Virus record (IMG/VR): IMGVR_UViG_648861009_000006
Length of the DNA: 20,685 nucleotides
Origin: a virus
Lineage: Duplodnaviria > Heunggongvirae > Uroviricota > Caudoviricetes
Reading direction: 5' to 3' (one strand)
Shown here piece by piece: positions 1 through 20,685 of this stretch. Numbering within the stretch: position 1 is the first letter of the stretch; each line of letters starts with the position of its first letter. The position numbers were made by a program, and so were the translations under genes. Under the pieces are notes generated by a model that searched no databases, was not told the origin of the DNA, and saw only the letters and a program-made list of their open reading frames with translations.

Positions 1-1143
1 CTATGCTGTTTTGATATCTACGATAACCCAGTCTTTACCACGATCATCATTGTATCGGTCGGTCATTTTTCTGGATTTATGGCCTAACAACTTTTGCGTA
101 TCCAGACCCTGTTCCCGATATAACCGTTCTGACAGAGATCGCTGCTCATGAAATGTGGGCGCAGTTCCTTGCTCCCATTTTATGCCACATTTTTCCCTGG
201 CCTTTTTAAAAGCCGTTGTCAGAGTATTTGCAGAAACCTGGTCTCCTCTGTTTGCTTGAGAGGTAGTGTGACGGTAATGGACCAGATATTTACTAACAAC
301 AGCATCCCTGCACTGAGATATAACTTCACGAAGGGTAATATTCAGAGCATCGCATTTCAGGTTAAGCGGAATAGCAAGTTTTGAACCGGTTTTTTCCTGA
401 GTAATGTGCAACATGTCGTCCCAGATATCAGAGAATTTCAAATTGCAGATATCACCTAAACGTTGTCCAGTAACAAGAGCAAGTAGCATGCCGCATTTTA
501 AATAGGGCTGCCGTCTGCTTACGCTTTCAAATATTGCCTGCCATTCGGGCAGTGACAATCTTTGGCGGTTTACTCGATTTCGCGGTTGTTTTGTTGCCTG
601 CGCTGGGTTAAATCCTGGCGGAACATGTCCTGCGTGTTGTGCTTCTTTGAAGACGTCGATCAACACCATTCTCACGACTTGCGCCATCCTGTTATGACCT
701 TCAGCCTTTACAGCATCAATTATTTCGGCAATATCAAGTGCGGTAATATCCTTGAGGTGTTGCATTCCACAATGCTCACGGAAAAGACGAATGGGTTTGC
801 CTTTTTGCCGATAGGAGTTGGGTCTTAGTTCATTATGTTGCAGCCTGTCCTCCTGGATAGAAATATATTTATCAAGCCATTCTGTCACCGTAATTTCTGA
901 GCGCCTGCCTTTCATTCTTTCCAGACGCTCATTGACGCTTAATATTTGTCGGGTACGTTGTTCAGCAATAATGGTATTTGCTTCAGTAGCAACTTGTTTT
1001 GCTTCATTCTCATCAGTTCCTAAGCTATGAAAACGACCGGATAGTGGATGTTTGTATTGCCAATATACCTTTCCGGTTCGCTTATCTAATTTGCAATATA
1101 AATTGGGTATAGAGATTTTGTGAGATCGGGGTCTAGCAGCCAT
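1..1143 (-). CDS. int: Phage tyrosine integrase, 380 aa (IntD/DLP12-like rather than lambda Int)
   Basis: Complete ORF from ATG at 1143 to stop at 1-3. C-terminal catalytic region has the tyrosine recombinase signature (HEQRSLSERLY...LLGHKS...DRY). It is the first gene of the prophage and overlaps xis by 11 nt. Confidence 0.9.
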   Translation of the reverse strand: MAARPRSHKISIPNLYCKLDKRTGKVYWQYKHPLSGRFHSLGTDENEAKQVATEANTIIAEQRTRQILSVNERLERMKGRRSEITVTEWLDKYISIQEDRLQHNELRPNSYRQKGKPIRLFREHCGMQHLKDITALDIAEIIDAVKAEGHNRMAQVVRMVLIDVFKEAQHAGHVPPGFNPAQATKQPRNRVNRQRLSLPEWQAIFESVSRRQPYLKCGMLLALVTGQRLGDICNLKFSDIWDDMLHITQEKTGSKLAIPLNLKCDALNITLREVISQCRDAVVSKYLVHYRHTTSQANRGDQVSANTLTTAFKKAREKCGIKWEQGTAPTFHEQRSLSERLYREQGLDTQKLLGHKSRKMTDRYNDDRGKDWVIVDIKTA

Positions 1144-1369
1144 CAGCGATTATCCGTTGGAGTTTTGGGTTTGCGTTTATTGGGAGTTGCGGTTCTGCAA
1201 GCGTTCCTACAAAACGGGAATTTCGGTCAATCATCCAGTAGCGACCAACTTTTATAGCGGGTGGGGCCATCATTTTCCCTTGCGCGTATTTTTTCAGAAC
1301 TCGCTCACTTGGTGCTAAGTCCCCAAATTCTTCTTTAGCCCAGTCCTGTAAAGTGATTAGTCGAGACAT
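1133..1369 (-). CDS. xis: Excisionase-like small DNA-binding protein, 78 aa
   Basis: Small basic ORF immediately upstream of and overlapping int, with a strong RBS (GAGGAGG) about 5 nt upstream. Position and size are typical of Xis, but it is not lambda-type Xis sequence. Confidence 0.7.
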   Translation of the reverse strand: MSRLITLQDWAKEEFGDLAPSERVLKKYAQGKMMAPPAIKVGRYWMIDRNSRFVGTLAEPQLPINANPKLQRIIADGC

Positions 1370-1508
1370 TTGTCCTCCTCTTAGCTGCTGAGGGAGTTTG
1401 TGACCGATATATCTGACATGATATTAAGCTCATGGCAGGTACATCTCTTGACTGGTCATAGAGATAAATTTAATGCTGAGAAATGCAGTATTGAATTTAT
1501 CAATTTTT

Positions 1509-1748
1509 CTATTTCCTGCGTATGGCACGTAACTTCTTAATGTGTTCTGCCGTTTCGATCTCTTCTGCTATCCGATCTGCATCAGCTTTATTCACAGGTT
1601 CAAAGTCATGATTAAAGCGGAACATGCTGGCGATACATGTTCTGCCTTTTCGGATGTAGTGAACTTTGTTGTAGGTAGAACGCAGGATTTTGCAGGGAGT
1701 GCCGTGGTGGTCGACGTACCAGGTGTTAGGAAAAATGATTCTGAGCAT
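1509..1748 (-). CDS. Hypothetical phage early-left protein, 79 aa
   Basis: ATG-initiated ORF with an upstream GAGGTG RBS, co-oriented with the pL operon. No function recognised. Confidence 0.45.
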   Translation of the reverse strand: MLRIIFPNTWYVDHHGTPCKILRSTYNKVHYIRKGRTCIASMFRFNHDFEPVNKADADRIAEEIETAEHIKKLRAIRRK

Positions 1749-1795
1749 TTTTACACCTCAGTTGGACGATGTTGAAATTTGCTGCTTTGAGGCCA

Positions 1796-2014
1796 TCACA
1801 ATCCCCATTGTTTGTTCTTAAGTTCGATCTCCTCCTGGCAACTTGCACAAGTCCGACAACCCTGAACGACCAGGCGTCTTCGCTCATCTATCGGATCGCC
1901 ACACTCACAACAATGAGTGGCAGATACAGTCTGGTAGTTCAGACGACGCATTTTTATTGCTGTATTGCGCTGTAATTCTTCGATTTCTGATGCTGAATCA
2001 ATGATGTCTGCCAT
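1796..2014 (-). CDS. TraR/DksA-family C4 zinc-finger protein, 72 aa
   Basis: Four-cysteine motif CCECGDPIDERRR...CRTCASCQ, typical of phage and plasmid TraR/DksA-like zinc-finger proteins. Confidence 0.75.
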   Translation of the reverse strand: MADIIDSASEIEELQRNTAIKMRRLNYQTVSATHCCECGDPIDERRRLVVQGCRTCASCQEEIELKNKQWGL

Positions 2015-2067
2015 CTTCCATTAATCCCTGAATTGTTGGTTAATACGCTTGAGGGTGAATGCGAATA

Positions 2068-2091
2068 ATAAAAAAGGAGCCTGTAGCTCCC
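2068..2091 (-). terminator. Putative intrinsic terminator within the pL operon (hairpin GGAGCCTGTAGCTCC followed by a U-run on the minus strand)
   Basis: Inverted repeat GGAGC/GCTCC preceded on the plus strand by an A-run (a U-run on the minus-strand transcript). Confidence 0.4.
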
Positions 2092-2112
2092 TGATGATTT
2101 TGCTTTTCATGT

Positions 2113-2412
2113 TCATCGCTCCTTAAAGACGCCGTTTAACATGCCGATCGCCAGGCTTAAATGAGTCGGTGTGAATCCCATCAGCGTTACCGTTTCGCGG
2201 TGCTTCTTCAGTACGCTACGGCAAATGTCATCGACGTTTTTATCCGGAAACTGCTGTCTGGCTTTTTTGATTTCAGAGTTAGCTTGACGGGCAATGCTGC
2301 GAAGGGCGTTTTTCTGCTGAGGTGTCACTGAACAAGCCCCATGCCGGAAAGCATAAGCACACAGAATATGAAGCCCGCCGCCAGAAAAATGCATTCTGTT
2401 GTTGTCATGCAA
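2113..2412 (-). CDS. Hypothetical small phage protein (lambda b-region-like ORF), up to 99 aa
   Basis: ORF in operon context between the terminator and the orf63-like gene, with an ATGA overlap with the upstream gene. Start codon uncertain. Confidence 0.5.
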   Translation of the reverse strand: MHDNNRMHFSGGGLHILCAYAFRHGACSVTPQQKNALRSIARQANSEIKKARQQFPDKNVDDICRSVLKKHRETVTLMGFTPTHLSLAIGMLNGVFKER

Positions 2413-2596
2413 GCTCTCTCTCGTTTGCCTCTGCTTTCGCCGCCATCATTTCCAGCTTTTGTGAAAGGGATGCGGCTAACGTATGAAATTCTTCGTCTGT
2501 TTCTGCTGGTATTGGCACAAACCTGACTCCAATTTGAGCAAGGCTATGTGCCATCTCAATGCTCGTTCTTAACTCAACAGGAGATGCTTTGTGCAT
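2405..2596 (-). CDS. Lambda orf63-like protein, 63 aa
   Basis: 63-aa ORF in the position of lambda orf63 downstream of exo; the sequence [26 protein letters not shown]... matches my recollection of lambda orf63. Confidence 0.6.
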   Translation of the reverse strand: MHKASPVELRTSIEMAHSLAQIGVRFVPIPAETDEEFHTLAASLSQKLEMMAAKAEANERELA

Positions 2597-2757
2597 ACAG
2601 CCCCTCGTTTATTATTTATCTCCTCAGCCAGCCGCTGGGCTTTCAGTGGATTTTGGATAACAGAAAGGCCGGGAAATACCCAGCCTCGCTTTGTAACGGA
2701 GTAGACGAAAGTGATCGCGCCTACCCGGATATTATCGTGAGGATGCGTCATCGCCAT
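2569..2757 (-). CDS. Lambda orf60a-like protein, 62 aa
   Basis: ATG-initiated ORF ([19 protein letters not shown]...) overlapping the exo 3' end and the orf63 5' end in another frame, as in the lambda exo-proximal b region. Confidence 0.5.
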
Positions 2758-3428
2758 TGCTCCCCAAATACAAAACCAATTTCAGCCAGTGCCTCGTCCA
2801 TTTTTTCGATGAACTCCGGCACCATCTCGTCAAAACTCGCCATGTACTTTTCATCCCGCTCAACCACGACATAATGCAGTCCTTCACGCTTCATACGCGG
2901 GTCATAGTTGGCAAAGTACCAGGCATCTTTTCGTGTCACCCACATGCTGTACTGCACCTGGGCCATGTAAGCCGACTTTATGGCCTCGAAACCACCGAGC
3001 CGGAACTTCATGAAATCCCGGGAGGTAAACGGGCATTTCAGCTCAAGGCCATTGCCGTCACTGCATAAACCATCGGGAGAGCAGGCGGTGCGCATACTTT
3101 CGTCGCGATAGATGATCGGGGATTCAGTAACATTCACGCCGGAAGTGAATTCAAACAGAGTTCTGGCGTCGTTCTCGTACTGTTTTCCCCAGGCCAGCGC
3201 CTTAGCATTAACTTCCGGAGCCACACCGGTGCAAACCTCAGCCAGCAGGGTGTGGAAGTAGGACATTTTCATGTCAGGCCACTTCTTTCCTGAGCGGGGC
3301 TTTGCTATCACGTTGTGAACTTGTGAAGCGGTGATGACGCCGAGCCGTAATTTGTGCCACGCATCATCTCCCTGCTCGATAGCTCTCACGTCGATCCCGG
3401 TACGCTGCAGGATAATGTCCGGTGTCAT
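2748..3428 (-). CDS. exo: Lambda exonuclease (Red alpha), 226 aa
   Basis: Translation [16 protein letters not shown]...GEQWR is essentially lambda Exo over its full length, with start-codon overlap with the bet stop. Confidence 0.97.
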
Positions 3429-4210
3429 GCTGCCACCTTCTGTTCAGTGGCTTTTTGTTTCAGGAATCCAAGAGCTTTCACTGCTTCGTCCTGTGTCAGT
3501 TCTGACGATGCACGAATGTCGCGGCGAAATATCTGGGAACAGAGCGGCAATAAGTCGTCATCCCATGTTTTATCCAGGGCGATCAGCAGAGTGTTAATCT
3601 CCTGCATGGTTTCATCGTTAACCGGAGTGATGTCGCGTTCCGGCTGACGTTCTGCAGTGTATGCGGTATTTTCGACAATGCGCTCGGCTTCATCCTTGTC
3701 ATAGATACCAGCAAATCCGAAGGCGAGACGGGCACACTGAATCATGGCTTTATGCCGTAACATCCGTTTGGGATGCGACTGCCACGGCCCCGTGATTTCT
3801 CTGCCTTCGCGAGTTTTGAATGGTTCGCGGCGGCATTCATCCATCCATTCGGTAACGCAGATCGGATGATTACGGTCCTTGCGGTAAATCCGGCATGTAC
3901 AGGATTCATTGTCCTGCTCAAAGTCCATGCCATCAAACTGCTGGTTTTCATTGATGATGCGGGACCAGCCATCAACGCCCACCACCGGAACGATGCCGTT
4001 CTGCTTATCAGGGAAGGCGTAAATTTCTTTCGTCCACGGATTAAGGCCGTACTGGTTGGCGACGATCAACAATGCGATGAACTGCGCATCGCTGGCATCA
4101 CCTTTAAATGCCGTCTGGCGAAGAGTGGTGATCAGTTCCTGTGGGTCGACAGAATCCATGCCGACACGTTCAGCCAGCTTCCCTGCCAGCGTTGCGAGTG
4201 CTGTACTCAT
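3425..4210 (-). CDS. bet: Red beta single-strand annealing protein, 261 aa
   Basis: Translation [66 protein letters not shown]... is lambda Bet in length and sequence. Confidence 0.97.
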
Positions 4211-4216
4211 CCGTTT

Positions 4217-4451
4217 TATACCTCTGAATCAATATCAACCTGGTGGTGAGCAATGGTTTCAACCATGTACCGGATGTGTTCTGCCATGCGCTCCTGAAAC
4301 TCAACATCGTCATCAAACGCACGGGTAATGGCTTTTTGCTGGCCCCGTGGCGTTGCAAATGATCGATGCATAGCGATTCAAACAGGTGCTGGGGCAGGCC
4401 TTTTTCCATGTCGTCTGCCAGTTCTGCCTCTTTCTCTTCACGGGCGATCTG
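4217..4451 (-). other. gam: Duplicated copy of the gam 3' segment (contains the gam stop codon at about 4217-4219); near-identical to 4751-4974 with a 1-bp T-run difference
   Basis: 4229-4451 repeats 4751-4974. Minus-strand reading gives the Gam C-terminus ...[14 protein letters not shown] followed by a stop. This copy has GGCTTTTTGCTGG where the other has GGCTTTTTTGCTGG, which frameshifts it. Confidence 0.6.
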
Positions 4452-4750
4452 NNNNNNNNNNNNNNNNNNNNNNNNNNNNNNNNNNNNNNNNNNNNNNNNN
4501 NNNNNNNNNNNNNNNNNNNNNNNNNNNNNNNNNNNNNNNNNNNNNNNNNNNNNNNNNNNNNNNNNNNNNNNNNNNNNNNNNNNNNNNNNNNNNNNNNNNN
4601 NNNNNNNNNNNNNNNNNNNNNNNNNNNNNNNNNNNNNNNNNNNNNNNNNNNNNNNNNNNNNNNNNNNNNNNNNNNNNNNNNNNNNNNNNNNNNNNNNNNN
4701 NNNNNNNNNNNNNNNNNNNNNNNNNNNNNNNNNNNNNNNNNNNNNNNNNN
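4452..4750. other. Run of 299 N (assembly gap)
   Basis: Unbroken N-run flanked by duplicated sequence. Confidence 0.95.
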
Positions 4751-5154
4751 TCAATATCAACCTGGTGGTGAGCAATGGTTTCAACCATGTACCGGATGTG
4801 TTCTGCCATGCGCTCCTGAAACTCAACATCGTCATCAAACGCACGGGTAATGGCTTTTTTGCTGGCCCCGTGGCGTTGCAAATGATCGATGCATAGCGAT
4901 TCAAACAGGTGCTGGGGCAGGCCTTTTTCCATGTCGTCTGCCAGTTCTGCCTCTTTCTCTTCACGGGCGATCTGCTGGTAGTGACGCGCCCAGCTCTGAG
5001 CCTCAAGACGATCCTGAATGTAATAAGCGTTCATGGCTGAACTCCTGAAATAGCTGTGAAAATATCGCCCGCGAAATGCCGGGCTGATTAGGAAAACAGG
5101 AAAGGGGGTTAGTGAATGCTTTTGCTTGATCTCAGTTTCAGTATTAATATCCAT
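4751..5154 (-). CDS. gam: Gam, RecBCD inhibitor (5' portion; the 3' end runs into the N-gap)
   Basis: Translation from ATG at 5154: [100 protein letters not shown]...HHQVDI, which is lambda Gam. Confidence 0.85.
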
Positions 5155-5252
5155 TTTTTATAAGCGTCGACGGCCTCACGAAACATCTTTTCATCGCCAA
5201 TAAAAGTGGCGATAGTGAATTTAGTCTGGATAGCCATAAGTGTTTGATCCAT
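5109..5252 (-). CDS. kil: Kil (host division inhibitor), 47 aa
   Basis: Internal ATG in the 5109..5378 ORF gives [47 protein letters not shown], matching lambda Kil. It overlaps the gam start by 46 nt, as in lambda. Confidence 0.85.
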
Positions 5253-5385
5253 TTTTTGGGACTCCTGGCTGATTAAGTATGTCGATAAGGCGTTTCCATC
5301 CGTCACGTAATTTACGGGTGATTCGTTCAAGTAAAGATTCGGAAGGGCAGCCAGCAACAGGCCACCCTGCAATGGCATATTGCAT
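5221..5385 (-). CDS. cIII: CIII (FtsH/HflB inhibitor), 54 aa
   Basis: Hand translation of the minus strand from ATG at 5383-5385 gives [54 protein letters not shown], matching lambda CIII. It is not in the ORF track because it is under 60 aa. Confidence 0.9.
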   Translation of the reverse strand: MQYAIAGWPVAGCPSESLLERITRKLRDGWKRLIDILNQPGVPKNGSNTYGYPD

Positions 5386-5457
5386 GGTGTGCTCCTTATT
5401 TATACATAACGAAAAACGCCTCGAGTGAAGCGTTATTGGTATGCGGTAACGCCGCGC

Positions 5458-5826
5458 TCAGGCGGCTTTGATAGTCATATCATCTGAATCAAATATTCCT
5501 GATGTATCGATATCGGTAATTCTTATTCCTTCGCTACCATCCATTGGAGGCCATCCTTCCTGACCATTTCCATCATTCCAGTCGAACTCACACACAACAC
5601 CATATGCATTTAAGTCGCTTGAAATTGCTATAAGCAGAGCATGTTGCGCCAGCATGATTAATACAGCATTTAATACAGAGCCGTGTTTATTGAGTCGGTA
5701 TTCAGAGTCTGACCAGAAATTATTAATCTGGTGAAGTTTTTCCTCTGTCATTACGTCATGGTCGATTTCAATTTCTATTGATGCTTTCCAGTCGTAATCA
5801 ATGATGTATTTTTTGATGTTTGACAT
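5458..5826 (-). CDS. ea10: Ea10-like early protein, 122 aa
   Basis: 122-aa ORF in the lambda ea10 position upstream of cIII; size and context match. Confidence 0.75.
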   Translation of the reverse strand: MSNIKKYIIDYDWKASIEIEIDHDVMTEEKLHQINNFWSDSEYRLNKHGSVLNAVLIMLAQHALLIAISSDLNAYGVVCEFDWNDGNGQEGWPPMDGSEGIRITDIDTSGIFDSDDMTIKAA

Positions 5827-5845
5827 CTATTCATATCCTCACAGA

Positions 5846-5872
5846 TAAAAAATCGCCCTCACATTGGAGGGC
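5846..5872 (-). terminator. Putative intrinsic terminator in the pL operon upstream of ea10 (tL-like)
   Basis: Hairpin GCCCTC-ACATTG-GAGGGC, followed on the minus strand by a U-run (plus-strand AAAAAA at about 5846-5852). Confidence 0.45.
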
Positions 5873-6086
5873 AAAGAAGATTTCCAATAATCAGAACAAG
5901 TCGGCTCCTGTTTAGTTACGAGCGACATTGCTCAGTGTATTCACTCGTTGGAATGAATACACAGTGCAGTGTTTATTAGTATGCCTGTCTTTTAACCACA
6001 TCAGGCTCGGTGGTTCTCGTGTACCCCTACAGCGAGAAATCGGATAAACTCTATTCACCCCTACAGAGAGCAAAAGAGAAACGCCG

Positions 6087-6668
6087 ATGAACAACTCATG
6101 GTGGCAGGAACTAATGCATTTTTTCCTGCAAGGAATGACACTTAAACAGTTGATTCATATGCTAATCATCCTGAACATATTGATTATTGTTATGCCTGTA
6201 AGCGTAAAAGAATGGATAAACCTGCATAATCCAGAAATCCTTCCTCATTACTGGATGTATTACATCCTGTTGTTTTGCGTTAGCTATGTGCTTAACGGCG
6301 TTGTTAATTCCGCTTATCACGCTGTGACTGTAAGAATTGAGATATTCGCTGCTCAGAAGCGCAAATCTAAAGAAGAGAAATACGTGCAAGATTTGTTTGA
6401 TTCGTTAACTCTTGGAGAAAGAGCGTATTTGGCATTCGCTGTAGCCGCTAATAACCAGCTAAAGACAGAAAAGGGAAGCCCTGAAGCAATCTCATTGCTC
6501 GAAAAAGGGCTTCTTATTCGGGTACCTTCTGCTACTGGATATCCTGAAATCGACCGTTTTGTTATCCCGGAACGCTATAGAAATGAGTGCTACATTAGGT
6601 TTGCTGGGAAGAAAGACAGTCTTATGGATGAACTTATCGCTCAGGATAAGCATGGCAAAAACAAGTAA
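6087..6668 (+). CDS. sieB: Superinfection exclusion protein B, 193 aa, membrane protein
   Basis: MNNSWWQELMHFFLQGMTLKQLIHMLIILNILIIVMPVSVKEW... with hydrophobic segments. It sits on the opposite strand between ea10 and N, as in lambda and P22. Confidence 0.85.
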   Translation: MNNSWWQELMHFFLQGMTLKQLIHMLIILNILIIVMPVSVKEWINLHNPEILPHYWMYYILLFCVSYVLNGVVNSAYHAVTVRIEIFAAQKRKSKEEKYVQDLFDSLTLGERAYLAFAVAANNQLKTEKGSPEAISLLEKGLLIRVPSATGYPEIDRFVIPERYRNECYIRFAGKKDSLMDELIAQDKHGKNK

Positions 6669-6684
6669 TTAGCAAATGAATTTA

Positions 6685-6993
6685 TCATCTCGCCGTCAGT
6701 TGTTTTGATTTCCGGTAGCCTGCCGCGTAAATAGCTACGTTTGGCAGGCAAACACTTCCACTGCATTCATCTACTTTCTTGCAGCGAAGGCTTCCGAGTG
6801 ATATTGCTTTTTCAGAAAGGCTTAACCGCTTTCTCGGGTCTTCCTGAACAGGTTCCTCACTGTCTGTGCCGAAGATCGAATCGATGATGTTGCAGATGGA
6901 ATCACGCTCGATGGCCAGCTTTCTGCGCCGCTCATGACGGCGAGTTTTGGCATTTCCTGCAAATGTTGATTTTCCGTACACGATTACCGTCAT
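6685..6993 (-). CDS. N: Antitermination protein N, P22 gene-24 type (about 102 aa)
   Basis: Internal ATG of the 6685..7077 ORF gives MTVIVYGKSTFAGNAKTRRHERRRKLAIERD..., an arginine-rich motif of the P22 N type. It lies just downstream of a nutL-like boxA/boxB. Confidence 0.8.
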   Translation of the reverse strand: MTVIVYGKSTFAGNAKTRRHERRRKLAIERDSICNIIDSIFGTDSEEPVQEDPRKRLSLSEKAISLGSLRCKKVDECSGSVCLPNVAIYAAGYRKSKQLTAR

Positions 6994-7111
6994 GATGTTT
7001 TCCTCATGTGAAATGGCTTTGGTGGTGATGCGCCAGATGCTGATCTTCTGGTTGCTGTCGTTACTGCTGCAATTCACATCACCCCAAACCCATCTCGTTT
7101 GGTATCTGTTC

Positions 7112-7145
7112 GCGCTTTGTCAGCGCATCATCGAAGTTAAAGAGC
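7112..7145 (-). promoter_or_regulatory. nutL: boxB hairpin (minus-strand GCGCTGACAAAGCGC) with an upstream boxA-like GCTCTTTAAC
   Basis: The plus strand reads GCGCTTTGTCAGCGC at about 7112-7126, whose reverse complement is the P22-type boxB stem-loop. A boxA-like element lies on the minus strand at about 7134-7145, between the expected pL and the N start. Confidence 0.6.
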
Positions 7146-7401
7146 CTGCCAATCTGTTCCGTTTGGCTGCCAGCGTCCTGCTGATGGCGATTATAATGAA
7201 CCAATAGTTCGATATTATCAAGAACTATAAGTACGAATTGTTTGTGGTTCATTAACTTAATGAGATATGTTTTTGATATGTAAAGGAATTTATTTTTGTA
7301 AAGATTGAAGATTGGTCAGTAGGAGAGAAAGAATTGTTTGCTGGCGTGTTAGTTCGTGGGTTAGCACATGTGCGGATGTTAAATAAGGTAGACGATCGTG
7401 A

Positions 7402-7429
7402 GGAAAAGAAAAACCGGCGCTGAGGCCGG
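7402..7429 (-). terminator. Intrinsic terminator immediately downstream of the 299-aa gene (ends the cI-distal transcript)
   Basis: Hairpin CCGGC-GCTGAG-GCCGG at about 7414-7429, followed on the minus strand by UUUUCUUUUCC. Confidence 0.5.
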
Positions 7430-7435
7430 GTATAA

Positions 7436-8335
7436 TTATTTGATTATTTCTTTTATAAAGACTTCTTTCGGTTGGTATTTTTTATCTGATGATTTGAGCT
7501 GGTACGTTATTGTTATATCAGCACGTACAGAAAATTTACCTGCAAAATCTGATGGGTTTACGTTGGGGCCAAGAACCATATTTACTCTTCGATCTATTAA
7601 TCCAGGGATAACAGCAGCCCAACCTTTCTCTGGATTGTCGAGGTCTAATGCACGGATTTCAACATCAACATCAAAATGATCCTGAGTATATGACTCTGGT
7701 GTGAAGACAACTTCAGTTGGGGCTTTTTTAATGGTTTCAGCGGGAATGGTCACTGTACCACCCCCTGTACCTATGACCATCGTAGATCCTTCGTCTGCCC
7801 TAGCTGGGGCAAGCGTCTTAATGGAACTTTTGGCAAGAGTCTTCTTATTGGTTACCGTGCTTTCTATGATTGCTTGAAGACGGTCAGGTGAAATATTAGC
7901 CTCACCGGCACCAATATTGATGATTGTATTGTTATTTGCTTCAAAGTGGGAGGTGTTGCTTGGAGCCATAGCCTTAGTTGCTAGAACTAAGCCATATCCA
8001 ACCAGACCAATAACAACAGCACCAACGAGAGCGTTTCTCATTTTCCCATTTCCGATCTTTGCATGAGCGCCAGCAAGAAACTTGTCCATTTCTTCTTGGC
8101 TACCAAAGAGGAGTTTAATAACAATATCTTCATAAAGGCTTCCTGCTTCTAATCGCGCAACATGCACCGATATATCAAGGATATTAGCCCCTGTCAGTTC
8201 CTGCAAAACACCTTCTGATTGTTTTGCGATGGCCTCCCACCCTTGAAGGGAGGTAATCACATCTTTGATGCTTACAGGTTCTTTAGTTGAATAATATATG
8301 TTTTCGGTAAAGGTTAAAGATAATTCTTGGGACAT
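7436..8335 (-). CDS. Uncharacterised 299-aa single-pass membrane protein in the rexAB-equivalent slot; candidate superinfection-exclusion or abortive-infection protein
   Basis: Long ORF co-oriented with and 129 bp downstream of cI. One strongly hydrophobic segment sits mid-protein (MRNALVGAVVIGLVGYGLVLATKAMAP), preceded by a K/R-rich stretch that suggests N-in topology, with a Gly/Thr-rich C-terminal domain. Codon usage is AT-rich and its own terminator follows. I recognise no homolog. Confidence 0.65.
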   Translation of the reverse strand: MSQELSLTFTENIYYSTKEPVSIKDVITSLQGWEAIAKQSEGVLQELTGANILDISVHVARLEAGSLYEDIVIKLLFGSQEEMDKFLAGAHAKIGNGKMRNALVGAVVIGLVGYGLVLATKAMAPSNTSHFEANNNTIINIGAGEANISPDRLQAIIESTVTNKKTLAKSSIKTLAPARADEGSTMVIGTGGGTVTIPAETIKKAPTEVVFTPESYTQDHFDVDVEIRALDLDNPEKGWAAVIPGLIDRRVNMVLGPNVNPSDFAGKFSVRADITITYQLKSSDKKYQPKEVFIKEIIK

Positions 8336-8464
8336 CCGAGCCCTCGCTGTTTCTTTCGATTTGCTGTGTTAAGCTAATATTTTAATATCCATGTTTCTGT
8401 TTGCTTGCAGTGTGTTTCTCACCACCATCCAAACGTACTGGTTACTAGCTATGTGATGATGAAG

Positions 8465-9172
8465 TCATGAACTTTTCAGCCATTCCCTGGCCTCGATGTC
8501 ATCTAGGTGGCGAGATTGCTTCAGAATACCAGCTACATACTCCACCTTTGCTACTTGATGATAAGGCAACGTTATTGGCCTGTGGTCTTGGTTGATGCTT
8601 GTAAATTGGTATTCTCCGTCTCTGTCATAGCCAAGAACCTTGATCATGTTGTGCCCTTCAATGGTTCTGACAAACACCTCATCACCTGGGAATACTTTGG
8701 TGTTAGGCTCAATGAGTACATATTCTCCTGATTTTATTCTGGGCCACATGCTGTCTCCTTTTACACGAAGACCAAAGGCATCTGGATCATCGCTATAAAT
8801 CTTGAGCCACCCATCGCGCTCTTCGGTCATCTCGATGGCACCATCAACACCAAGAATTGCCTCACCAACCACGCGCACTAACCCTTTTTTTAATTTGCCA
8901 ACAATTGAAAAAGTATCTTCATCATTCGCTCCATTTAACGAAGTGCCGTGCTGAAGCCAAACAACATCAACGTTTAGAAATTTCGCAAGCGCATTCATTT
9001 TTTCCTGGCGTGGTAAAGACTCAGCATTAAACCATTTGCTAACGCCTTTGGACGAAAGAGAAAGGGCACGGGCTATGGCCATTCCCCTACCATGTTCATC
9101 AAGACCAGCTTCTTTACAGGCTTGCGCTAGCCGCTGGGCGAATTCTTTGCGCACTTTTTCATTCTGAACCAT
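8465..9172 (-). CDS. cI: CI-type prophage repressor, 235 aa (N-terminal HTH plus C-terminal LexA/S24 autocleavage domain)
   Basis: N-terminal HTH region (AQRLAQACKEAGLDEHGRGMAIARALSLSSKGVSKW) and C-terminal S24 peptidase-like region (GDSMWPRIKSGEYVLIEP...). It is divergent from cro with a 78-bp operator region. Confidence 0.9.
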   Translation of the reverse strand: MVQNEKVRKEFAQRLAQACKEAGLDEHGRGMAIARALSLSSKGVSKWFNAESLPRQEKMNALAKFLNVDVVWLQHGTSLNGANDEDTFSIVGKLKKGLVRVVGEAILGVDGAIEMTEERDGWLKIYSDDPDAFGLRVKGDSMWPRIKSGEYVLIEPNTKVFPGDEVFVRTIEGHNMIKVLGYDRDGEYQFTSINQDHRPITLPYHQVAKVEYVAGILKQSRHLDDIEAREWLKSS

Positions 9173-9250
9173 GAGTACGATACTAAAGCACTTGCAAAAA
9201 CTTTCAGTTCAACCATAATGCGTACTGAAAGTACGAAAAAGGACATTCCT
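9173..9250. promoter_or_regulatory. OR/pR-pRM control region with operator-like inverted repeats
   Basis: The 78-bp divergent intergenic region contains CGTACT-GAA-AGTACG (about 9221-9235), the inverted pair ACTTTCAGT / ACTGAAAGT, and a pR-like TTGCAA ... CATAAT. The AGTACGA motif recurs near 7231 on the pL side. Confidence 0.5.
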
Positions 9251-9478
9251 ATGCAAAATCTTGATGAGCCGATTAAAGGTGTCGGCATCCCTGAAGTTGC
9301 GAAGGCTTGTGGAGTTAGCGAAAGGGCTGTCTATAAGTGGCTCAAAAACGGCTTCCTCCCTAAGACTGAGTTTTTTGGGAAAACGAAATACGCATCAAAA
9401 ATCGAAGAGATTTCTGGTGGCAAATATCAAGCAAGCGAAATGCTTGAAATAAGCAAAAAGAACCTTCTGGCAGCATAA
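9251..9478 (+). CDS. cro: Cro-like repressor (about 75 aa from ATG 9251; an alternative ATG at 9218 would give 86 aa)
   Basis: Small basic HTH protein (GIPEVAKACGVSERAVYKWLKNG) divergent from cI, with RBS AAGGA upstream of 9251. The upstream in-frame ATG overlaps the operator palindrome, so the shorter form is preferred. Confidence 0.75.
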   Translation: MQNLDEPIKGVGIPEVAKACGVSERAVYKWLKNGFLPKTEFFGKTKYASKIEEISGGKYQASEMLEISKKNLLAA

Positions 9479-9485
9479 GTAACAC

Positions 9486-9520
9486 CGCTCTTTATCAATC
9501 TGCACCGCCGACAACGCGGT
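9486..9520 (+). promoter_or_regulatory. nutR: boxA (CGCTCTTTA) plus boxB hairpin (ACCGCCGACAACGCGGT)
   Basis: Consensus boxA lies 8 nt after the cro stop, followed by a 5-bp stem with a GACAA-containing loop of P22 nutR type. Confidence 0.6.
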
Positions 9521-9584
9521 AACTAATTAAGAACTCATCGAAAGATGCGTATTAGTGATTATTTACCTATGGAAATAGTAAGAA

Positions 9585-9884
9585 ATGGAACAAACAAATT
9601 ACAGCAAACTATCACAGCGCGACGTTGATCGCGCAGAAACAGATTTACTTATCAACCTGTCAACGCTTACTCAGCGCGGTCTGGCAAAGATGATTGGCTG
9701 TCATGAATCGAAGATAAGCAGAACAGACTGGAGGTTTATAGCTTCGGTCTTGTGTGCTTTTGGCATGGCATCAGACATCAGTCCGATTAGCAGAGCTTTT
9801 AAGTATGCGCTTGATGAAATCACCAATAAAAAACGCCCGGTGTGCAAGACCGAGCGTTCTGAACAAATCCAGATGGAGTTCTGA
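9585..9884 (+). CDS. cII: CII transcriptional activator, 99 aa
   Basis: The C-terminus TNKKRPVCKTERSEQIQMEF matches the lambda CII C-terminus, while the N-terminal DNA-recognition part is divergent. It sits between cro and O. Confidence 0.85.
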   Translation: MEQTNYSKLSQRDVDRAETDLLINLSTLTQRGLAKMIGCHESKISRTDWRFIASVLCAFGMASDISPISRAFKYALDEITNKKRPVCKTERSEQIQMEF

Positions 9885-9916
9885 GGTCATTACTGGATCT
9901 ATCAACAGGAGTCATT

Positions 9917-11317
9917 ATGACAAATACAGCAAAAATACTCAACTTCGGCAGAGGTAACTTTGCCGGACAGGAGCGTAATGTGGCAGATCTCGATGATGGT
10001 TACGCCAGACTATCAAATATGCTGCTTGAGGCTTATTCGGGCGCAGATCTGACCAAGCGACAGTTTAAAGTGCTGCTTGCCATTCTGCGTAAAACCTATG
10101 GGTGGAATAAACCAATGGACAGAATCACCGATTCTCAACTTAGCGAGATTACAAAGTTACCTGTCAAACGGTGCAATGAAGCCAAGTTAGAACTCGTCAG
10201 AATGAATATTATCAAGCAGCAAGGCGGCATGTTTGGACCAAACAAAAACATCTCAGAATGGTGCATCCCTCAAAACGAGGGAAAATCCCCTAAAACGAGG
10301 GATAAAACATCCCTCAAATTGGGGGATTGCTATCCCTCAAAACAGGGGGACACAAAAGACACTATTACAAAAGAAAAAAGAAAAGATTATTCGTCCGAGA
10401 ATTCTGGCGAATCCTCTGACCAGCCAGGAAAACGNNNNNNNNNNNNNNNNNNNNNNNNNNNNNNNNNNNNNNNNNNNNNNNNNNNNNNNNNNNNNNNNNN
10501 NNNNNNNNNNNNNNNNNNNNNNNNNNNNNNNNNNNNNNNNNNNNNNNNNNNNNNNNNNNNNNNNNNNNNNNNNNNNNNNNNNNNNNNNNNNNNNNNNNNN
10601 NNNNNNNNNNNNNNNNNNNNNNNNNNNNNNNNNNNNNNNNNNNNNNNNNNNNNNNNNNNNNNNNNNNNNNNNNNNNNNNNNNNNNNNNNNNNNNNNNNNN
10701 NNNNNNNNNNNNNNNNNNNNNNNNNNNNNNNNNNNNNNNNNNNNNNNNNNNNNNNNNNNNNNNNNNNNNNNNNNNNNNNNNNNNNNNNNNNNNNNNNNNN
10801 NNNNNNNNNNNNNNNNNNNNNNNNNNNNNNNNNNNNNNNNNNNNNNNNNNNNNNNNNNNNNNNNNNNNNNNNNNNNNNNNNNNNNNNTTATTCGTCCGAG
10901 AATTCTGGCGAATCCTCTGACCAGCCAGAAAACGATCTTTCTGTGGTTAAACCGGATGCTGCAATTCAGAGCGGCAGTAAGTGGGGAACAGCAGAAGACC
11001 TGACCGCCGCAGAGTGGATGTTTGACATGGTGAAGACCATCGCGCCATCAGCCAGAAAACCGAATTTTGCTGGGTGGGCTAACGATATCCGCCTGATGCG
11101 TGAACGTGACGGACGTAACCACCGCGATATGTGTGTGCTTTTCCGCTGGGCCTGCCAGGACAACTTCTGGTCCGGTAACGTGCTGAGTCCGGCCAAACTC
11201 CGCGACAAGTGGACCCAGCTCGAAATCAACCGTAACAAGCAACAGGCTGGCGTGACAGCCGGAAAACCAAAACTCGACCTGACAAACACTGACTGGATTT
11301 ACGGGGTGGATCTATGA
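9917..11317 (+). CDS. O: Replication initiator O, interrupted by a 453-N gap with about 45 bp duplicated on both sides
   Basis: The N-terminal part MTNTAKILNFGRGNFAGQERNVADLDDGYARLSNMLLEAYSGADLTKRQFKVLLAILRKTYGWNKPMDRITDSQLSEITKLPVKRCNEAKLELVRMNIIKQQGGMFGPNKNISEWCIPQNEGKSPKTRDKTSLKL... and the C-terminal part ...ENDLSVVKPDAAIQSGSKWGTAEDLTAAEWMFDMVKTIAPSARKPNFAGWANDIRLMRERDGRNHRDMCVLFRWACQDNFWSGNVLSPAKLRDKWTQLEINRNKQQAGVT... both match lambda O. YSSENSGESSDQP is present on both sides of the gap. Confidence 0.85.
   Translation: MTNTAKILNFGRGNFAGQERNVADLDDGYARLSNMLLEAYSGADLTKRQFKVLLAILRKTYGWNKPMDRITDSQLSEITKLPVKRCNEAKLELVRMNIIKQQGGMFGPNKNISEWCIPQNEGKSPKTRDKTSLKLGDCYPSKQGDTKDTITKEKRKDYSSENSGESSDQPGKXXXXXXXXXXXXXXXXXXXXXXXXXXXXXXXXXXXXXXXXXXXXXXXXXXXXXXXXXXXXXXXXXXXXXXXXXXXXXXXXXXXXXXXXXXXXXXXXXXXXXXXXXXXXXXXXXXXXXXXXXXXXXXXXXXXXXXXXXXXXXXXXXXXXXXXXYSSENSGESSDQPENDLSVVKPDAAIQSGSKWGTAEDLTAAEWMFDMVKTIAPSARKPNFAGWANDIRLMRERDGRNHRDMCVLFRWACQDNFWSGNVLSPAKLRDKWTQLEINRNKQQAGVTAGKPKLDLTNTDWIYGVDL
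10260..10395 (+). repeat. ori-lambda: four iterons (ATCCCTCAAAACGAGGGA-like) plus the adjacent AT-rich region, inside O
   Basis: Four direct repeats: CATCCCTCAAAACGAGGGA, AAATCCCCTAAAACGAGGGA, TAAAACATCCCTCAAATTGGGGGA and TTGCTATCCCTCAAAACAGGGGGA. They are followed by an A-rich tract (ACAAAAGAAAAAAGAAAAGATTAT). Confidence 0.8.
10435..10887. other. Run of 453 N (assembly gap) inside O
   Basis: N-run. The about 45 bp before it (TTATTCGTCCGAGAATTCTGGCGAATCCTCTGACCAGCCAGgAAAACG) is repeated just after it with a 1-bp difference. Confidence 0.95.
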
Positions 11318-12015
11318 AAAACATCGCCGCACAGATGGTTAACTTTGACCGTGAGCAGATGCGTCGGATCGCCAACAACATGCCGGAACAGTACGACGAA
11401 AAGCCACAGGTACAGCAGGTAGCGCAGATCATCAACGGTGTGTTCAGCCAGTTACTGGCAACTTTCCCGGCGAGCCTGGCTAACCGTGACCAGAACGAAC
11501 TGAACGAAATCCGCCGCCAGTGGGTTCTGGCTTTCCGGGAAAACGGGATCACCACAATGGAACAGGTTAACGCAGGAATGCGCGTAGCCCGTCGGCAGAA
11601 TCGACCATTTCTGCCATCACCCGGGCAGTTTGTTGCATGGTGCCGGGAAGAAGCATCCGTTATCGCCGGACTGCCAAACGTCAGCGAGCTGGTTGATATG
11701 GTTTACGAGTATTGCCGGAAGCGAGGCCTGTATCCGGATGCGGAGTCTTATCCGTGGAAATCAAATGCGCACTACTGGCTGGTTACCAACCTGTATCAGA
11801 ACATGCGGGCCAATGCGCTTACTGATGCGGAATTACGCCGTAAGGCCGCAGATGAGCTTGTCCATATGACTGCGAGAATTAACCGTGGTGAGGCGATCCC
11901 TGAACCAGTAAAACAACTTCCTGTCATGGGCGGTAGACCTCTAAATCGTGCACAGGCTCTGGCGAAGATCGCAGAAATCAAAGCTAAGTTCGGACTGAAA
12001 GGAGCAAGTGTATGA
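11314..12015 (+). CDS. P: Replication protein P (DnaB helicase loader), 233 aa
   Basis: Translation MKNIAAQMVNFDREQMRRIANNMPEQYDEKPQVQQVAQIINGVFSQLLATFPASLANRDQNE... is lambda P over its full length, with an ATGA overlap with the O stop. Confidence 0.95.
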   Translation: MKNIAAQMVNFDREQMRRIANNMPEQYDEKPQVQQVAQIINGVFSQLLATFPASLANRDQNELNEIRRQWVLAFRENGITTMEQVNAGMRVARRQNRPFLPSPGQFVAWCREEASVIAGLPNVSELVDMVYEYCRKRGLYPDAESYPWKSNAHYWLVTNLYQNMRANALTDAELRRKAADELVHMTARINRGEAIPEPVKQLPVMGGRPLNRAQALAKIAEIKAKFGLKGASV

Positions 12016-12302
12016 CGGGCAAAGAGGCAATTATTCATTACCTGGGGACGCATAATAGCTTCTGTGCGCCGGACGTTGCCGCGCTAACAGGCGCAACAGT
12101 AACCAGCATAAATCAGGCCGCGGCTAAAATGGCACGGGCAGGTCTTCTGGTTATCGAAGGTAAGGTCTGGCGAACGGTGTATTACCGGTTTGCTACCAGG
12201 GAAGAACGGGAAGGAAAGATGAGCACGAACCTGATTTTCAAGGAGTGTCGCCAGAGTGCCGCGATGAAACGGGTATTGGCGGTATATGGAGTTAAAAGAT
12301 GA
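12012..12302 (+). CDS. ren: Ren protein, 96 aa
   Basis: Translation MTGKEAIIHYLGTHNSFCAPDVAALTGATVTSINQAAAKMARAG... matches lambda Ren and overlaps the P stop. Confidence 0.9.
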   Translation: MTGKEAIIHYLGTHNSFCAPDVAALTGATVTSINQAAAKMARAGLLVIEGKVWRTVYYRFATREEREGKMSTNLIFKECRQSAAMKRVLAVYGVKR

Positions 12303-12327
12303 CCATCTACATTACTGAGCTAATAAC

Positions 12328-12359
12328 AGGCCTGCTGGTAATCGCAGGCCTTTTTATTT
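12328..12359 (+). terminator. tR2-like intrinsic terminator between ren and ninB
   Basis: 8-bp stem AGGCCTGC / GCAGGCCT with an 8-nt loop, followed by TTTTTATTT. Confidence 0.65.
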
Positions 12360-12375
12360 GGGGGAGAGGGAAGTC

Positions 12376-12816
12376 ATGAAAAAACTAACCTTTGAAATTC
12401 GATCTCCAGCACATCAGCAAAACGCTATTCACGCAGTACAGCAAATCCTTCCAGACCCAACCAAACCAATCGTAGTAACCATTCAGGAACGCAACCGCAG
12501 CTTAGACCAAAACAGGAAGCTATGGGCCTGCTTAGGTGACGTCTCTCGTCAGGTTGAATGGCATGGTCGCTGGCTGGATGCAGAAAGCTGGAAGTGTGTG
12601 TTTACCGCAGCATTAAAGCAGCAGGATGTTGTTCCTAACCTTGCCGGGAATGGCTTTGTGGTAATAGGCCAGTCAACCAGCAGGATGCGTGTAGGCGAAT
12701 TTGCGGAGCTATTAGAGCTTATACAGGCATTCGGTACAGAGCGTGGCGTTAAGTGGTCAGACGAAGCGAGACTGGCTCTGGAGTGGAAAGCGAGATGGGG
12801 AGATCGGGCTGCATGA
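12376..12816 (+). CDS. ninB: NinB recombination protein, 146 aa
   Basis: Translation MKKLTFEIRSPAHQQNAIHAVQQILPDPTKPIVVTIQERNRSLDQNRKLWACLGDVSRQVEWHGRWLDAESWKCVF... matches lambda NinB. Confidence 0.9.
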   Translation: MKKLTFEIRSPAHQQNAIHAVQQILPDPTKPIVVTIQERNRSLDQNRKLWACLGDVSRQVEWHGRWLDAESWKCVFTAALKQQDVVPNLAGNGFVVIGQSTSRMRVGEFAELLELIQAFGTERGVKWSDEARLALEWKARWGDRAA

Positions 12817-13233
12817 CTATCAAATCAAATACGCCAGCACACGACAAGGACTGCTGGCAAACGCCGCTTTGGCTTTTTGATGCACTGGATATTGAGTTTG
12901 GATTCTGGCTGGATTCGGCAGCGAGCGACAAAAATGCTCTGTGTGCTCACTGGCTAACTGAGGCCGACGACGCGCTCAATTCTGAGTGGGTAAGCCACGG
13001 TGCAATCTGGAATAACCCACCGTACAGCAATATCAGGCCGTGGGTGGAAAAAGCCGCTGAGCAGTGCATACAACAGCGACAGACGGTAGTTATGCTTGTG
13101 CCAGAGGATATGTCAGTCGGATGGTTCAGCAAGGCTCTGGAGAGTGTCGACGAAGTTCGCATTATCACTGATGGACGGATTAATTTTATCGAACCATCGA
13201 CAGGGCTGGAGAAGAAGGGGAAACCAGCAAAGG
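12813..13233 (+). CDS. Phage Dam-like DNA N6-adenine methyltransferase (5' part only; the remainder is lost in the N-gap)
   Basis: ATG at 12813 overlaps the ninB stop (ATGA). The translation contains the N6-adenine methyltransferase catalytic motif NPPY (AIWNNPPYSNIRPWVEKA) and resembles phage Dam-family enzymes. Confidence 0.75.
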
Positions 13234-14202
13234 NNNNNNNNNNNNNNNNNNNNNNNNNNNNNNNNNNNNNNNNNNNNNNNNNNNNNNNNNNNNNNNNNNN
13301 NNNNNNNNNNNNNNNNNNNNNNNNNNNNNNNNNNNNNNNNNNNNNNNNNNNNNNNNNNNNNNNNNNNNNNNNNNNNNNNNNNNNNNNNNNNNNNNNNNNN
13401 NNNNNNNNNNNNNNNNNNNNNNNNNNNNNNNNNNNNNNNNNNNNNNNNNNNNNNNNNNNNNNNNNNNNNNNNNNNNNNNNNNNNNNNNNNNNNNNNNNNN
13501 NNNNNNNNNNNNNNNNNNNNNNNNNNNNNNNNNNNNNNNNNNNNNNNNNNNNNNNNNNNNNNNNNNNNNNNNNNNNNNNNNNNNNNNNNNNNNNNNNNNN
13601 NNNNNNNNNNNNNNNNNNNNNNNNNNNNNNNNNNNNNNNNNNNNNNNNNNNNNNNNNNNNNNNNNNNNNNNNNNNNNNNNNNNNNNNNNNNNNNNNNNNN
13701 NNNNNNNNNNNNNNNNNNNNNNNNNNNNNNNNNNNNNNNNNNNNNNNNNNNNNNNNNNNNNNNNNNNNNNNNNNNNNNNNNNNNNNNNNNNNNNNNNNNN
13801 NNNNNNNNNNNNNNNNNNNNNNNNNNNNNNNNNNNNNNNNNNNNNNNNNNNNNNNNNNNNNNNNNNNNNNNNNNNNNNNNNNNNNNNNNNNNNNNNNNNN
13901 NNNNNNNNNNNNNNNNNNNNNNNNNNNNNNNNNNNNNNNNNNNNNNNNNNNNNNNNNNNNNNNNNNNNNNNNNNNNNNNNNNNNNNNNNNNNNNNNNNNN
14001 NNNNNNNNNNNNNNNNNNNNNNNNNNNNNNNNNNNNNNNNNNNNNNNNNNNNNNNNNNNNNNNNNNNNNNNNNNNNNNNNNNNNNNNNNNNNNNNNNNNN
14101 NNNNNNNNNNNNNNNNNNNNNNNNNNNNNNNNNNNNNNNNNNNNNNNNNNNNNNNNNNNNNNNNNNNNNNNNNNNNNNNNNNNNNNNNNNNNNNNNNNNN
14201 NN
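13234..14202. other. Run of 969 N (assembly gap) within the nin region
   Basis: N-run with no flanking duplication detected. It probably hides the methyltransferase 3' end and the ninE/ninF/ninG-rusA-type genes normally found before Q. Confidence 0.95.
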
Positions 14203-14262
14203 AACGTCTTCGCACCGCTGGGTCGCGTCTGCGCTTATATCGTTTCCCCGGTTCTGTTTTGA
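14203..14262 (+). other. 3' end (19 codons plus stop) of an unidentified gene emerging from the gap
   Basis: An open frame reads out of the N-run and ends ...NVFAPLGRVCAYIVSPVLF*. Identity unknown. Confidence 0.3.
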
Positions 14263-14403
14263 CCGATTACCGAATACTGAAGAATTACGCCAAAACACTG
14301 ACAGGAGCAGGAGTATGAAGTCAGAGATAACAATCAACTAATACTGTTTTGCTGATTTTTGCTTGTAATTGGCGTTCTGGTCTGATTTTTGTGGAGTAAG
14401 TTG

Positions 14404-14781
14404 ATGCGTGATATTCAGATGGTTCTTGAGCGTTGGGGAGCGTGGGCGGCTAATAATCATGAAGATGTGACCTGGTCGTCCATTGCCGCCGGTTTTAAGG
14501 GATTAATTCCTTCAAAAGTAAAATCTCGCCCGCAATGTTGTGACGATGACGCGATGATCATTTGCGGGTGCATGGCCCGTCTGAAAAATAACAACAGCGA
14601 TTTGCATGATTTGTTAGTGGACTATTATGTCGGCGGCATGACTTTTATGGCGCTTGCGCGTAAGCATGGTAGATCTGATTGTTGGATTGGCAGGATGCTC
14701 CAAAAAGCTGAGGGCGTAGTGGAGGGCATGCTGATGGTGTTGGATCTCAGATTGGAGATGGATGCTGATTGTTTGAGATAA
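14404..14781 (+). CDS. Q: Late-gene antiterminator Q (short Q of DLP12/phage-21/82 type, about 125 aa)
   Basis: Translation [34 protein letters not shown]...[16 protein letters not shown]... with GGAG RBS 8 nt upstream of ATG 14404. The listed ORF start at 14389 is a TTG. It is followed by a promoter-like region and a strong terminator. Confidence 0.8.
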
Positions 14782-14794
14782 TTAAAGGAAAAGT

Positions 14795-14850
14795 TGCTGT
14801 CTGGTTATCATTAGACTAATGTTTCAAATGTTAGAATCGCAACGTAGTTA
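14795..14850 (+). promoter_or_regulatory. Putative late promoter pR' / qut region
   Basis: Sigma70-like elements directly after Q, either TTGCTG-17 bp-TAATGT or TTAGAC-15 bp-TAGAAT. The exact hexamers are uncertain. Confidence 0.3.
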
Positions 14851-14880
14851 TGATCATATAACAGCTTGTTCCCTGATTTA

Positions 14881-14909
14881 GCCAGCCTCCCCAAAGGCTG
14901 GTTTTTTTT
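14881..14909 (+). terminator. tR'-like intrinsic terminator (target of Q antitermination)
   Basis: Stem CCAGCC / GGCTGG with loop TCCCCAAA, followed by T8, about 100 bp downstream of Q. Confidence 0.65.
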
Positions 14910-14937
14910 CTAATAAGTATCAATCCGGTTAGGTATT

Positions 14938-15462
14938 TTATTGTTTGACCCATAATAGTTCATTGACATTGAATCCCAATTTTTGAGCAGTACGCACATA
15001 GTCTGCTTTTACATTATCTGGAATAGTTGGAGTCCGTGCCAGAATCCATAGGTATTCTCTGTTCGGACCACTGACAAGAGCATACTTATACTCATCATCC
15101 AGTTTGATTACATTATAGCCACCATAGAAGGGGCCAAAAAACGAAACCTTCAACGCTGCAGTTGTATTATCTCCTGTAAAGTATGCTTTACCTTCGCTCT
15201 CGCTCCATTTGTTTTTCGTTGGGTCATATCCACGATTAAGTACACTAATCCCTCCGTCGTTCCGTTTCCCATAAGTGGCGCTGACCTGTTCCAGACCACG
15301 TTCAAATCGGTTCTCAAGCCGAGCTATTTCATACCATTTTCCGAGGTAGCGGTTGGTGTCAAAATTTGTAATCGGCTGCACACCTTTAGGTGGTGTCGGG
15401 GCCTTACATGCTATCAGAGTGAAAGAGAGTGCAATGCCAGTCAACACAGGCCATAACTTCAT
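14938..15462 (-). CDS. Blc-like bacterial lipocalin, outer-membrane lipoprotein, 174 aa
   Basis: Signal peptide with lipobox (LIAC), then NFDTNRYLGKWYEIARLENRFERGLEQVSATY...GKAYFTG...LKVSFFGPFYGGYNVI...YLWILARTP, closely resembling E. coli Blc. Confidence 0.85.
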   Translation of the reverse strand: MKLWPVLTGIALSFTLIACKAPTPPKGVQPITNFDTNRYLGKWYEIARLENRFERGLEQVSATYGKRNDGGISVLNRGYDPTKNKWSESEGKAYFTGDNTTAALKVSFFGPFYGGYNVIKLDDEYKYALVSGPNREYLWILARTPTIPDNVKADYVRTAQKLGFNVNELLWVKQ

Positions 15463-15653
15463 AATATATCCTGTACTTTTGATAGTTGAGAGTAAGTATT
15501 AAAGATAGATGATTACTACCGATCACCTAAAGAACTTTCCTACTATATTAGGAATAGTCCATAACAAAAAATTGTCAGTGATGACGGCAGAAAGGCAGTT
15601 TAGGTCGTGTACTACACTGTTAACCTGTTAATGAATTAGTCAAGGGGTAGGCA

Positions 15654-16613
15654 ATGATAAAAAAACCTGTCGTTGGGATCAGTGGTTGTTTGGCCGGTTC
15701 TTCTGTCCGTTTTGATGGTGGTCACAAAAGAGCTAGCTTTTTAATGGACAAATTACTGGAATGGGTAACATTCAAACCAGTATGTCCGGAAATGGCTATA
15801 GGGCTTCCAGTTCCGCGTCCTGCTCTACGTCTTGTTCGCTCGGCGCAAGGAAATATACGGATGTGTTTCAGCCACGACCAGAATGAGGATGTTACAGAGA
15901 AAATGACAGAGTTTAGTCGTTCTTATCTTGACAAATTAAAGGATGTATCGGGATTTGTGGTTTGTGCAAAATCTCCTAGCTGTGGTATGGAACGCGTGCG
16001 TGTATATGATGAAAATGGTAATCGTGGTCGTAAAGATGGAGTGGGACTATTTACGAGCACGTTGATGGAAAGGTTTTCCTGGCTACCGGTTGAAGAGGAT
16101 GGGCGACTACATGATCCAGTGCTTCGTGAAAACTTTGTTGAAAGAGTATTTGCTTTACATGAGCTCAATCATCTTTATAAAGCGAAATTATCAAGAAGGG
16201 AATTATTAGCTTTTCATAGCCGTTATAAGCTTCAGTTGTTGGCGCATAGCCAGGCCGGTTATAAAGAGATGGGGCCATTTGTGGCTGCAATACATGAGTG
16301 GGCAGACCTTGAATCATACTTTGAGGTGTATCGTGAGAAGCTGATGGCGATTCTCAGAAAACCTGCATCACGTAAAAATCACACGAATGTGCTGATGCAT
16401 ATACAGGGATATTTTAGTAACTGCTTAAATACACGTCAGCGTAAAGAGTTGAGCGATGTTATACTTAACTATCGAGCTGGCACGCTACCTCTTCTTGCGC
16501 CATTAACTTTGCTGAAGCATTACTTGGCAGAGTATCCTGATGATTATTTGCTTATACAGAATTACTTCCACCCCTATCCTGATGAACTGGCTCTAAGACT
16601 CTTGGTGAACTAG
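15654..16613 (+). CDS. DUF523 (TudS/YbgA-like, Cys-rich) plus DUF1722 fusion protein, 319 aa
   Basis: The N-terminal region has conserved cysteines (ISGCLAGSSVRFDGGHK, FKPVCPEM, VVCAKSPSCGMERV) typical of DUF523 Fe-S proteins (thiouracil desulfidase TudS family). The C-terminal region resembles YbgA/DUF1722. It is divergent from the lipocalin gene. Confidence 0.7.
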   Translation: MIKKPVVGISGCLAGSSVRFDGGHKRASFLMDKLLEWVTFKPVCPEMAIGLPVPRPALRLVRSAQGNIRMCFSHDQNEDVTEKMTEFSRSYLDKLKDVSGFVVCAKSPSCGMERVRVYDENGNRGRKDGVGLFTSTLMERFSWLPVEEDGRLHDPVLRENFVERVFALHELNHLYKAKLSRRELLAFHSRYKLQLLAHSQAGYKEMGPFVAAIHEWADLESYFEVYREKLMAILRKPASRKNHTNVLMHIQGYFSNCLNTRQRKELSDVILNYRAGTLPLLAPLTLLKHYLAEYPDDYLLIQNYFHPYPDELALRLLVN

Positions 16614-16922
16614 GCGTTTGGAATGCACCAACAAGATGATTTTCTCCTTAGAGAATGTTTACAATCGTAAAAACTTCACTATGATATCTATAGTTGTACA
16701 GTTTGTAAAAAAATTCGGTTCATGCTTAAGGTAATGTTAATATGTTAATTAATGATTAATAATCAAGCAAGCCAAAAATAGTTCTGTTTAATCTAGTATT
16801 ACATAAATATTTTAAAGAAAATATCAAAGTTCATGATGATATAATGAGATTTTTCTCATTGAAAATATGGCAATTTTAATATTTCCACCTATACTTACTT
16901 AACTCAAATCTAATTATGTCAG

Positions 16923-17663
16923 GTGGATGGTATGCCATGCATATGTTCTATCATTTTGGTTTTGAACTCGTTTGATATCCGGCTTGGTAAAGAAAAAATC
17001 TCTCTAAAAAAAGGAAGTGTTGTTGCTATAGAATACAATTTAAAAGTTTTCTTTTCTTCAAATAAAGATAATATAATGATCGTGGATATTGAAGAGAAAA
17101 CAGTTAATGACTTCTTTAAAAACAATACACTCTCACCTTTTTCTGTAAGAAGATTTTATTCAGCATACTTGATAGTAAACTGTACAGACTATTCATTGTT
17201 AAAGAACTTGATAGGTTGCTTGAATTGTGATGGTGAAACTACGGCTGTAGTTAAAAATTCAATATTATTTGCATGTCTTGCTATTTTATCCTCGGAAAAA
17301 ATGTTTCAGAGTTTTTTGTTTGGGTGTCTTAATAGTTTAGGAAGCAAAGTTAAGGCTATTATTCACTCGGACATATCTGCAGCATGGAGACTTTGTGATA
17401 TTTCTTCAAGACTATGTCTGAGTGAAAGTTTGTTAAAAAGAAAACTAAAACACGAAGGCTTATCATTTAGCAAATTAATTCTTGAAGAACGAATGGTGAT
17501 GGCTGAAAGGTTATTAAGCTACAATTTCTATCCTGTTGGGAAAGTTGCTAAAATATGTGGTTATGAAAGCGCGTCATATTTTATAAGTGTTTTCAGAAGA
17601 TATTTTGGTGTTCCCCCCCATGAATATTCATCAAGATTTTTTTTAGAAAAAGGCAAGATGTAA
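16923..17663 (+). CDS. AraC/XylS-family transcriptional regulator, 246 aa (AppY/GadX-like prophage regulator type)
   Basis: C-terminal AraC HTH signature (KICGYESASYFISVFRRYFGVPPHEY), very AT-rich codon usage, and a long AT-rich leader of about 300 bp. Confidence 0.8.
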   Translation: MDGMPCICSIILVLNSFDIRLGKEKISLKKGSVVAIEYNLKVFFSSNKDNIMIVDIEEKTVNDFFKNNTLSPFSVRRFYSAYLIVNCTDYSLLKNLIGCLNCDGETTAVVKNSILFACLAILSSEKMFQSFLFGCLNSLGSKVKAIIHSDISAAWRLCDISSRLCLSESLLKRKLKHEGLSFSKLILEERMVMAERLLSYNFYPVGKVAKICGYESASYFISVFRRYFGVPPHEYSSRFFLEKGKM

Positions 17664-17724
17664 CGTGATGCGTTTTGATGATTTTGTAATTTTCATATTT
17701 GATGATTATATGATGCTTTCAGCT

Positions 17725-17755
17725 ACGCCAGAATAATCGCTGGCGTTTTTCTTTT
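17725..17755 (+). terminator. Putative intrinsic terminator downstream of the AraC-family gene
   Basis: Stem ACGCCAG / CTGGCGT with an 8-nt loop, followed by TTTTTCTTTTC. Confidence 0.45.
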
Positions 17756-17830
17756 CTAATGTAACTTCTGTATCTTTCCCTCTTTCATTCCAAACCGTGT
17801 ACACCATCCGTTATTCGCGGAGGTGAGGCT

Positions 17831-18046
17831 ATGAAATCCATGGACAAGTTAACAACGGGCATTGCCTACGGCACCTCTGCAGGCAGTGCTGGCTACTGGT
17901 TTTTACAGTGGCTTGATCAGGTCAGTCCGTCACAGTGGGCGGCGATTGGAGTGCTTGGAAGCCTTGTGTTGGGTTTTCTCACTTATCTGACAAACCTTTA
18001 TTTCAAGATTAAAGAAGATAAGCGTAAGGCTGCGAGAGGTGAATAA
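17831..18046 (+). CDS. S: Phage-21-type pinholin S (dual-start antiholin/holin), 71 aa
   Basis: [71 protein letters not shown] has two TM segments and the dual-start motif M-K-S-M, matching S21/EssD. Confidence 0.9.
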
Positions 18047-18543
18047 TGTCGCCATCATTACGCAAGGCTGTAGCAGCTGCTATTGGTGGTGGGGCTGTTG
18101 CCATAGCGTCTGTGCTCATCACTGGTCCGAGTGGTGACGATGGTCTGGAAGGTGTCAGCTACATACCATATAAAGATATTGTTGGTGTATGGACTGTATG
18201 TCACGGGCATACAGGAAAAGACATCATGCTCGGTAAAACGTATACCAAAGCAGAATGCAAAGCACTCTTGAATAAAGACCTTGCCACTGTCGCCAGACAA
18301 ATTAACCCGTACATCAAAGTCGATATACCGGAAACAACGCGCGGCGCTCTTTACTCATTCGTTTACAACGTGGGTGCTGGCAATTTCAGAACATCGACGC
18401 TTCTTCGCAAAATAAACCAGGGCGATATCAAAGGCGCATGTGATCAGTTACGTCGCTGGACATATGCTGGCGGTAAGCAATGGAAAGGTCTCATGACTCG
18501 TCGTGAGATTGAGCGTGAAATCTGTTTGTGGGGTCAGCAATGA
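18046..18543 (+). CDS. R: SAR endolysin (lysozyme R21/RrrD type), 165 aa
   Basis: N-terminal signal-anchor-release segment ([20 protein letters not shown]) followed by a lysozyme domain; the start overlaps the S stop. Confidence 0.9.
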
Positions 18544-19001
18544 ACAGAGTAACCGCGATTATCTCCGCTCTGGTTATCTGCATCATCGTCTGCCTGTCAT
18601 GGGCTGTTAATCATTACCGTGATAACGCCATTACCTACAAAGCCCAGCGCGACAAAAATGCCAGAGAACTGAAGCTGGCGAACGCGGCAATTACTGACAT
18701 GCAGATGCGTCAGCGTGATGTTGCTGCGCTCGATGCAAAATACACGAAGGAGTTAGCTGATGCGAAAGCTGAAAATGATGCTCTGCGTGATGATGTTGCC
18801 GCTGGTCGTCGTCGGTTGCACATCAAAGCAGTCTGTCAGTCAGTGCGTGAAGCCACCACCGCCTCCGGCGTGGATAATGCAGCCTCCCCCCGACTGGCAG
18901 ACACCGCTGAACGGGATTATTTCACCCTCAGAGAGAGGCTGATCACGATGCAAAAACAACTGGAAGGAACCCAGAAGTATATTAATGAGCAGTGCAGATA
19001 G
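18540..19001 (+). CDS. Rz: Rz i-spanin, 153 aa
   Basis: N-terminal TM segment followed by a coiled-coil-like periplasmic domain; ATG 18540 overlaps the R stop. Confidence 0.85.
18760..18942 (+). CDS. Rz1: Rz1 o-spanin lipoprotein, 60 aa, embedded in Rz in the +1 frame
   Basis: [20 protein letters not shown] lipoprotein signal followed by a proline-rich mature region ([18 protein letters not shown]), wholly inside Rz. Confidence 0.8.
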
Positions 19002-19032
19002 AGCTGCCCATATCGATGGGCAACTCATGCAA

Positions 19033-19326
19033 TTATTGTGAGCAATAGACACGCGCTTCCAGCGGAGTATAAATGCCTAAAGTAATAAAACCGAGCAATC
19101 CATTTACGAATGTTTGCTGGGTTTCTGTTTTAACAACATTTTCTGCGCCGCCACAAATTTTGGCTGCATCAACAGTTTTCTCCTGTCCAATTCCCGAAAC
19201 GAAGAAGTGATGGGTGATGGTTTCCTTTGGTGTTACTGCTGTCGGTTTGTTTCCAACAGTAAACGTCTGTTGAGCACATCCTGTAATAAGCATTGCCAGA
19301 GCGGCAGAAAACAACATTTTTTTCAT
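19033..19326 (-). CDS. bor: Bor lipoprotein (serum-resistance protein), 97 aa
   Basis: From the internal ATG: MKKMLFSAALAMLITGCAQQTFTVGNKPTAVTPKETITHHFFVSGIGQEKTVDAAKICGGAENVVKTETQQTFVNGLLGFITLGIYTPLEARVYCSQ, matching lambda Bor. Confidence 0.85.
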   Translation of the reverse strand: MKKMLFSAALAMLITGCAQQTFTVGNKPTAVTPKETITHHFFVSGIGQEKTVDAAKICGGAENVVKTETQQTFVNGLLGFITLGIYTPLEARVYCSQ

Positions 19327-19685
19327 CTTATTATCCTGCATTGTTAAAAACGGCAGAATCCTATGTGACAACAATTAAACGATAGTTAAATGGATTGATG
19401 AAAATTAAAACTATATAGGTGGATGCTCAGCCTATTGGAGGAGGGGGGCACTCAGAATCCTGTGGAATGAAATAAACCGCTCTTTCTGTCCATTACCCTT
19501 TTAGCTGCGCTGTATCGTCGCCGTATTCCCGCATTAACCATGACCGTAGCCCGACGGGGAATTCCTTCTGCGTGAGTGTGCGGGAATAATCAAAAACGAT
19601 GCACACCGGGTTTTACTGTGCTGACAGACGCAGGGTTACCCTCATAGTCGCTTTTCCGGTGCGATGGTGGAAGAAACCGGGATGT

Positions 19686-19880
19686 TTATTCATCATCACT
19701 TTGGATTGATGTACATGCTCTCTTTTCTGACGTTAGTCTCCGACGGCAGGCTTCAATGACCCAGGCTGAGAAATTCCCAGACCCTTTTTGCTCAAGAGCG
19801 ATGTTAATTTGTTCAATCATTTGGTTAGGAAAGCGGATGTTGCGGGTTGTTGTTCTGCGGGTTCTGTTCTTAGTTGACAT
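19686..19880 (-). CDS. YlcI-like small protein, 64 aa
   Basis: 64-aa basic ORF in the DLP12 ylcI position between bor and cos. Confidence 0.5.
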   Translation of the reverse strand: MSTKNRTRRTTTRNIRFPNQMIEQINIALEQKGSGNFSAWVIEACRRRLTSEKRACTSIQSDDE

Positions 19881-20078
19881 GAGGTTGCCCCGTATTCAGT
19901 GTCGCTGATTTGTATTGTCTGAAGTTGTTTTTACGTTAAGTTGATGCAGATCAATTAATACGATACCTGCGTCATAATTGATTATTTGACGTGGTTTGAT
20001 GGCGTAGATGCACGTTGTGACATGTAGATGATAATTATTATCATTTTGTGGGTCCTTTCCGGCGATCCGACAGGTTAC

Positions 20079-20268
20079 GGGGCGGCGACCTCGCGGGTTT
20101 TCGCTATTTATGAAAATTTTCCGGTTTAAGGTGTTTCCGTTCTTCTTCGTCGTAACTTAATGTATTTATTTAAAATACCCCCTGAAAAGAAAGGAAACGA
20201 CAGGTGCTGAAAGCGAGCTTTTTGGCCTCTGTCGTTTCCTTTCTCTGTTTTTGTCCGTGGAATGAGCA
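20079..20268 (+). other. cos site: cosN (GGGCGGCGACCT cohesive-end sequence at about 20079-20090) followed by the cosB region up to nu1
   Basis: ...GATCCGACAGGTTACG GGGCGGCGACCT CGCGGGTTTTCGCTATTTATGAAAATTTTCCGGTTTAAGG... matches the lambda right-end/left-end junction as I remember it. Confidence 0.8.
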
Positions 20269-20685
20269 ATGGAAGTCAACAAAAAGCAGCTGGCTGACAT
20301 TTTCGGTGCGAGTATCCGTACCATTCAGAACTGGCAGGAACAGGGAATGCCCGTTCTGCGAGGCGGTGGCAAGGGTAATGAGGTGCTTTATGACTCTGCC
20401 GCCGTCATAAAATGGTATGCCGAAAGGGATTCTGAAATTGAGAACGAAAAGCTGCGCCGGGAGGTTGAAGAACTGCGGCAGGCCAGCGAGGCAGATCTCC
20501 AGCCAGGAACTATTGAGTACGAACGCCATCGACTTACGCGTGCGCAGGCCGACGCACAGGAACTGAAGAATGCCAGAGACTCCGCTGAAGTGGTGGAAAC
20601 CGCATTCTGTACTTTCGTGTTGTCGCGGATCGCAGGTGAAATTGCCAGTATTCTCGACGGCTCCCCCTGTCGGTGCAGCGGCGTT
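20269..20685 (+). CDS. nu1: Terminase small subunit Nu1 (5' part; runs off the window and is frame-disturbed near the end)
   Basis: MEVNKKQLADIFGASIRTIQNWQEQGMPVLRGGGKGNEVLYDSAAVIKWYAERD...AFCTFVLSRIAGEIASILDG matches lambda Nu1. After ILDG the frame deviates (GSPCRCSGV where lambda has GLPLSVQRRF), consistent with a 1-bp deletion in a G-run. Confidence 0.9.
   Translation, partial: MEVNKKQLADIFGASIRTIQNWQEQGMPVLRGGGKGNEVLYDSAAVIKWYAERDSEIENEKLRREVEELRQASEADLQPGTIEYERHRLTRAQADAQELKNARDSAEVVETAFCTFVLSRIAGEIASILDGSPCRCSGV

Follow-up and report, generated by a model that had tools for sequence, protein, structure and literature searches.

A lipocalin, RudS and AraC/XylS cassette between the antiterminator Q and holin genes of a lambdoid prophage

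The window analyzed here, a 20,685-nucleotide stretch of a tailed virus of the Caudoviricetes (IMG/VR record IMGVR_UViG_648861009_000006), carries a slot at positions 14764 to 17819, between the antiterminator gene Q and a phage-21-type holin gene, that holds three intact genes with no phage housekeeping function (Table 1). A previous sequence-only reading had listed the gene order as Q, a lipocalin gene (minus strand), a DUF523/DUF1722 gene (plus strand), an AraC-family gene (plus strand) and the holin gene, and our domain searches agree. No tRNA genes were detected in the slot with ARAGORN; Rfam searches at the gathering threshold returned only the lambda cIII thermoregulator (5340 to 5398) and no structured RNA in the slot. 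No direct or inverted repeats of note that might mark the boundaries of a mobile element were found flanking the cassette. The genes sieB and bor/iss lie elsewhere in the window.

Table 1. Genes and signals in and around the Q-to-holin slot (positions are those of the window)
Feature	Position	Strand	Evidence
Antiterminator Q gene, left anchor of the slot	14404..14781	+	PF06530, E=2.5e-51
Candidate for late promoter pR' (TGGAGA-18-TG-GATAAT), tentatively placed across the 3' end of Q	14753..14782	+	Promoter scan 9/12, extended -10
tR' intrinsic terminator, 9-bp GC-rich stem and U8	14880..14911	+	z=-2.7 for 14840-14915
Blc-type outer-membrane lipocalin lipoprotein (predicted), 174 aa	14938..15462	-	PF08212, E=2e-43
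Lipocalin/rudS divergent intergenic region, 35% GC, presumed promoters	15463..15653		Well conserved, 19 variants
rudS, TudS-DUF1722 tRNA 4-thiouridine desulfidase, 319 aa	15654..16613	+	PF04463 and PF08349; 319/319 aa identity to RudS_vir
Spacer between rudS and the regulator gene, very rich in AT (26.7% GC)	16614..16931		Length classes of 318, 351 and 406 nt among variants
AraC/XylS regulator, 243 aa, prophage PatE/PsrA group, GadX/YdeO-like DNA-binding domain	16932..17663	+	PF12833/PF00165
Putative terminator (hairpin and U-tract) downstream of the regulator gene; 80 nt separate it from the holin start	17725..17752	+	Hairpin scan
Holin S, phage-21 type, right anchor of the slot	17831..18046	+	PF04971, E=3e-35

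The slot boundaries are shared with other lambdoid phages. Homology to the Q genes of DLP12, mEp332 and Stx phages such as BP-4795 (74 to 90% nucleotide identity) always ends at position 14763, 18 nt before the Q stop codon, and homology to K-12 DLP12 picks up again at 17820. In all of these phages, as here, cargo lies between tR' and the holin gene: DLP12 carries nmpC on the minus strand, interrupted by IS5, mEp332 holds an intact nmpC in the same slot, and in Stx1 phage BP-4795 stxA1B1 and then S follow a related Q (76.5% nucleotide identity), which bears out the earlier suggestion that this slot is used for stx or nmpC. Both DLP12 and mEp332 begin their cargo with a minus-strand gene for an outer-membrane protein, like the lipocalin gene here, whereas the cargo as a whole differs (lipocalin, RudS and an AraC-type regulator, without tRNA genes, instead of toxin or porin). 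The trio thus qualifies as cargo, being absent from the relatives DLP12, mEp332 and BP-4795 and lying between conserved phage genes. The slot is also AT-rich, as had been proposed (37.3% GC against 46.6% in the rest of the window), a deviation in base composition of the kind expected of a moron, although it is unevenly spread: 43.6% GC in the lipocalin gene, 42.7% in rudS, 31.3% in the regulator gene and 26.7% in the spacer between the latter two.

It had further been proposed that each unit has its own promoter and terminator, which held only in part. Hairpins with U-tracts are present at tR' and after the regulator gene, but the hairpin and U-tract search of the slot found no terminator after rudS, and on the minus strand, in the direction of the lipocalin gene, the tR' hairpin lacks a U-tract. 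Promoter-like matches in a simple promoter scan occurred at chance level (12, against 11.2 ± 3.9 in shuffled sequences). The tails of the two terminators share a 13-nt similarity, which may be due to chance. For pR' there are two candidates, neither placeable with confidence: the one in Table 1, at which the blocks GATTGGAGATGGAT and ATAATTAA are kept in five prophages that otherwise diverge here, and a second read from the sequence at 14829 to 14837 (TGtTAGAAT).

The lipocalin is, by sequence, a paralogue of E. coli Blc. It scores above the cutoff of the NCBIfam Blc subfamily NF007786 (315.5 bits; cutoff, 267) and matches Blc in the PDB (3mbt; E=3e-69, 64% identity), and inspection of its N-terminus, MKLWPVLTGIALSFTLIAC-KAPT, reveals an L-I-A-C lipobox with Cys19 and a Lys at position +2. 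The fold family and the predicted lipobox are those of E. coli Blc (PDB 1QWD, 2ACO and 3MBT). Blc is a chromosomal protein, and the phage protein is more similar to lipocalins whose genes are linked to rudS in Kluyvera, Kosakonia and Enterobacter (73 to 81% identity) than to E. coli Blc (64%). In a collection of lambdas from the infant gut, blc was among the morons listed and occurred in more than 50% of them (Mathieu et al. 2020, PMC6969025); the phage records that our searches matched seem to come from that collection. By inference, the lipocalin would handle lipids or lysophospholipids in the envelope.

The middle gene, judged by its translation, is the already characterized RudS_vir: all 319 residues are identical to those of the protein (H3V29_gp66) of Escherichia phage 1H12 (Jouyvirus). 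The surrounding cassette of that phage shares 99.9% of its nucleotides with ours, its genes lie in the same order, and there is no gene-level difference. A single open reading frame of 319 aa spans both PF04463 (residues 7 to 149, E=4e-40) and PF08349 (residues 192 to 309, E=1e-40). The description of the product as a Cys-rich DUF523/DUF1722 protein was right about the two domains and wrong about its cysteines, which number 6 in 319 aa; three of them, C12, C44 and C110, are the [4Fe-4S] ligands, matching those given for RudS_vir in Table 1 of PMC11417400. E46, S107 and S109 align with E45, S101 and S103 of TudS. Across 10 homologues the cluster cysteines and the catalytic Glu and Ser residues show little or no variation (C12, C44, E46, S107 and C110 invariant).

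What this enzyme does can be taken from the RudS paper (PMC11417400, Jamontas et al. 2024). RudS_vir expressed in E. coli decreases tRNA 4-thiouridine (s4U); its tRNA desulfidation was weaker than that of the other RudS proteins tested, despite good solubility, and its lag on 4-thiouracil was the shortest among them. All RudS variants lowered tRNA s4U and none rescued a uracil auxotroph, which TudS did. UVA protection is reported there for RudS_KT only, with which the growth delay under UVA fell from about 105 to about 60 min. The protein encoded here would accordingly share the activity of its identical counterpart, that of a [4Fe-4S] desulfidase turning photosensitive tRNA 4-thiouridine into uridine. 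According to the same source, E. coli lacks native homologues of TudS and RudS. The bacterium has only YbgA, a stand-alone DUF1722 protein. In the available text of the paper the enzyme is treated in isolation, and neither its position in the late-operon leader nor its lipocalin and AraC neighbors are discussed.

For the regulator gene, PGAP and RAST annotation place the start at ATG 16932 instead of GTG 16923. Its product has a C-terminal double helix-turn-helix, to which both PF12833 and PF00165 match, and resembles the DNA-binding domain of GadX (3mkl) both in sequence (E=5e-21) and in the AlphaFold model (TM, 0.87 to 0.91). It belongs with the small AraC/XylS proteins found on lambdoid prophages of enterohemorrhagic E. 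coli O157:H7 (PsrA, PsrB and PatE): it is 53% identical across 235 aa to the ECs_0287-type protein of O157 prophage Sp1 and 40% identical, with full-length homology, to a PsrA-type O157:H7 prophage protein. ECs_0287 is probably PatE, an assignment made by its position in Sp1/OI-8. That PsrA-type protein is encoded between Q and the holin gene of its O157:H7 prophage, and so is psrA itself (ECs_1087), downstream of Q, in Sakai Sp4; the interval is the one used here, although in Sp4 the neighbors are a CAAX protease gene and tRNAs. A YdeO or GadX orthologue was rejected, as both NCBIfam equivalog cutoffs were failed (YdeO, E=2e-32 and 112.7 bits against 348; GadX, 98.7 bits against 500), and we regard the protein as a relative. 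Full-length structural matches to Rns, CsvR and ToxT, considered for a fatty-acid pocket, were discarded (TM, about 0.45; root mean square deviation, about 18 Å); with these values and an AlphaFold model of only moderate confidence (pLDDT, 72.9), no conclusion about such a pocket is drawn. PatE, PsrA and PsrB activate gadE/hdeA (PMC10877973, a review), and by homology the regulator here would probably plug into the host gadE/hdeA acid-resistance regulon; at 40 to 53% identity to the PatE/PsrA group, the regulon evidence belongs to the O157 proteins.

The cassette is widespread in E. coli. Matches were found in 1,151 of 5,426 complete genomes, about a fifth, and in 12 phage genome records of 46 to 48 kb. 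Three different lambdoid backbones in E. coli, one at icd, one DLP12-like and one Qin-like, carry the trio between Q and S, and nearly all of 80 viral loci in IMG/VR repeat the order Q, lipocalin (minus strand), rudS, araC, S. The question raised earlier, whether the three genes travel together, can be answered in the affirmative. All three are under purifying selection, with dN/dS of about 0.07 for the lipocalin gene, 0.10 to 0.14 for rudS (the DUF1722 tRNA-binding domain included) and 0.20 to 0.27 for the regulator gene, against 0.05 to 0.08 for Q, S and R.

Outside E. coli, the lipocalin gene and rudS also form a divergent pair at chromosomal loci: radD-lipocalin (minus strand)-rudS-rplY in representatives of 11 Kluyvera species, and lipocalin (minus strand)-merR-rudS in Kosakonia, Enterobacter, Buttiauxella and Lelliottia. 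The orientation is that of the phage pair and the intergenic DNA can be aligned in part, the phage intergenic region matching the Kluyvera spacer in two blocks. The chromosomal copies differ in base composition (52 to 58% GC in those sampled, against 43% in the phage) and in setting, since in many of them a MerR/MlrA-like regulator gene separates lipocalin and rudS, and none has the AraC gene or phage neighbors. Conserved synteny at a host locus, which had been named beforehand as an observation that would speak against a moron, was therefore seen for the lipocalin gene and rudS only, in other Enterobacteriaceae; it explains where the cassette came from and leaves the moron reading standing. 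The phage apparently took the pair en bloc, together with its intergenic region, from an enterobacterial chromosome. Among the chromosomal copies no donor was found (best identities, 76% for RudS and 81% for the lipocalin, at much higher GC), and the species-representative genomes showed no E. coli chromosomal copy. The regulator gene, at 31% GC and of an AraC family found in E. coli only, is probably a separate addition.

Taken together, we consider it highly probable that the trio is a phage-borne lysogenic-conversion (moron) cassette occupying a known Q-S slot in the late-operon leader of an E. coli lambdoid prophage. As such it is ordinary: neither the slot nor the moron logic nor any of the gene families is new, and assays of the central enzyme have been published. 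The present analysis adds the divergent chromosomal lipocalin-rudS pair in Kluyvera, Kosakonia, Enterobacter and other genera, its apparent capture by the phage, and the probable separate addition of the regulator. That the interval is instead host chromosome trapped in a rearranged prophage, or functionless decaying junk, would fit the chromosomal homologues of lipocalin and rudS in other Enterobacteriaceae and the IS1 and IS3 insertions seen in some cassette copies. We reject this reading, to which we give next to no probability, on the grounds of the Q and S flanks in E. coli, the phage genome records that carry the cassette and the low dN/dS (0.07 to 0.27) of its intact reading frames; the lack of an E. 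coli TudS or RudS homologue, according to PMC11417400, and of an E. coli copy among the representative genomes also speaks against it.

Two other explanations concern function. The cassette might serve anti-phage defense or counter-defense, through remodeling of tRNA that evades or triggers tRNA-targeting immunity, or through lipocalin-based exclusion at the envelope; genes of that kind are frequent in prophage accessory slots, and sieB and bor/iss are present in this very window. We hold this to be very improbable: PADLOC models matched none of the three proteins, none has a nuclease, ATPase or toxin domain, and in other genera the lipocalin-rudS pair occupies an unremarkable place in the chromosome (radD-rplY). 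RudS could also act mainly in nucleotide salvage or detoxification, on free 4-thiouracil or 4-thio-UMP from tRNA turnover, which would make the cassette a general stress or fitness module without a link to induction. Consistent with this, stand-alone TudS enzymes recycle 4-thio-UMP (PMC10611767), and RudS_vir combined the shortest 4-thiouracil lag with lower tRNA desulfidation in the reported assays. The same assays (PMC11417400) count against it in that RudS variants failed where TudS rescued the uracil auxotroph while still lowering tRNA s4U, and the DUF1722 tRNA-binding domain has been retained under purifying selection; we regard salvage as the main role as unlikely.

From the anatomy of the slot, the moron cassette would be expressed in two settings. 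In the lysogen its genes would be transcribed from promoters within the cassette that are weak or conditional, and the AT-rich regulator region (27 to 31% GC) is likely an H-NS target. Upon induction, Q-modified RNA polymerase would pass tR' and, before reaching S, would transcribe rudS and araC in the sense direction and the lipocalin gene in antisense. RudS would then reduce tRNA s4U just as UV and the SOS response trigger induction, and with less s4U the near-UV growth delay may be limited and translation kept running. Synteny suggests that lipocalin and RudS may be functionally linked. More tentatively, and with rather low expectation, we propose that the two genes form one coherent module for protection against sunlight (UVA), derived from a MerR/LitR-type light-responsive locus and boosted by Q at induction, with the AraC-type protein in the role of the lost MerR. 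A literature search for a link between lipocalins and light-inducible LitR regulons yielded nothing usable.

If this proposal is true, E. coli, having no RudS, would gain s4U erasure with the prophage, and neither translation nor phage production would be held back by the near-UV growth delay that depends on s4U. In about a fifth of complete E. coli genomes, the sole eraser of tRNA 4-thiouridine comes from a prophage, and conserved synteny ties this eraser to a lipocalin and to stress regulators. This opens the hypothesis that prophages may confer tolerance of near-UV and sunlight on their hosts, and that tRNA de-modification may be coupled to prophage induction.

Between Q and the holin gene lie three intact cargo genes, each with a strong Pfam match, in the content, order, and orientation claimed by the sequence-only reading: a lipocalin gene, a TudS-DUF1722 gene (rudS), and an AraC-type regulator gene. 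The surrounding lambdoid prophage comprises int/xis, exo-bet-gam, cIII thermoregulator, N, sieB, cI, cro, cII, O, P, ren, ninB, dam, and Q, after which come a lysis cassette of the phage-21 type and bor/iss; an identical prophage adjoins icd in E. coli 2017C-4173W12. Three N-masked stretches (4452-4750, 10435-10887, and 13234-14202) hide parts of gam/kil, of the O gene, and of the dam-ninE-ninX-rusA-ylcG stretch, and long open reading frames called across them were rejected as masking artefacts. Where lambda has rexAB, between the N/sieB side and cI, a 299-aa open reading frame had no Pfam or PADLOC match and matched only PHROG 4506, a function-unknown family; one possibility is an uncharacterised gene for exclusion or defence. 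The 71-aa P21-family holin and the lysozyme with its hydrophobic N-terminus suggest a pinholin-SAR endolysin pair. The bor/iss gene, just past Rz, is antisense to the late operon; the envelope-protein morons of the late region (bor/iss and the lipocalin here, nmpC in DLP12) are all oriented against late transcription.

Features of the Q-to-holin slot and related loci (window coordinates unless a locus is named)
Feature	Position	Strand	Remark
299-aa open reading frame	7436-8335	-	41% GC
Q	14404-14781		Left anchor of slot
pR', candidate	14753-14782		Probable position
Terminator	14880-14911		Strong intrinsic, 9-bp stem, U8; the expected tR'
Lipocalin gene	14938-15462	-	
rudS (TudS+DUF1722)	15654-16613	+	
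AraC-type regulator gene	16932-17663	+	
Hairpin with U-tract	17725-17752		3' of regulator gene
Holin	17831-18046		Right anchor of slot
Lysozyme	18046-18543		
bor/iss	19081-19374	-	Serum-resistance lipoprotein
MerR gene between lipocalin and rudS	L029:4866-5594		Also in comparison loci L014, L027, L035, L038, L039, L054, and L061

In relatives this slot is indeed the place for stx or nmpC. Homology with K-12 DLP12 stops at 14763 (18 nt short of the Q stop codon) and restarts at 17820 (11 nt ahead of the S start), with nmpC (minus strand, interrupted by IS5) in place of the cargo; phage mEp332, its backbone almost identical to the window's, has an intact nmpC there, and in Stx1 phage BP-4795, stxA1B1 lies between a related Q and S. 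The match to the window's Q gene ends at this 14763 break point in more than 300 phage records, always so for DLP12, mEp332, and the Stx-converting phages, which number in the hundreds; the 3' end of Q, pR', and tR' therefore seem to be swapped as one unit with the cargo. The pR' position is suggested by a promoter-scan match coinciding with blocks kept among otherwise divergent prophages.

The slot is AT-rich, as claimed (37.3% GC versus 46.6% in the remainder of the window), though unevenly so: lipocalin, 43.6%; rudS, 42.7%; regulator, 31.3%; and the spacer upstream of the regulator, 26.7%. The further claim, that each unit has its own promoter and terminator, found support only in the U-tract hairpin after the regulator gene. 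It was not established otherwise, because no terminator-like structure was found 3' of rudS, the tR' hairpin read on the minus strand for the lipocalin gene has no U-tract, and promoter-like matches in the scan did not exceed the shuffled-sequence level. The two terminators end in almost identical U-tract tails (14902-14914, TTTTTTTTCTAAT; 17748-17760, TTTCTTTTCTAAT), either by chance or perhaps as a remnant of how the cargo was inserted.

Megablast matched the interval in 1,151 of 5,426 complete E. coli genomes, 669 of them at ≥80% query coverage; the regulator gene alone reached ≥80% coverage in 996. The cassette occurs in 12 phage records (11 at ≥99.8% identity), which appear to come from the collection of Mathieu et al. 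2020. The trio travels together: the order Q, lipocalin (minus strand), rudS, araC, S is nearly universal among 80 IMG/VR loci; some loci lack the regulator gene, removed by IS1 in those examined. Three backbones carry the cassette (one at icd, one DLP12-like, and one Qin-like). Two short contigs binned as a Candidatus Nanosynbacter MAG (L060 and L079) carry E. coli-type Q-lipocalin and rudS-araC-S-R segments (88 to 98% identity); almost certainly, this is E. coli prophage DNA assigned to the wrong bin. Between variants, Q and the lipocalin are 95 to 98% conserved, RudS is 92 to 93%, and the regulator just 76 to 86%. All three cargo genes are under purifying selection (dN/dS, 0.07 for the lipocalin, 0.10 to 0.14 for rudS, and 0.20 to 0.27 for the regulator; reference genes Q, S, and R, 0.05 to 0.08).

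The rudS product is identical (319/319 aa) to gp66 of Escherichia phage 1H12, and exactly this gene was synthesised as RudS_vir by Jamontas et al. 2024 (PMC11417400). According to that paper, RudS_vir lowers the 4-thiouridine (s4U) content of E. coli tRNA, with a weaker effect than other RudS proteins, and gave the shortest lag on 4-thiouracil; RudS_KT shortened the UVA growth delay, and E. coli's own genome is described as having only a stand-alone DUF1722 protein, YbgA. The ligands in the window's RudS are Cys12, Cys44, and Cys110, as in its Table 1 for RudS_vir; E46, S107, S109, and C110, which are conserved among homologues, correspond in the alignment to catalytic residues of TudS.

Chromosomal RudS homologues (68 to 76% identity; one genome per species) occur in Citrobacter, Klebsiella, Kluyvera, Enterobacter, Kosakonia, Buttiauxella, and others. 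The Kluyvera locus reads radD-lipocalin(-)-rudS(+)-rplY in representatives of eleven species and, like the phage cassette, lacks the MerR gene found in the lipocalin(-)-merR(+)-rudS(+) arrangement of Kosakonia, Enterobacter, Buttiauxella, Lelliottia, and one Raoultella, whose product has MlrA-type helical and C-terminal domains. The phage lipocalin (lipobox LIAC; above the NCBIfam Blc subfamily cutoff) is nearer to rudS-linked chromosomal lipocalins (73 to 81%) than to E. coli Blc (64%), and the lipocalin-rudS intergenic region aligns in two blocks with that of Kluyvera; the pair and its spacer were therefore most likely captured en bloc from such an enterobacterial chromosome. No donor was found among the sampled species, and the pair has 52 to 58% GC in chromosomal copies versus 43% in phage copies. 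The regulator gene, at 31% GC, probably has a different history.

The regulator's DNA-binding domain most resembles GadX; its best full-length NCBIfam model is YdeO, far under the equivalog cutoff, and a structure model of moderate quality supports an AraC fold and nothing beyond. Family members from the protein search were confined to E. coli. The regulator shares 53% identity with the AraC protein encoded by O157 prophage Sp1 (ECs_0287, which by position fits PatE of OI-8) and 40% with the PsrA-type protein found on O157 prophages; psrA (ECs_1087) lies within the Q-to-holin interval of Sakai Sp4, so AraC-like regulators recur in this slot. PatE, PsrA, and PsrB activate the gadE/hdeA acid-resistance genes (reviewed in PMC10877973).

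In a lysogen, the cassette genes would run from their own promoters, the AT-rich regulator region probably being H-NS-silenced until a signal arrives. Upon induction, Q-modified polymerase would have to cross the lipocalin gene in antisense and rudS and araC in sense before it reached S; with more RudS, s4U would be removed from tRNA, which during UV-triggered induction would lessen the s4U-dependent near-UV growth delay. The regulator, by analogy with PatE and PsrB, may act on host acid-resistance promoters. A role in nucleotide salvage was also considered, while readings of the cassette as a defence unit, or as host DNA or junk, are poorly supported. What has been shown is that the identical RudS is enzymatically active, how the slot is built, and that the three genes are under purifying selection.

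The cargo cassette is a real feature, correctly described, of a well-known slot. Its central enzyme has been assayed, more than half of the infant-gut lambda phages of Mathieu et al. 2020 (PMC6969025) were reported to carry blc as a moron, and the regulator, itself uncharacterised, belongs to a known prophage group. What is added at the level of the cassette is incremental: its tight linkage to a Q allele, the probable origin of the lipocalin-rudS pair in a chromosome, and a logic that may relate to UV.

Follow-up and report, generated by a model that had tools for sequence, protein, structure and literature searches.

A Blc-type lipocalin gene in the cargo slot between Q and holin

The window, i.e., the whole 20,685-nucleotide stretch of the caudoviricete record IMGVR_UViG_648861009_000006, contains a Blc-type lipocalin lipoprotein gene (blc) that lies on the opposite strand between the antiterminator gene Q and the holin gene (Table 1). 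Its product matched the NCBIfam model NF007786, "outer membrane lipoprotein Blc", over residues 1-174 with 315.5 bits, against a curated cut-off of 267 bits. Furthermore, a Pfam Lipocalin_2 match (PF08212, E 2.2e-43) and an assignment to PHROG 2809 (E 3.8e-99) were obtained, and the Blc chains in the PDB aligned to the phage protein without gaps (E 2.6e-69). The N terminus, MKLWPVLTGIALSFTLIAC followed by KAP, features a basic n-region, a hydrophobic core and the lipobox LIAC; the signal peptide comprises residues 1-18, and the codon of the lipobox cysteine, Cys19, is found at 15406-15408. Also the lipocalin motifs are kept, with G41-K42-W43 as the G-x-W motif and R143. The original prediction of a complete lipoprotein gene with signal peptide, lipobox and lipocalin motifs was thus borne out, and closer alignment with Blc of E. 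coli K-12 was colinear and gap-free, with an intact ORF rather than a degraded fragment. An AlphaFold2 model calculated from a 30-sequence alignment was poor (pLDDT 60.8), and the fold of phage Blc hence is assigned by homology to the solved Blc structures. Residue +2 after the lipobox cysteine is lysine. Since any residue but aspartate at this position directs sorting to the outer membrane, the established +2 rule would place phage Blc there.

Table 1. Position of blc, of its neighbors and of putative control elements in the window
Feature	Position	Strand	Description
Antiterminator Q, left neighbor of cargo slot	14389..14781	+	Pfam Phage_antitermQ, E 2.5e-51
Candidate late promoter pR'	14794..14822	+	-35 TTGCTG 14794-14799, 17-nt spacer, -10 TAATGT 14817-14822
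Intrinsic terminator read as tR'	14880..14909	+	Strong; 9-bp stem, T8 tail; terminator scan
blc, Blc-type lipocalin lipoprotein gene	14938..15462	-	ATG-started ORF, 174 aa
Divergent blc-rudS intergenic region	15463..15653	.	191 bp, 35% GC
blc Shine-Dalgarno AGGA	15469-15472	-	In spacer
AATACT, aligned with chromosomal CTACACT -10	15495-15500	-	Spacer alignment
Motif AATATAGTAGGAA, common to chromosomal blc-merR spacers	15537-15549	-	Motif scan
Exact CTACACT	15612-15618	+	35 nt upstream of rudS ATG; motif scan
rudS, tRNA 4-thiouridine desulfidase	15654..16613	+	TudS/DUF523 fused to DUF1722; Pfam
AraC-family regulator	16923..17663	+	Pfam HTH_18, HTH_AraC; GC 32%, GC3 26%
Terminator-like hairpin 3' of AraC-like gene	17725..17756	+	Terminator scan; ~85 nt before holin
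Class II holin, right neighbor of cargo slot	17831..18046	+	
Rz1 o-spanin	18760-18942		Third lipoprotein
bor/iss lipoprotein gene	19033..19326	-	PHROG 260 "Bor-like", E 4e-59; RefSeq "Iss"

Farther along the late region, the bor/iss gene was found on the minus strand, in agreement with the claim that blc encodes a second lipoprotein besides bor in the same prophage. The slot occupied by blc is filled differently in related phages: homology to the porin-carrying phage ev243 stops just within the 3' end of Q, at 14763, and returns at 17820, and both in ev243 and in DLP12-type elements a porin gene sits between Q and holin, in ev243 also on the minus strand. Moreover, the composition of the cargo is unlike that of the phage backbone, with a GC3 of 39% in blc, 37% in rudS and 26% in the AraC-like gene, against 52-53% in Q and the holin and lysozyme genes. 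These are two of the features expected of a moron. The gene order Q, blc (opposite strand), rudS, araC, holin was constant in the best 80 IMG/VR loci (80/80 contigs). In phage 1H12, the cassette region of which matches the window at 99.9%, the same rudS gene is designated H3V29_gp66; its product RudS_vir was previously tested and found active on 4-thiouridine (s4U) in tRNA (PMC11417400). Blc, RudS and the AraC-like protein gave no match to PADLOC defence systems. In or near blc nothing was found in Rfam at the gathering threshold; the sole match in the window was the lambda cIII thermoregulator at 5340-5398. The exclusion gene sieB is present in the same prophage.

Lineage of phage Blc

With E. 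coli Blc (b4149; PDB 1QWD, 2ACO, 3MBT; 177 residues against 174), phage Blc shares the Lipocalin_2 domain, the lipoprotein signal peptide, the G-x-W motif with the conserved arginine, and an alignment free of gaps. However, identity amounts to only 60% of the protein over 174 residues and about 68% of the DNA, the two proteins fell into separate clades in 300/300 bootstrap replicates, and E. coli blc is syntenic with ampC and sugE whereas the phage gene adjoins rudS. The close resemblance to chromosomal Blc proposed initially is therefore overstated.

Phage Blc is 72-82% identical to chromosomal relatives linked to merR and rudS, compared with 58-61% for ampC/sugE-linked Blc. Its clade was recovered in 296-300 of 300 bootstrap replicates, and the merR/rudS-linked lineage in 296/300. 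Members of this lineage occur, with 74-82% identity in this set, in Leclercia, Enterobacter (E. nematophilus), Huaxiibacter, Buttiauxella izardii, Raoultella and Cedecea, where blc is divergent from merR and rudS, sometimes with a transthyretin-like gene between these two. In the phage cassette blc and rudS are kept and are still divergent, and colinearity with the chromosomal loci extends to the region upstream of blc. In contrast, the merR-like and transthyretin-like genes and the dyad operator of rudS are missing from the phage, and neither the blc-rudS interval nor the rest of the cassette contains a MerR-family (MlrA-like) homologue. The Huaxiibacter locus (L010) is also devoid of merR. 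Among the best 80 loci in IMG/VR there was no phage copy with merR retained, all of them being the E. coli cassette with at least 96% identity.

Phage blc fails as an orthologue of the ampC-blc-sugE locus on account of its clade and rudS synteny. To judge from this comparison, it is a second Blc paralogue lineage that the E. coli core genome does not contain; in Buttiauxella izardii, both paralogues are present. RudS of the phage is 73% identical to the RudS adjoining the chromosomal blc relatives, and gene order, similarity and the matching low GC3 indicate that rudS was co-acquired with blc. The AraC-like gene, partial or frameshifted in about 12 of the 80 viral contigs and in strain Nord1, is, judging by its composition, a separate acquisition inside the cargo block. 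GC3 in the phage genes (39%) is far below the 57-78% of the merR/rudS-linked chromosomal relatives, and we hence assume that the true donor is not yet sampled.

Prevalence and allelic variation

Of 5,426 complete E. coli genomes, ~1,100 or about one fifth carry phage-type blc, either in a lambdoid prophage or in a remnant of the DLP12 type. The DLP12-type allele differs from blc of the window by 6% in DNA, with 20 synonymous and 5 non-synonymous differences (dN/dS 0.065), and this comparison of alleles shows phage blc to be under strong purifying selection. In agreement, the 174-residue ORF was intact in all of the best 80 viral contigs. Some alleles are altered at otherwise invariant residues (R52W, G56D/S, P133S), and IS1 and IS3 insertions in blc also occur; from this it follows that the gene is dispensable in some lineages. 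The IS3-disrupted allele is present in at most 8 of the 5,426 complete genomes. The 158-residue variant P0009 (668 member sequences), considered as a common degraded form, was rejected, as it corresponds to this rare insertion.

Putative control elements around blc

Downstream of Q, we assigned a candidate pR' by analogy with the pR' promoters of lambda, 82 and 21. A -10-like TAGAAT follows it at 14832-14837, which is where a sigma70 pause element is found in lambdoid pR' promoters. The -35 hexamer and the T, A and T of the -10 are invariant across three alleles, and the candidate scores below the threshold of the consensus scan. Conservation could not serve to locate pR', because phages with 91%-identical Q genes have no non-coding DNA near the cassette in common. 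The hairpin read as tR' has a calculated RNA folding energy of -22.6 kcal/mol (z -3.6), is invariant across the three alleles and ends 28 nt short of the blc stop codon. It is the sole hairpin downstream of blc, where it is without a U-tract in the direction of blc; in reverse, it could act as the 3' hairpin of the blc mRNA. Of the predicted antisense position inside the late operon, the opposite strand and the slot between Q and the lysis genes were confirmed, whereas the operon itself depends on the putative pR'-tR' unit directly 3' of Q. The segment 14764-14937 was found only in phages with the blc cassette, and we hence rejected it as a pR'/StxS-type region of Stx phages. An IpeX-like origin of an RNA from downstream of Q was rejected as well, as IpeX is processed from a porin transcript.

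On the other side of blc, the divergent region shared with the DUF523 gene had been expected at about 190 bp, in good agreement with its actual length. No consensus-grade minus-strand promoter was detected by a consensus scan of this spacer. A sigmaS-type CTACACT -10 precedes the ATG by about 27-35 nt in blc of K-12 and in 6/7 of the chromosomal merR/rudS-linked relatives scanned, the exception being Raoultella (L012) with GACACGT in its place. Although the 100 nt upstream of phage blc are colinear with the chromosomal blc-merR spacers, the aligned position reads AATACT or CATACT in the phage alleles, in contrast to Pblc of K-12. RpoS dependence, raised with the original prediction as a point to check, thus cannot be assumed from the phage sequence, and with neither a consensus promoter nor a conserved sigmaS-type -10, expression of blc in the lysogen is an assumption. 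A spacer ORF of 40 codons (15509-15631), annotated in phage IdasGreatGrand, was rejected as coding because it is frameshifted in the DLP12-type allele.

Discussion

Phage-borne blc is already known; the gene has been annotated and was published as a moron. Infant-gut lambda-like coliphages (Lambda_2E9, 1H12, Lambda_ev203 and others) are 99.9-100% identical in DNA to the window over 14300-18100 and carry the gene, annotated as "Lipocalin Blc", with no sequence difference. The same cassette is found in plaque-forming lambda-like phages, and blc is phage cargo as predicted. Mathieu et al. (2020, PMC6969025) counted blc among the morons of 19 lambdas, more than half of which have it, and already raised lysogenic conversion as a hypothesis, leaving aside the paralogue lineage, the co-capture of rudS and the transcriptional geometry. 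Our analysis adds that phage blc is a second paralogue that E. coli otherwise does not have rather than a duplicate of the host gene, that it probably left a stress locus under merR control together with rudS, the gene of the s4U desulfidase, and that the merR regulator would have been lost on transfer to the phage. Overall this is an incremental refinement and not a discovery; yet, with one in five complete E. coli genomes as carriers, blc is very common accessory envelope biology.

Other morons are comparable in position or product. The porin genes nmpC, lc and ompD (DLP12, PA-2 and ev243-type phages) use the same Q-holin slot, are antisense to late transcription and encode outer-membrane products, but these are unrelated beta-barrel porins, and the non-coding DNA 3' of Q differs. 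Lambda Bor/Iss resembles phage Blc in being a small lipoprotein of the outer membrane with its gene oriented against the late region, here even in the same prophage; its fold and family are unrelated. Furthermore, Bor/Iss has a described serum-resistance phenotype, whereas phage Blc has none described. We also considered orf10 of phiv142-3, which is linked to serum resistance (PMC7724020), as the same locus and rejected it, as the deletion primers do not match the window.

Taken as a whole, including its inferred steps, the reading of the feature as a phage moron that encodes an outer-membrane-anchored Blc-family lipocalin seems to us rather probable. The precursor would be processed by Lgt, LspA and Lnt, and Lys +2 would then allow Lol transport to the inner leaflet of the outer membrane. 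In this leaflet, phage Blc may bind lysophospholipids or fatty acids like Blc and contribute to envelope lipid housekeeping under stress. The spacer might contain a weak or factor-dependent promoter that drives blc in the lysogen, and tR', positioned 28 nt past the blc stop, would shield the gene from the short transcript made constitutively at pR'. Once the prophage is induced, RNA polymerase modified by Q would pass tR' and run antisense through blc, thereby switching it off; the same late read-through would transcribe rudS and the AraC-like gene in sense, toward the lysis genes. Lysogens could thus gain a divergent second Blc and RudS, two functions otherwise missing in E. coli, and an envelope-directed lysogenic conversion via phage Blc, as originally suggested, is plausible.

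Tentatively, this explanation might be extended rather than replaced by the idea, which we hold to be unlikely, that blc and rudS form a portable module against near-UV, blue-light or photo-oxidative damage. RudS would clear tRNA of s4U, which is sensitive to UVA, and photo-oxidised lipids or lyso-lipids in the envelope would be bound or buffered by the lipocalin; E. coli lysogens would thereby survive better outside the gut. The chromosomal blc relatives adjoin merR-family regulators and rudS, and at the chromosomal rudS there is a dyad operator, ACTTGGACAAA-N8-TTTGTGTAAGT. The blc gene of Cedecea has merR as its neighbor, and after merR come genes for SnoaL, a short-chain dehydrogenase, an FAD oxidoreductase and DUF1365, then for a cyclopropane/furan fatty-acid synthase-like protein and DUF2878; the equivalent gene set of Pseudomonas is light-induced under LitR-type MerR regulators (PMC9758184). 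Light-responsive operons are reported to contain rudS genes, and the RudS_vir enzyme of phage 1H12 acts on s4U in tRNA (PMC11417400). Chryseobacterium lacus has a light-induced lipocalin gene (PMC7064467). This evidence, however, consists of gene neighborhood and analogy, none of it being light regulation at the Enterobacteriaceae locus, and E. coli is mainly a gut organism. Moreover, the phage copy has neither the MerR-like regulator nor the dyad operator, so that the phage would have lost or rewired whatever light control there was. By analogy with these loci, blc-rudS could be a piece of an enterobacterial locus for light/near-UV stress that phages have mobilised. The pair would have lost its MerR-type light regulator and been rewired, and in E. 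coli lysogens both genes would jointly limit UVA or photo-oxidative damage to tRNA and envelope lipids; in this full form we find the proposal doubtful. If the light-stress reading were true, the prophage would provide environmental-survival conversion and not virulence conversion. For the rewiring, reference is made to the exact sigmaS-type CTACACT upstream of rudS.

It is improbable that blc is a neutral passenger persisting only because the cassette is young. Disrupted alleles and changes at invariant residues do occur, the adjoining AraC-like gene is often truncated, and a strong promoter was not recognisable, all of which would fit a passenger. Nevertheless, the low dN/dS across alleles 6% apart is at odds with neutrality, and so is the intactness of the ORF throughout the best 80 viral contigs and also in almost all ~1,100 carrier genomes, with the cassette kept in functional phages as well as in the old defective DLP12-type prophage.

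Several phage-encoded outer-membrane lipoproteins block receptors. One might thus expect a lipoprotein made by the prophage to serve the phage itself in superinfection exclusion or receptor masking, like Llp of T5 or Cor of phi80 and N15, in particular as this prophage already invests in exclusion via sieB. We consider this very improbable: phage Blc has about 80% identity with chromosomal lipocalins of the housekeeping type and 71 invariant positions in common with them, purifying selection is strong with no sign of neofunctionalisation, and the protein showed neither a PADLOC match nor similarity to Llp or Cor. Finally, a copy of E. coli's own chromosomal blc, for which only the family, length and architecture in common with K-12 Blc would speak, is refuted by protein and DNA identity, clade and rudS synteny, and also by GC3, which is 53% in K-12 blc and 39% in phage blc.

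Identity of the phage lipocalin

Our analyses confirmed, far beyond chance, that the gene lying between antiterminator Q and the holin codes for a Blc-type lipoprotein. Its product matched Pfam Lipocalin_2 (E 2.2e-43), agreed end to end with the NCBIfam model 'outer membrane lipoprotein Blc' (315.5 bits, cut-off 267) and aligned gap-free to crystallised E. coli Blc (3MBT, 1QWD, 2ACO; E about 1e-68). In PHROG, the protein family is phrog_2809. The N-terminus MKLWPVLTGIALSFTLIAC/KA is a standard lipoprotein signal peptide with the lipobox LIAC and Lys at position +2, which by the established +2 rule predicts outer-membrane sorting. By homology, phage Blc most likely binds lysophospholipids or fatty acids as a lipocalin anchored in the outer membrane. 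It would then most likely aid envelope lipid maintenance in the lysogen, as a second, divergent Blc for E. coli.

The observation in the original prediction was correct: the complete gene, the divergent region shared with a DUF523 gene, the orientation opposite to both Q and the holin, and a second lipoprotein gene in the prophage, bor/iss, were all found. The predicted coordinates, 14938-15653, take in precisely the ORF and the spacer. Its interpretation was partly right. The window reads as a lambdoid prophage integrated adjoining icd, extending from the integrase to past the lysis genes, on the basis of strain 2017C-4173W12, with which it is 100% identical over the cassette region 14300-18100. 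Judged against the fetched locus L001, the last N-masked run takes out the genes, e.g. ninE and rusA, that separate the adenine methyltransferase gene from Q in the nin region. The AraC-like gene shares the cargo block with blc and rudS; its product is distantly YdeO/GadX-like, with NCBIfam scores far below cut-off.

Features of the prophage window and of the blc cassette
Feature	Coordinates	Strand	Remarks
Integrase	1-1143
N-masked runs	4452-4750, 10435-10887, 13234-14202
cIII thermoregulator element	5340-5398	-	Rfam Lambda_thermo, 88.5 bits; an ordinary lambda feature
299-aa ORF, 'hypothetical protein'	7436-8335	-	between sieB-like exclusion gene and cI-type repressor
Antiterminator Q	14389-14781	+
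Candidate pR'-tR' unit	14794-14909	+
TTGCTG-17-TAATGT	14794-14822
-10-like TAGAAT	14832-14837
Intrinsic terminator	14880-14909		9-bp stem, T8 tail
blc-type lipocalin ORF	14938-15462	-	174 codons, ATG start
Divergent spacer	15463-15653		191 bp
Shine-Dalgarno AGGA of blc	15469-15472	-
AATATA(C/G)TA(C/G)GAA	15537-15549	-	retained chromosomal motif
Site of the near-palindrome GTGTAcTACAC	15608-15620	+	also L002 6672-6683
CTACACT	15612-15618	+	35 nt upstream of rudS ATG
rudS, DUF523+DUF1722	15654-16613	+
AraC-family regulator gene	16923-17663	+	very low GC, 32%
Hairpin before holin	17725-17746		
Holin	17831-18046	+
bor/iss lipoprotein gene	19033-19326	-

Two Blc lineages and the origin of the cassette

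Mapping of reference proteins onto fetched loci showed that Enterobacteriaceae carry two Blc lineages. One is linked to ampC/sugE, with a (ampC)-blc-sugE locus in K-12, Salmonella, Citrobacter, Atlantibacter and Buttiauxella, and its proteins share 58-61% identity with phage Blc. In the other, merR/rudS-linked lineage, blc is divergent from a MerR/MlrA-like regulator gene. Behind this regulator come either two genes, one transthyretin-like and one DUF523+DUF1722, or, in Cedecea, a cluster for SnoaL, a short-chain dehydrogenase, an FAD oxidoreductase, DUF1365, a CFA-synthase-like protein and DUF2878. Both lineages occur together in Buttiauxella izardii (L011 and L015). Outside E. coli prophages, the nearest homologues were found at 72-82% identity in Leclercia, Enterobacter nematophilus, Huaxiibacter, Buttiauxella, Raoultella, Kosakonia, Cedecea and metagenome contigs. 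Neighbour-joining trees placed the phage alleles inside the merR/rudS-linked lineage; the split from the ampC/sugE clade appeared in 300/300 bootstrap replicates and the merR/rudS clade including phage in 296/300. The gene had been described as closely resembling chromosomal Blc, which did not hold at 60% protein identity to K-12 Blc and about 68% DNA identity (central part only). This distance and the separate clade refute a copy of the host gene.

The phage rudS product is 73% identical to that of the DUF523+DUF1722 gene of the chromosomal loci, and the divergent orientation is kept. GC3 is 39% in blc and 37% in rudS, compared with 52-53% in flanking phage genes, 26% in the AraC-like gene and 57-78% in all sampled chromosomal relatives. 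The simplest reading would be that blc and rudS were jointly taken up from some unsampled relative, lower in GC, of the merR/rudS loci; the merR-like and transthyretin-like genes would have dropped out or never have been there. Versions without merR do exist, as in Huaxiibacter.

The DUF523+DUF1722 gene is RudS, a tRNA 4-thiouridine (s4U) desulfidase. In the lambda-like phage 1H12, whose cassette region is 99.9% identical to the window, the corresponding gene H3V29_gp66 was synthesised and tested as 'RudS_vir'; it reduced tRNA s4U, though to a smaller extent than other RudS enzymes did (Jamontas et al. 2024, PMC11417400). The same work reports that E. coli is without its own RudS; the prophage therefore supplies a tRNA de-modification activity that is missing in the host. 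RudS genes typically lie in light-responsive operons under MerR/LitR regulators (PMC11417400). We may speculate that blc and rudS are the two remaining genes of a light/near-UV stress locus. The Cedecea gene set beside blc matches a LitR-controlled, light-induced Pseudomonas cluster (PMC9758184), and a lipocalin gene is light-induced in a Chryseobacterium species (PMC7064467). This proposal is more specific but less certain than the envelope role, and we consider it doubtful.

Candidate promoter motifs in the divergent spacer

The 100 nt upstream of phage blc are colinear with chromosomal blc-merR spacers (alignment A1 of blc upstream regions). K-12 blc, a textbook RpoS-dependent lipoprotein gene, has a CTACACT element, the classic sigmaS-type -10, 27 nt before its ATG. 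CTACACT also occurs in the merR/rudS-linked chromosomal relatives examined, except in Raoultella (L012), which has GACACGT. At the aligned position, phage alleles read AATACT or CATACT, and a consensus scan of the spacer found no minus-strand promoter. RpoS dependence as known from K-12 is therefore not simply transferable to phage blc.

On the rudS side, the exact CTACACT sits in a near-palindrome. The DLP12-type allele, the 94% allele of two strains with defective prophages, has the 10-mer TGCACTACAC at this site, which is the same as the chromosomal blc promoter core. From both sites, a chromosomal blc-type -10 appears to lie before rudS in the phage, where it may be a promoter or a regulator site. 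Chromosomal rudS is preceded by the conserved dyad ACTTGGACAAA-N8-TTTGTGTAAGT, overlapping a -35/-10-like pair (L006 about 4550-4600; L008-L012), which probably is the operator of the adjacent MerR/MlrA-like regulator. A motif scan upstream of phage rudS found this dyad absent. Together, the positions of CTACACT and the missing dyad point to rewired regulation of both blc and rudS.

Prevalence and selection

Phage blc is already annotated and published. Eleven sequenced lambda-like phage records, Lambda_2E9, 1H12 and Lambda_ev203 among them, match the 3.8-kb Q-to-holin segment at 99.9-100% identity and name the gene 'Lipocalin Blc'; these phages were described by Mathieu et al. 2020 (PMC6969025). 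Our additions to this record are incremental: the second Blc paralogue lineage, the co-capture with rudS, the absence of merR from the phage copy and, as a further proposal, an antisense geometry insulated by tR'. Of 5,426 complete E. coli genomes, each record being scored by its best place, 110 carry this allele at 99% identity or more and 18 at 95-99%; another 1,000 have an allele at 90-95%. Carrier genomes hold both phage-type and host blc (two places per record). In the two strains examined, Nord1 and S1bESBLb, the 94% allele is flanked by Q and essD in a defective prophage of DLP12 type. IMG/VR contains at least 80 viral contigs with blc at 96% identity or more. A 2.1-kb contig binned 'Candidatus Nanosynbacter' (JARKOR010000135.1, L007) carries E. 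coli prophage Q and blc at 97-98% identity; mis-binning of an E. coli contig is almost certain.

Compared with the DLP12-type allele, blc differs by 20 synonymous and 5 non-synonymous changes (dN/dS 0.065); for rudS, dN/dS is 0.11. The 174-codon ORF was intact and gene order identical in 80/80 IMG/VR copies. The AraC-like gene was partial in about 12 of the 80 contigs and frameshifted in Nord1. The shortened 158-aa variant P0009, seemingly frequent in the protein database (668 member sequences), was rejected as a common form, being an IS3 insertion at codon 146 in at most eight complete genomes (L087 5440-5494). One strain, GN02270 (NZ_CP095510.1, H1/H41), has IS1 inside blc, and a few alleles alter otherwise invariant residues (R52W, G56D/S, P133S). 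Hence blc is generally selected but dispensable in some lineages. Strong purifying selection and 80% identity to housekeeping-type proteins of chromosomes make a lipoprotein for receptor masking or exclusion unlikely, and a neutral passenger is unlikely in view of dN/dS and ORF integrity. Like the refuted host-gene copy, both are less likely alternatives.

Proposed antisense geometry downstream of Q

A strong intrinsic terminator about 100 nt past the Q stop codon, ending 28 nt before that of blc, is invariant in three alleles. The elements upstream of it form a candidate pR' with a sigma70-dependent pause site, in analogy to the lambdoid pR' layout. A short RNA, about 80 nt long and ending at tR', would come from this unit, resembling lambda 6S RNA and the StxS sRNA of Stx phages. 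In the lysogen, tR' would insulate blc from pR'. After induction, Q-modified polymerase might transcribe antisense through blc and continue in sense via rudS and the AraC-like gene, past the hairpin and into the holin. In a comparison with the related phage ev243, whose Q gene shares 91% DNA identity with that of the window, no conserved non-coding DNA flanked the cassette on either side: homology is lost at 14763 and returns at 17820. The stretch 14764-14937 is confined to phages with the blc cassette, and pR' thus lacks confirmation by conservation. In the slot where the window carries blc, related phages such as ev243 have a porin gene, which in ev243 is also on the opposite strand; antisense orientation is therefore usual for the Q-holin slot. 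Elsewhere in the window, the 299-aa ORF lies between the sieB-like gene and the cI-type repressor, a site at which exclusion or defence cargo is common in lambdoid phages.

What the first reader, a model, noticed from the sequence alone, without database searches (positions are those of the whole stretch)
15654..16613. Phage-borne DUF523 (TudS-like Fe-S) plus DUF1722 fusion protein
The 319-aa protein has conserved cysteine motifs in its N-terminal half that fit the DUF523 family. That family includes [4Fe-4S] thiouracil desulfidases (TudS) and the E. coli YbgA neighbourhood next to photolyase. The C-terminal half looks like DUF1722. A thionucleobase or thionucleoside desulfidase-type enzyme on a temperate phage is unexpected. 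It could act on thiolated tRNA or nucleotide pools, or on DNA backbone or base modifications relevant to phage-host conflict.
Basis: partly seen in the sequence, partly recalled or inferred. Interest (0 to 1): 0.55.

Follow-up and report, generated by a model that had tools for sequence, protein, structure and literature searches.

The report
Phage-borne tRNA thiouridine eraser RudS
The gene is real and encodes RudS, an iron-sulfur enzyme that removes the sulfur from 4-thiouridine in transfer RNA, but this exact phage protein was already cloned and tested in a 2024 paper, so the finding is correct and not new.

Summary
The 319-aa ORF at 15654-16613 (+) exists exactly as described. It has a DUF523/TudS domain (aa 7-149) followed by DUF1722 (aa 192-309). 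The three Fe-S cysteines (C12, C44, C110) and the catalytic Glu46, Arg55, Ser107 and Ser109 are all present. The protein is 100% identical to H3V29_gp66 of Escherichia phage 1H12. That protein is "RudS_vir" in Jamontas et al. 2024 (NAR, PMC11417400), where overexpression lowered 4-thiouridine (s4U) in E. coli tRNA. The molecular function is therefore already known. What I add is context. The gene sits in the cargo slot between antiterminator Q with its terminator and holin S of a lambda-like prophage. It is always paired with a divergent Blc-type lipocalin and nearly always followed by an AT-rich AraC-like regulator. This cassette is in about 20% of complete E. coli genomes, although the literature says E. 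coli lacks RudS. It is under purifying selection (dN/dS 0.11-0.14). The blc|rudS pair also occurs on chromosomes of Kluyvera, Serratia and other genera, there often with a MerR-type regulator that the phage lacks. Why a phage carries it is untested. My best guess is near-UV stress conversion of the lysogen, or protection of translation during induction. Interest is low.

The parts
14404..14781 (+). Antiterminator Q (phage-82/QuuD type, 125 aa). It is the upstream border of the cargo slot and is always linked to the cassette.
   Evidence: Pfam PF06530 E=2.5e-51 and phrog_79. Start placed from the annotation of identical phages and from the sequence. Present upstream of rudS in 79 of 80 IMG/VR loci.
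14782..14912 (+). Late-promoter/terminator region. It holds a presumed pR' and a tR'-like intrinsic terminator (hairpin 14880-14903 plus a T8 run). The promoter hexamers were not pinned down.
   Evidence: Terminator scan. The hairpin is identical in three cassette classes apart from a 1-nt change in the length of the T run. Assigning it as tR' is an inference from lambdoid genome layout.
14938..15462 (-). Blc-type outer-membrane lipocalin lipoprotein (174 aa, lipobox LIAC). It is transcribed divergently from rudS and antisense to the late transcript.
   Evidence: Pfam PF08212 E=2.2e-43. NCBIfam Blc subfamily 315.5 bits against a cutoff of 267. At a fixed distance (-714) from rudS in 80 of 80 IMG/VR loci. 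78% identical to the Serratia rubidaea lipocalin that neighbours a chromosomal rudS. dN/dS 0.07-0.10.
15463..15653 (.). 191-bp divergent spacer between blc and rudS. It has only weak sigma-70-like matches, an 18-bp palindrome TTCCTACTA|TATTAGGAA at 15537-15554, and a good Shine-Dalgarno (AGGGG) before rudS.
   Evidence: About 90% identical between cassette classes, no better than the coding DNA. No LexA box.
15654..16613 (+). rudS: tRNA 4-thiouridine desulfidase, 319 aa, identical to RudS_vir of phage 1H12.
   Evidence: 100% over aa 1-319. PMC11417400.
15672..16100 (+). TudS/DUF523 catalytic domain (aa 7-149): Cys12, Cys44 and Cys110 as [4Fe-4S] ligands, with catalytic Glu46, Arg55, Ser107 and Ser109.
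   Evidence: Pfam. Residues indexed. At least 90% conserved in 107 diverse homologues. The equivalents in RudS_KT (E51, R60, S111, S113) abolish activity when mutated. The AF2 model matches TudS structures 6ZW9/6Z92 with TM 0.70-0.73.
16227..16580 (+). DUF1722 all-helical domain (aa 192-309; helices span 155-317 in the model). It is the proposed tRNA anticodon-arm binding module.
   Evidence: Pfam. AF2 secondary structure. No solved structural relative. The tRNA-binding role comes from docking and mutagenesis of RudS_KT and was not tested for this protein.
16614..16931 (.). AT-rich (27% GC) spacer upstream of the AraC-like gene. It has several promoter-like matches and is poorly conserved between cassette classes (66-68% identity).
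16932..17663 (+). AraC-family regulator (243 aa, 31% GC), distantly YdeO/GadX-like. It is the third cargo gene.
   Evidence: Pfam HTH_18/HTH_AraC. NCBIfam YdeO 112.7 bits, far below the cutoff of 348. phrog_1450. Present in 73 of 80 IMG/VR loci.
17725..17756 (+). Terminator-like hairpin with a T run, between the AraC-like gene and holin S.
17831..19001 (+). Lysis genes: holin S (17831-18046), lysozyme R (18046-18543) and Rz. They form the downstream border of the cargo slot.
   Evidence: Pfam. Homology with sister phage ev207 resumes at 17820.

Best explanation
The ORF encodes RudS, a two-domain tRNA de-modifying enzyme. Shown in the literature for this exact sequence: when overexpressed in E. 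coli it lowers the 4-thiouridine (s4U) content of bulk tRNA. Shown for close family members and inferred here from full conservation of the residues: a [4Fe-4S] cluster is held by Cys12, Cys44 and Cys110. Its fourth iron binds the thiocarbonyl sulfur of s4U8. Glu46, oriented by Arg55, Ser107 and Ser109, activates water, and s4U is converted to U with loss of sulfide. The helical DUF1722 domain holds the tRNA by its anticodon arm. Inferred from anatomy: the gene is phage cargo (a 'moron') in the exchangeable slot between Q/tR' and holin S. It was captured together with a divergent Blc lipocalin from an enterobacterial chromosome, where this pair belongs to MerR-controlled stress loci that the RudS authors describe as light-responsive. 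It is sense to the Q-antiterminated late transcript, so it should be made during lytic growth, and it may also be expressed in the lysogen from the divergent spacer. My preferred biological role is lysogenic conversion. By lowering s4U, the known near-UV sensor, it would blunt UVA-induced tRNA cross-linking, growth delay and the ppGpp burst in the roughly 20% of E. coli strains that carry it. I put this role at only about 0.35.
For: Identity: 960/960 nt and 319/319 aa identical to phage 1H12 H3V29_gp66, which is RudS_vir in Table 1 of PMC11417400. Activity: all six RudS orthologues, including RudS_vir, reduced tRNA s4U in vivo, RudS_vir more weakly than RudS_KT and RudS_ST. Cys-to-Ala mutants were built for RudS_vir, and all the cysteine variants made across the RudS homologues lost activity except RudS_TT C47A. 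Domains. Catalytic residues are present, at least 90% conserved across 107 homologues of 34-92% identity, and essential in RudS_KT. Structure: AF2 pLDDT 96.4, pTM 0.93, and the N-domain matches TudS crystal structures at E about 1e-6. Selection: dN/dS is 0.11-0.14 between prophage classes and no catalytic residue is among the 21 substitutions; 1064 of 1082 E. coli copies cover at least 80% of the gene length. Cargo status: sister phage ev207 is homologous up to 14763 and again from 17820 but carries a porin in between. The cassette order Q|blc(-)|rudS|AraC|S holds in 73 of 80 viral contigs and in DLP12-like and Qin-like prophages. Chromosomal origin: blc(-)|rudS(+) is directly adjacent in 11 species genomes and has a MerR/MlrA-like gene between the two in 8. 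The Kluyvera pair is in a non-phage context. Role: RudS_KT overexpression cut the UVA growth delay from about 105 to about 60 min, and RudS genes sit in light-responsive operons.
Against: RudS_vir was the weaker enzyme on tRNA despite good solubility, and it gave the shortest lag on 4-thiouracil, so free thio-bases or thio-nucleotides may matter more for it than for other RudS proteins. All activity data come from overexpression; nothing is known about expression from the prophage. I found no convincing own promoter, no LexA box, and no extra conservation of the spacer. The UVA phenotype was shown only for RudS_KT. The host of most carriers is a gut bacterium that sees little light, which weakens the photo-stress rationale.
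Confidence: 0.85

Rival explanations
1. The enzyme is the same, but the beneficiary is the phage in its lytic phase. rudS lies downstream of pR'/tR' in the sense orientation, so Q-modified RNA polymerase reads through it just before the lysis genes. After sunlight or UV induction, s4U8-C13 cross-links leave tRNA uncharged, stall translation and raise ppGpp, which inhibits lambdoid replication and lytic development. Erasing s4U would keep late protein synthesis going.
For: Position and orientation relative to Q, the conserved terminator and S. No convincing independent promoter or LexA box. (p)ppGpp inhibits replication and lytic development of lambda and Stx phages (PMC4770323). The link from UVA through s4U to growth delay and ppGpp is described.
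Against: Late expression leaves little time to erase the bulk tRNA pool, and already cross-linked s4U is not a known substrate. blc, its constant partner, is antisense to the late transcript, so it must be expressed otherwise, which points to lysogen expression for the pair. The same pair exists on non-phage chromosomes. Sister phages do without it.
Confidence: 0.3
2. In the phage the protein mainly works like stand-alone TudS. It would salvage 4-thiouracil or 4-thio-UMP released from degraded tRNA into uracil or UMP, feeding nucleotide pools.
For: RudS_vir gave the shortest lag among RudS proteins when a pyrF auxotroph had to grow on 4-thiouracil, while its tRNA activity was comparatively low. 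TudS enzymes recycle 4-thio-UMP (PMC10611767, abstract).
Against: No RudS supported growth like TudS did, and the authors conclude that thiouracils are not the primary substrates. The DUF1722 domain is intact, strongly conserved and under purifying selection, which is unnecessary for a base-salvage enzyme. s4U is a very small pool.
Confidence: 0.1
3. It is a counter-defence or conflict gene. It would act on thio-modified DNA (phosphorothioate or thio-bases), or remove s4U so that a tRNA-targeting host nuclease or toxin no longer recognises its substrate.
For: Cargo slots of temperate phages often hold conflict genes. No direct evidence was obtained.
Against: No PADLOC family match for RudS, Blc or the AraC-like protein. 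The family chemistry is C4-thiocarbonyl desulfuration, not P-S cleavage. Chromosomal homologues sit in MerR-controlled stress operons with CFA synthase, SDR and amine oxidase genes, not in defence islands.
Confidence: 0.04
4. It is a functionless passenger dragged along with the Q allele and decaying in prophages.
For: Some copies are destroyed: BL21(DE3) keeps only the first 147 nt before an IS3. IS insertions and frameshifted AraC-like genes occur.
Against: dN/dS is 0.11-0.14 over about 8% nucleotide divergence. 1064 of 1082 copies cover at least 80% of the gene length. All catalytic residues are retained. The gene is present in plaque-forming phages.
Confidence: 0.03

Closest known systems
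RudS_vir (Escherichia phage 1H12, NC_049947, H3V29_gp66), Jamontas et al. 2024, NAR 52:10543
   Same: Identical nucleotide and protein sequence, and the same neighbours: Q, Blc, RudS, AraC-like gene, holin.
   Different: Nothing at the gene level. The window is a mosaic sibling of 1H12: 89% of it is covered at 99.9% identity. Part of the uncovered sequence is three masked N runs totalling 1721 nt, about 8% of the window.
RudS_ST (Salmonella LT2 STM1389, 'ORF319') and other enterobacterial chromosomal RudS
   Same: Same length (319 aa), same Cys12/44/110 numbering and same two-domain order. The nearest chromosomal proteins are 71-76% identical.
   Different: Chromosomal copies sit behind a MerR/MlrA-type regulator or at the end of an SDR, amine oxidase, DUF1365, CFA synthase, DUF2878, DUF3833 operon. 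The phage copy has no MerR gene and lies in the late operon.
RudS_KT (Pseudomonas putida PP_0741), the biochemically characterised reference
   Same: Catalytic set conserved: C17/C49/C114 correspond to C12/C44/C110, E51 to E46, R60 to R55, S111/S113 to S107/S109, R24 to R19 and G27 to G22.
   Different: N26 of RudS_KT, which contacts U45, corresponds to D21 here, and Y25 corresponds to F20. RudS_KT is part of a LitR/photolyase operon.
TudS (stand-alone DUF523, PDB 6Z92/6ZW9), a [4Fe-4S] thiouracil desulfidase
   Same: Same fold and ligand motifs in the N-terminal 150 aa.
   Different: TudS lacks DUF1722, acts on free 2- and 4-thiouracil and 4-thio-UMP, and does not lower tRNA s4U. About 27% identity.
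E. coli K-12 YbgA (stand-alone DUF1722, upstream of photolyase phr)
   Same: Homologous to aa 160-315.
   Different: It has no catalytic domain and no effect on tRNA s4U. The NCBIfam equivalog cutoff is not met (189.6 against 237).
Cargo genes in the Q-S slot of lambdoid phages (for example the nmpC/ompD porin; stx in Stx phages)
   Same: Same insertion slot, bounded by the 3' end of Q and about 10 nt before S. Sister phages ev207, ev017 and PhiR63_2 carry a porin there.
   Different: The cargo here is a tRNA-modification eraser plus a lipocalin plus a regulator, not a surface protein or toxin. The stx comparison is from general knowledge and was not tested here.

Membership tests
RudS (TudS-DUF1722 tRNA s4U desulfidase) | TudS/DUF523 domain followed by DUF1722 in one polypeptide. 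The paper's criterion is both domains at E<0.001, more than 80 aa aligned, in this order. | tested here: met
   PF04463 at aa 7-149 (E=3.6e-40) and PF08349 at aa 192-309 (E=1.3e-40). The criterion is quoted.
RudS (TudS-DUF1722 tRNA s4U desulfidase) | Three conserved cysteines that ligate a [4Fe-4S] cluster with one free iron. | tested here: met
   C12, C44 and C110 are present, at least 90% conserved, aligned to the TudS ligands, and listed for RudS_vir in Table 1. The cluster itself was not observed here.
RudS (TudS-DUF1722 tRNA s4U desulfidase) | Catalytic Glu, two Ser and Arg (RudS_KT E51, S111, S113, R60). | tested here: met
   E46, S107, S109 and R55 are present and nearly invariant in alignment A1.
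RudS (TudS-DUF1722 tRNA s4U desulfidase) | Lowers s4U in tRNA. | not testable with these tools
   Reported for the identical protein in PMC11417400 Fig. 3A. Sequence identity was verified here.
RudS (TudS-DUF1722 tRNA s4U desulfidase) | Two-domain fold: an alpha/beta TudS core plus a helical DUF1722. | tested here: met
   AF2 pLDDT 96.4, with strands and helices at aa 6-148 and helices at aa 155-317. Foldseek finds TudS at TM 0.70-0.73.
RudS (TudS-DUF1722 tRNA s4U desulfidase) | Host makes s4U (ThiI present), as in most RudS-bearing genomes. | not tested
   E. coli ThiI is the reference s4U synthase (introduction of the paper). I did not search the host genomes.
Stand-alone TudS thiouracil desulfidase | Single-domain protein of about 150-166 aa that lets a pyrF auxotroph grow on 2- and 4-thiouracil. 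| tested here: not met
   The protein is 319 aa with a second domain. In the paper no RudS grew on 2-thiouracil, and RudS_vir grew on 4-thiouracil only after a lag.
YbgA (NCBIfam PRK10167 equivalog) | Whole-protein score at or above the curated cutoff of 237 bits, for a roughly 169-aa DUF1722-only protein. | tested here: not met
   189.6 bits, aa 160-315 only. RefSeq nevertheless names it 'YbgA family protein'.
Lambdoid 'moron' (cargo gene in the Q-S slot) | Lies between conserved phage genes and is replaced by unrelated DNA in sibling phages. | tested here: met
   Homology with ev207 stops at 14763 and resumes at 17820. ev207 has a porin there.
Lambdoid 'moron' (cargo gene in the Q-S slot) | Own promoter and terminator allowing expression from the repressed prophage. 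| tested here: inconclusive
   Only weak promoter-like matches at chance frequency (12 found against 11.4 expected). A terminator-like hairpin lies at 17725-17746, after the AraC-like gene.
Known anti-phage defence systems (PADLOC) | Match to a defence-system protein model. | tested here: not met
   No hit for RudS, Blc or the AraC-like protein.

The most novel reading that the evidence does not exclude
A temperate phage has taken a host module that its describers link to light stress (Blc lipocalin plus the tRNA s4U eraser RudS) in a form stripped of its MerR-type regulator. It has wired the module into the Q-dependent late operon. Erasure of the cell's near-UV sensor would then be coupled to prophage induction: the DNA damage that triggers induction would also switch off the s4U-dependent translation arrest and ppGpp burst that would otherwise block lambdoid lytic development. 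If so, a fifth of E. coli strains would differ from K-12 in their near-UV and stringent physiology because of a prophage.
Probability: 0.2. Interest if true: 0.55.

Novelty: already known. Interest (0 to 1): 0.2.

Why it matters
At the molecular level there is nothing new, because the identical protein is a published, assayed member of the RudS family. Three contextual points are worth keeping. (1) The primary paper and a 2026 review both state that E. coli lacks RudS. This is true only for K-12-type strains: about 20% of complete E. coli genomes carry a near full-length prophage copy (1064 of 5426). BL21(DE3), the assay host in that paper, carries an IS3-truncated remnant. Studies of s4U, UVA growth delay or tRNA epitranscriptomics in natural E. 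coli isolates should check for it. (2) RudS travels as a fixed unit with a Blc lipocalin, on phages and on chromosomes of several genera. This is a testable hint that the two act in one stress response. (3) No held paper that mentions both RudS and phages discusses why a phage carries a tRNA-modification eraser.

Tried and rejected
(a) The four long overlapping ORFs at 12750-14340 looked odd. They are artefacts of a masked run of N at 13234-14202; two more N runs lie at 4452-4750 and 10435-10887. (b) I tested whether the unannotated 175-aa ORF next to rudS in the Citrobacter operon is a Blc relative. It is not. (c) I considered that the phage deleted merR from a blc-merR-rudS locus. No trace of merR is in the window, but regulator-less blc|rudS pairs also exist on Kluyvera chromosomes, so the loss cannot be assigned to the phage. 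(d) A LexA-box search upstream of rudS found only a 1-mismatch match inside the coding region, at chance frequency. (e) No tRNA genes in the window. (f) A profile-based scan of viral contigs with the diverse alignment failed because no block was conserved enough. The single-protein scan worked. (g) tblastn against deposited phages found full-length RudS only in the E. coli lambdoid set. Hits in Listeria, Enterococcus and Pseudomonas 'phage' records are short, TudS-domain only and 28-32% identical, in unannotated fragments, and were not pursued. [quoted passage not shown] (i) The exact pR' hexamers could not be assigned with confidence from the sequence.
Full report
OBSERVATION. Pfam assigns the N-terminal half (aa 7-149) to PF04463, now named '2-thiouracil desulfurase' and formerly DUF523 (E=3.6e-40). 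It assigns the C-terminal half (aa 192-309) to PF08349, DUF1722 (E=1.3e-40). Both scores are several-fold above their gathering cutoffs. In a direct phmmer alignment they fall on the corresponding motifs of the crystallised TudS enzyme 6Z92.

WHAT IT IS. The gene is 960/960 nt identical to positions 42278-43237 of Escherichia phage 1H12 (NC_049947) and to ten sibling 'Lambda_ev' Jouyvirus genomes. The protein is 319/319 identical. In NC_049947 this CDS is locus tag H3V29_gp66. That locus tag is listed in Table 1 of Jamontas et al. 2024 (Nucleic Acids Res 52:10543, PMC11417400) as 'RudS_vir', with conserved cysteines Cys12, Cys44 and Cys110. The authors had the viral gene synthesised and expressed it in E. 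coli. Like five bacterial orthologues, it lowers the 4-thiouridine content of total tRNA. Its effect is weaker than that of RudS_KT or RudS_ST despite good soluble expression, and it gives the shortest lag of any RudS on 4-thiouracil in a pyrF auxotroph. C12A, C44A and C110A versions of RudS_vir were built. The paper states that all the cysteine variants made across the RudS homologues lost activity, with RudS_TT C47A as the single exception. The molecular identity and activity of this exact protein are therefore published.

INDEPENDENT CHECKS. I aligned the window protein with 106 full-length homologues of 34-92% identity, drawn from two database searches. C12, C44, E46, R55, S107, S109 and C110 are each conserved in at least 90% of sequences. 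These are the positional equivalents of RudS_KT C17, C49, E51, R60, S111, S113 and C114, whose mutation abolishes activity. An AlphaFold2 model built on that alignment is very confident (mean pLDDT 96.4, pTM 0.93). It shows an alpha/beta domain (aa 6-148) followed by an all-helical domain (aa 155-317). Foldseek against the PDB returns only TudS structures as significant matches (6ZW9, 6Z96, 6Z93, 6Z92; E about 1e-6; TM 0.70-0.73 normalised to TudS). Nothing matches the helical domain. The family is large: 1175 clusters at 50% identity match at E<=1e-30.

SURROUNDINGS. The window is the early and late-regulatory arm of a lambda-like temperate phage. It carries lambda-type integrase, exonuclease/RecT, SieB, N, an S24 cI-like repressor, O/P, Ren, NinB, Dam, Q, holin, lysozyme, Rz and Bor. 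rudS lies in the slot between antiterminator Q (14404-14781) and holin S (17831). The order is as follows:
- Q.
- A 131-bp region ending in a strong intrinsic-terminator-like hairpin with a T8 run (14880-14912), in the position of tR'.
- A Blc-type lipocalin lipoprotein on the minus strand (14938-15462).
- A 191-bp spacer.
- rudS.
- A 318-bp spacer of 27% GC.
- An AraC-family regulator of 31% GC (16932-17663).
- A second terminator-like hairpin (17725-17746).
- S.

Comparison with the sibling phage ev207 fixes the borders of the exchangeable module. Homology runs to 14763 (the last codons of Q) and resumes at 17820 (11 nt before S). In between, ev207 carries a porin gene. This is the classic cargo ('moron') slot of lambdoid phages.

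DISTRIBUTION. A match to rudS is present in 1082 of 5426 complete E. coli genomes. 1064 of these cover at least 80% of the gene. 110 are at 99% identity or more and 971 are at 90-95%. The three-gene cassette matches in 1152 genomes. In every case I inspected the layout is Q | blc(-) | rudS | HTH/AraC | holin, both in a DLP12-like and in a Qin-like prophage. In 80 IMG/VR viral contigs, blc is at a fixed offset in 80, Q is present in 79, and the AraC-like gene plus holin in 73. BL21(DE3) retains Q, blc and the first 147 nt of rudS, cut by an IS3. Between the two main sequence classes rudS has dN/dS of 0.11-0.14 and blc has 0.07-0.10. None of the 21 amino-acid differences touches a catalytic residue. 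The statement that E. coli lacks RudS, made in the primary paper and repeated in a 2026 review, therefore applies to K-12-type strains only.

ORIGIN. No species-representative genome has a RudS more than 76% identical to the phage protein. Among 71 enterobacterial and other gammaproteobacterial species genomes, rudS sits in one of five settings:
- 20 at the end of an operon ending in DUF3833.
- 14 directly behind a MerR/MlrA-like regulator.
- 11 directly divergent from a Blc lipocalin (for example Kluyvera).
- 8 in blc(-)-merR(+)-rudS(+) order (Buttiauxella, Kosakonia, Raoultella, Enterobacter).
- 18 with none of these within 3 kb.

In the three DUF3833-type loci read in full (Citrobacter, Klebsiella, Pectobacterium) the operon runs SnoaL, SDR, amine oxidase, DUF1365, CFA synthase, DUF2878, an unassigned ORF, DUF3833, rudS. 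Serratia rubidaea, from a separate look-up, also has the blc-merR-rudS order. The Kluyvera cryocrescens pair is flanked by a helicase and a glycosyl hydrolase, so it is not in a phage. The phage Blc is 78% identical to the Serratia rubidaea lipocalin of such a locus, about as diverged as RudS itself at 75%. The blc|rudS pair was thus probably captured as one piece. The phage has the regulator-less form, with no MerR-like coding remnant in the window. The AT-rich AraC-like gene has a different composition and is much less conserved between cassette classes (82-87% against 92-95%), so it is probably a separate acquisition.

HOW IT MOST LIKELY WORKS. Shown in the literature for this sequence: lowering of tRNA s4U in vivo. 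Inferred from residue conservation and from the TudS and RudS_KT mechanism: three cysteines hold a [4Fe-4S] cluster, the free iron binds the thiocarbonyl sulfur of flipped-out s4U8, and Glu46 (positioned by Arg55, Ser107 and Ser109) activates water. DUF1722 binds the anticodon arm. Inferred from anatomy: rudS is sense to the Q-antiterminated late transcript and should be transcribed on induction. blc is antisense to it and needs its own promoter in the shared spacer, which may also serve rudS in the lysogen. I could not identify a convincing promoter, operator or LexA box.

Two biological roles remain open. (i) Lysogenic conversion: less s4U means less UVA-induced s4U8-C13 cross-linking, a shorter growth delay and a smaller ppGpp burst. 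This was shown for RudS_KT overexpression, which cut the delay from about 105 to about 60 min. (ii) A lytic-phase benefit: keeping translation running and ppGpp low, since ppGpp inhibits lambdoid replication and lytic development (PMC4770323). I slightly prefer (i), because the constant partner blc cannot be a late-operon gene and because the same pair exists on chromosomes. Neither role has been tested. A TudS-like salvage role is a minor rival, kept alive by the comparatively good growth of RudS_vir cells on 4-thiouracil. A role against DNA thio-modifications has no support.

COMPARISON AND NOVELTY. By every sequence and structure criterion I could test, the protein is a member of the RudS family, and it is identical to a tested member. 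It is not a stand-alone TudS, because it has a second domain. It is not the YbgA equivalog (189.6 bits against a cutoff of 237). PHROGs already holds it as phrog_3275, listed with unknown function. Verdict: already known. The residual interest lies in three things: the unexplained reason a phage carries a tRNA-modification eraser, the fixed Blc partnership, and the correction that a fifth of E. coli strains encode RudS.

LIMITS. I could not obtain the RudS_KT sequence, so residue mapping to it rests on the published cysteine numbering and motif offsets, supported by the family alignment. Promoter and terminator assignments are pattern matches. The 20% figure refers to complete RefSeq assemblies, which are biased towards clinical isolates.

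Noticed in passing
window 7436-8335 (-): A 299-aa ORF lies between N and the cI-like repressor, in the slot that rexAB occupies in lambda. It has no Pfam or PADLOC family and matches only phrog_4506, which has unknown function. It is a candidate lysogen-expressed exclusion or defence gene. Sibling phage ev207 has a DUF1828 protein plus a hypothetical protein there instead.
   Followed up: partly
window 4452-4750, 10435-10887, 13234-14202: Three masked runs of N. They produce spurious long ORFs in several frames, for example the '521-aa Dam-YlcG fusion' at 12753-14318 and the 466-aa ORF at 9917-11317. They also lower BLAST coverage of the window.
   Followed up: yes
window 16932-17663 (+) and upstream spacer 16614-16931: An AraC-family regulator of 31% GC lies behind a 27% GC spacer, which looks like a horizontally acquired gene that H-NS might silence. 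It is distantly YdeO/GadX-like (112.7 bits against a cutoff of 348). It is frameshifted in some prophages and much more diverged between cassette classes than blc and rudS. Its targets are unknown. Prophage AraC-like regulators such as AppY are known to reprogram E. coli.
   Followed up: partly
L005 (E. coli BL21(DE3) NZ_CP053602.1, 1589487-1590505): The Qin-like prophage of BL21(DE3) keeps Q, blc and only the first 147 nt of rudS, truncated by an IS3. BL21(DE3) was the expression host for the published RudS assays.
   Followed up: yes
L095 (Serratia rubidaea) 4196-6960; L123 (Kluyvera cryocrescens) 2352-3960: A Blc-type lipocalin is divergently paired with rudS on chromosomes of several genera. 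8 species have a MerR/MlrA-like regulator between the two and 11 do not. This suggests a conserved functional or regulatory link between an outer-membrane lipocalin and the tRNA s4U eraser.
   Followed up: partly
L009-L011 (Salmonella enterica, for example serovar Derby): A RudS copy 74% identical to the window protein lies next to ttcA, with an integrase fragment in L011 only, plus DUF1367, Usp and a porin gene. This looks like a decayed prophage at the ttcA attachment site. It is a second, independent phage-associated RudS lineage.
   Followed up: no
window 15537-15554: An 18-bp near-perfect palindrome TTCCTACTA|TATTAGGAA lies in the blc-rudS spacer about 100 bp upstream of rudS. It is identical in L004 and differs at one base (15540) in L003. 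It is a possible operator.
   Followed up: partly
L149, L168 (MAG 'Candidatus Nanosynbacter sp.' contigs of 2-3 kb): Fragments 88-92% identical to the E. coli prophage RudS appear in a Saccharibacteria MAG. This is almost certainly a binning contaminant.
   Followed up: no
window 6087-6668 (+): A SieB superinfection-exclusion homologue (PF14163, E=1.2e-24) lies next to N.
   Followed up: no

What the first reader, a model, noticed from the sequence alone, without database searches (positions are those of the whole stretch)
16614..17663. AraC-family regulator with a very AT-rich leader of about 300 bp (candidate H-NS-silenced prophage regulator)
The region 16620-16920 is extremely AT-rich, with long A/T tracts and TTAATTAAT-like motifs, and precedes an AT-rich AraC/XylS-family gene. 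Prophage-encoded AraC-like regulators of this type (AppY in DLP12 and the acid-resistance regulators of the GadX/YdeO group are established examples) can rewire host stress regulons. The leader is the kind of sequence bound by H-NS. The regulator has no obvious adjacent target operon other than the two neighbouring cargo genes.
Basis: partly seen in the sequence, partly recalled or inferred. Interest (0 to 1): 0.45.

Follow-up and report, generated by a model that had tools for sequence, protein, structure and literature searches.

The report
Phage-borne PatE-like AraC regulator gene
This is an uncharacterised AraC-family regulator gene carried as cargo by lambda-like E. coli phages, a close cousin of known prophage regulators that switch on the host's acid-resistance genes, so it is a new member of a known kind.

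Summary
Window 16614-16931 is a 318-bp intergenic stretch of 26.7% G+C. It is the most AT-rich stretch of the window (45.1% G+C outside three N-masked runs). It precedes a 243-aa ORF (ATG 16932 to stop 17663, 31% G+C) with a two-HTH AraC/XylS DNA-binding domain.

The protein aligns end to end with the GadW/YdeO/AppY/PsrA/PatE subgroup. Its closest relative with a reported function is Sakai ECs_0287, which I infer to be PatE (53% overall, 72% in the DNA-binding domain, identical first recognition helix).

The gene has moron architecture in the slot between antiterminator Q and holin S of a DLP12/phage-21-like late region. A -10-like hexamer, ribosome-binding site and intrinsic terminator are conserved across clades, and dN/dS is 0.16-0.28. 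It travels with a Blc lipocalin and a TudS-DUF1722 gene. More distant relatives occupy the same slot without those two genes.

The cassette is 100% identical in cultured infant-gut lambda-like phages. The gene or a roughly 85% variant occurs in 699 of 5426 complete E. coli genomes.

H-NS silencing and control of the acid-fitness island are inferences from composition and homology. Neither was tested, and no H-NS nucleation motif was found. Verdict: real, ordinary in kind, uncharacterised in detail.

The parts
14389..14781 (+). Context: phage antiterminator Q (phage-21/DLP12 QuuD type) that drives late transcription through the cassette
   Evidence: Pfam Phage_antitermQ E=2.5e-51. RefSeq 'antiterminator Q family protein' in the identical locus.
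14880..14903 (+). tR'-like intrinsic terminator just downstream of Q. On the other strand it also closes the convergent blc gene.
   Evidence: 9-bp stem plus T run. Conserved in the 85% clade. Its role as tR' is inferred from lambda biology.
14938..15462 (-). Co-travelling cargo gene: Blc-type outer-membrane lipocalin
   Evidence: Pfam Lipocalin_2 E=2.2e-43. NCBIfam Blc subfamily 315 bits, above the 267 cutoff. Named as a moron of infant-gut lambdas in PMC6969025.
15654..16613 (+). Co-travelling cargo gene: 2-thiouracil-desulfurase (DUF523/TudS) plus DUF1722 fusion, 'YbgA family'
   Evidence: Pfam 2-thiour_desulf E=3.6e-40 and DUF1722 E=1.3e-40. No terminator-like site was predicted between it and the AraC gene.
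16614..16931 (+). AT-rich upstream control region ('leader') of the regulator gene, 26.7% G+C
   Evidence: composition, rank. (homologous in four clades with conserved blocks). No Rfam match and no stable fold.
16658..16709 (.). Conserved distal block. On the + strand it holds a promoter-like TTTACA-16-TATGAT (16658-16685). It lies inside an imperfect palindrome with arms at 16658-16675 and 16692-16709, which also reads as a promoter-like site on the - strand.
   Evidence: 10 of 12 consensus matches on both strands. The 16658-16685 core is nearly invariant in four cassette clades and matched in 74 of 80 IMG/VR loci. Palindrome: I9. Absent upstream of the 62%, 54%, ECs_0287 and PsrA homologues.
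16843..16860 (.). Inverted repeat AATGAGA-TTTT-TCTCATT just upstream of the proximal -35. Candidate operator.
   Evidence: Read from the sequence. The block AATGAGATTTT.CT.ATTG is conserved in four clades, but the repeat is perfect only in the window's clade. Function not tested.
16867..16895 (+). Proximal promoter-like site: ATGGCA-17-TATACT, with the -10 at 16890-16895, 36 nt before the ATG
   Evidence: 9 of 12. The -10 block TATACTT is conserved upstream of every family member aligned, including ECs_0287 and the 62% and 54% homologues; PsrA has TATAAT there. Found in 74 of 80 IMG/VR loci.
16921..16926 (+). Shine-Dalgarno AGGTGG, 5 nt before ATG 16932
   Evidence: Sequence. CAGGTGGAT is conserved in four clades and, with small changes, in the distant homologues.
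16932..17663 (+). AraC/XylS-family regulator, 243 aa. N-terminal beta-rich domain (about 1-125), linker helices, two-HTH DNA-binding domain (about 136-235).
   Evidence: dN/dS 0.16-0.28. PHROG 1450 full length, 'unknown function'.
17725..17746 (+). Intrinsic terminator of the regulator gene (stem ACGCCAG...CTGGCGT followed by a T run), ahead of the holin
   Evidence: The stem is invariant in the cassette clades and kept, with changes, in the 54% homologue's locus. Matched in 66 of 80 IMG/VR loci.
17831..18046 (+). Context: phage-21-type holin S, first lysis gene downstream
   Evidence: Pfam Phage_holin_2_1 E=3e-35.

Best explanation
The gene encodes a functional AraC/XylS transcription factor of the small enterobacterial GadW/YdeO/AppY/PsrA/PatE subgroup. 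It is carried as a lysogenic-conversion 'moron' in the Q-to-holin slot of lambda-like E. coli phages.

Shown:
- The two-HTH DNA-binding domain.
- Full-length homology to that subgroup.
- Purifying selection on the gene.
- Conserved promoter-like elements, ribosome-binding site and terminator.
- The phage location and the wide distribution.

Inferred:
- In the lysogen the gene is transcribed from its own sigma-70 promoter. The best candidate has its -10 TATACT at 16890-16895. A second, clade-specific candidate lies at 16658-16685.
- The roughly 1-kb stretch of about 70% A+T (control region plus gene) is coated by H-NS, possibly with Hha. Expression would then be low until a stress or stationary-phase signal relieves silencing, as reported for appY.
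- The protein binds AT-rich sites at host promoters. The likeliest targets are gadE and hdeAB of the acid-fitness island, which PatE, PsrB and AppY are reported to activate. This would raise acid resistance and indirectly change other regulons.
- The gene is co-oriented with the late operon, between Q and the lysis genes. It must therefore also be transcribed by Q-modified RNA polymerase after prophage induction.
For: Domain and family:
- Pfam HTH_18 and HTH_AraC are above their gathering scores.
- The best PDB sequence match is the GadX DNA-binding domain (E=5.4e-21).
- The AF2 model has mean pLDDT 86.9. It superposes on the GadX DNA-binding domain at 1.1 A with 42% identity, and matches Rns, CsvR and ToxT over the full length at E about 1e-10.
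- The NCBIfam YdeO model aligns 1-235 to 1-233 of 253 positions.
- BLASTP identities: 53% ECs_0287, 40% PsrA, 35% GadW, 30% AppY, 28% YdeO, each over about 235 residues.
- The DNA-binding domain is 72% identical to ECs_0287. The first recognition helix SESLLKRKLK is identical. K169 aligns with AppY K170, whose K170E change abolishes DNA binding (PMC10057817).

Reported functions of relatives:
- PatE and PsrB activate gadE and hdeAB. PsrA and PsrB raise GadE and YhiF (PMC10877973).
- AppY binds gadE directly, and its expression depends on H-NS among other regulators (PMC10057817).

Gene is functional:
- dN/dS is 0.16-0.28.
- 110 genomes carry it at 99% identity or more.

Moron architecture:
- Conserved -10, ribosome-binding site and terminator.
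- The slot holds nmpC instead in K-12 DLP12.

Location:
- The order Q+ blc- ybgA+ AraC+ holin+ is seen in 73 of the 74 IMG/VR loci that have upstream flank.
- Homologues at 62% and 54% lie directly between other Q types and the holin.
- PsrA also lies downstream of a Q gene.

Composition.
Against: - No experiment exists on this protein or locus.
- ECs_0287 = PatE is my inference. It is the only AraC-type gene in Sakai Sp1, and I equated Sp1 with the island (OI-8) that carries z0321 from memory, not from a tool result. The original PatE and PsrB papers were not available.
- The N-terminal domain is only 37% identical to ECs_0287, so the input signal may differ.
- 53% overall identity does not guarantee the same regulon.
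- No match within 2 mismatches to the H-NS nucleation motif lies in 16500-17700.
- Promoter-like matches in the scanned region are no more frequent than in shuffles (12 found against 11.4 expected). The promoter calls therefore rest on conservation alone.
- Some copies are frameshifted.
Confidence: 0.6

Rival explanations
1. The regulator is a local, cassette-specific switch. Its main job is to control the two co-travelling cargo genes (blc lipocalin and TudS-DUF1722), and perhaps itself, rather than host regulons.
For: The three genes are strictly linked in the three close clades: 73 of 74 IMG/VR loci with upstream flank, plus L001-L003, L011 and L012. dS is similar for the three genes against L003 (0.20-0.34), so they diverged as one unit. 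No terminator-like site was predicted between ybgA and the regulator gene.
Against: Homologues at 62% and 54% identity, ECs_0287 and PsrA occur without blc or ybgA. No conserved shared motif links the blc-ybgA intergenic region to the regulator's upstream region. The only shared 19-mer (15618 and 16735) is not conserved in the other clades. The relatives with reported functions act on host genes in trans.
Confidence: 0.15
2. The protein is a phage life-cycle regulator. Sitting between Q and the lysis genes, it would tune late-gene expression, lysis timing or superinfection rather than host physiology.
For: It lies inside the late transcription unit, immediately upstream of holin S. Family members keep this position next to three different Q families. 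A Rac prophage regulator is reported to control both phage and host operons (title and abstract of PMC11879457 as listed; not an AraC protein).
Against: Related phages with the same Q and holin lack the gene. K-12 DLP12 has nmpC in the slot, so it is dispensable for the phage cycle. Its own terminator insulates the lysis genes from it. All homologues with a reported function regulate host stress or virulence genes.
Confidence: 0.1
3. The gene is silent baggage: permanently repressed xenogeneic DNA with no present function, on its way to decay.
For: Extreme A+T content. Some copies are frameshifted or carry IS elements close by. Protein divergence is faster than in the neighbours (dN/dS 0.25-0.28 against 0.07-0.11 for the L003 and L012 comparisons).
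Against: dN/dS is well below 1 in every comparison that could be computed (0.16-0.28). The ORF is intact and at least 99% identical in 110 genomes and 100% identical in 10 of the 11 matching cultured-phage records. The regulatory elements and terminator are conserved across clades.
Confidence: 0.1

Closest known systems
PatE (z0321, prophage island OI-8 of E. coli O157:H7 EDL933; taken here to be Sakai ECs_0287 in prophage Sp1)
   Same: Prophage-encoded and of about the same length (247 against 243 aa). Collinear over the full length at 53% identity. The DNA-binding domain is 72% identical and the first recognition helix is identical. A -10-like TATACTT and the ribosome-binding site are shared upstream, and remnants of a post-Q terminator lie upstream of ECs_0287. 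PatE is reported to activate gadB, gadC, gadE and hdeAB (PMC10877973).
   Different: The N-terminal domain is only 37% identical. ECs_0287 sits at the end of a degraded prophage, without blc, ybgA or an adjacent Q or holin. Its gene and upstream region are less AT-rich (35% and 39% G+C). The equivalence ECs_0287 = PatE is inferred, not verified.
PsrA and PsrB (z1789 / ECs_1087 and z2104; prophage secretion regulators of O157:H7)
   Same: AraC-like, about 237 aa, 40% identity over the full length. PsrA lies downstream of a Q antiterminator in lambdoid prophage Sp4. Both are reported to raise GadE and YhiF, and PsrB to bind the hdeA and gadE promoters (PMC10877973). psrA expression follows HnrS, a phage sRNA reported to counter H-NS/Hha silencing (PMC13502914).
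   Different: More distant (DNA-binding domain 56%, N-terminal domain 26%). PsrA is associated with effector loci, pch regulators and tRNA genes, not with blc and ybgA. Its gene is 42% G+C.
AppY (DLP12 prophage, E. coli K-12)
   Same: Prophage AraC regulator with the same domain layout and the MxxxCSV N-terminus. Composition is almost the same: gene 31.7% and upstream region 27.6% G+C. Its expression depends on H-NS among other regulators, and it binds gadE directly (PMC10057817). DNA-binding residue K170 is conserved as K169 here.
   Different: Only 30% identity. appY lies at the far right end of DLP12 beside ompT, not in the Q-to-holin slot. In DLP12-type prophages that carry this cassette, the cassette replaces nmpC.
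GadW, GadX and YdeO (chromosomal acid-resistance regulators)
   Same: Full-length homology to GadW (35%) and YdeO (28%). The GadX DNA-binding domain is the best solved-structure match.
   Different: The scores are far below the NCBIfam equivalog cutoffs (YdeO 112.7 against 348 bits; GadX 98.7 against 500 bits), so this is not an orthologue of either. GadW, GadX and YdeO are core or island genes, not phage cargo.
Rns, CsvR and ToxT (virulence AraC regulators with fatty-acid-binding N-terminal domains)
   Same: Best full-length structural matches (Foldseek E about 1e-10 to 1e-7). They share the two-domain layout.
   Different: Only 17-22% identity, with a different relative domain orientation (rmsd about 15 A, TM 0.40-0.44). 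The N-terminal domain here is about 35-40 residues shorter: HMMER aligns query residue 22 with ToxT residue 58. Ligand-pocket residues were not compared.

Membership tests
AraC/XylS family of transcription factors | C-terminal DNA-binding domain of about 100 aa with two helix-turn-helix motifs | tested here: met
   Pfam HTH_18 56.8 bits (cutoff 33.6) and HTH_AraC 47.6 bits (cutoff 26.6). The model superposes on the GadX DNA-binding domain at 1.1 A.
GadW/YdeO/AppY/PsrA/PatE subgroup | Collinear full-length homology of proteins about 240-250 aa long, including the short N-terminal domain that begins MxxxCSVI | tested here: met
   BLASTP alignments cover residues 1-235 with each member. The alignment has an invariant Cys5. 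The NCBIfam YdeO model is matched at 1-233 of 253 positions. Only 9 clusters reach E<1e-30 among 1.84 billion representatives.
Orthologue (equivalog) of YdeO or GadX | Score above the curated NCBIfam equivalog cutoff | tested here: not met
   YdeO 112.7 bits against 348. GadX 98.7 bits against 500.
PatE/PsrB-type acid-resistance activators | Binds and activates the hdeA (-132 to -45) and gadE promoters and raises acid survival | not testable with these tools
   Only homology is available: DNA-binding domain 72% identical to ECs_0287 with an identical first recognition helix. Functions of the relatives come from PMC10877973.
Phage moron (autonomous cargo transcription unit) | Lies between conserved phage modules and is absent from close relatives | tested here: met
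   Lies between Q and holin S. K-12 DLP12 has nmpC at the same place.
Phage moron (autonomous cargo transcription unit) | Own promoter and own terminator | tested here: inconclusive
   The terminator at 17725-17746 is predicted and conserved. Promoters are consensus matches supported only by conservation. No TSS data.
Phage moron (autonomous cargo transcription unit) | Base composition distinct from the surrounding phage genes | tested here: met
   31% and 27% G+C against 43-49% for the flanking genes.
H-NS-silenced (xenogeneic) locus | A+T content well above the genome average over several hundred bp, with frequent TpA steps and A/T tracts | tested here: met
   About 1050 bp at 27-31% G+C. 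It is the lowest-G+C stretch in the window, with 11.6 TpA per 100 nt.
H-NS-silenced (xenogeneic) locus | High-affinity nucleation motif (TCGATAAATT-like; motif recalled from Lang et al. 2007) | tested here: not met
   No match within 2 mismatches in 16500-17700, although 22 such matches occur elsewhere in the window.
H-NS-silenced (xenogeneic) locus | H-NS occupancy in vivo and derepression in hns or hha mutants | not testable with these tools
   The locus is absent from K-12. None of the 60 listed carrier strains is a model strain that I know to have H-NS ChIP data. No paper on this locus was found.

The most novel reading that the evidence does not exclude
The lipocalin, TudS-DUF1722 and AraC genes may form one co-evolving sensory and effector cassette. 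In this reading the regulator's divergent, Rns/ToxT-like N-terminal domain senses a lipid or fatty-acid (or pH) cue related to what the Blc lipocalin handles. Because the gene also lies inside the Q-dependent late operon, prophage induction in a subpopulation would additionally pulse the regulator. Phage state and a gut chemical cue would then both feed into the host acid-resistance regulon.
Probability: 0.1. Interest if true: 0.55.

Novelty: new member of a known kind. Interest (0 to 1): 0.3.

Why it matters
Prophage AraC regulators (AppY, PatE, PsrA, PsrB) are a documented route by which phages plug into the E. coli acid-resistance and virulence circuitry. All the studied cases come from K-12 or O157:H7.

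This paralogue, together with a roughly 85% variant, is present in about 13% of complete E. coli genomes. Its two cargo neighbours occur in about 21%. The cassette rides on inducible, cultured lambda-like phages from infant guts.

It is annotated only as 'helix-turn-helix domain-containing protein' in RefSeq and as PHROG 'unknown function'. If it does activate gadE and hdeAB, lysogeny by common gut coliphages would change acid survival in many commensal and extraintestinal lineages.

The locus is also a compact test case for H-NS control of a phage moron placed inside the late operon. The expected answer is conventional, so the scientific surprise is modest.

Tried and rejected
- Structured RNA or riboswitch in the leader: rejected. 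Rfam found nothing at gathering scores or at E<=1 in 16614-16931. The fold of 16692-16950 is no better than shuffles (z = 0.58). The middle of the leader carries clade-specific indels.
- Small ORFs in the leader (38 aa at 16618-16734, plus 20-23 aa ORFs): not pursued. Gene callers placed short ORFs in the same intergenic region of L011 and L012, but the region's indels argue against a conserved peptide. Their frames were not compared.
- H-NS nucleation motif search: no hit in the locus.
- Shared operator between the blc-ybgA intergenic region and the regulator's upstream region: one 19-nt TGTTAA-repeat pair (15618 and 16735) is not conserved in the other clades, so I treat it as chance.
- AppY's 8-bp motif ATGSCWGM (PMC10057817): by eye only a 6-of-8 match at the proximal -35 (ATGGCAAT, 16867-16874). 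Not conserved in the 85% clade. Not counted as evidence.
- Original PatE and PsrB papers (PMC3416394, PMC4288888) and the EDL933 record NC_002655.2 were not available. The link from ECs_0287 to PatE therefore rests on the review and on gene content of Sp1.
- Search for a well-studied carrier strain with H-NS ChIP data: none recognised among the 60 listed carriers.
- Promoter scan statistics: 12 sites against 11.4 expected, so consensus matches alone carry no weight.
- Ligand-pocket comparison with Rns (H20, R75) and ToxT was not possible because no residue-level structural alignment was available.
Full report
**1. What is in the sequence**

The window is part of a lambda-like E. coli prophage or phage. 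Around the finding the gene order is as follows.
- Antiterminator Q (14389-14781, +; Pfam Phage_antitermQ E=2.5e-51).
- A terminator-like hairpin (14880-14903).
- A Blc-type lipocalin (14938-15462, -).
- A TudS(DUF523)-DUF1722 fusion, 'YbgA family' (15654-16613, +).
- A 318-bp gap.
- An AraC-type ORF ending at 17663.
- A second terminator-like hairpin (17725-17746).
- Phage-21-type holin (17831), lysozyme RrrD (18046) and Rz (18528).

The identical region in E. coli 2017C-4173W12 is annotated the same way by RefSeq. There the regulator is WP_001112170.1, 'helix-turn-helix domain-containing protein', and starts at the ATG that corresponds to window 16932.

That start is supported in two ways. 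AGGTGG lies 5 nt upstream. The N-terminus MPCICSII aligns with the MxxxCSVI N-termini of GadW, YdeO, AppY, PsrA and ECs_0287.

**2. Check of the observation**

The window contains three N-masked runs (4452-4750, 10435-10887, 13234-14202). With these excluded it is 45.1% G+C.

The intergenic stretch 16614-16931 is 26.7% G+C and the CDS is 31.3%. Only 1.07% of all 318-bp windows are as AT-rich as the leader. Every 318-bp window at or below 30% G+C falls within 16528-17369. TpA steps are about twice as frequent as in the rest of the window, and the quoted TTAATTAAT-type runs are present.

The DNA-binding domain is real: HTH_18 E=2.9e-15 and HTH_AraC E=1.7e-12, both above Pfam's gathering scores.

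**3. What the protein is**

Sequence searches place it in a narrow subgroup.
- The NCBIfam YdeO model aligns over the whole protein (1-235 against 1-233 of 253 positions). The score is 112.7 bits against a cutoff of 348, so it is YdeO-like in layout but not YdeO. GadX, HilD and HilC follow on the C-terminal half only.
- Among solved structures the best sequence match is the GadX DNA-binding domain (E=5.4e-21). CsvR, Rns and ToxT follow.
- An AlphaFold2 model built on ten homologues has mean pLDDT 86.9. It shows a beta-rich N-terminal domain (about 1-82), helices, and a seven-helix C-terminal half.
- Foldseek matches Rns, CsvR and ToxT over the full length (E about 1e-10 to 1e-7). Domain orientation differs (rmsd about 15 A).
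- It matches the GadX DNA-binding domain at 1.1 A with 42% identity.

I took reference proteins from the K-12 and Sakai genomes. BLASTP identities are in the table below.

| Reference | Identity | Aligned columns |
|---|---|---|
| Sakai ECs_0287 | 53% | 235 |
| PsrA (ECs_1087, read as a 237-aa ORF) | 40% | 235 |
| GadW | 35% | 236 |
| AppY | 30% | 235 |
| YdeO | 28% | 236 |
| GadX (C-terminal part only) | 39% | 129 |

By domain, identity to ECs_0287 is 72% in the DNA-binding domain and 37% in the N-terminal domain. The first recognition helix (SESLLKRKLK) is identical. K169 aligns with AppY K170, whose K170E change abolishes DNA binding (PMC10057817).

An exhaustive HMMER scan of 1.84 billion representatives found only 9 clusters at E<1e-30. 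The full-length family is therefore small.

I take ECs_0287 to be PatE. The review PMC10877973 places patE (z0321) on island OI-8. ECs_0287 is the only AraC-type gene of Sakai prophage Sp1. That Sp1 corresponds to OI-8 is from my memory, not from a tool result. This identification is an inference, because the primary papers and the EDL933 record were unavailable.

**4. Is the gene alive?**

The table gives pairwise dN/dS against the window's copy. For the 54% homologue dS was saturated and no ratio could be computed.

| Gene | Comparison | dN/dS |
|---|---|---|
| Regulator | 83% clades (L003, L012) | 0.25-0.28 |
| Regulator | 75% clade (L011) | 0.24 |
| Regulator | 62% homologue (L009) | 0.19 |
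| Regulator | ECs_0287 | 0.16 |
| ybgA | L003, L012, L011 | 0.10-0.14 |
| blc | L003, L012 | 0.07-0.08 |

The regulator is under purifying selection, somewhat relaxed relative to its neighbours. In the L003 comparison dS is similar for the three genes (0.20-0.34), so the cassette diverged as a unit. A few copies are frameshifted.

**5. Anatomy of the 'leader'**

I aligned the upstream region from four cassette clades (100%, about 83%, about 83% from phage IdasGreatGrand, and about 75%). The region is homologous throughout, with conserved blocks separated by clade-specific indels. The conserved blocks are these.
- (a) TTTACAATCGTAAAAACT.C.CTATGAT at 16658-16685. This is a 10-of-12 sigma-70 consensus match. 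It lies inside an imperfect palindrome, 16658-16709, which also reads as a promoter on the other strand.
- (b) AATGAGATTTT.CT.ATTG. In the window this forms the perfect inverted repeat AATGAGA-TTTT-TCTCATT (16843-16860).
- (c) TTTCCACCTATACTTAC, which carries a -10-like TATACT at 16890-16895.
- (d) CAGGTGGAT followed by the ATG.

I then added the upstream regions of the 62% and 54% homologues, ECs_0287 and PsrA. Only the proximal -10 block, the ribosome-binding site and the ATG remain alignable.

The family-wide promoter candidate is therefore the proximal one. It would give a 5' UTR of roughly 30 nt. The distal element is specific to the cassette clades and would give a UTR of about 240 nt.

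That putative long UTR has no stable predicted structure (z = 0.58) and no Rfam match. Promoter-like matches are no more frequent here than in shuffles, so these calls rest on conservation only.

Downstream, the hairpin ACGCCAG...CTGGCGT followed by a T run is invariant in the cassette clades. It is retained, with changes in the stem, in the 54% homologue's locus.

In 80 IMG/VR contigs the distal promoter, the proximal TATACTT and the terminator were found in 74, 74 and 66 loci respectively. The window's clade has the shortest and most AT-rich version of the region: 318 bp at 26.7% G+C, against 351 bp at 32% and 406 bp at 31%.

**6. Genomic setting and distribution**

Distribution in complete E. 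coli genomes and in phage collections:
- The exact locus (99% identity or more) is in 110 of 5426 complete E. coli genomes, at varied chromosomal positions.
- A roughly 85% variant is in a further 575 or so genomes.
- The blc-ybgA pair is in 1150 genomes. Part of the excess is probably the 75% clade of the regulator, which megablast would miss but which sits next to ybgA.
- The whole cassette is at least 99.8% identical (100% in most records) in eleven cultured lambda-like phage records (1H12, Lambda_2E9, Lambda_ev087 and others).
- I attribute these phage records to the infant-gut coliphage study PMC6969025 on the basis of their names; the paper's text does not mention 1H12.
- That paper lists blc as a moron present in more than half of its lambdas but never mentions the AraC gene.
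- In IMG/VR the order Q+ blc- ybgA+ AraC+ holin+ holds in 73 of the 74 loci that have upstream flank.

Comparison with related prophages:
- In one genome the cassette sits in DLP12 proper, with ybcK, ybcL, ybcM and ybcN upstream. K-12 DLP12 carries nmpC at that place. The cassette is therefore accessory.
- The 62% and 54% homologues lie directly between a Q gene of a different Pfam family (PF03589, PF06323) and the holin, without blc or ybgA.
- PsrA also lies a short way downstream of a Q gene.
- The region upstream of ECs_0287 retains a degenerate copy of the post-Q terminator seen in the 54% locus.

The regulator gene with its proximal promoter and terminator thus behaves as an independent module that recurrently occupies the Q-to-holin slot, co-oriented with late transcription.

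**7. How it most likely works**

Shown:
- It is a two-domain AraC/XylS protein of the GadW/YdeO/AppY/PsrA/PatE subgroup.
- The gene is under purifying selection.
- It has a conserved proximal -10, ribosome-binding site and terminator.
- It is phage cargo in the late region.

Inferred from established lambda biology: all late genes are transcribed from the promoter just downstream of Q by Q-modified, terminator-resistant polymerase. This gene lies between Q and S on the same strand. It must therefore be transcribed after induction, while its own promoter and terminator let it be expressed in the lysogen without expressing the holin.

Inferred from composition and family precedent: the roughly 1 kb at about 70% A+T is a good H-NS substrate.
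- The appY locus has nearly the same composition, and appY expression depends on H-NS among other regulators (PMC10057817).
- psrA and gadE levels follow a phage sRNA reported to counteract H-NS/Hha silencing (PMC13502914).

Inferred from homology: the likeliest targets are gadE and hdeAB.
- PatE and PsrB are reported to activate them through the same hdeA -132 to -45 element (PMC10877973).
- AppY binds gadE.
- The strongly conserved DNA-binding domain, paired with a divergent N-terminal domain, suggests similar DNA targets but a different input signal.

**8. Weak points**

- Nothing here measures H-NS binding. No TCGATAAATT-like nucleation site (within 2 mismatches) lies in the locus.
- Target prediction from 53% identity is a prior, not a result.
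- The strict linkage with blc and ybgA in the close clades keeps open a local-regulation role. Against it, there is no conserved shared motif, and more distant family members lack these neighbours.

**9. Verdict**

It is plausible but untested on H-NS. It needs correcting on the nature of the 'leader'.

The regulator is an uncharacterised but common paralogue of a known class of prophage AraC regulators: a new member of a known kind. Interest is moderate to low. It matters mainly because the gene is widespread, sits on active gut phages, and is easy to test.

Noticed in passing
window 4452-4750, 10435-10887, 13234-14202: Three runs of N (1721 bases in all) mask parts of the window. They create artefactual long ORFs in mechanical ORF lists (for example 9917-11317 and 12753-14318) and distort composition statistics unless excluded.
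   Followed up: partly
window 16658-16709: A 52-bp imperfect palindrome (arms TTTACAATCGTAAAAACT and AGTTGTACAGTTTGTAAA, 72% complementary). Its left arm and centre, including the promoter-like TTTACA-16-TATGAT, are nearly invariant in four diverged cassette clades, while the surrounding sequence varies. It reads as face-to-face promoter-like sites or as a dimer-binding site. Its function is unknown.
   Followed up: partly
window 14938-16613 and related loci L001-L003, L011, L012: A Blc-type lipocalin and a TudS(DUF523)-DUF1722 fusion gene are divergently arranged and travel with the regulator. The pair occurs in 1150 of 5426 complete E. coli genomes, often with IS3-family insertions in or beside ybgA. 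What a thiouracil-desulfurase-like enzyme does as phage cargo is unexplained.
   Followed up: partly
window 16932-17663 compared with 14938-16613: The regulator gene diverges faster than its two neighbours at a similar dS (about 82% amino-acid identity against 93-97% between the window and the 83% clade; dN/dS 0.25-0.28 against 0.07-0.11). Most of the change is in the N-terminal domain (74% against 90% identity for the DNA-binding domain).
   Followed up: partly
window 14753-14912: A promoter-like site overlaps the Q stop codon (TGGAGA-18-GATAAT with an extended TG). It is followed about 100 nt later by a strong hairpin and T run (14880-14903) that faces the 3' end of the convergent blc gene. 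This looks like the late promoter with its first terminator, doubling as a bidirectional terminator. Two weak sub-threshold Rfam sRNA hits overlap it.
   Followed up: partly
window 5340-5398 (-): Rfam Lambda_thermo (lambda cIII thermoregulator element), 88.5 bits, E=9.8e-21.
   Followed up: no
window 18760-18942 (+) within 18528-19001: A 60-aa ORF with a lipoprotein-like signal and a proline-rich stretch lies embedded out of frame in the Rz gene, as expected for an Rz1 (RzoD-type) spanin component.
   Followed up: no
window 19033-19374 (-): A Bor/Iss-type serum-survival lipoprotein gene lies downstream of the lysis genes. It is annotated iss in the identical RefSeq locus. It is another moron in the same prophage.
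   Followed up: no
L005 28677-29390 (Sakai ECs_1087, psrA): The deposited annotation starts PsrA at 28803 (195 aa). An upstream ATG at 28677 gives a 237-aa protein whose N-terminus (MVVVCSVI) aligns with the rest of the family, so the annotated start is probably too short.
   Followed up: partly
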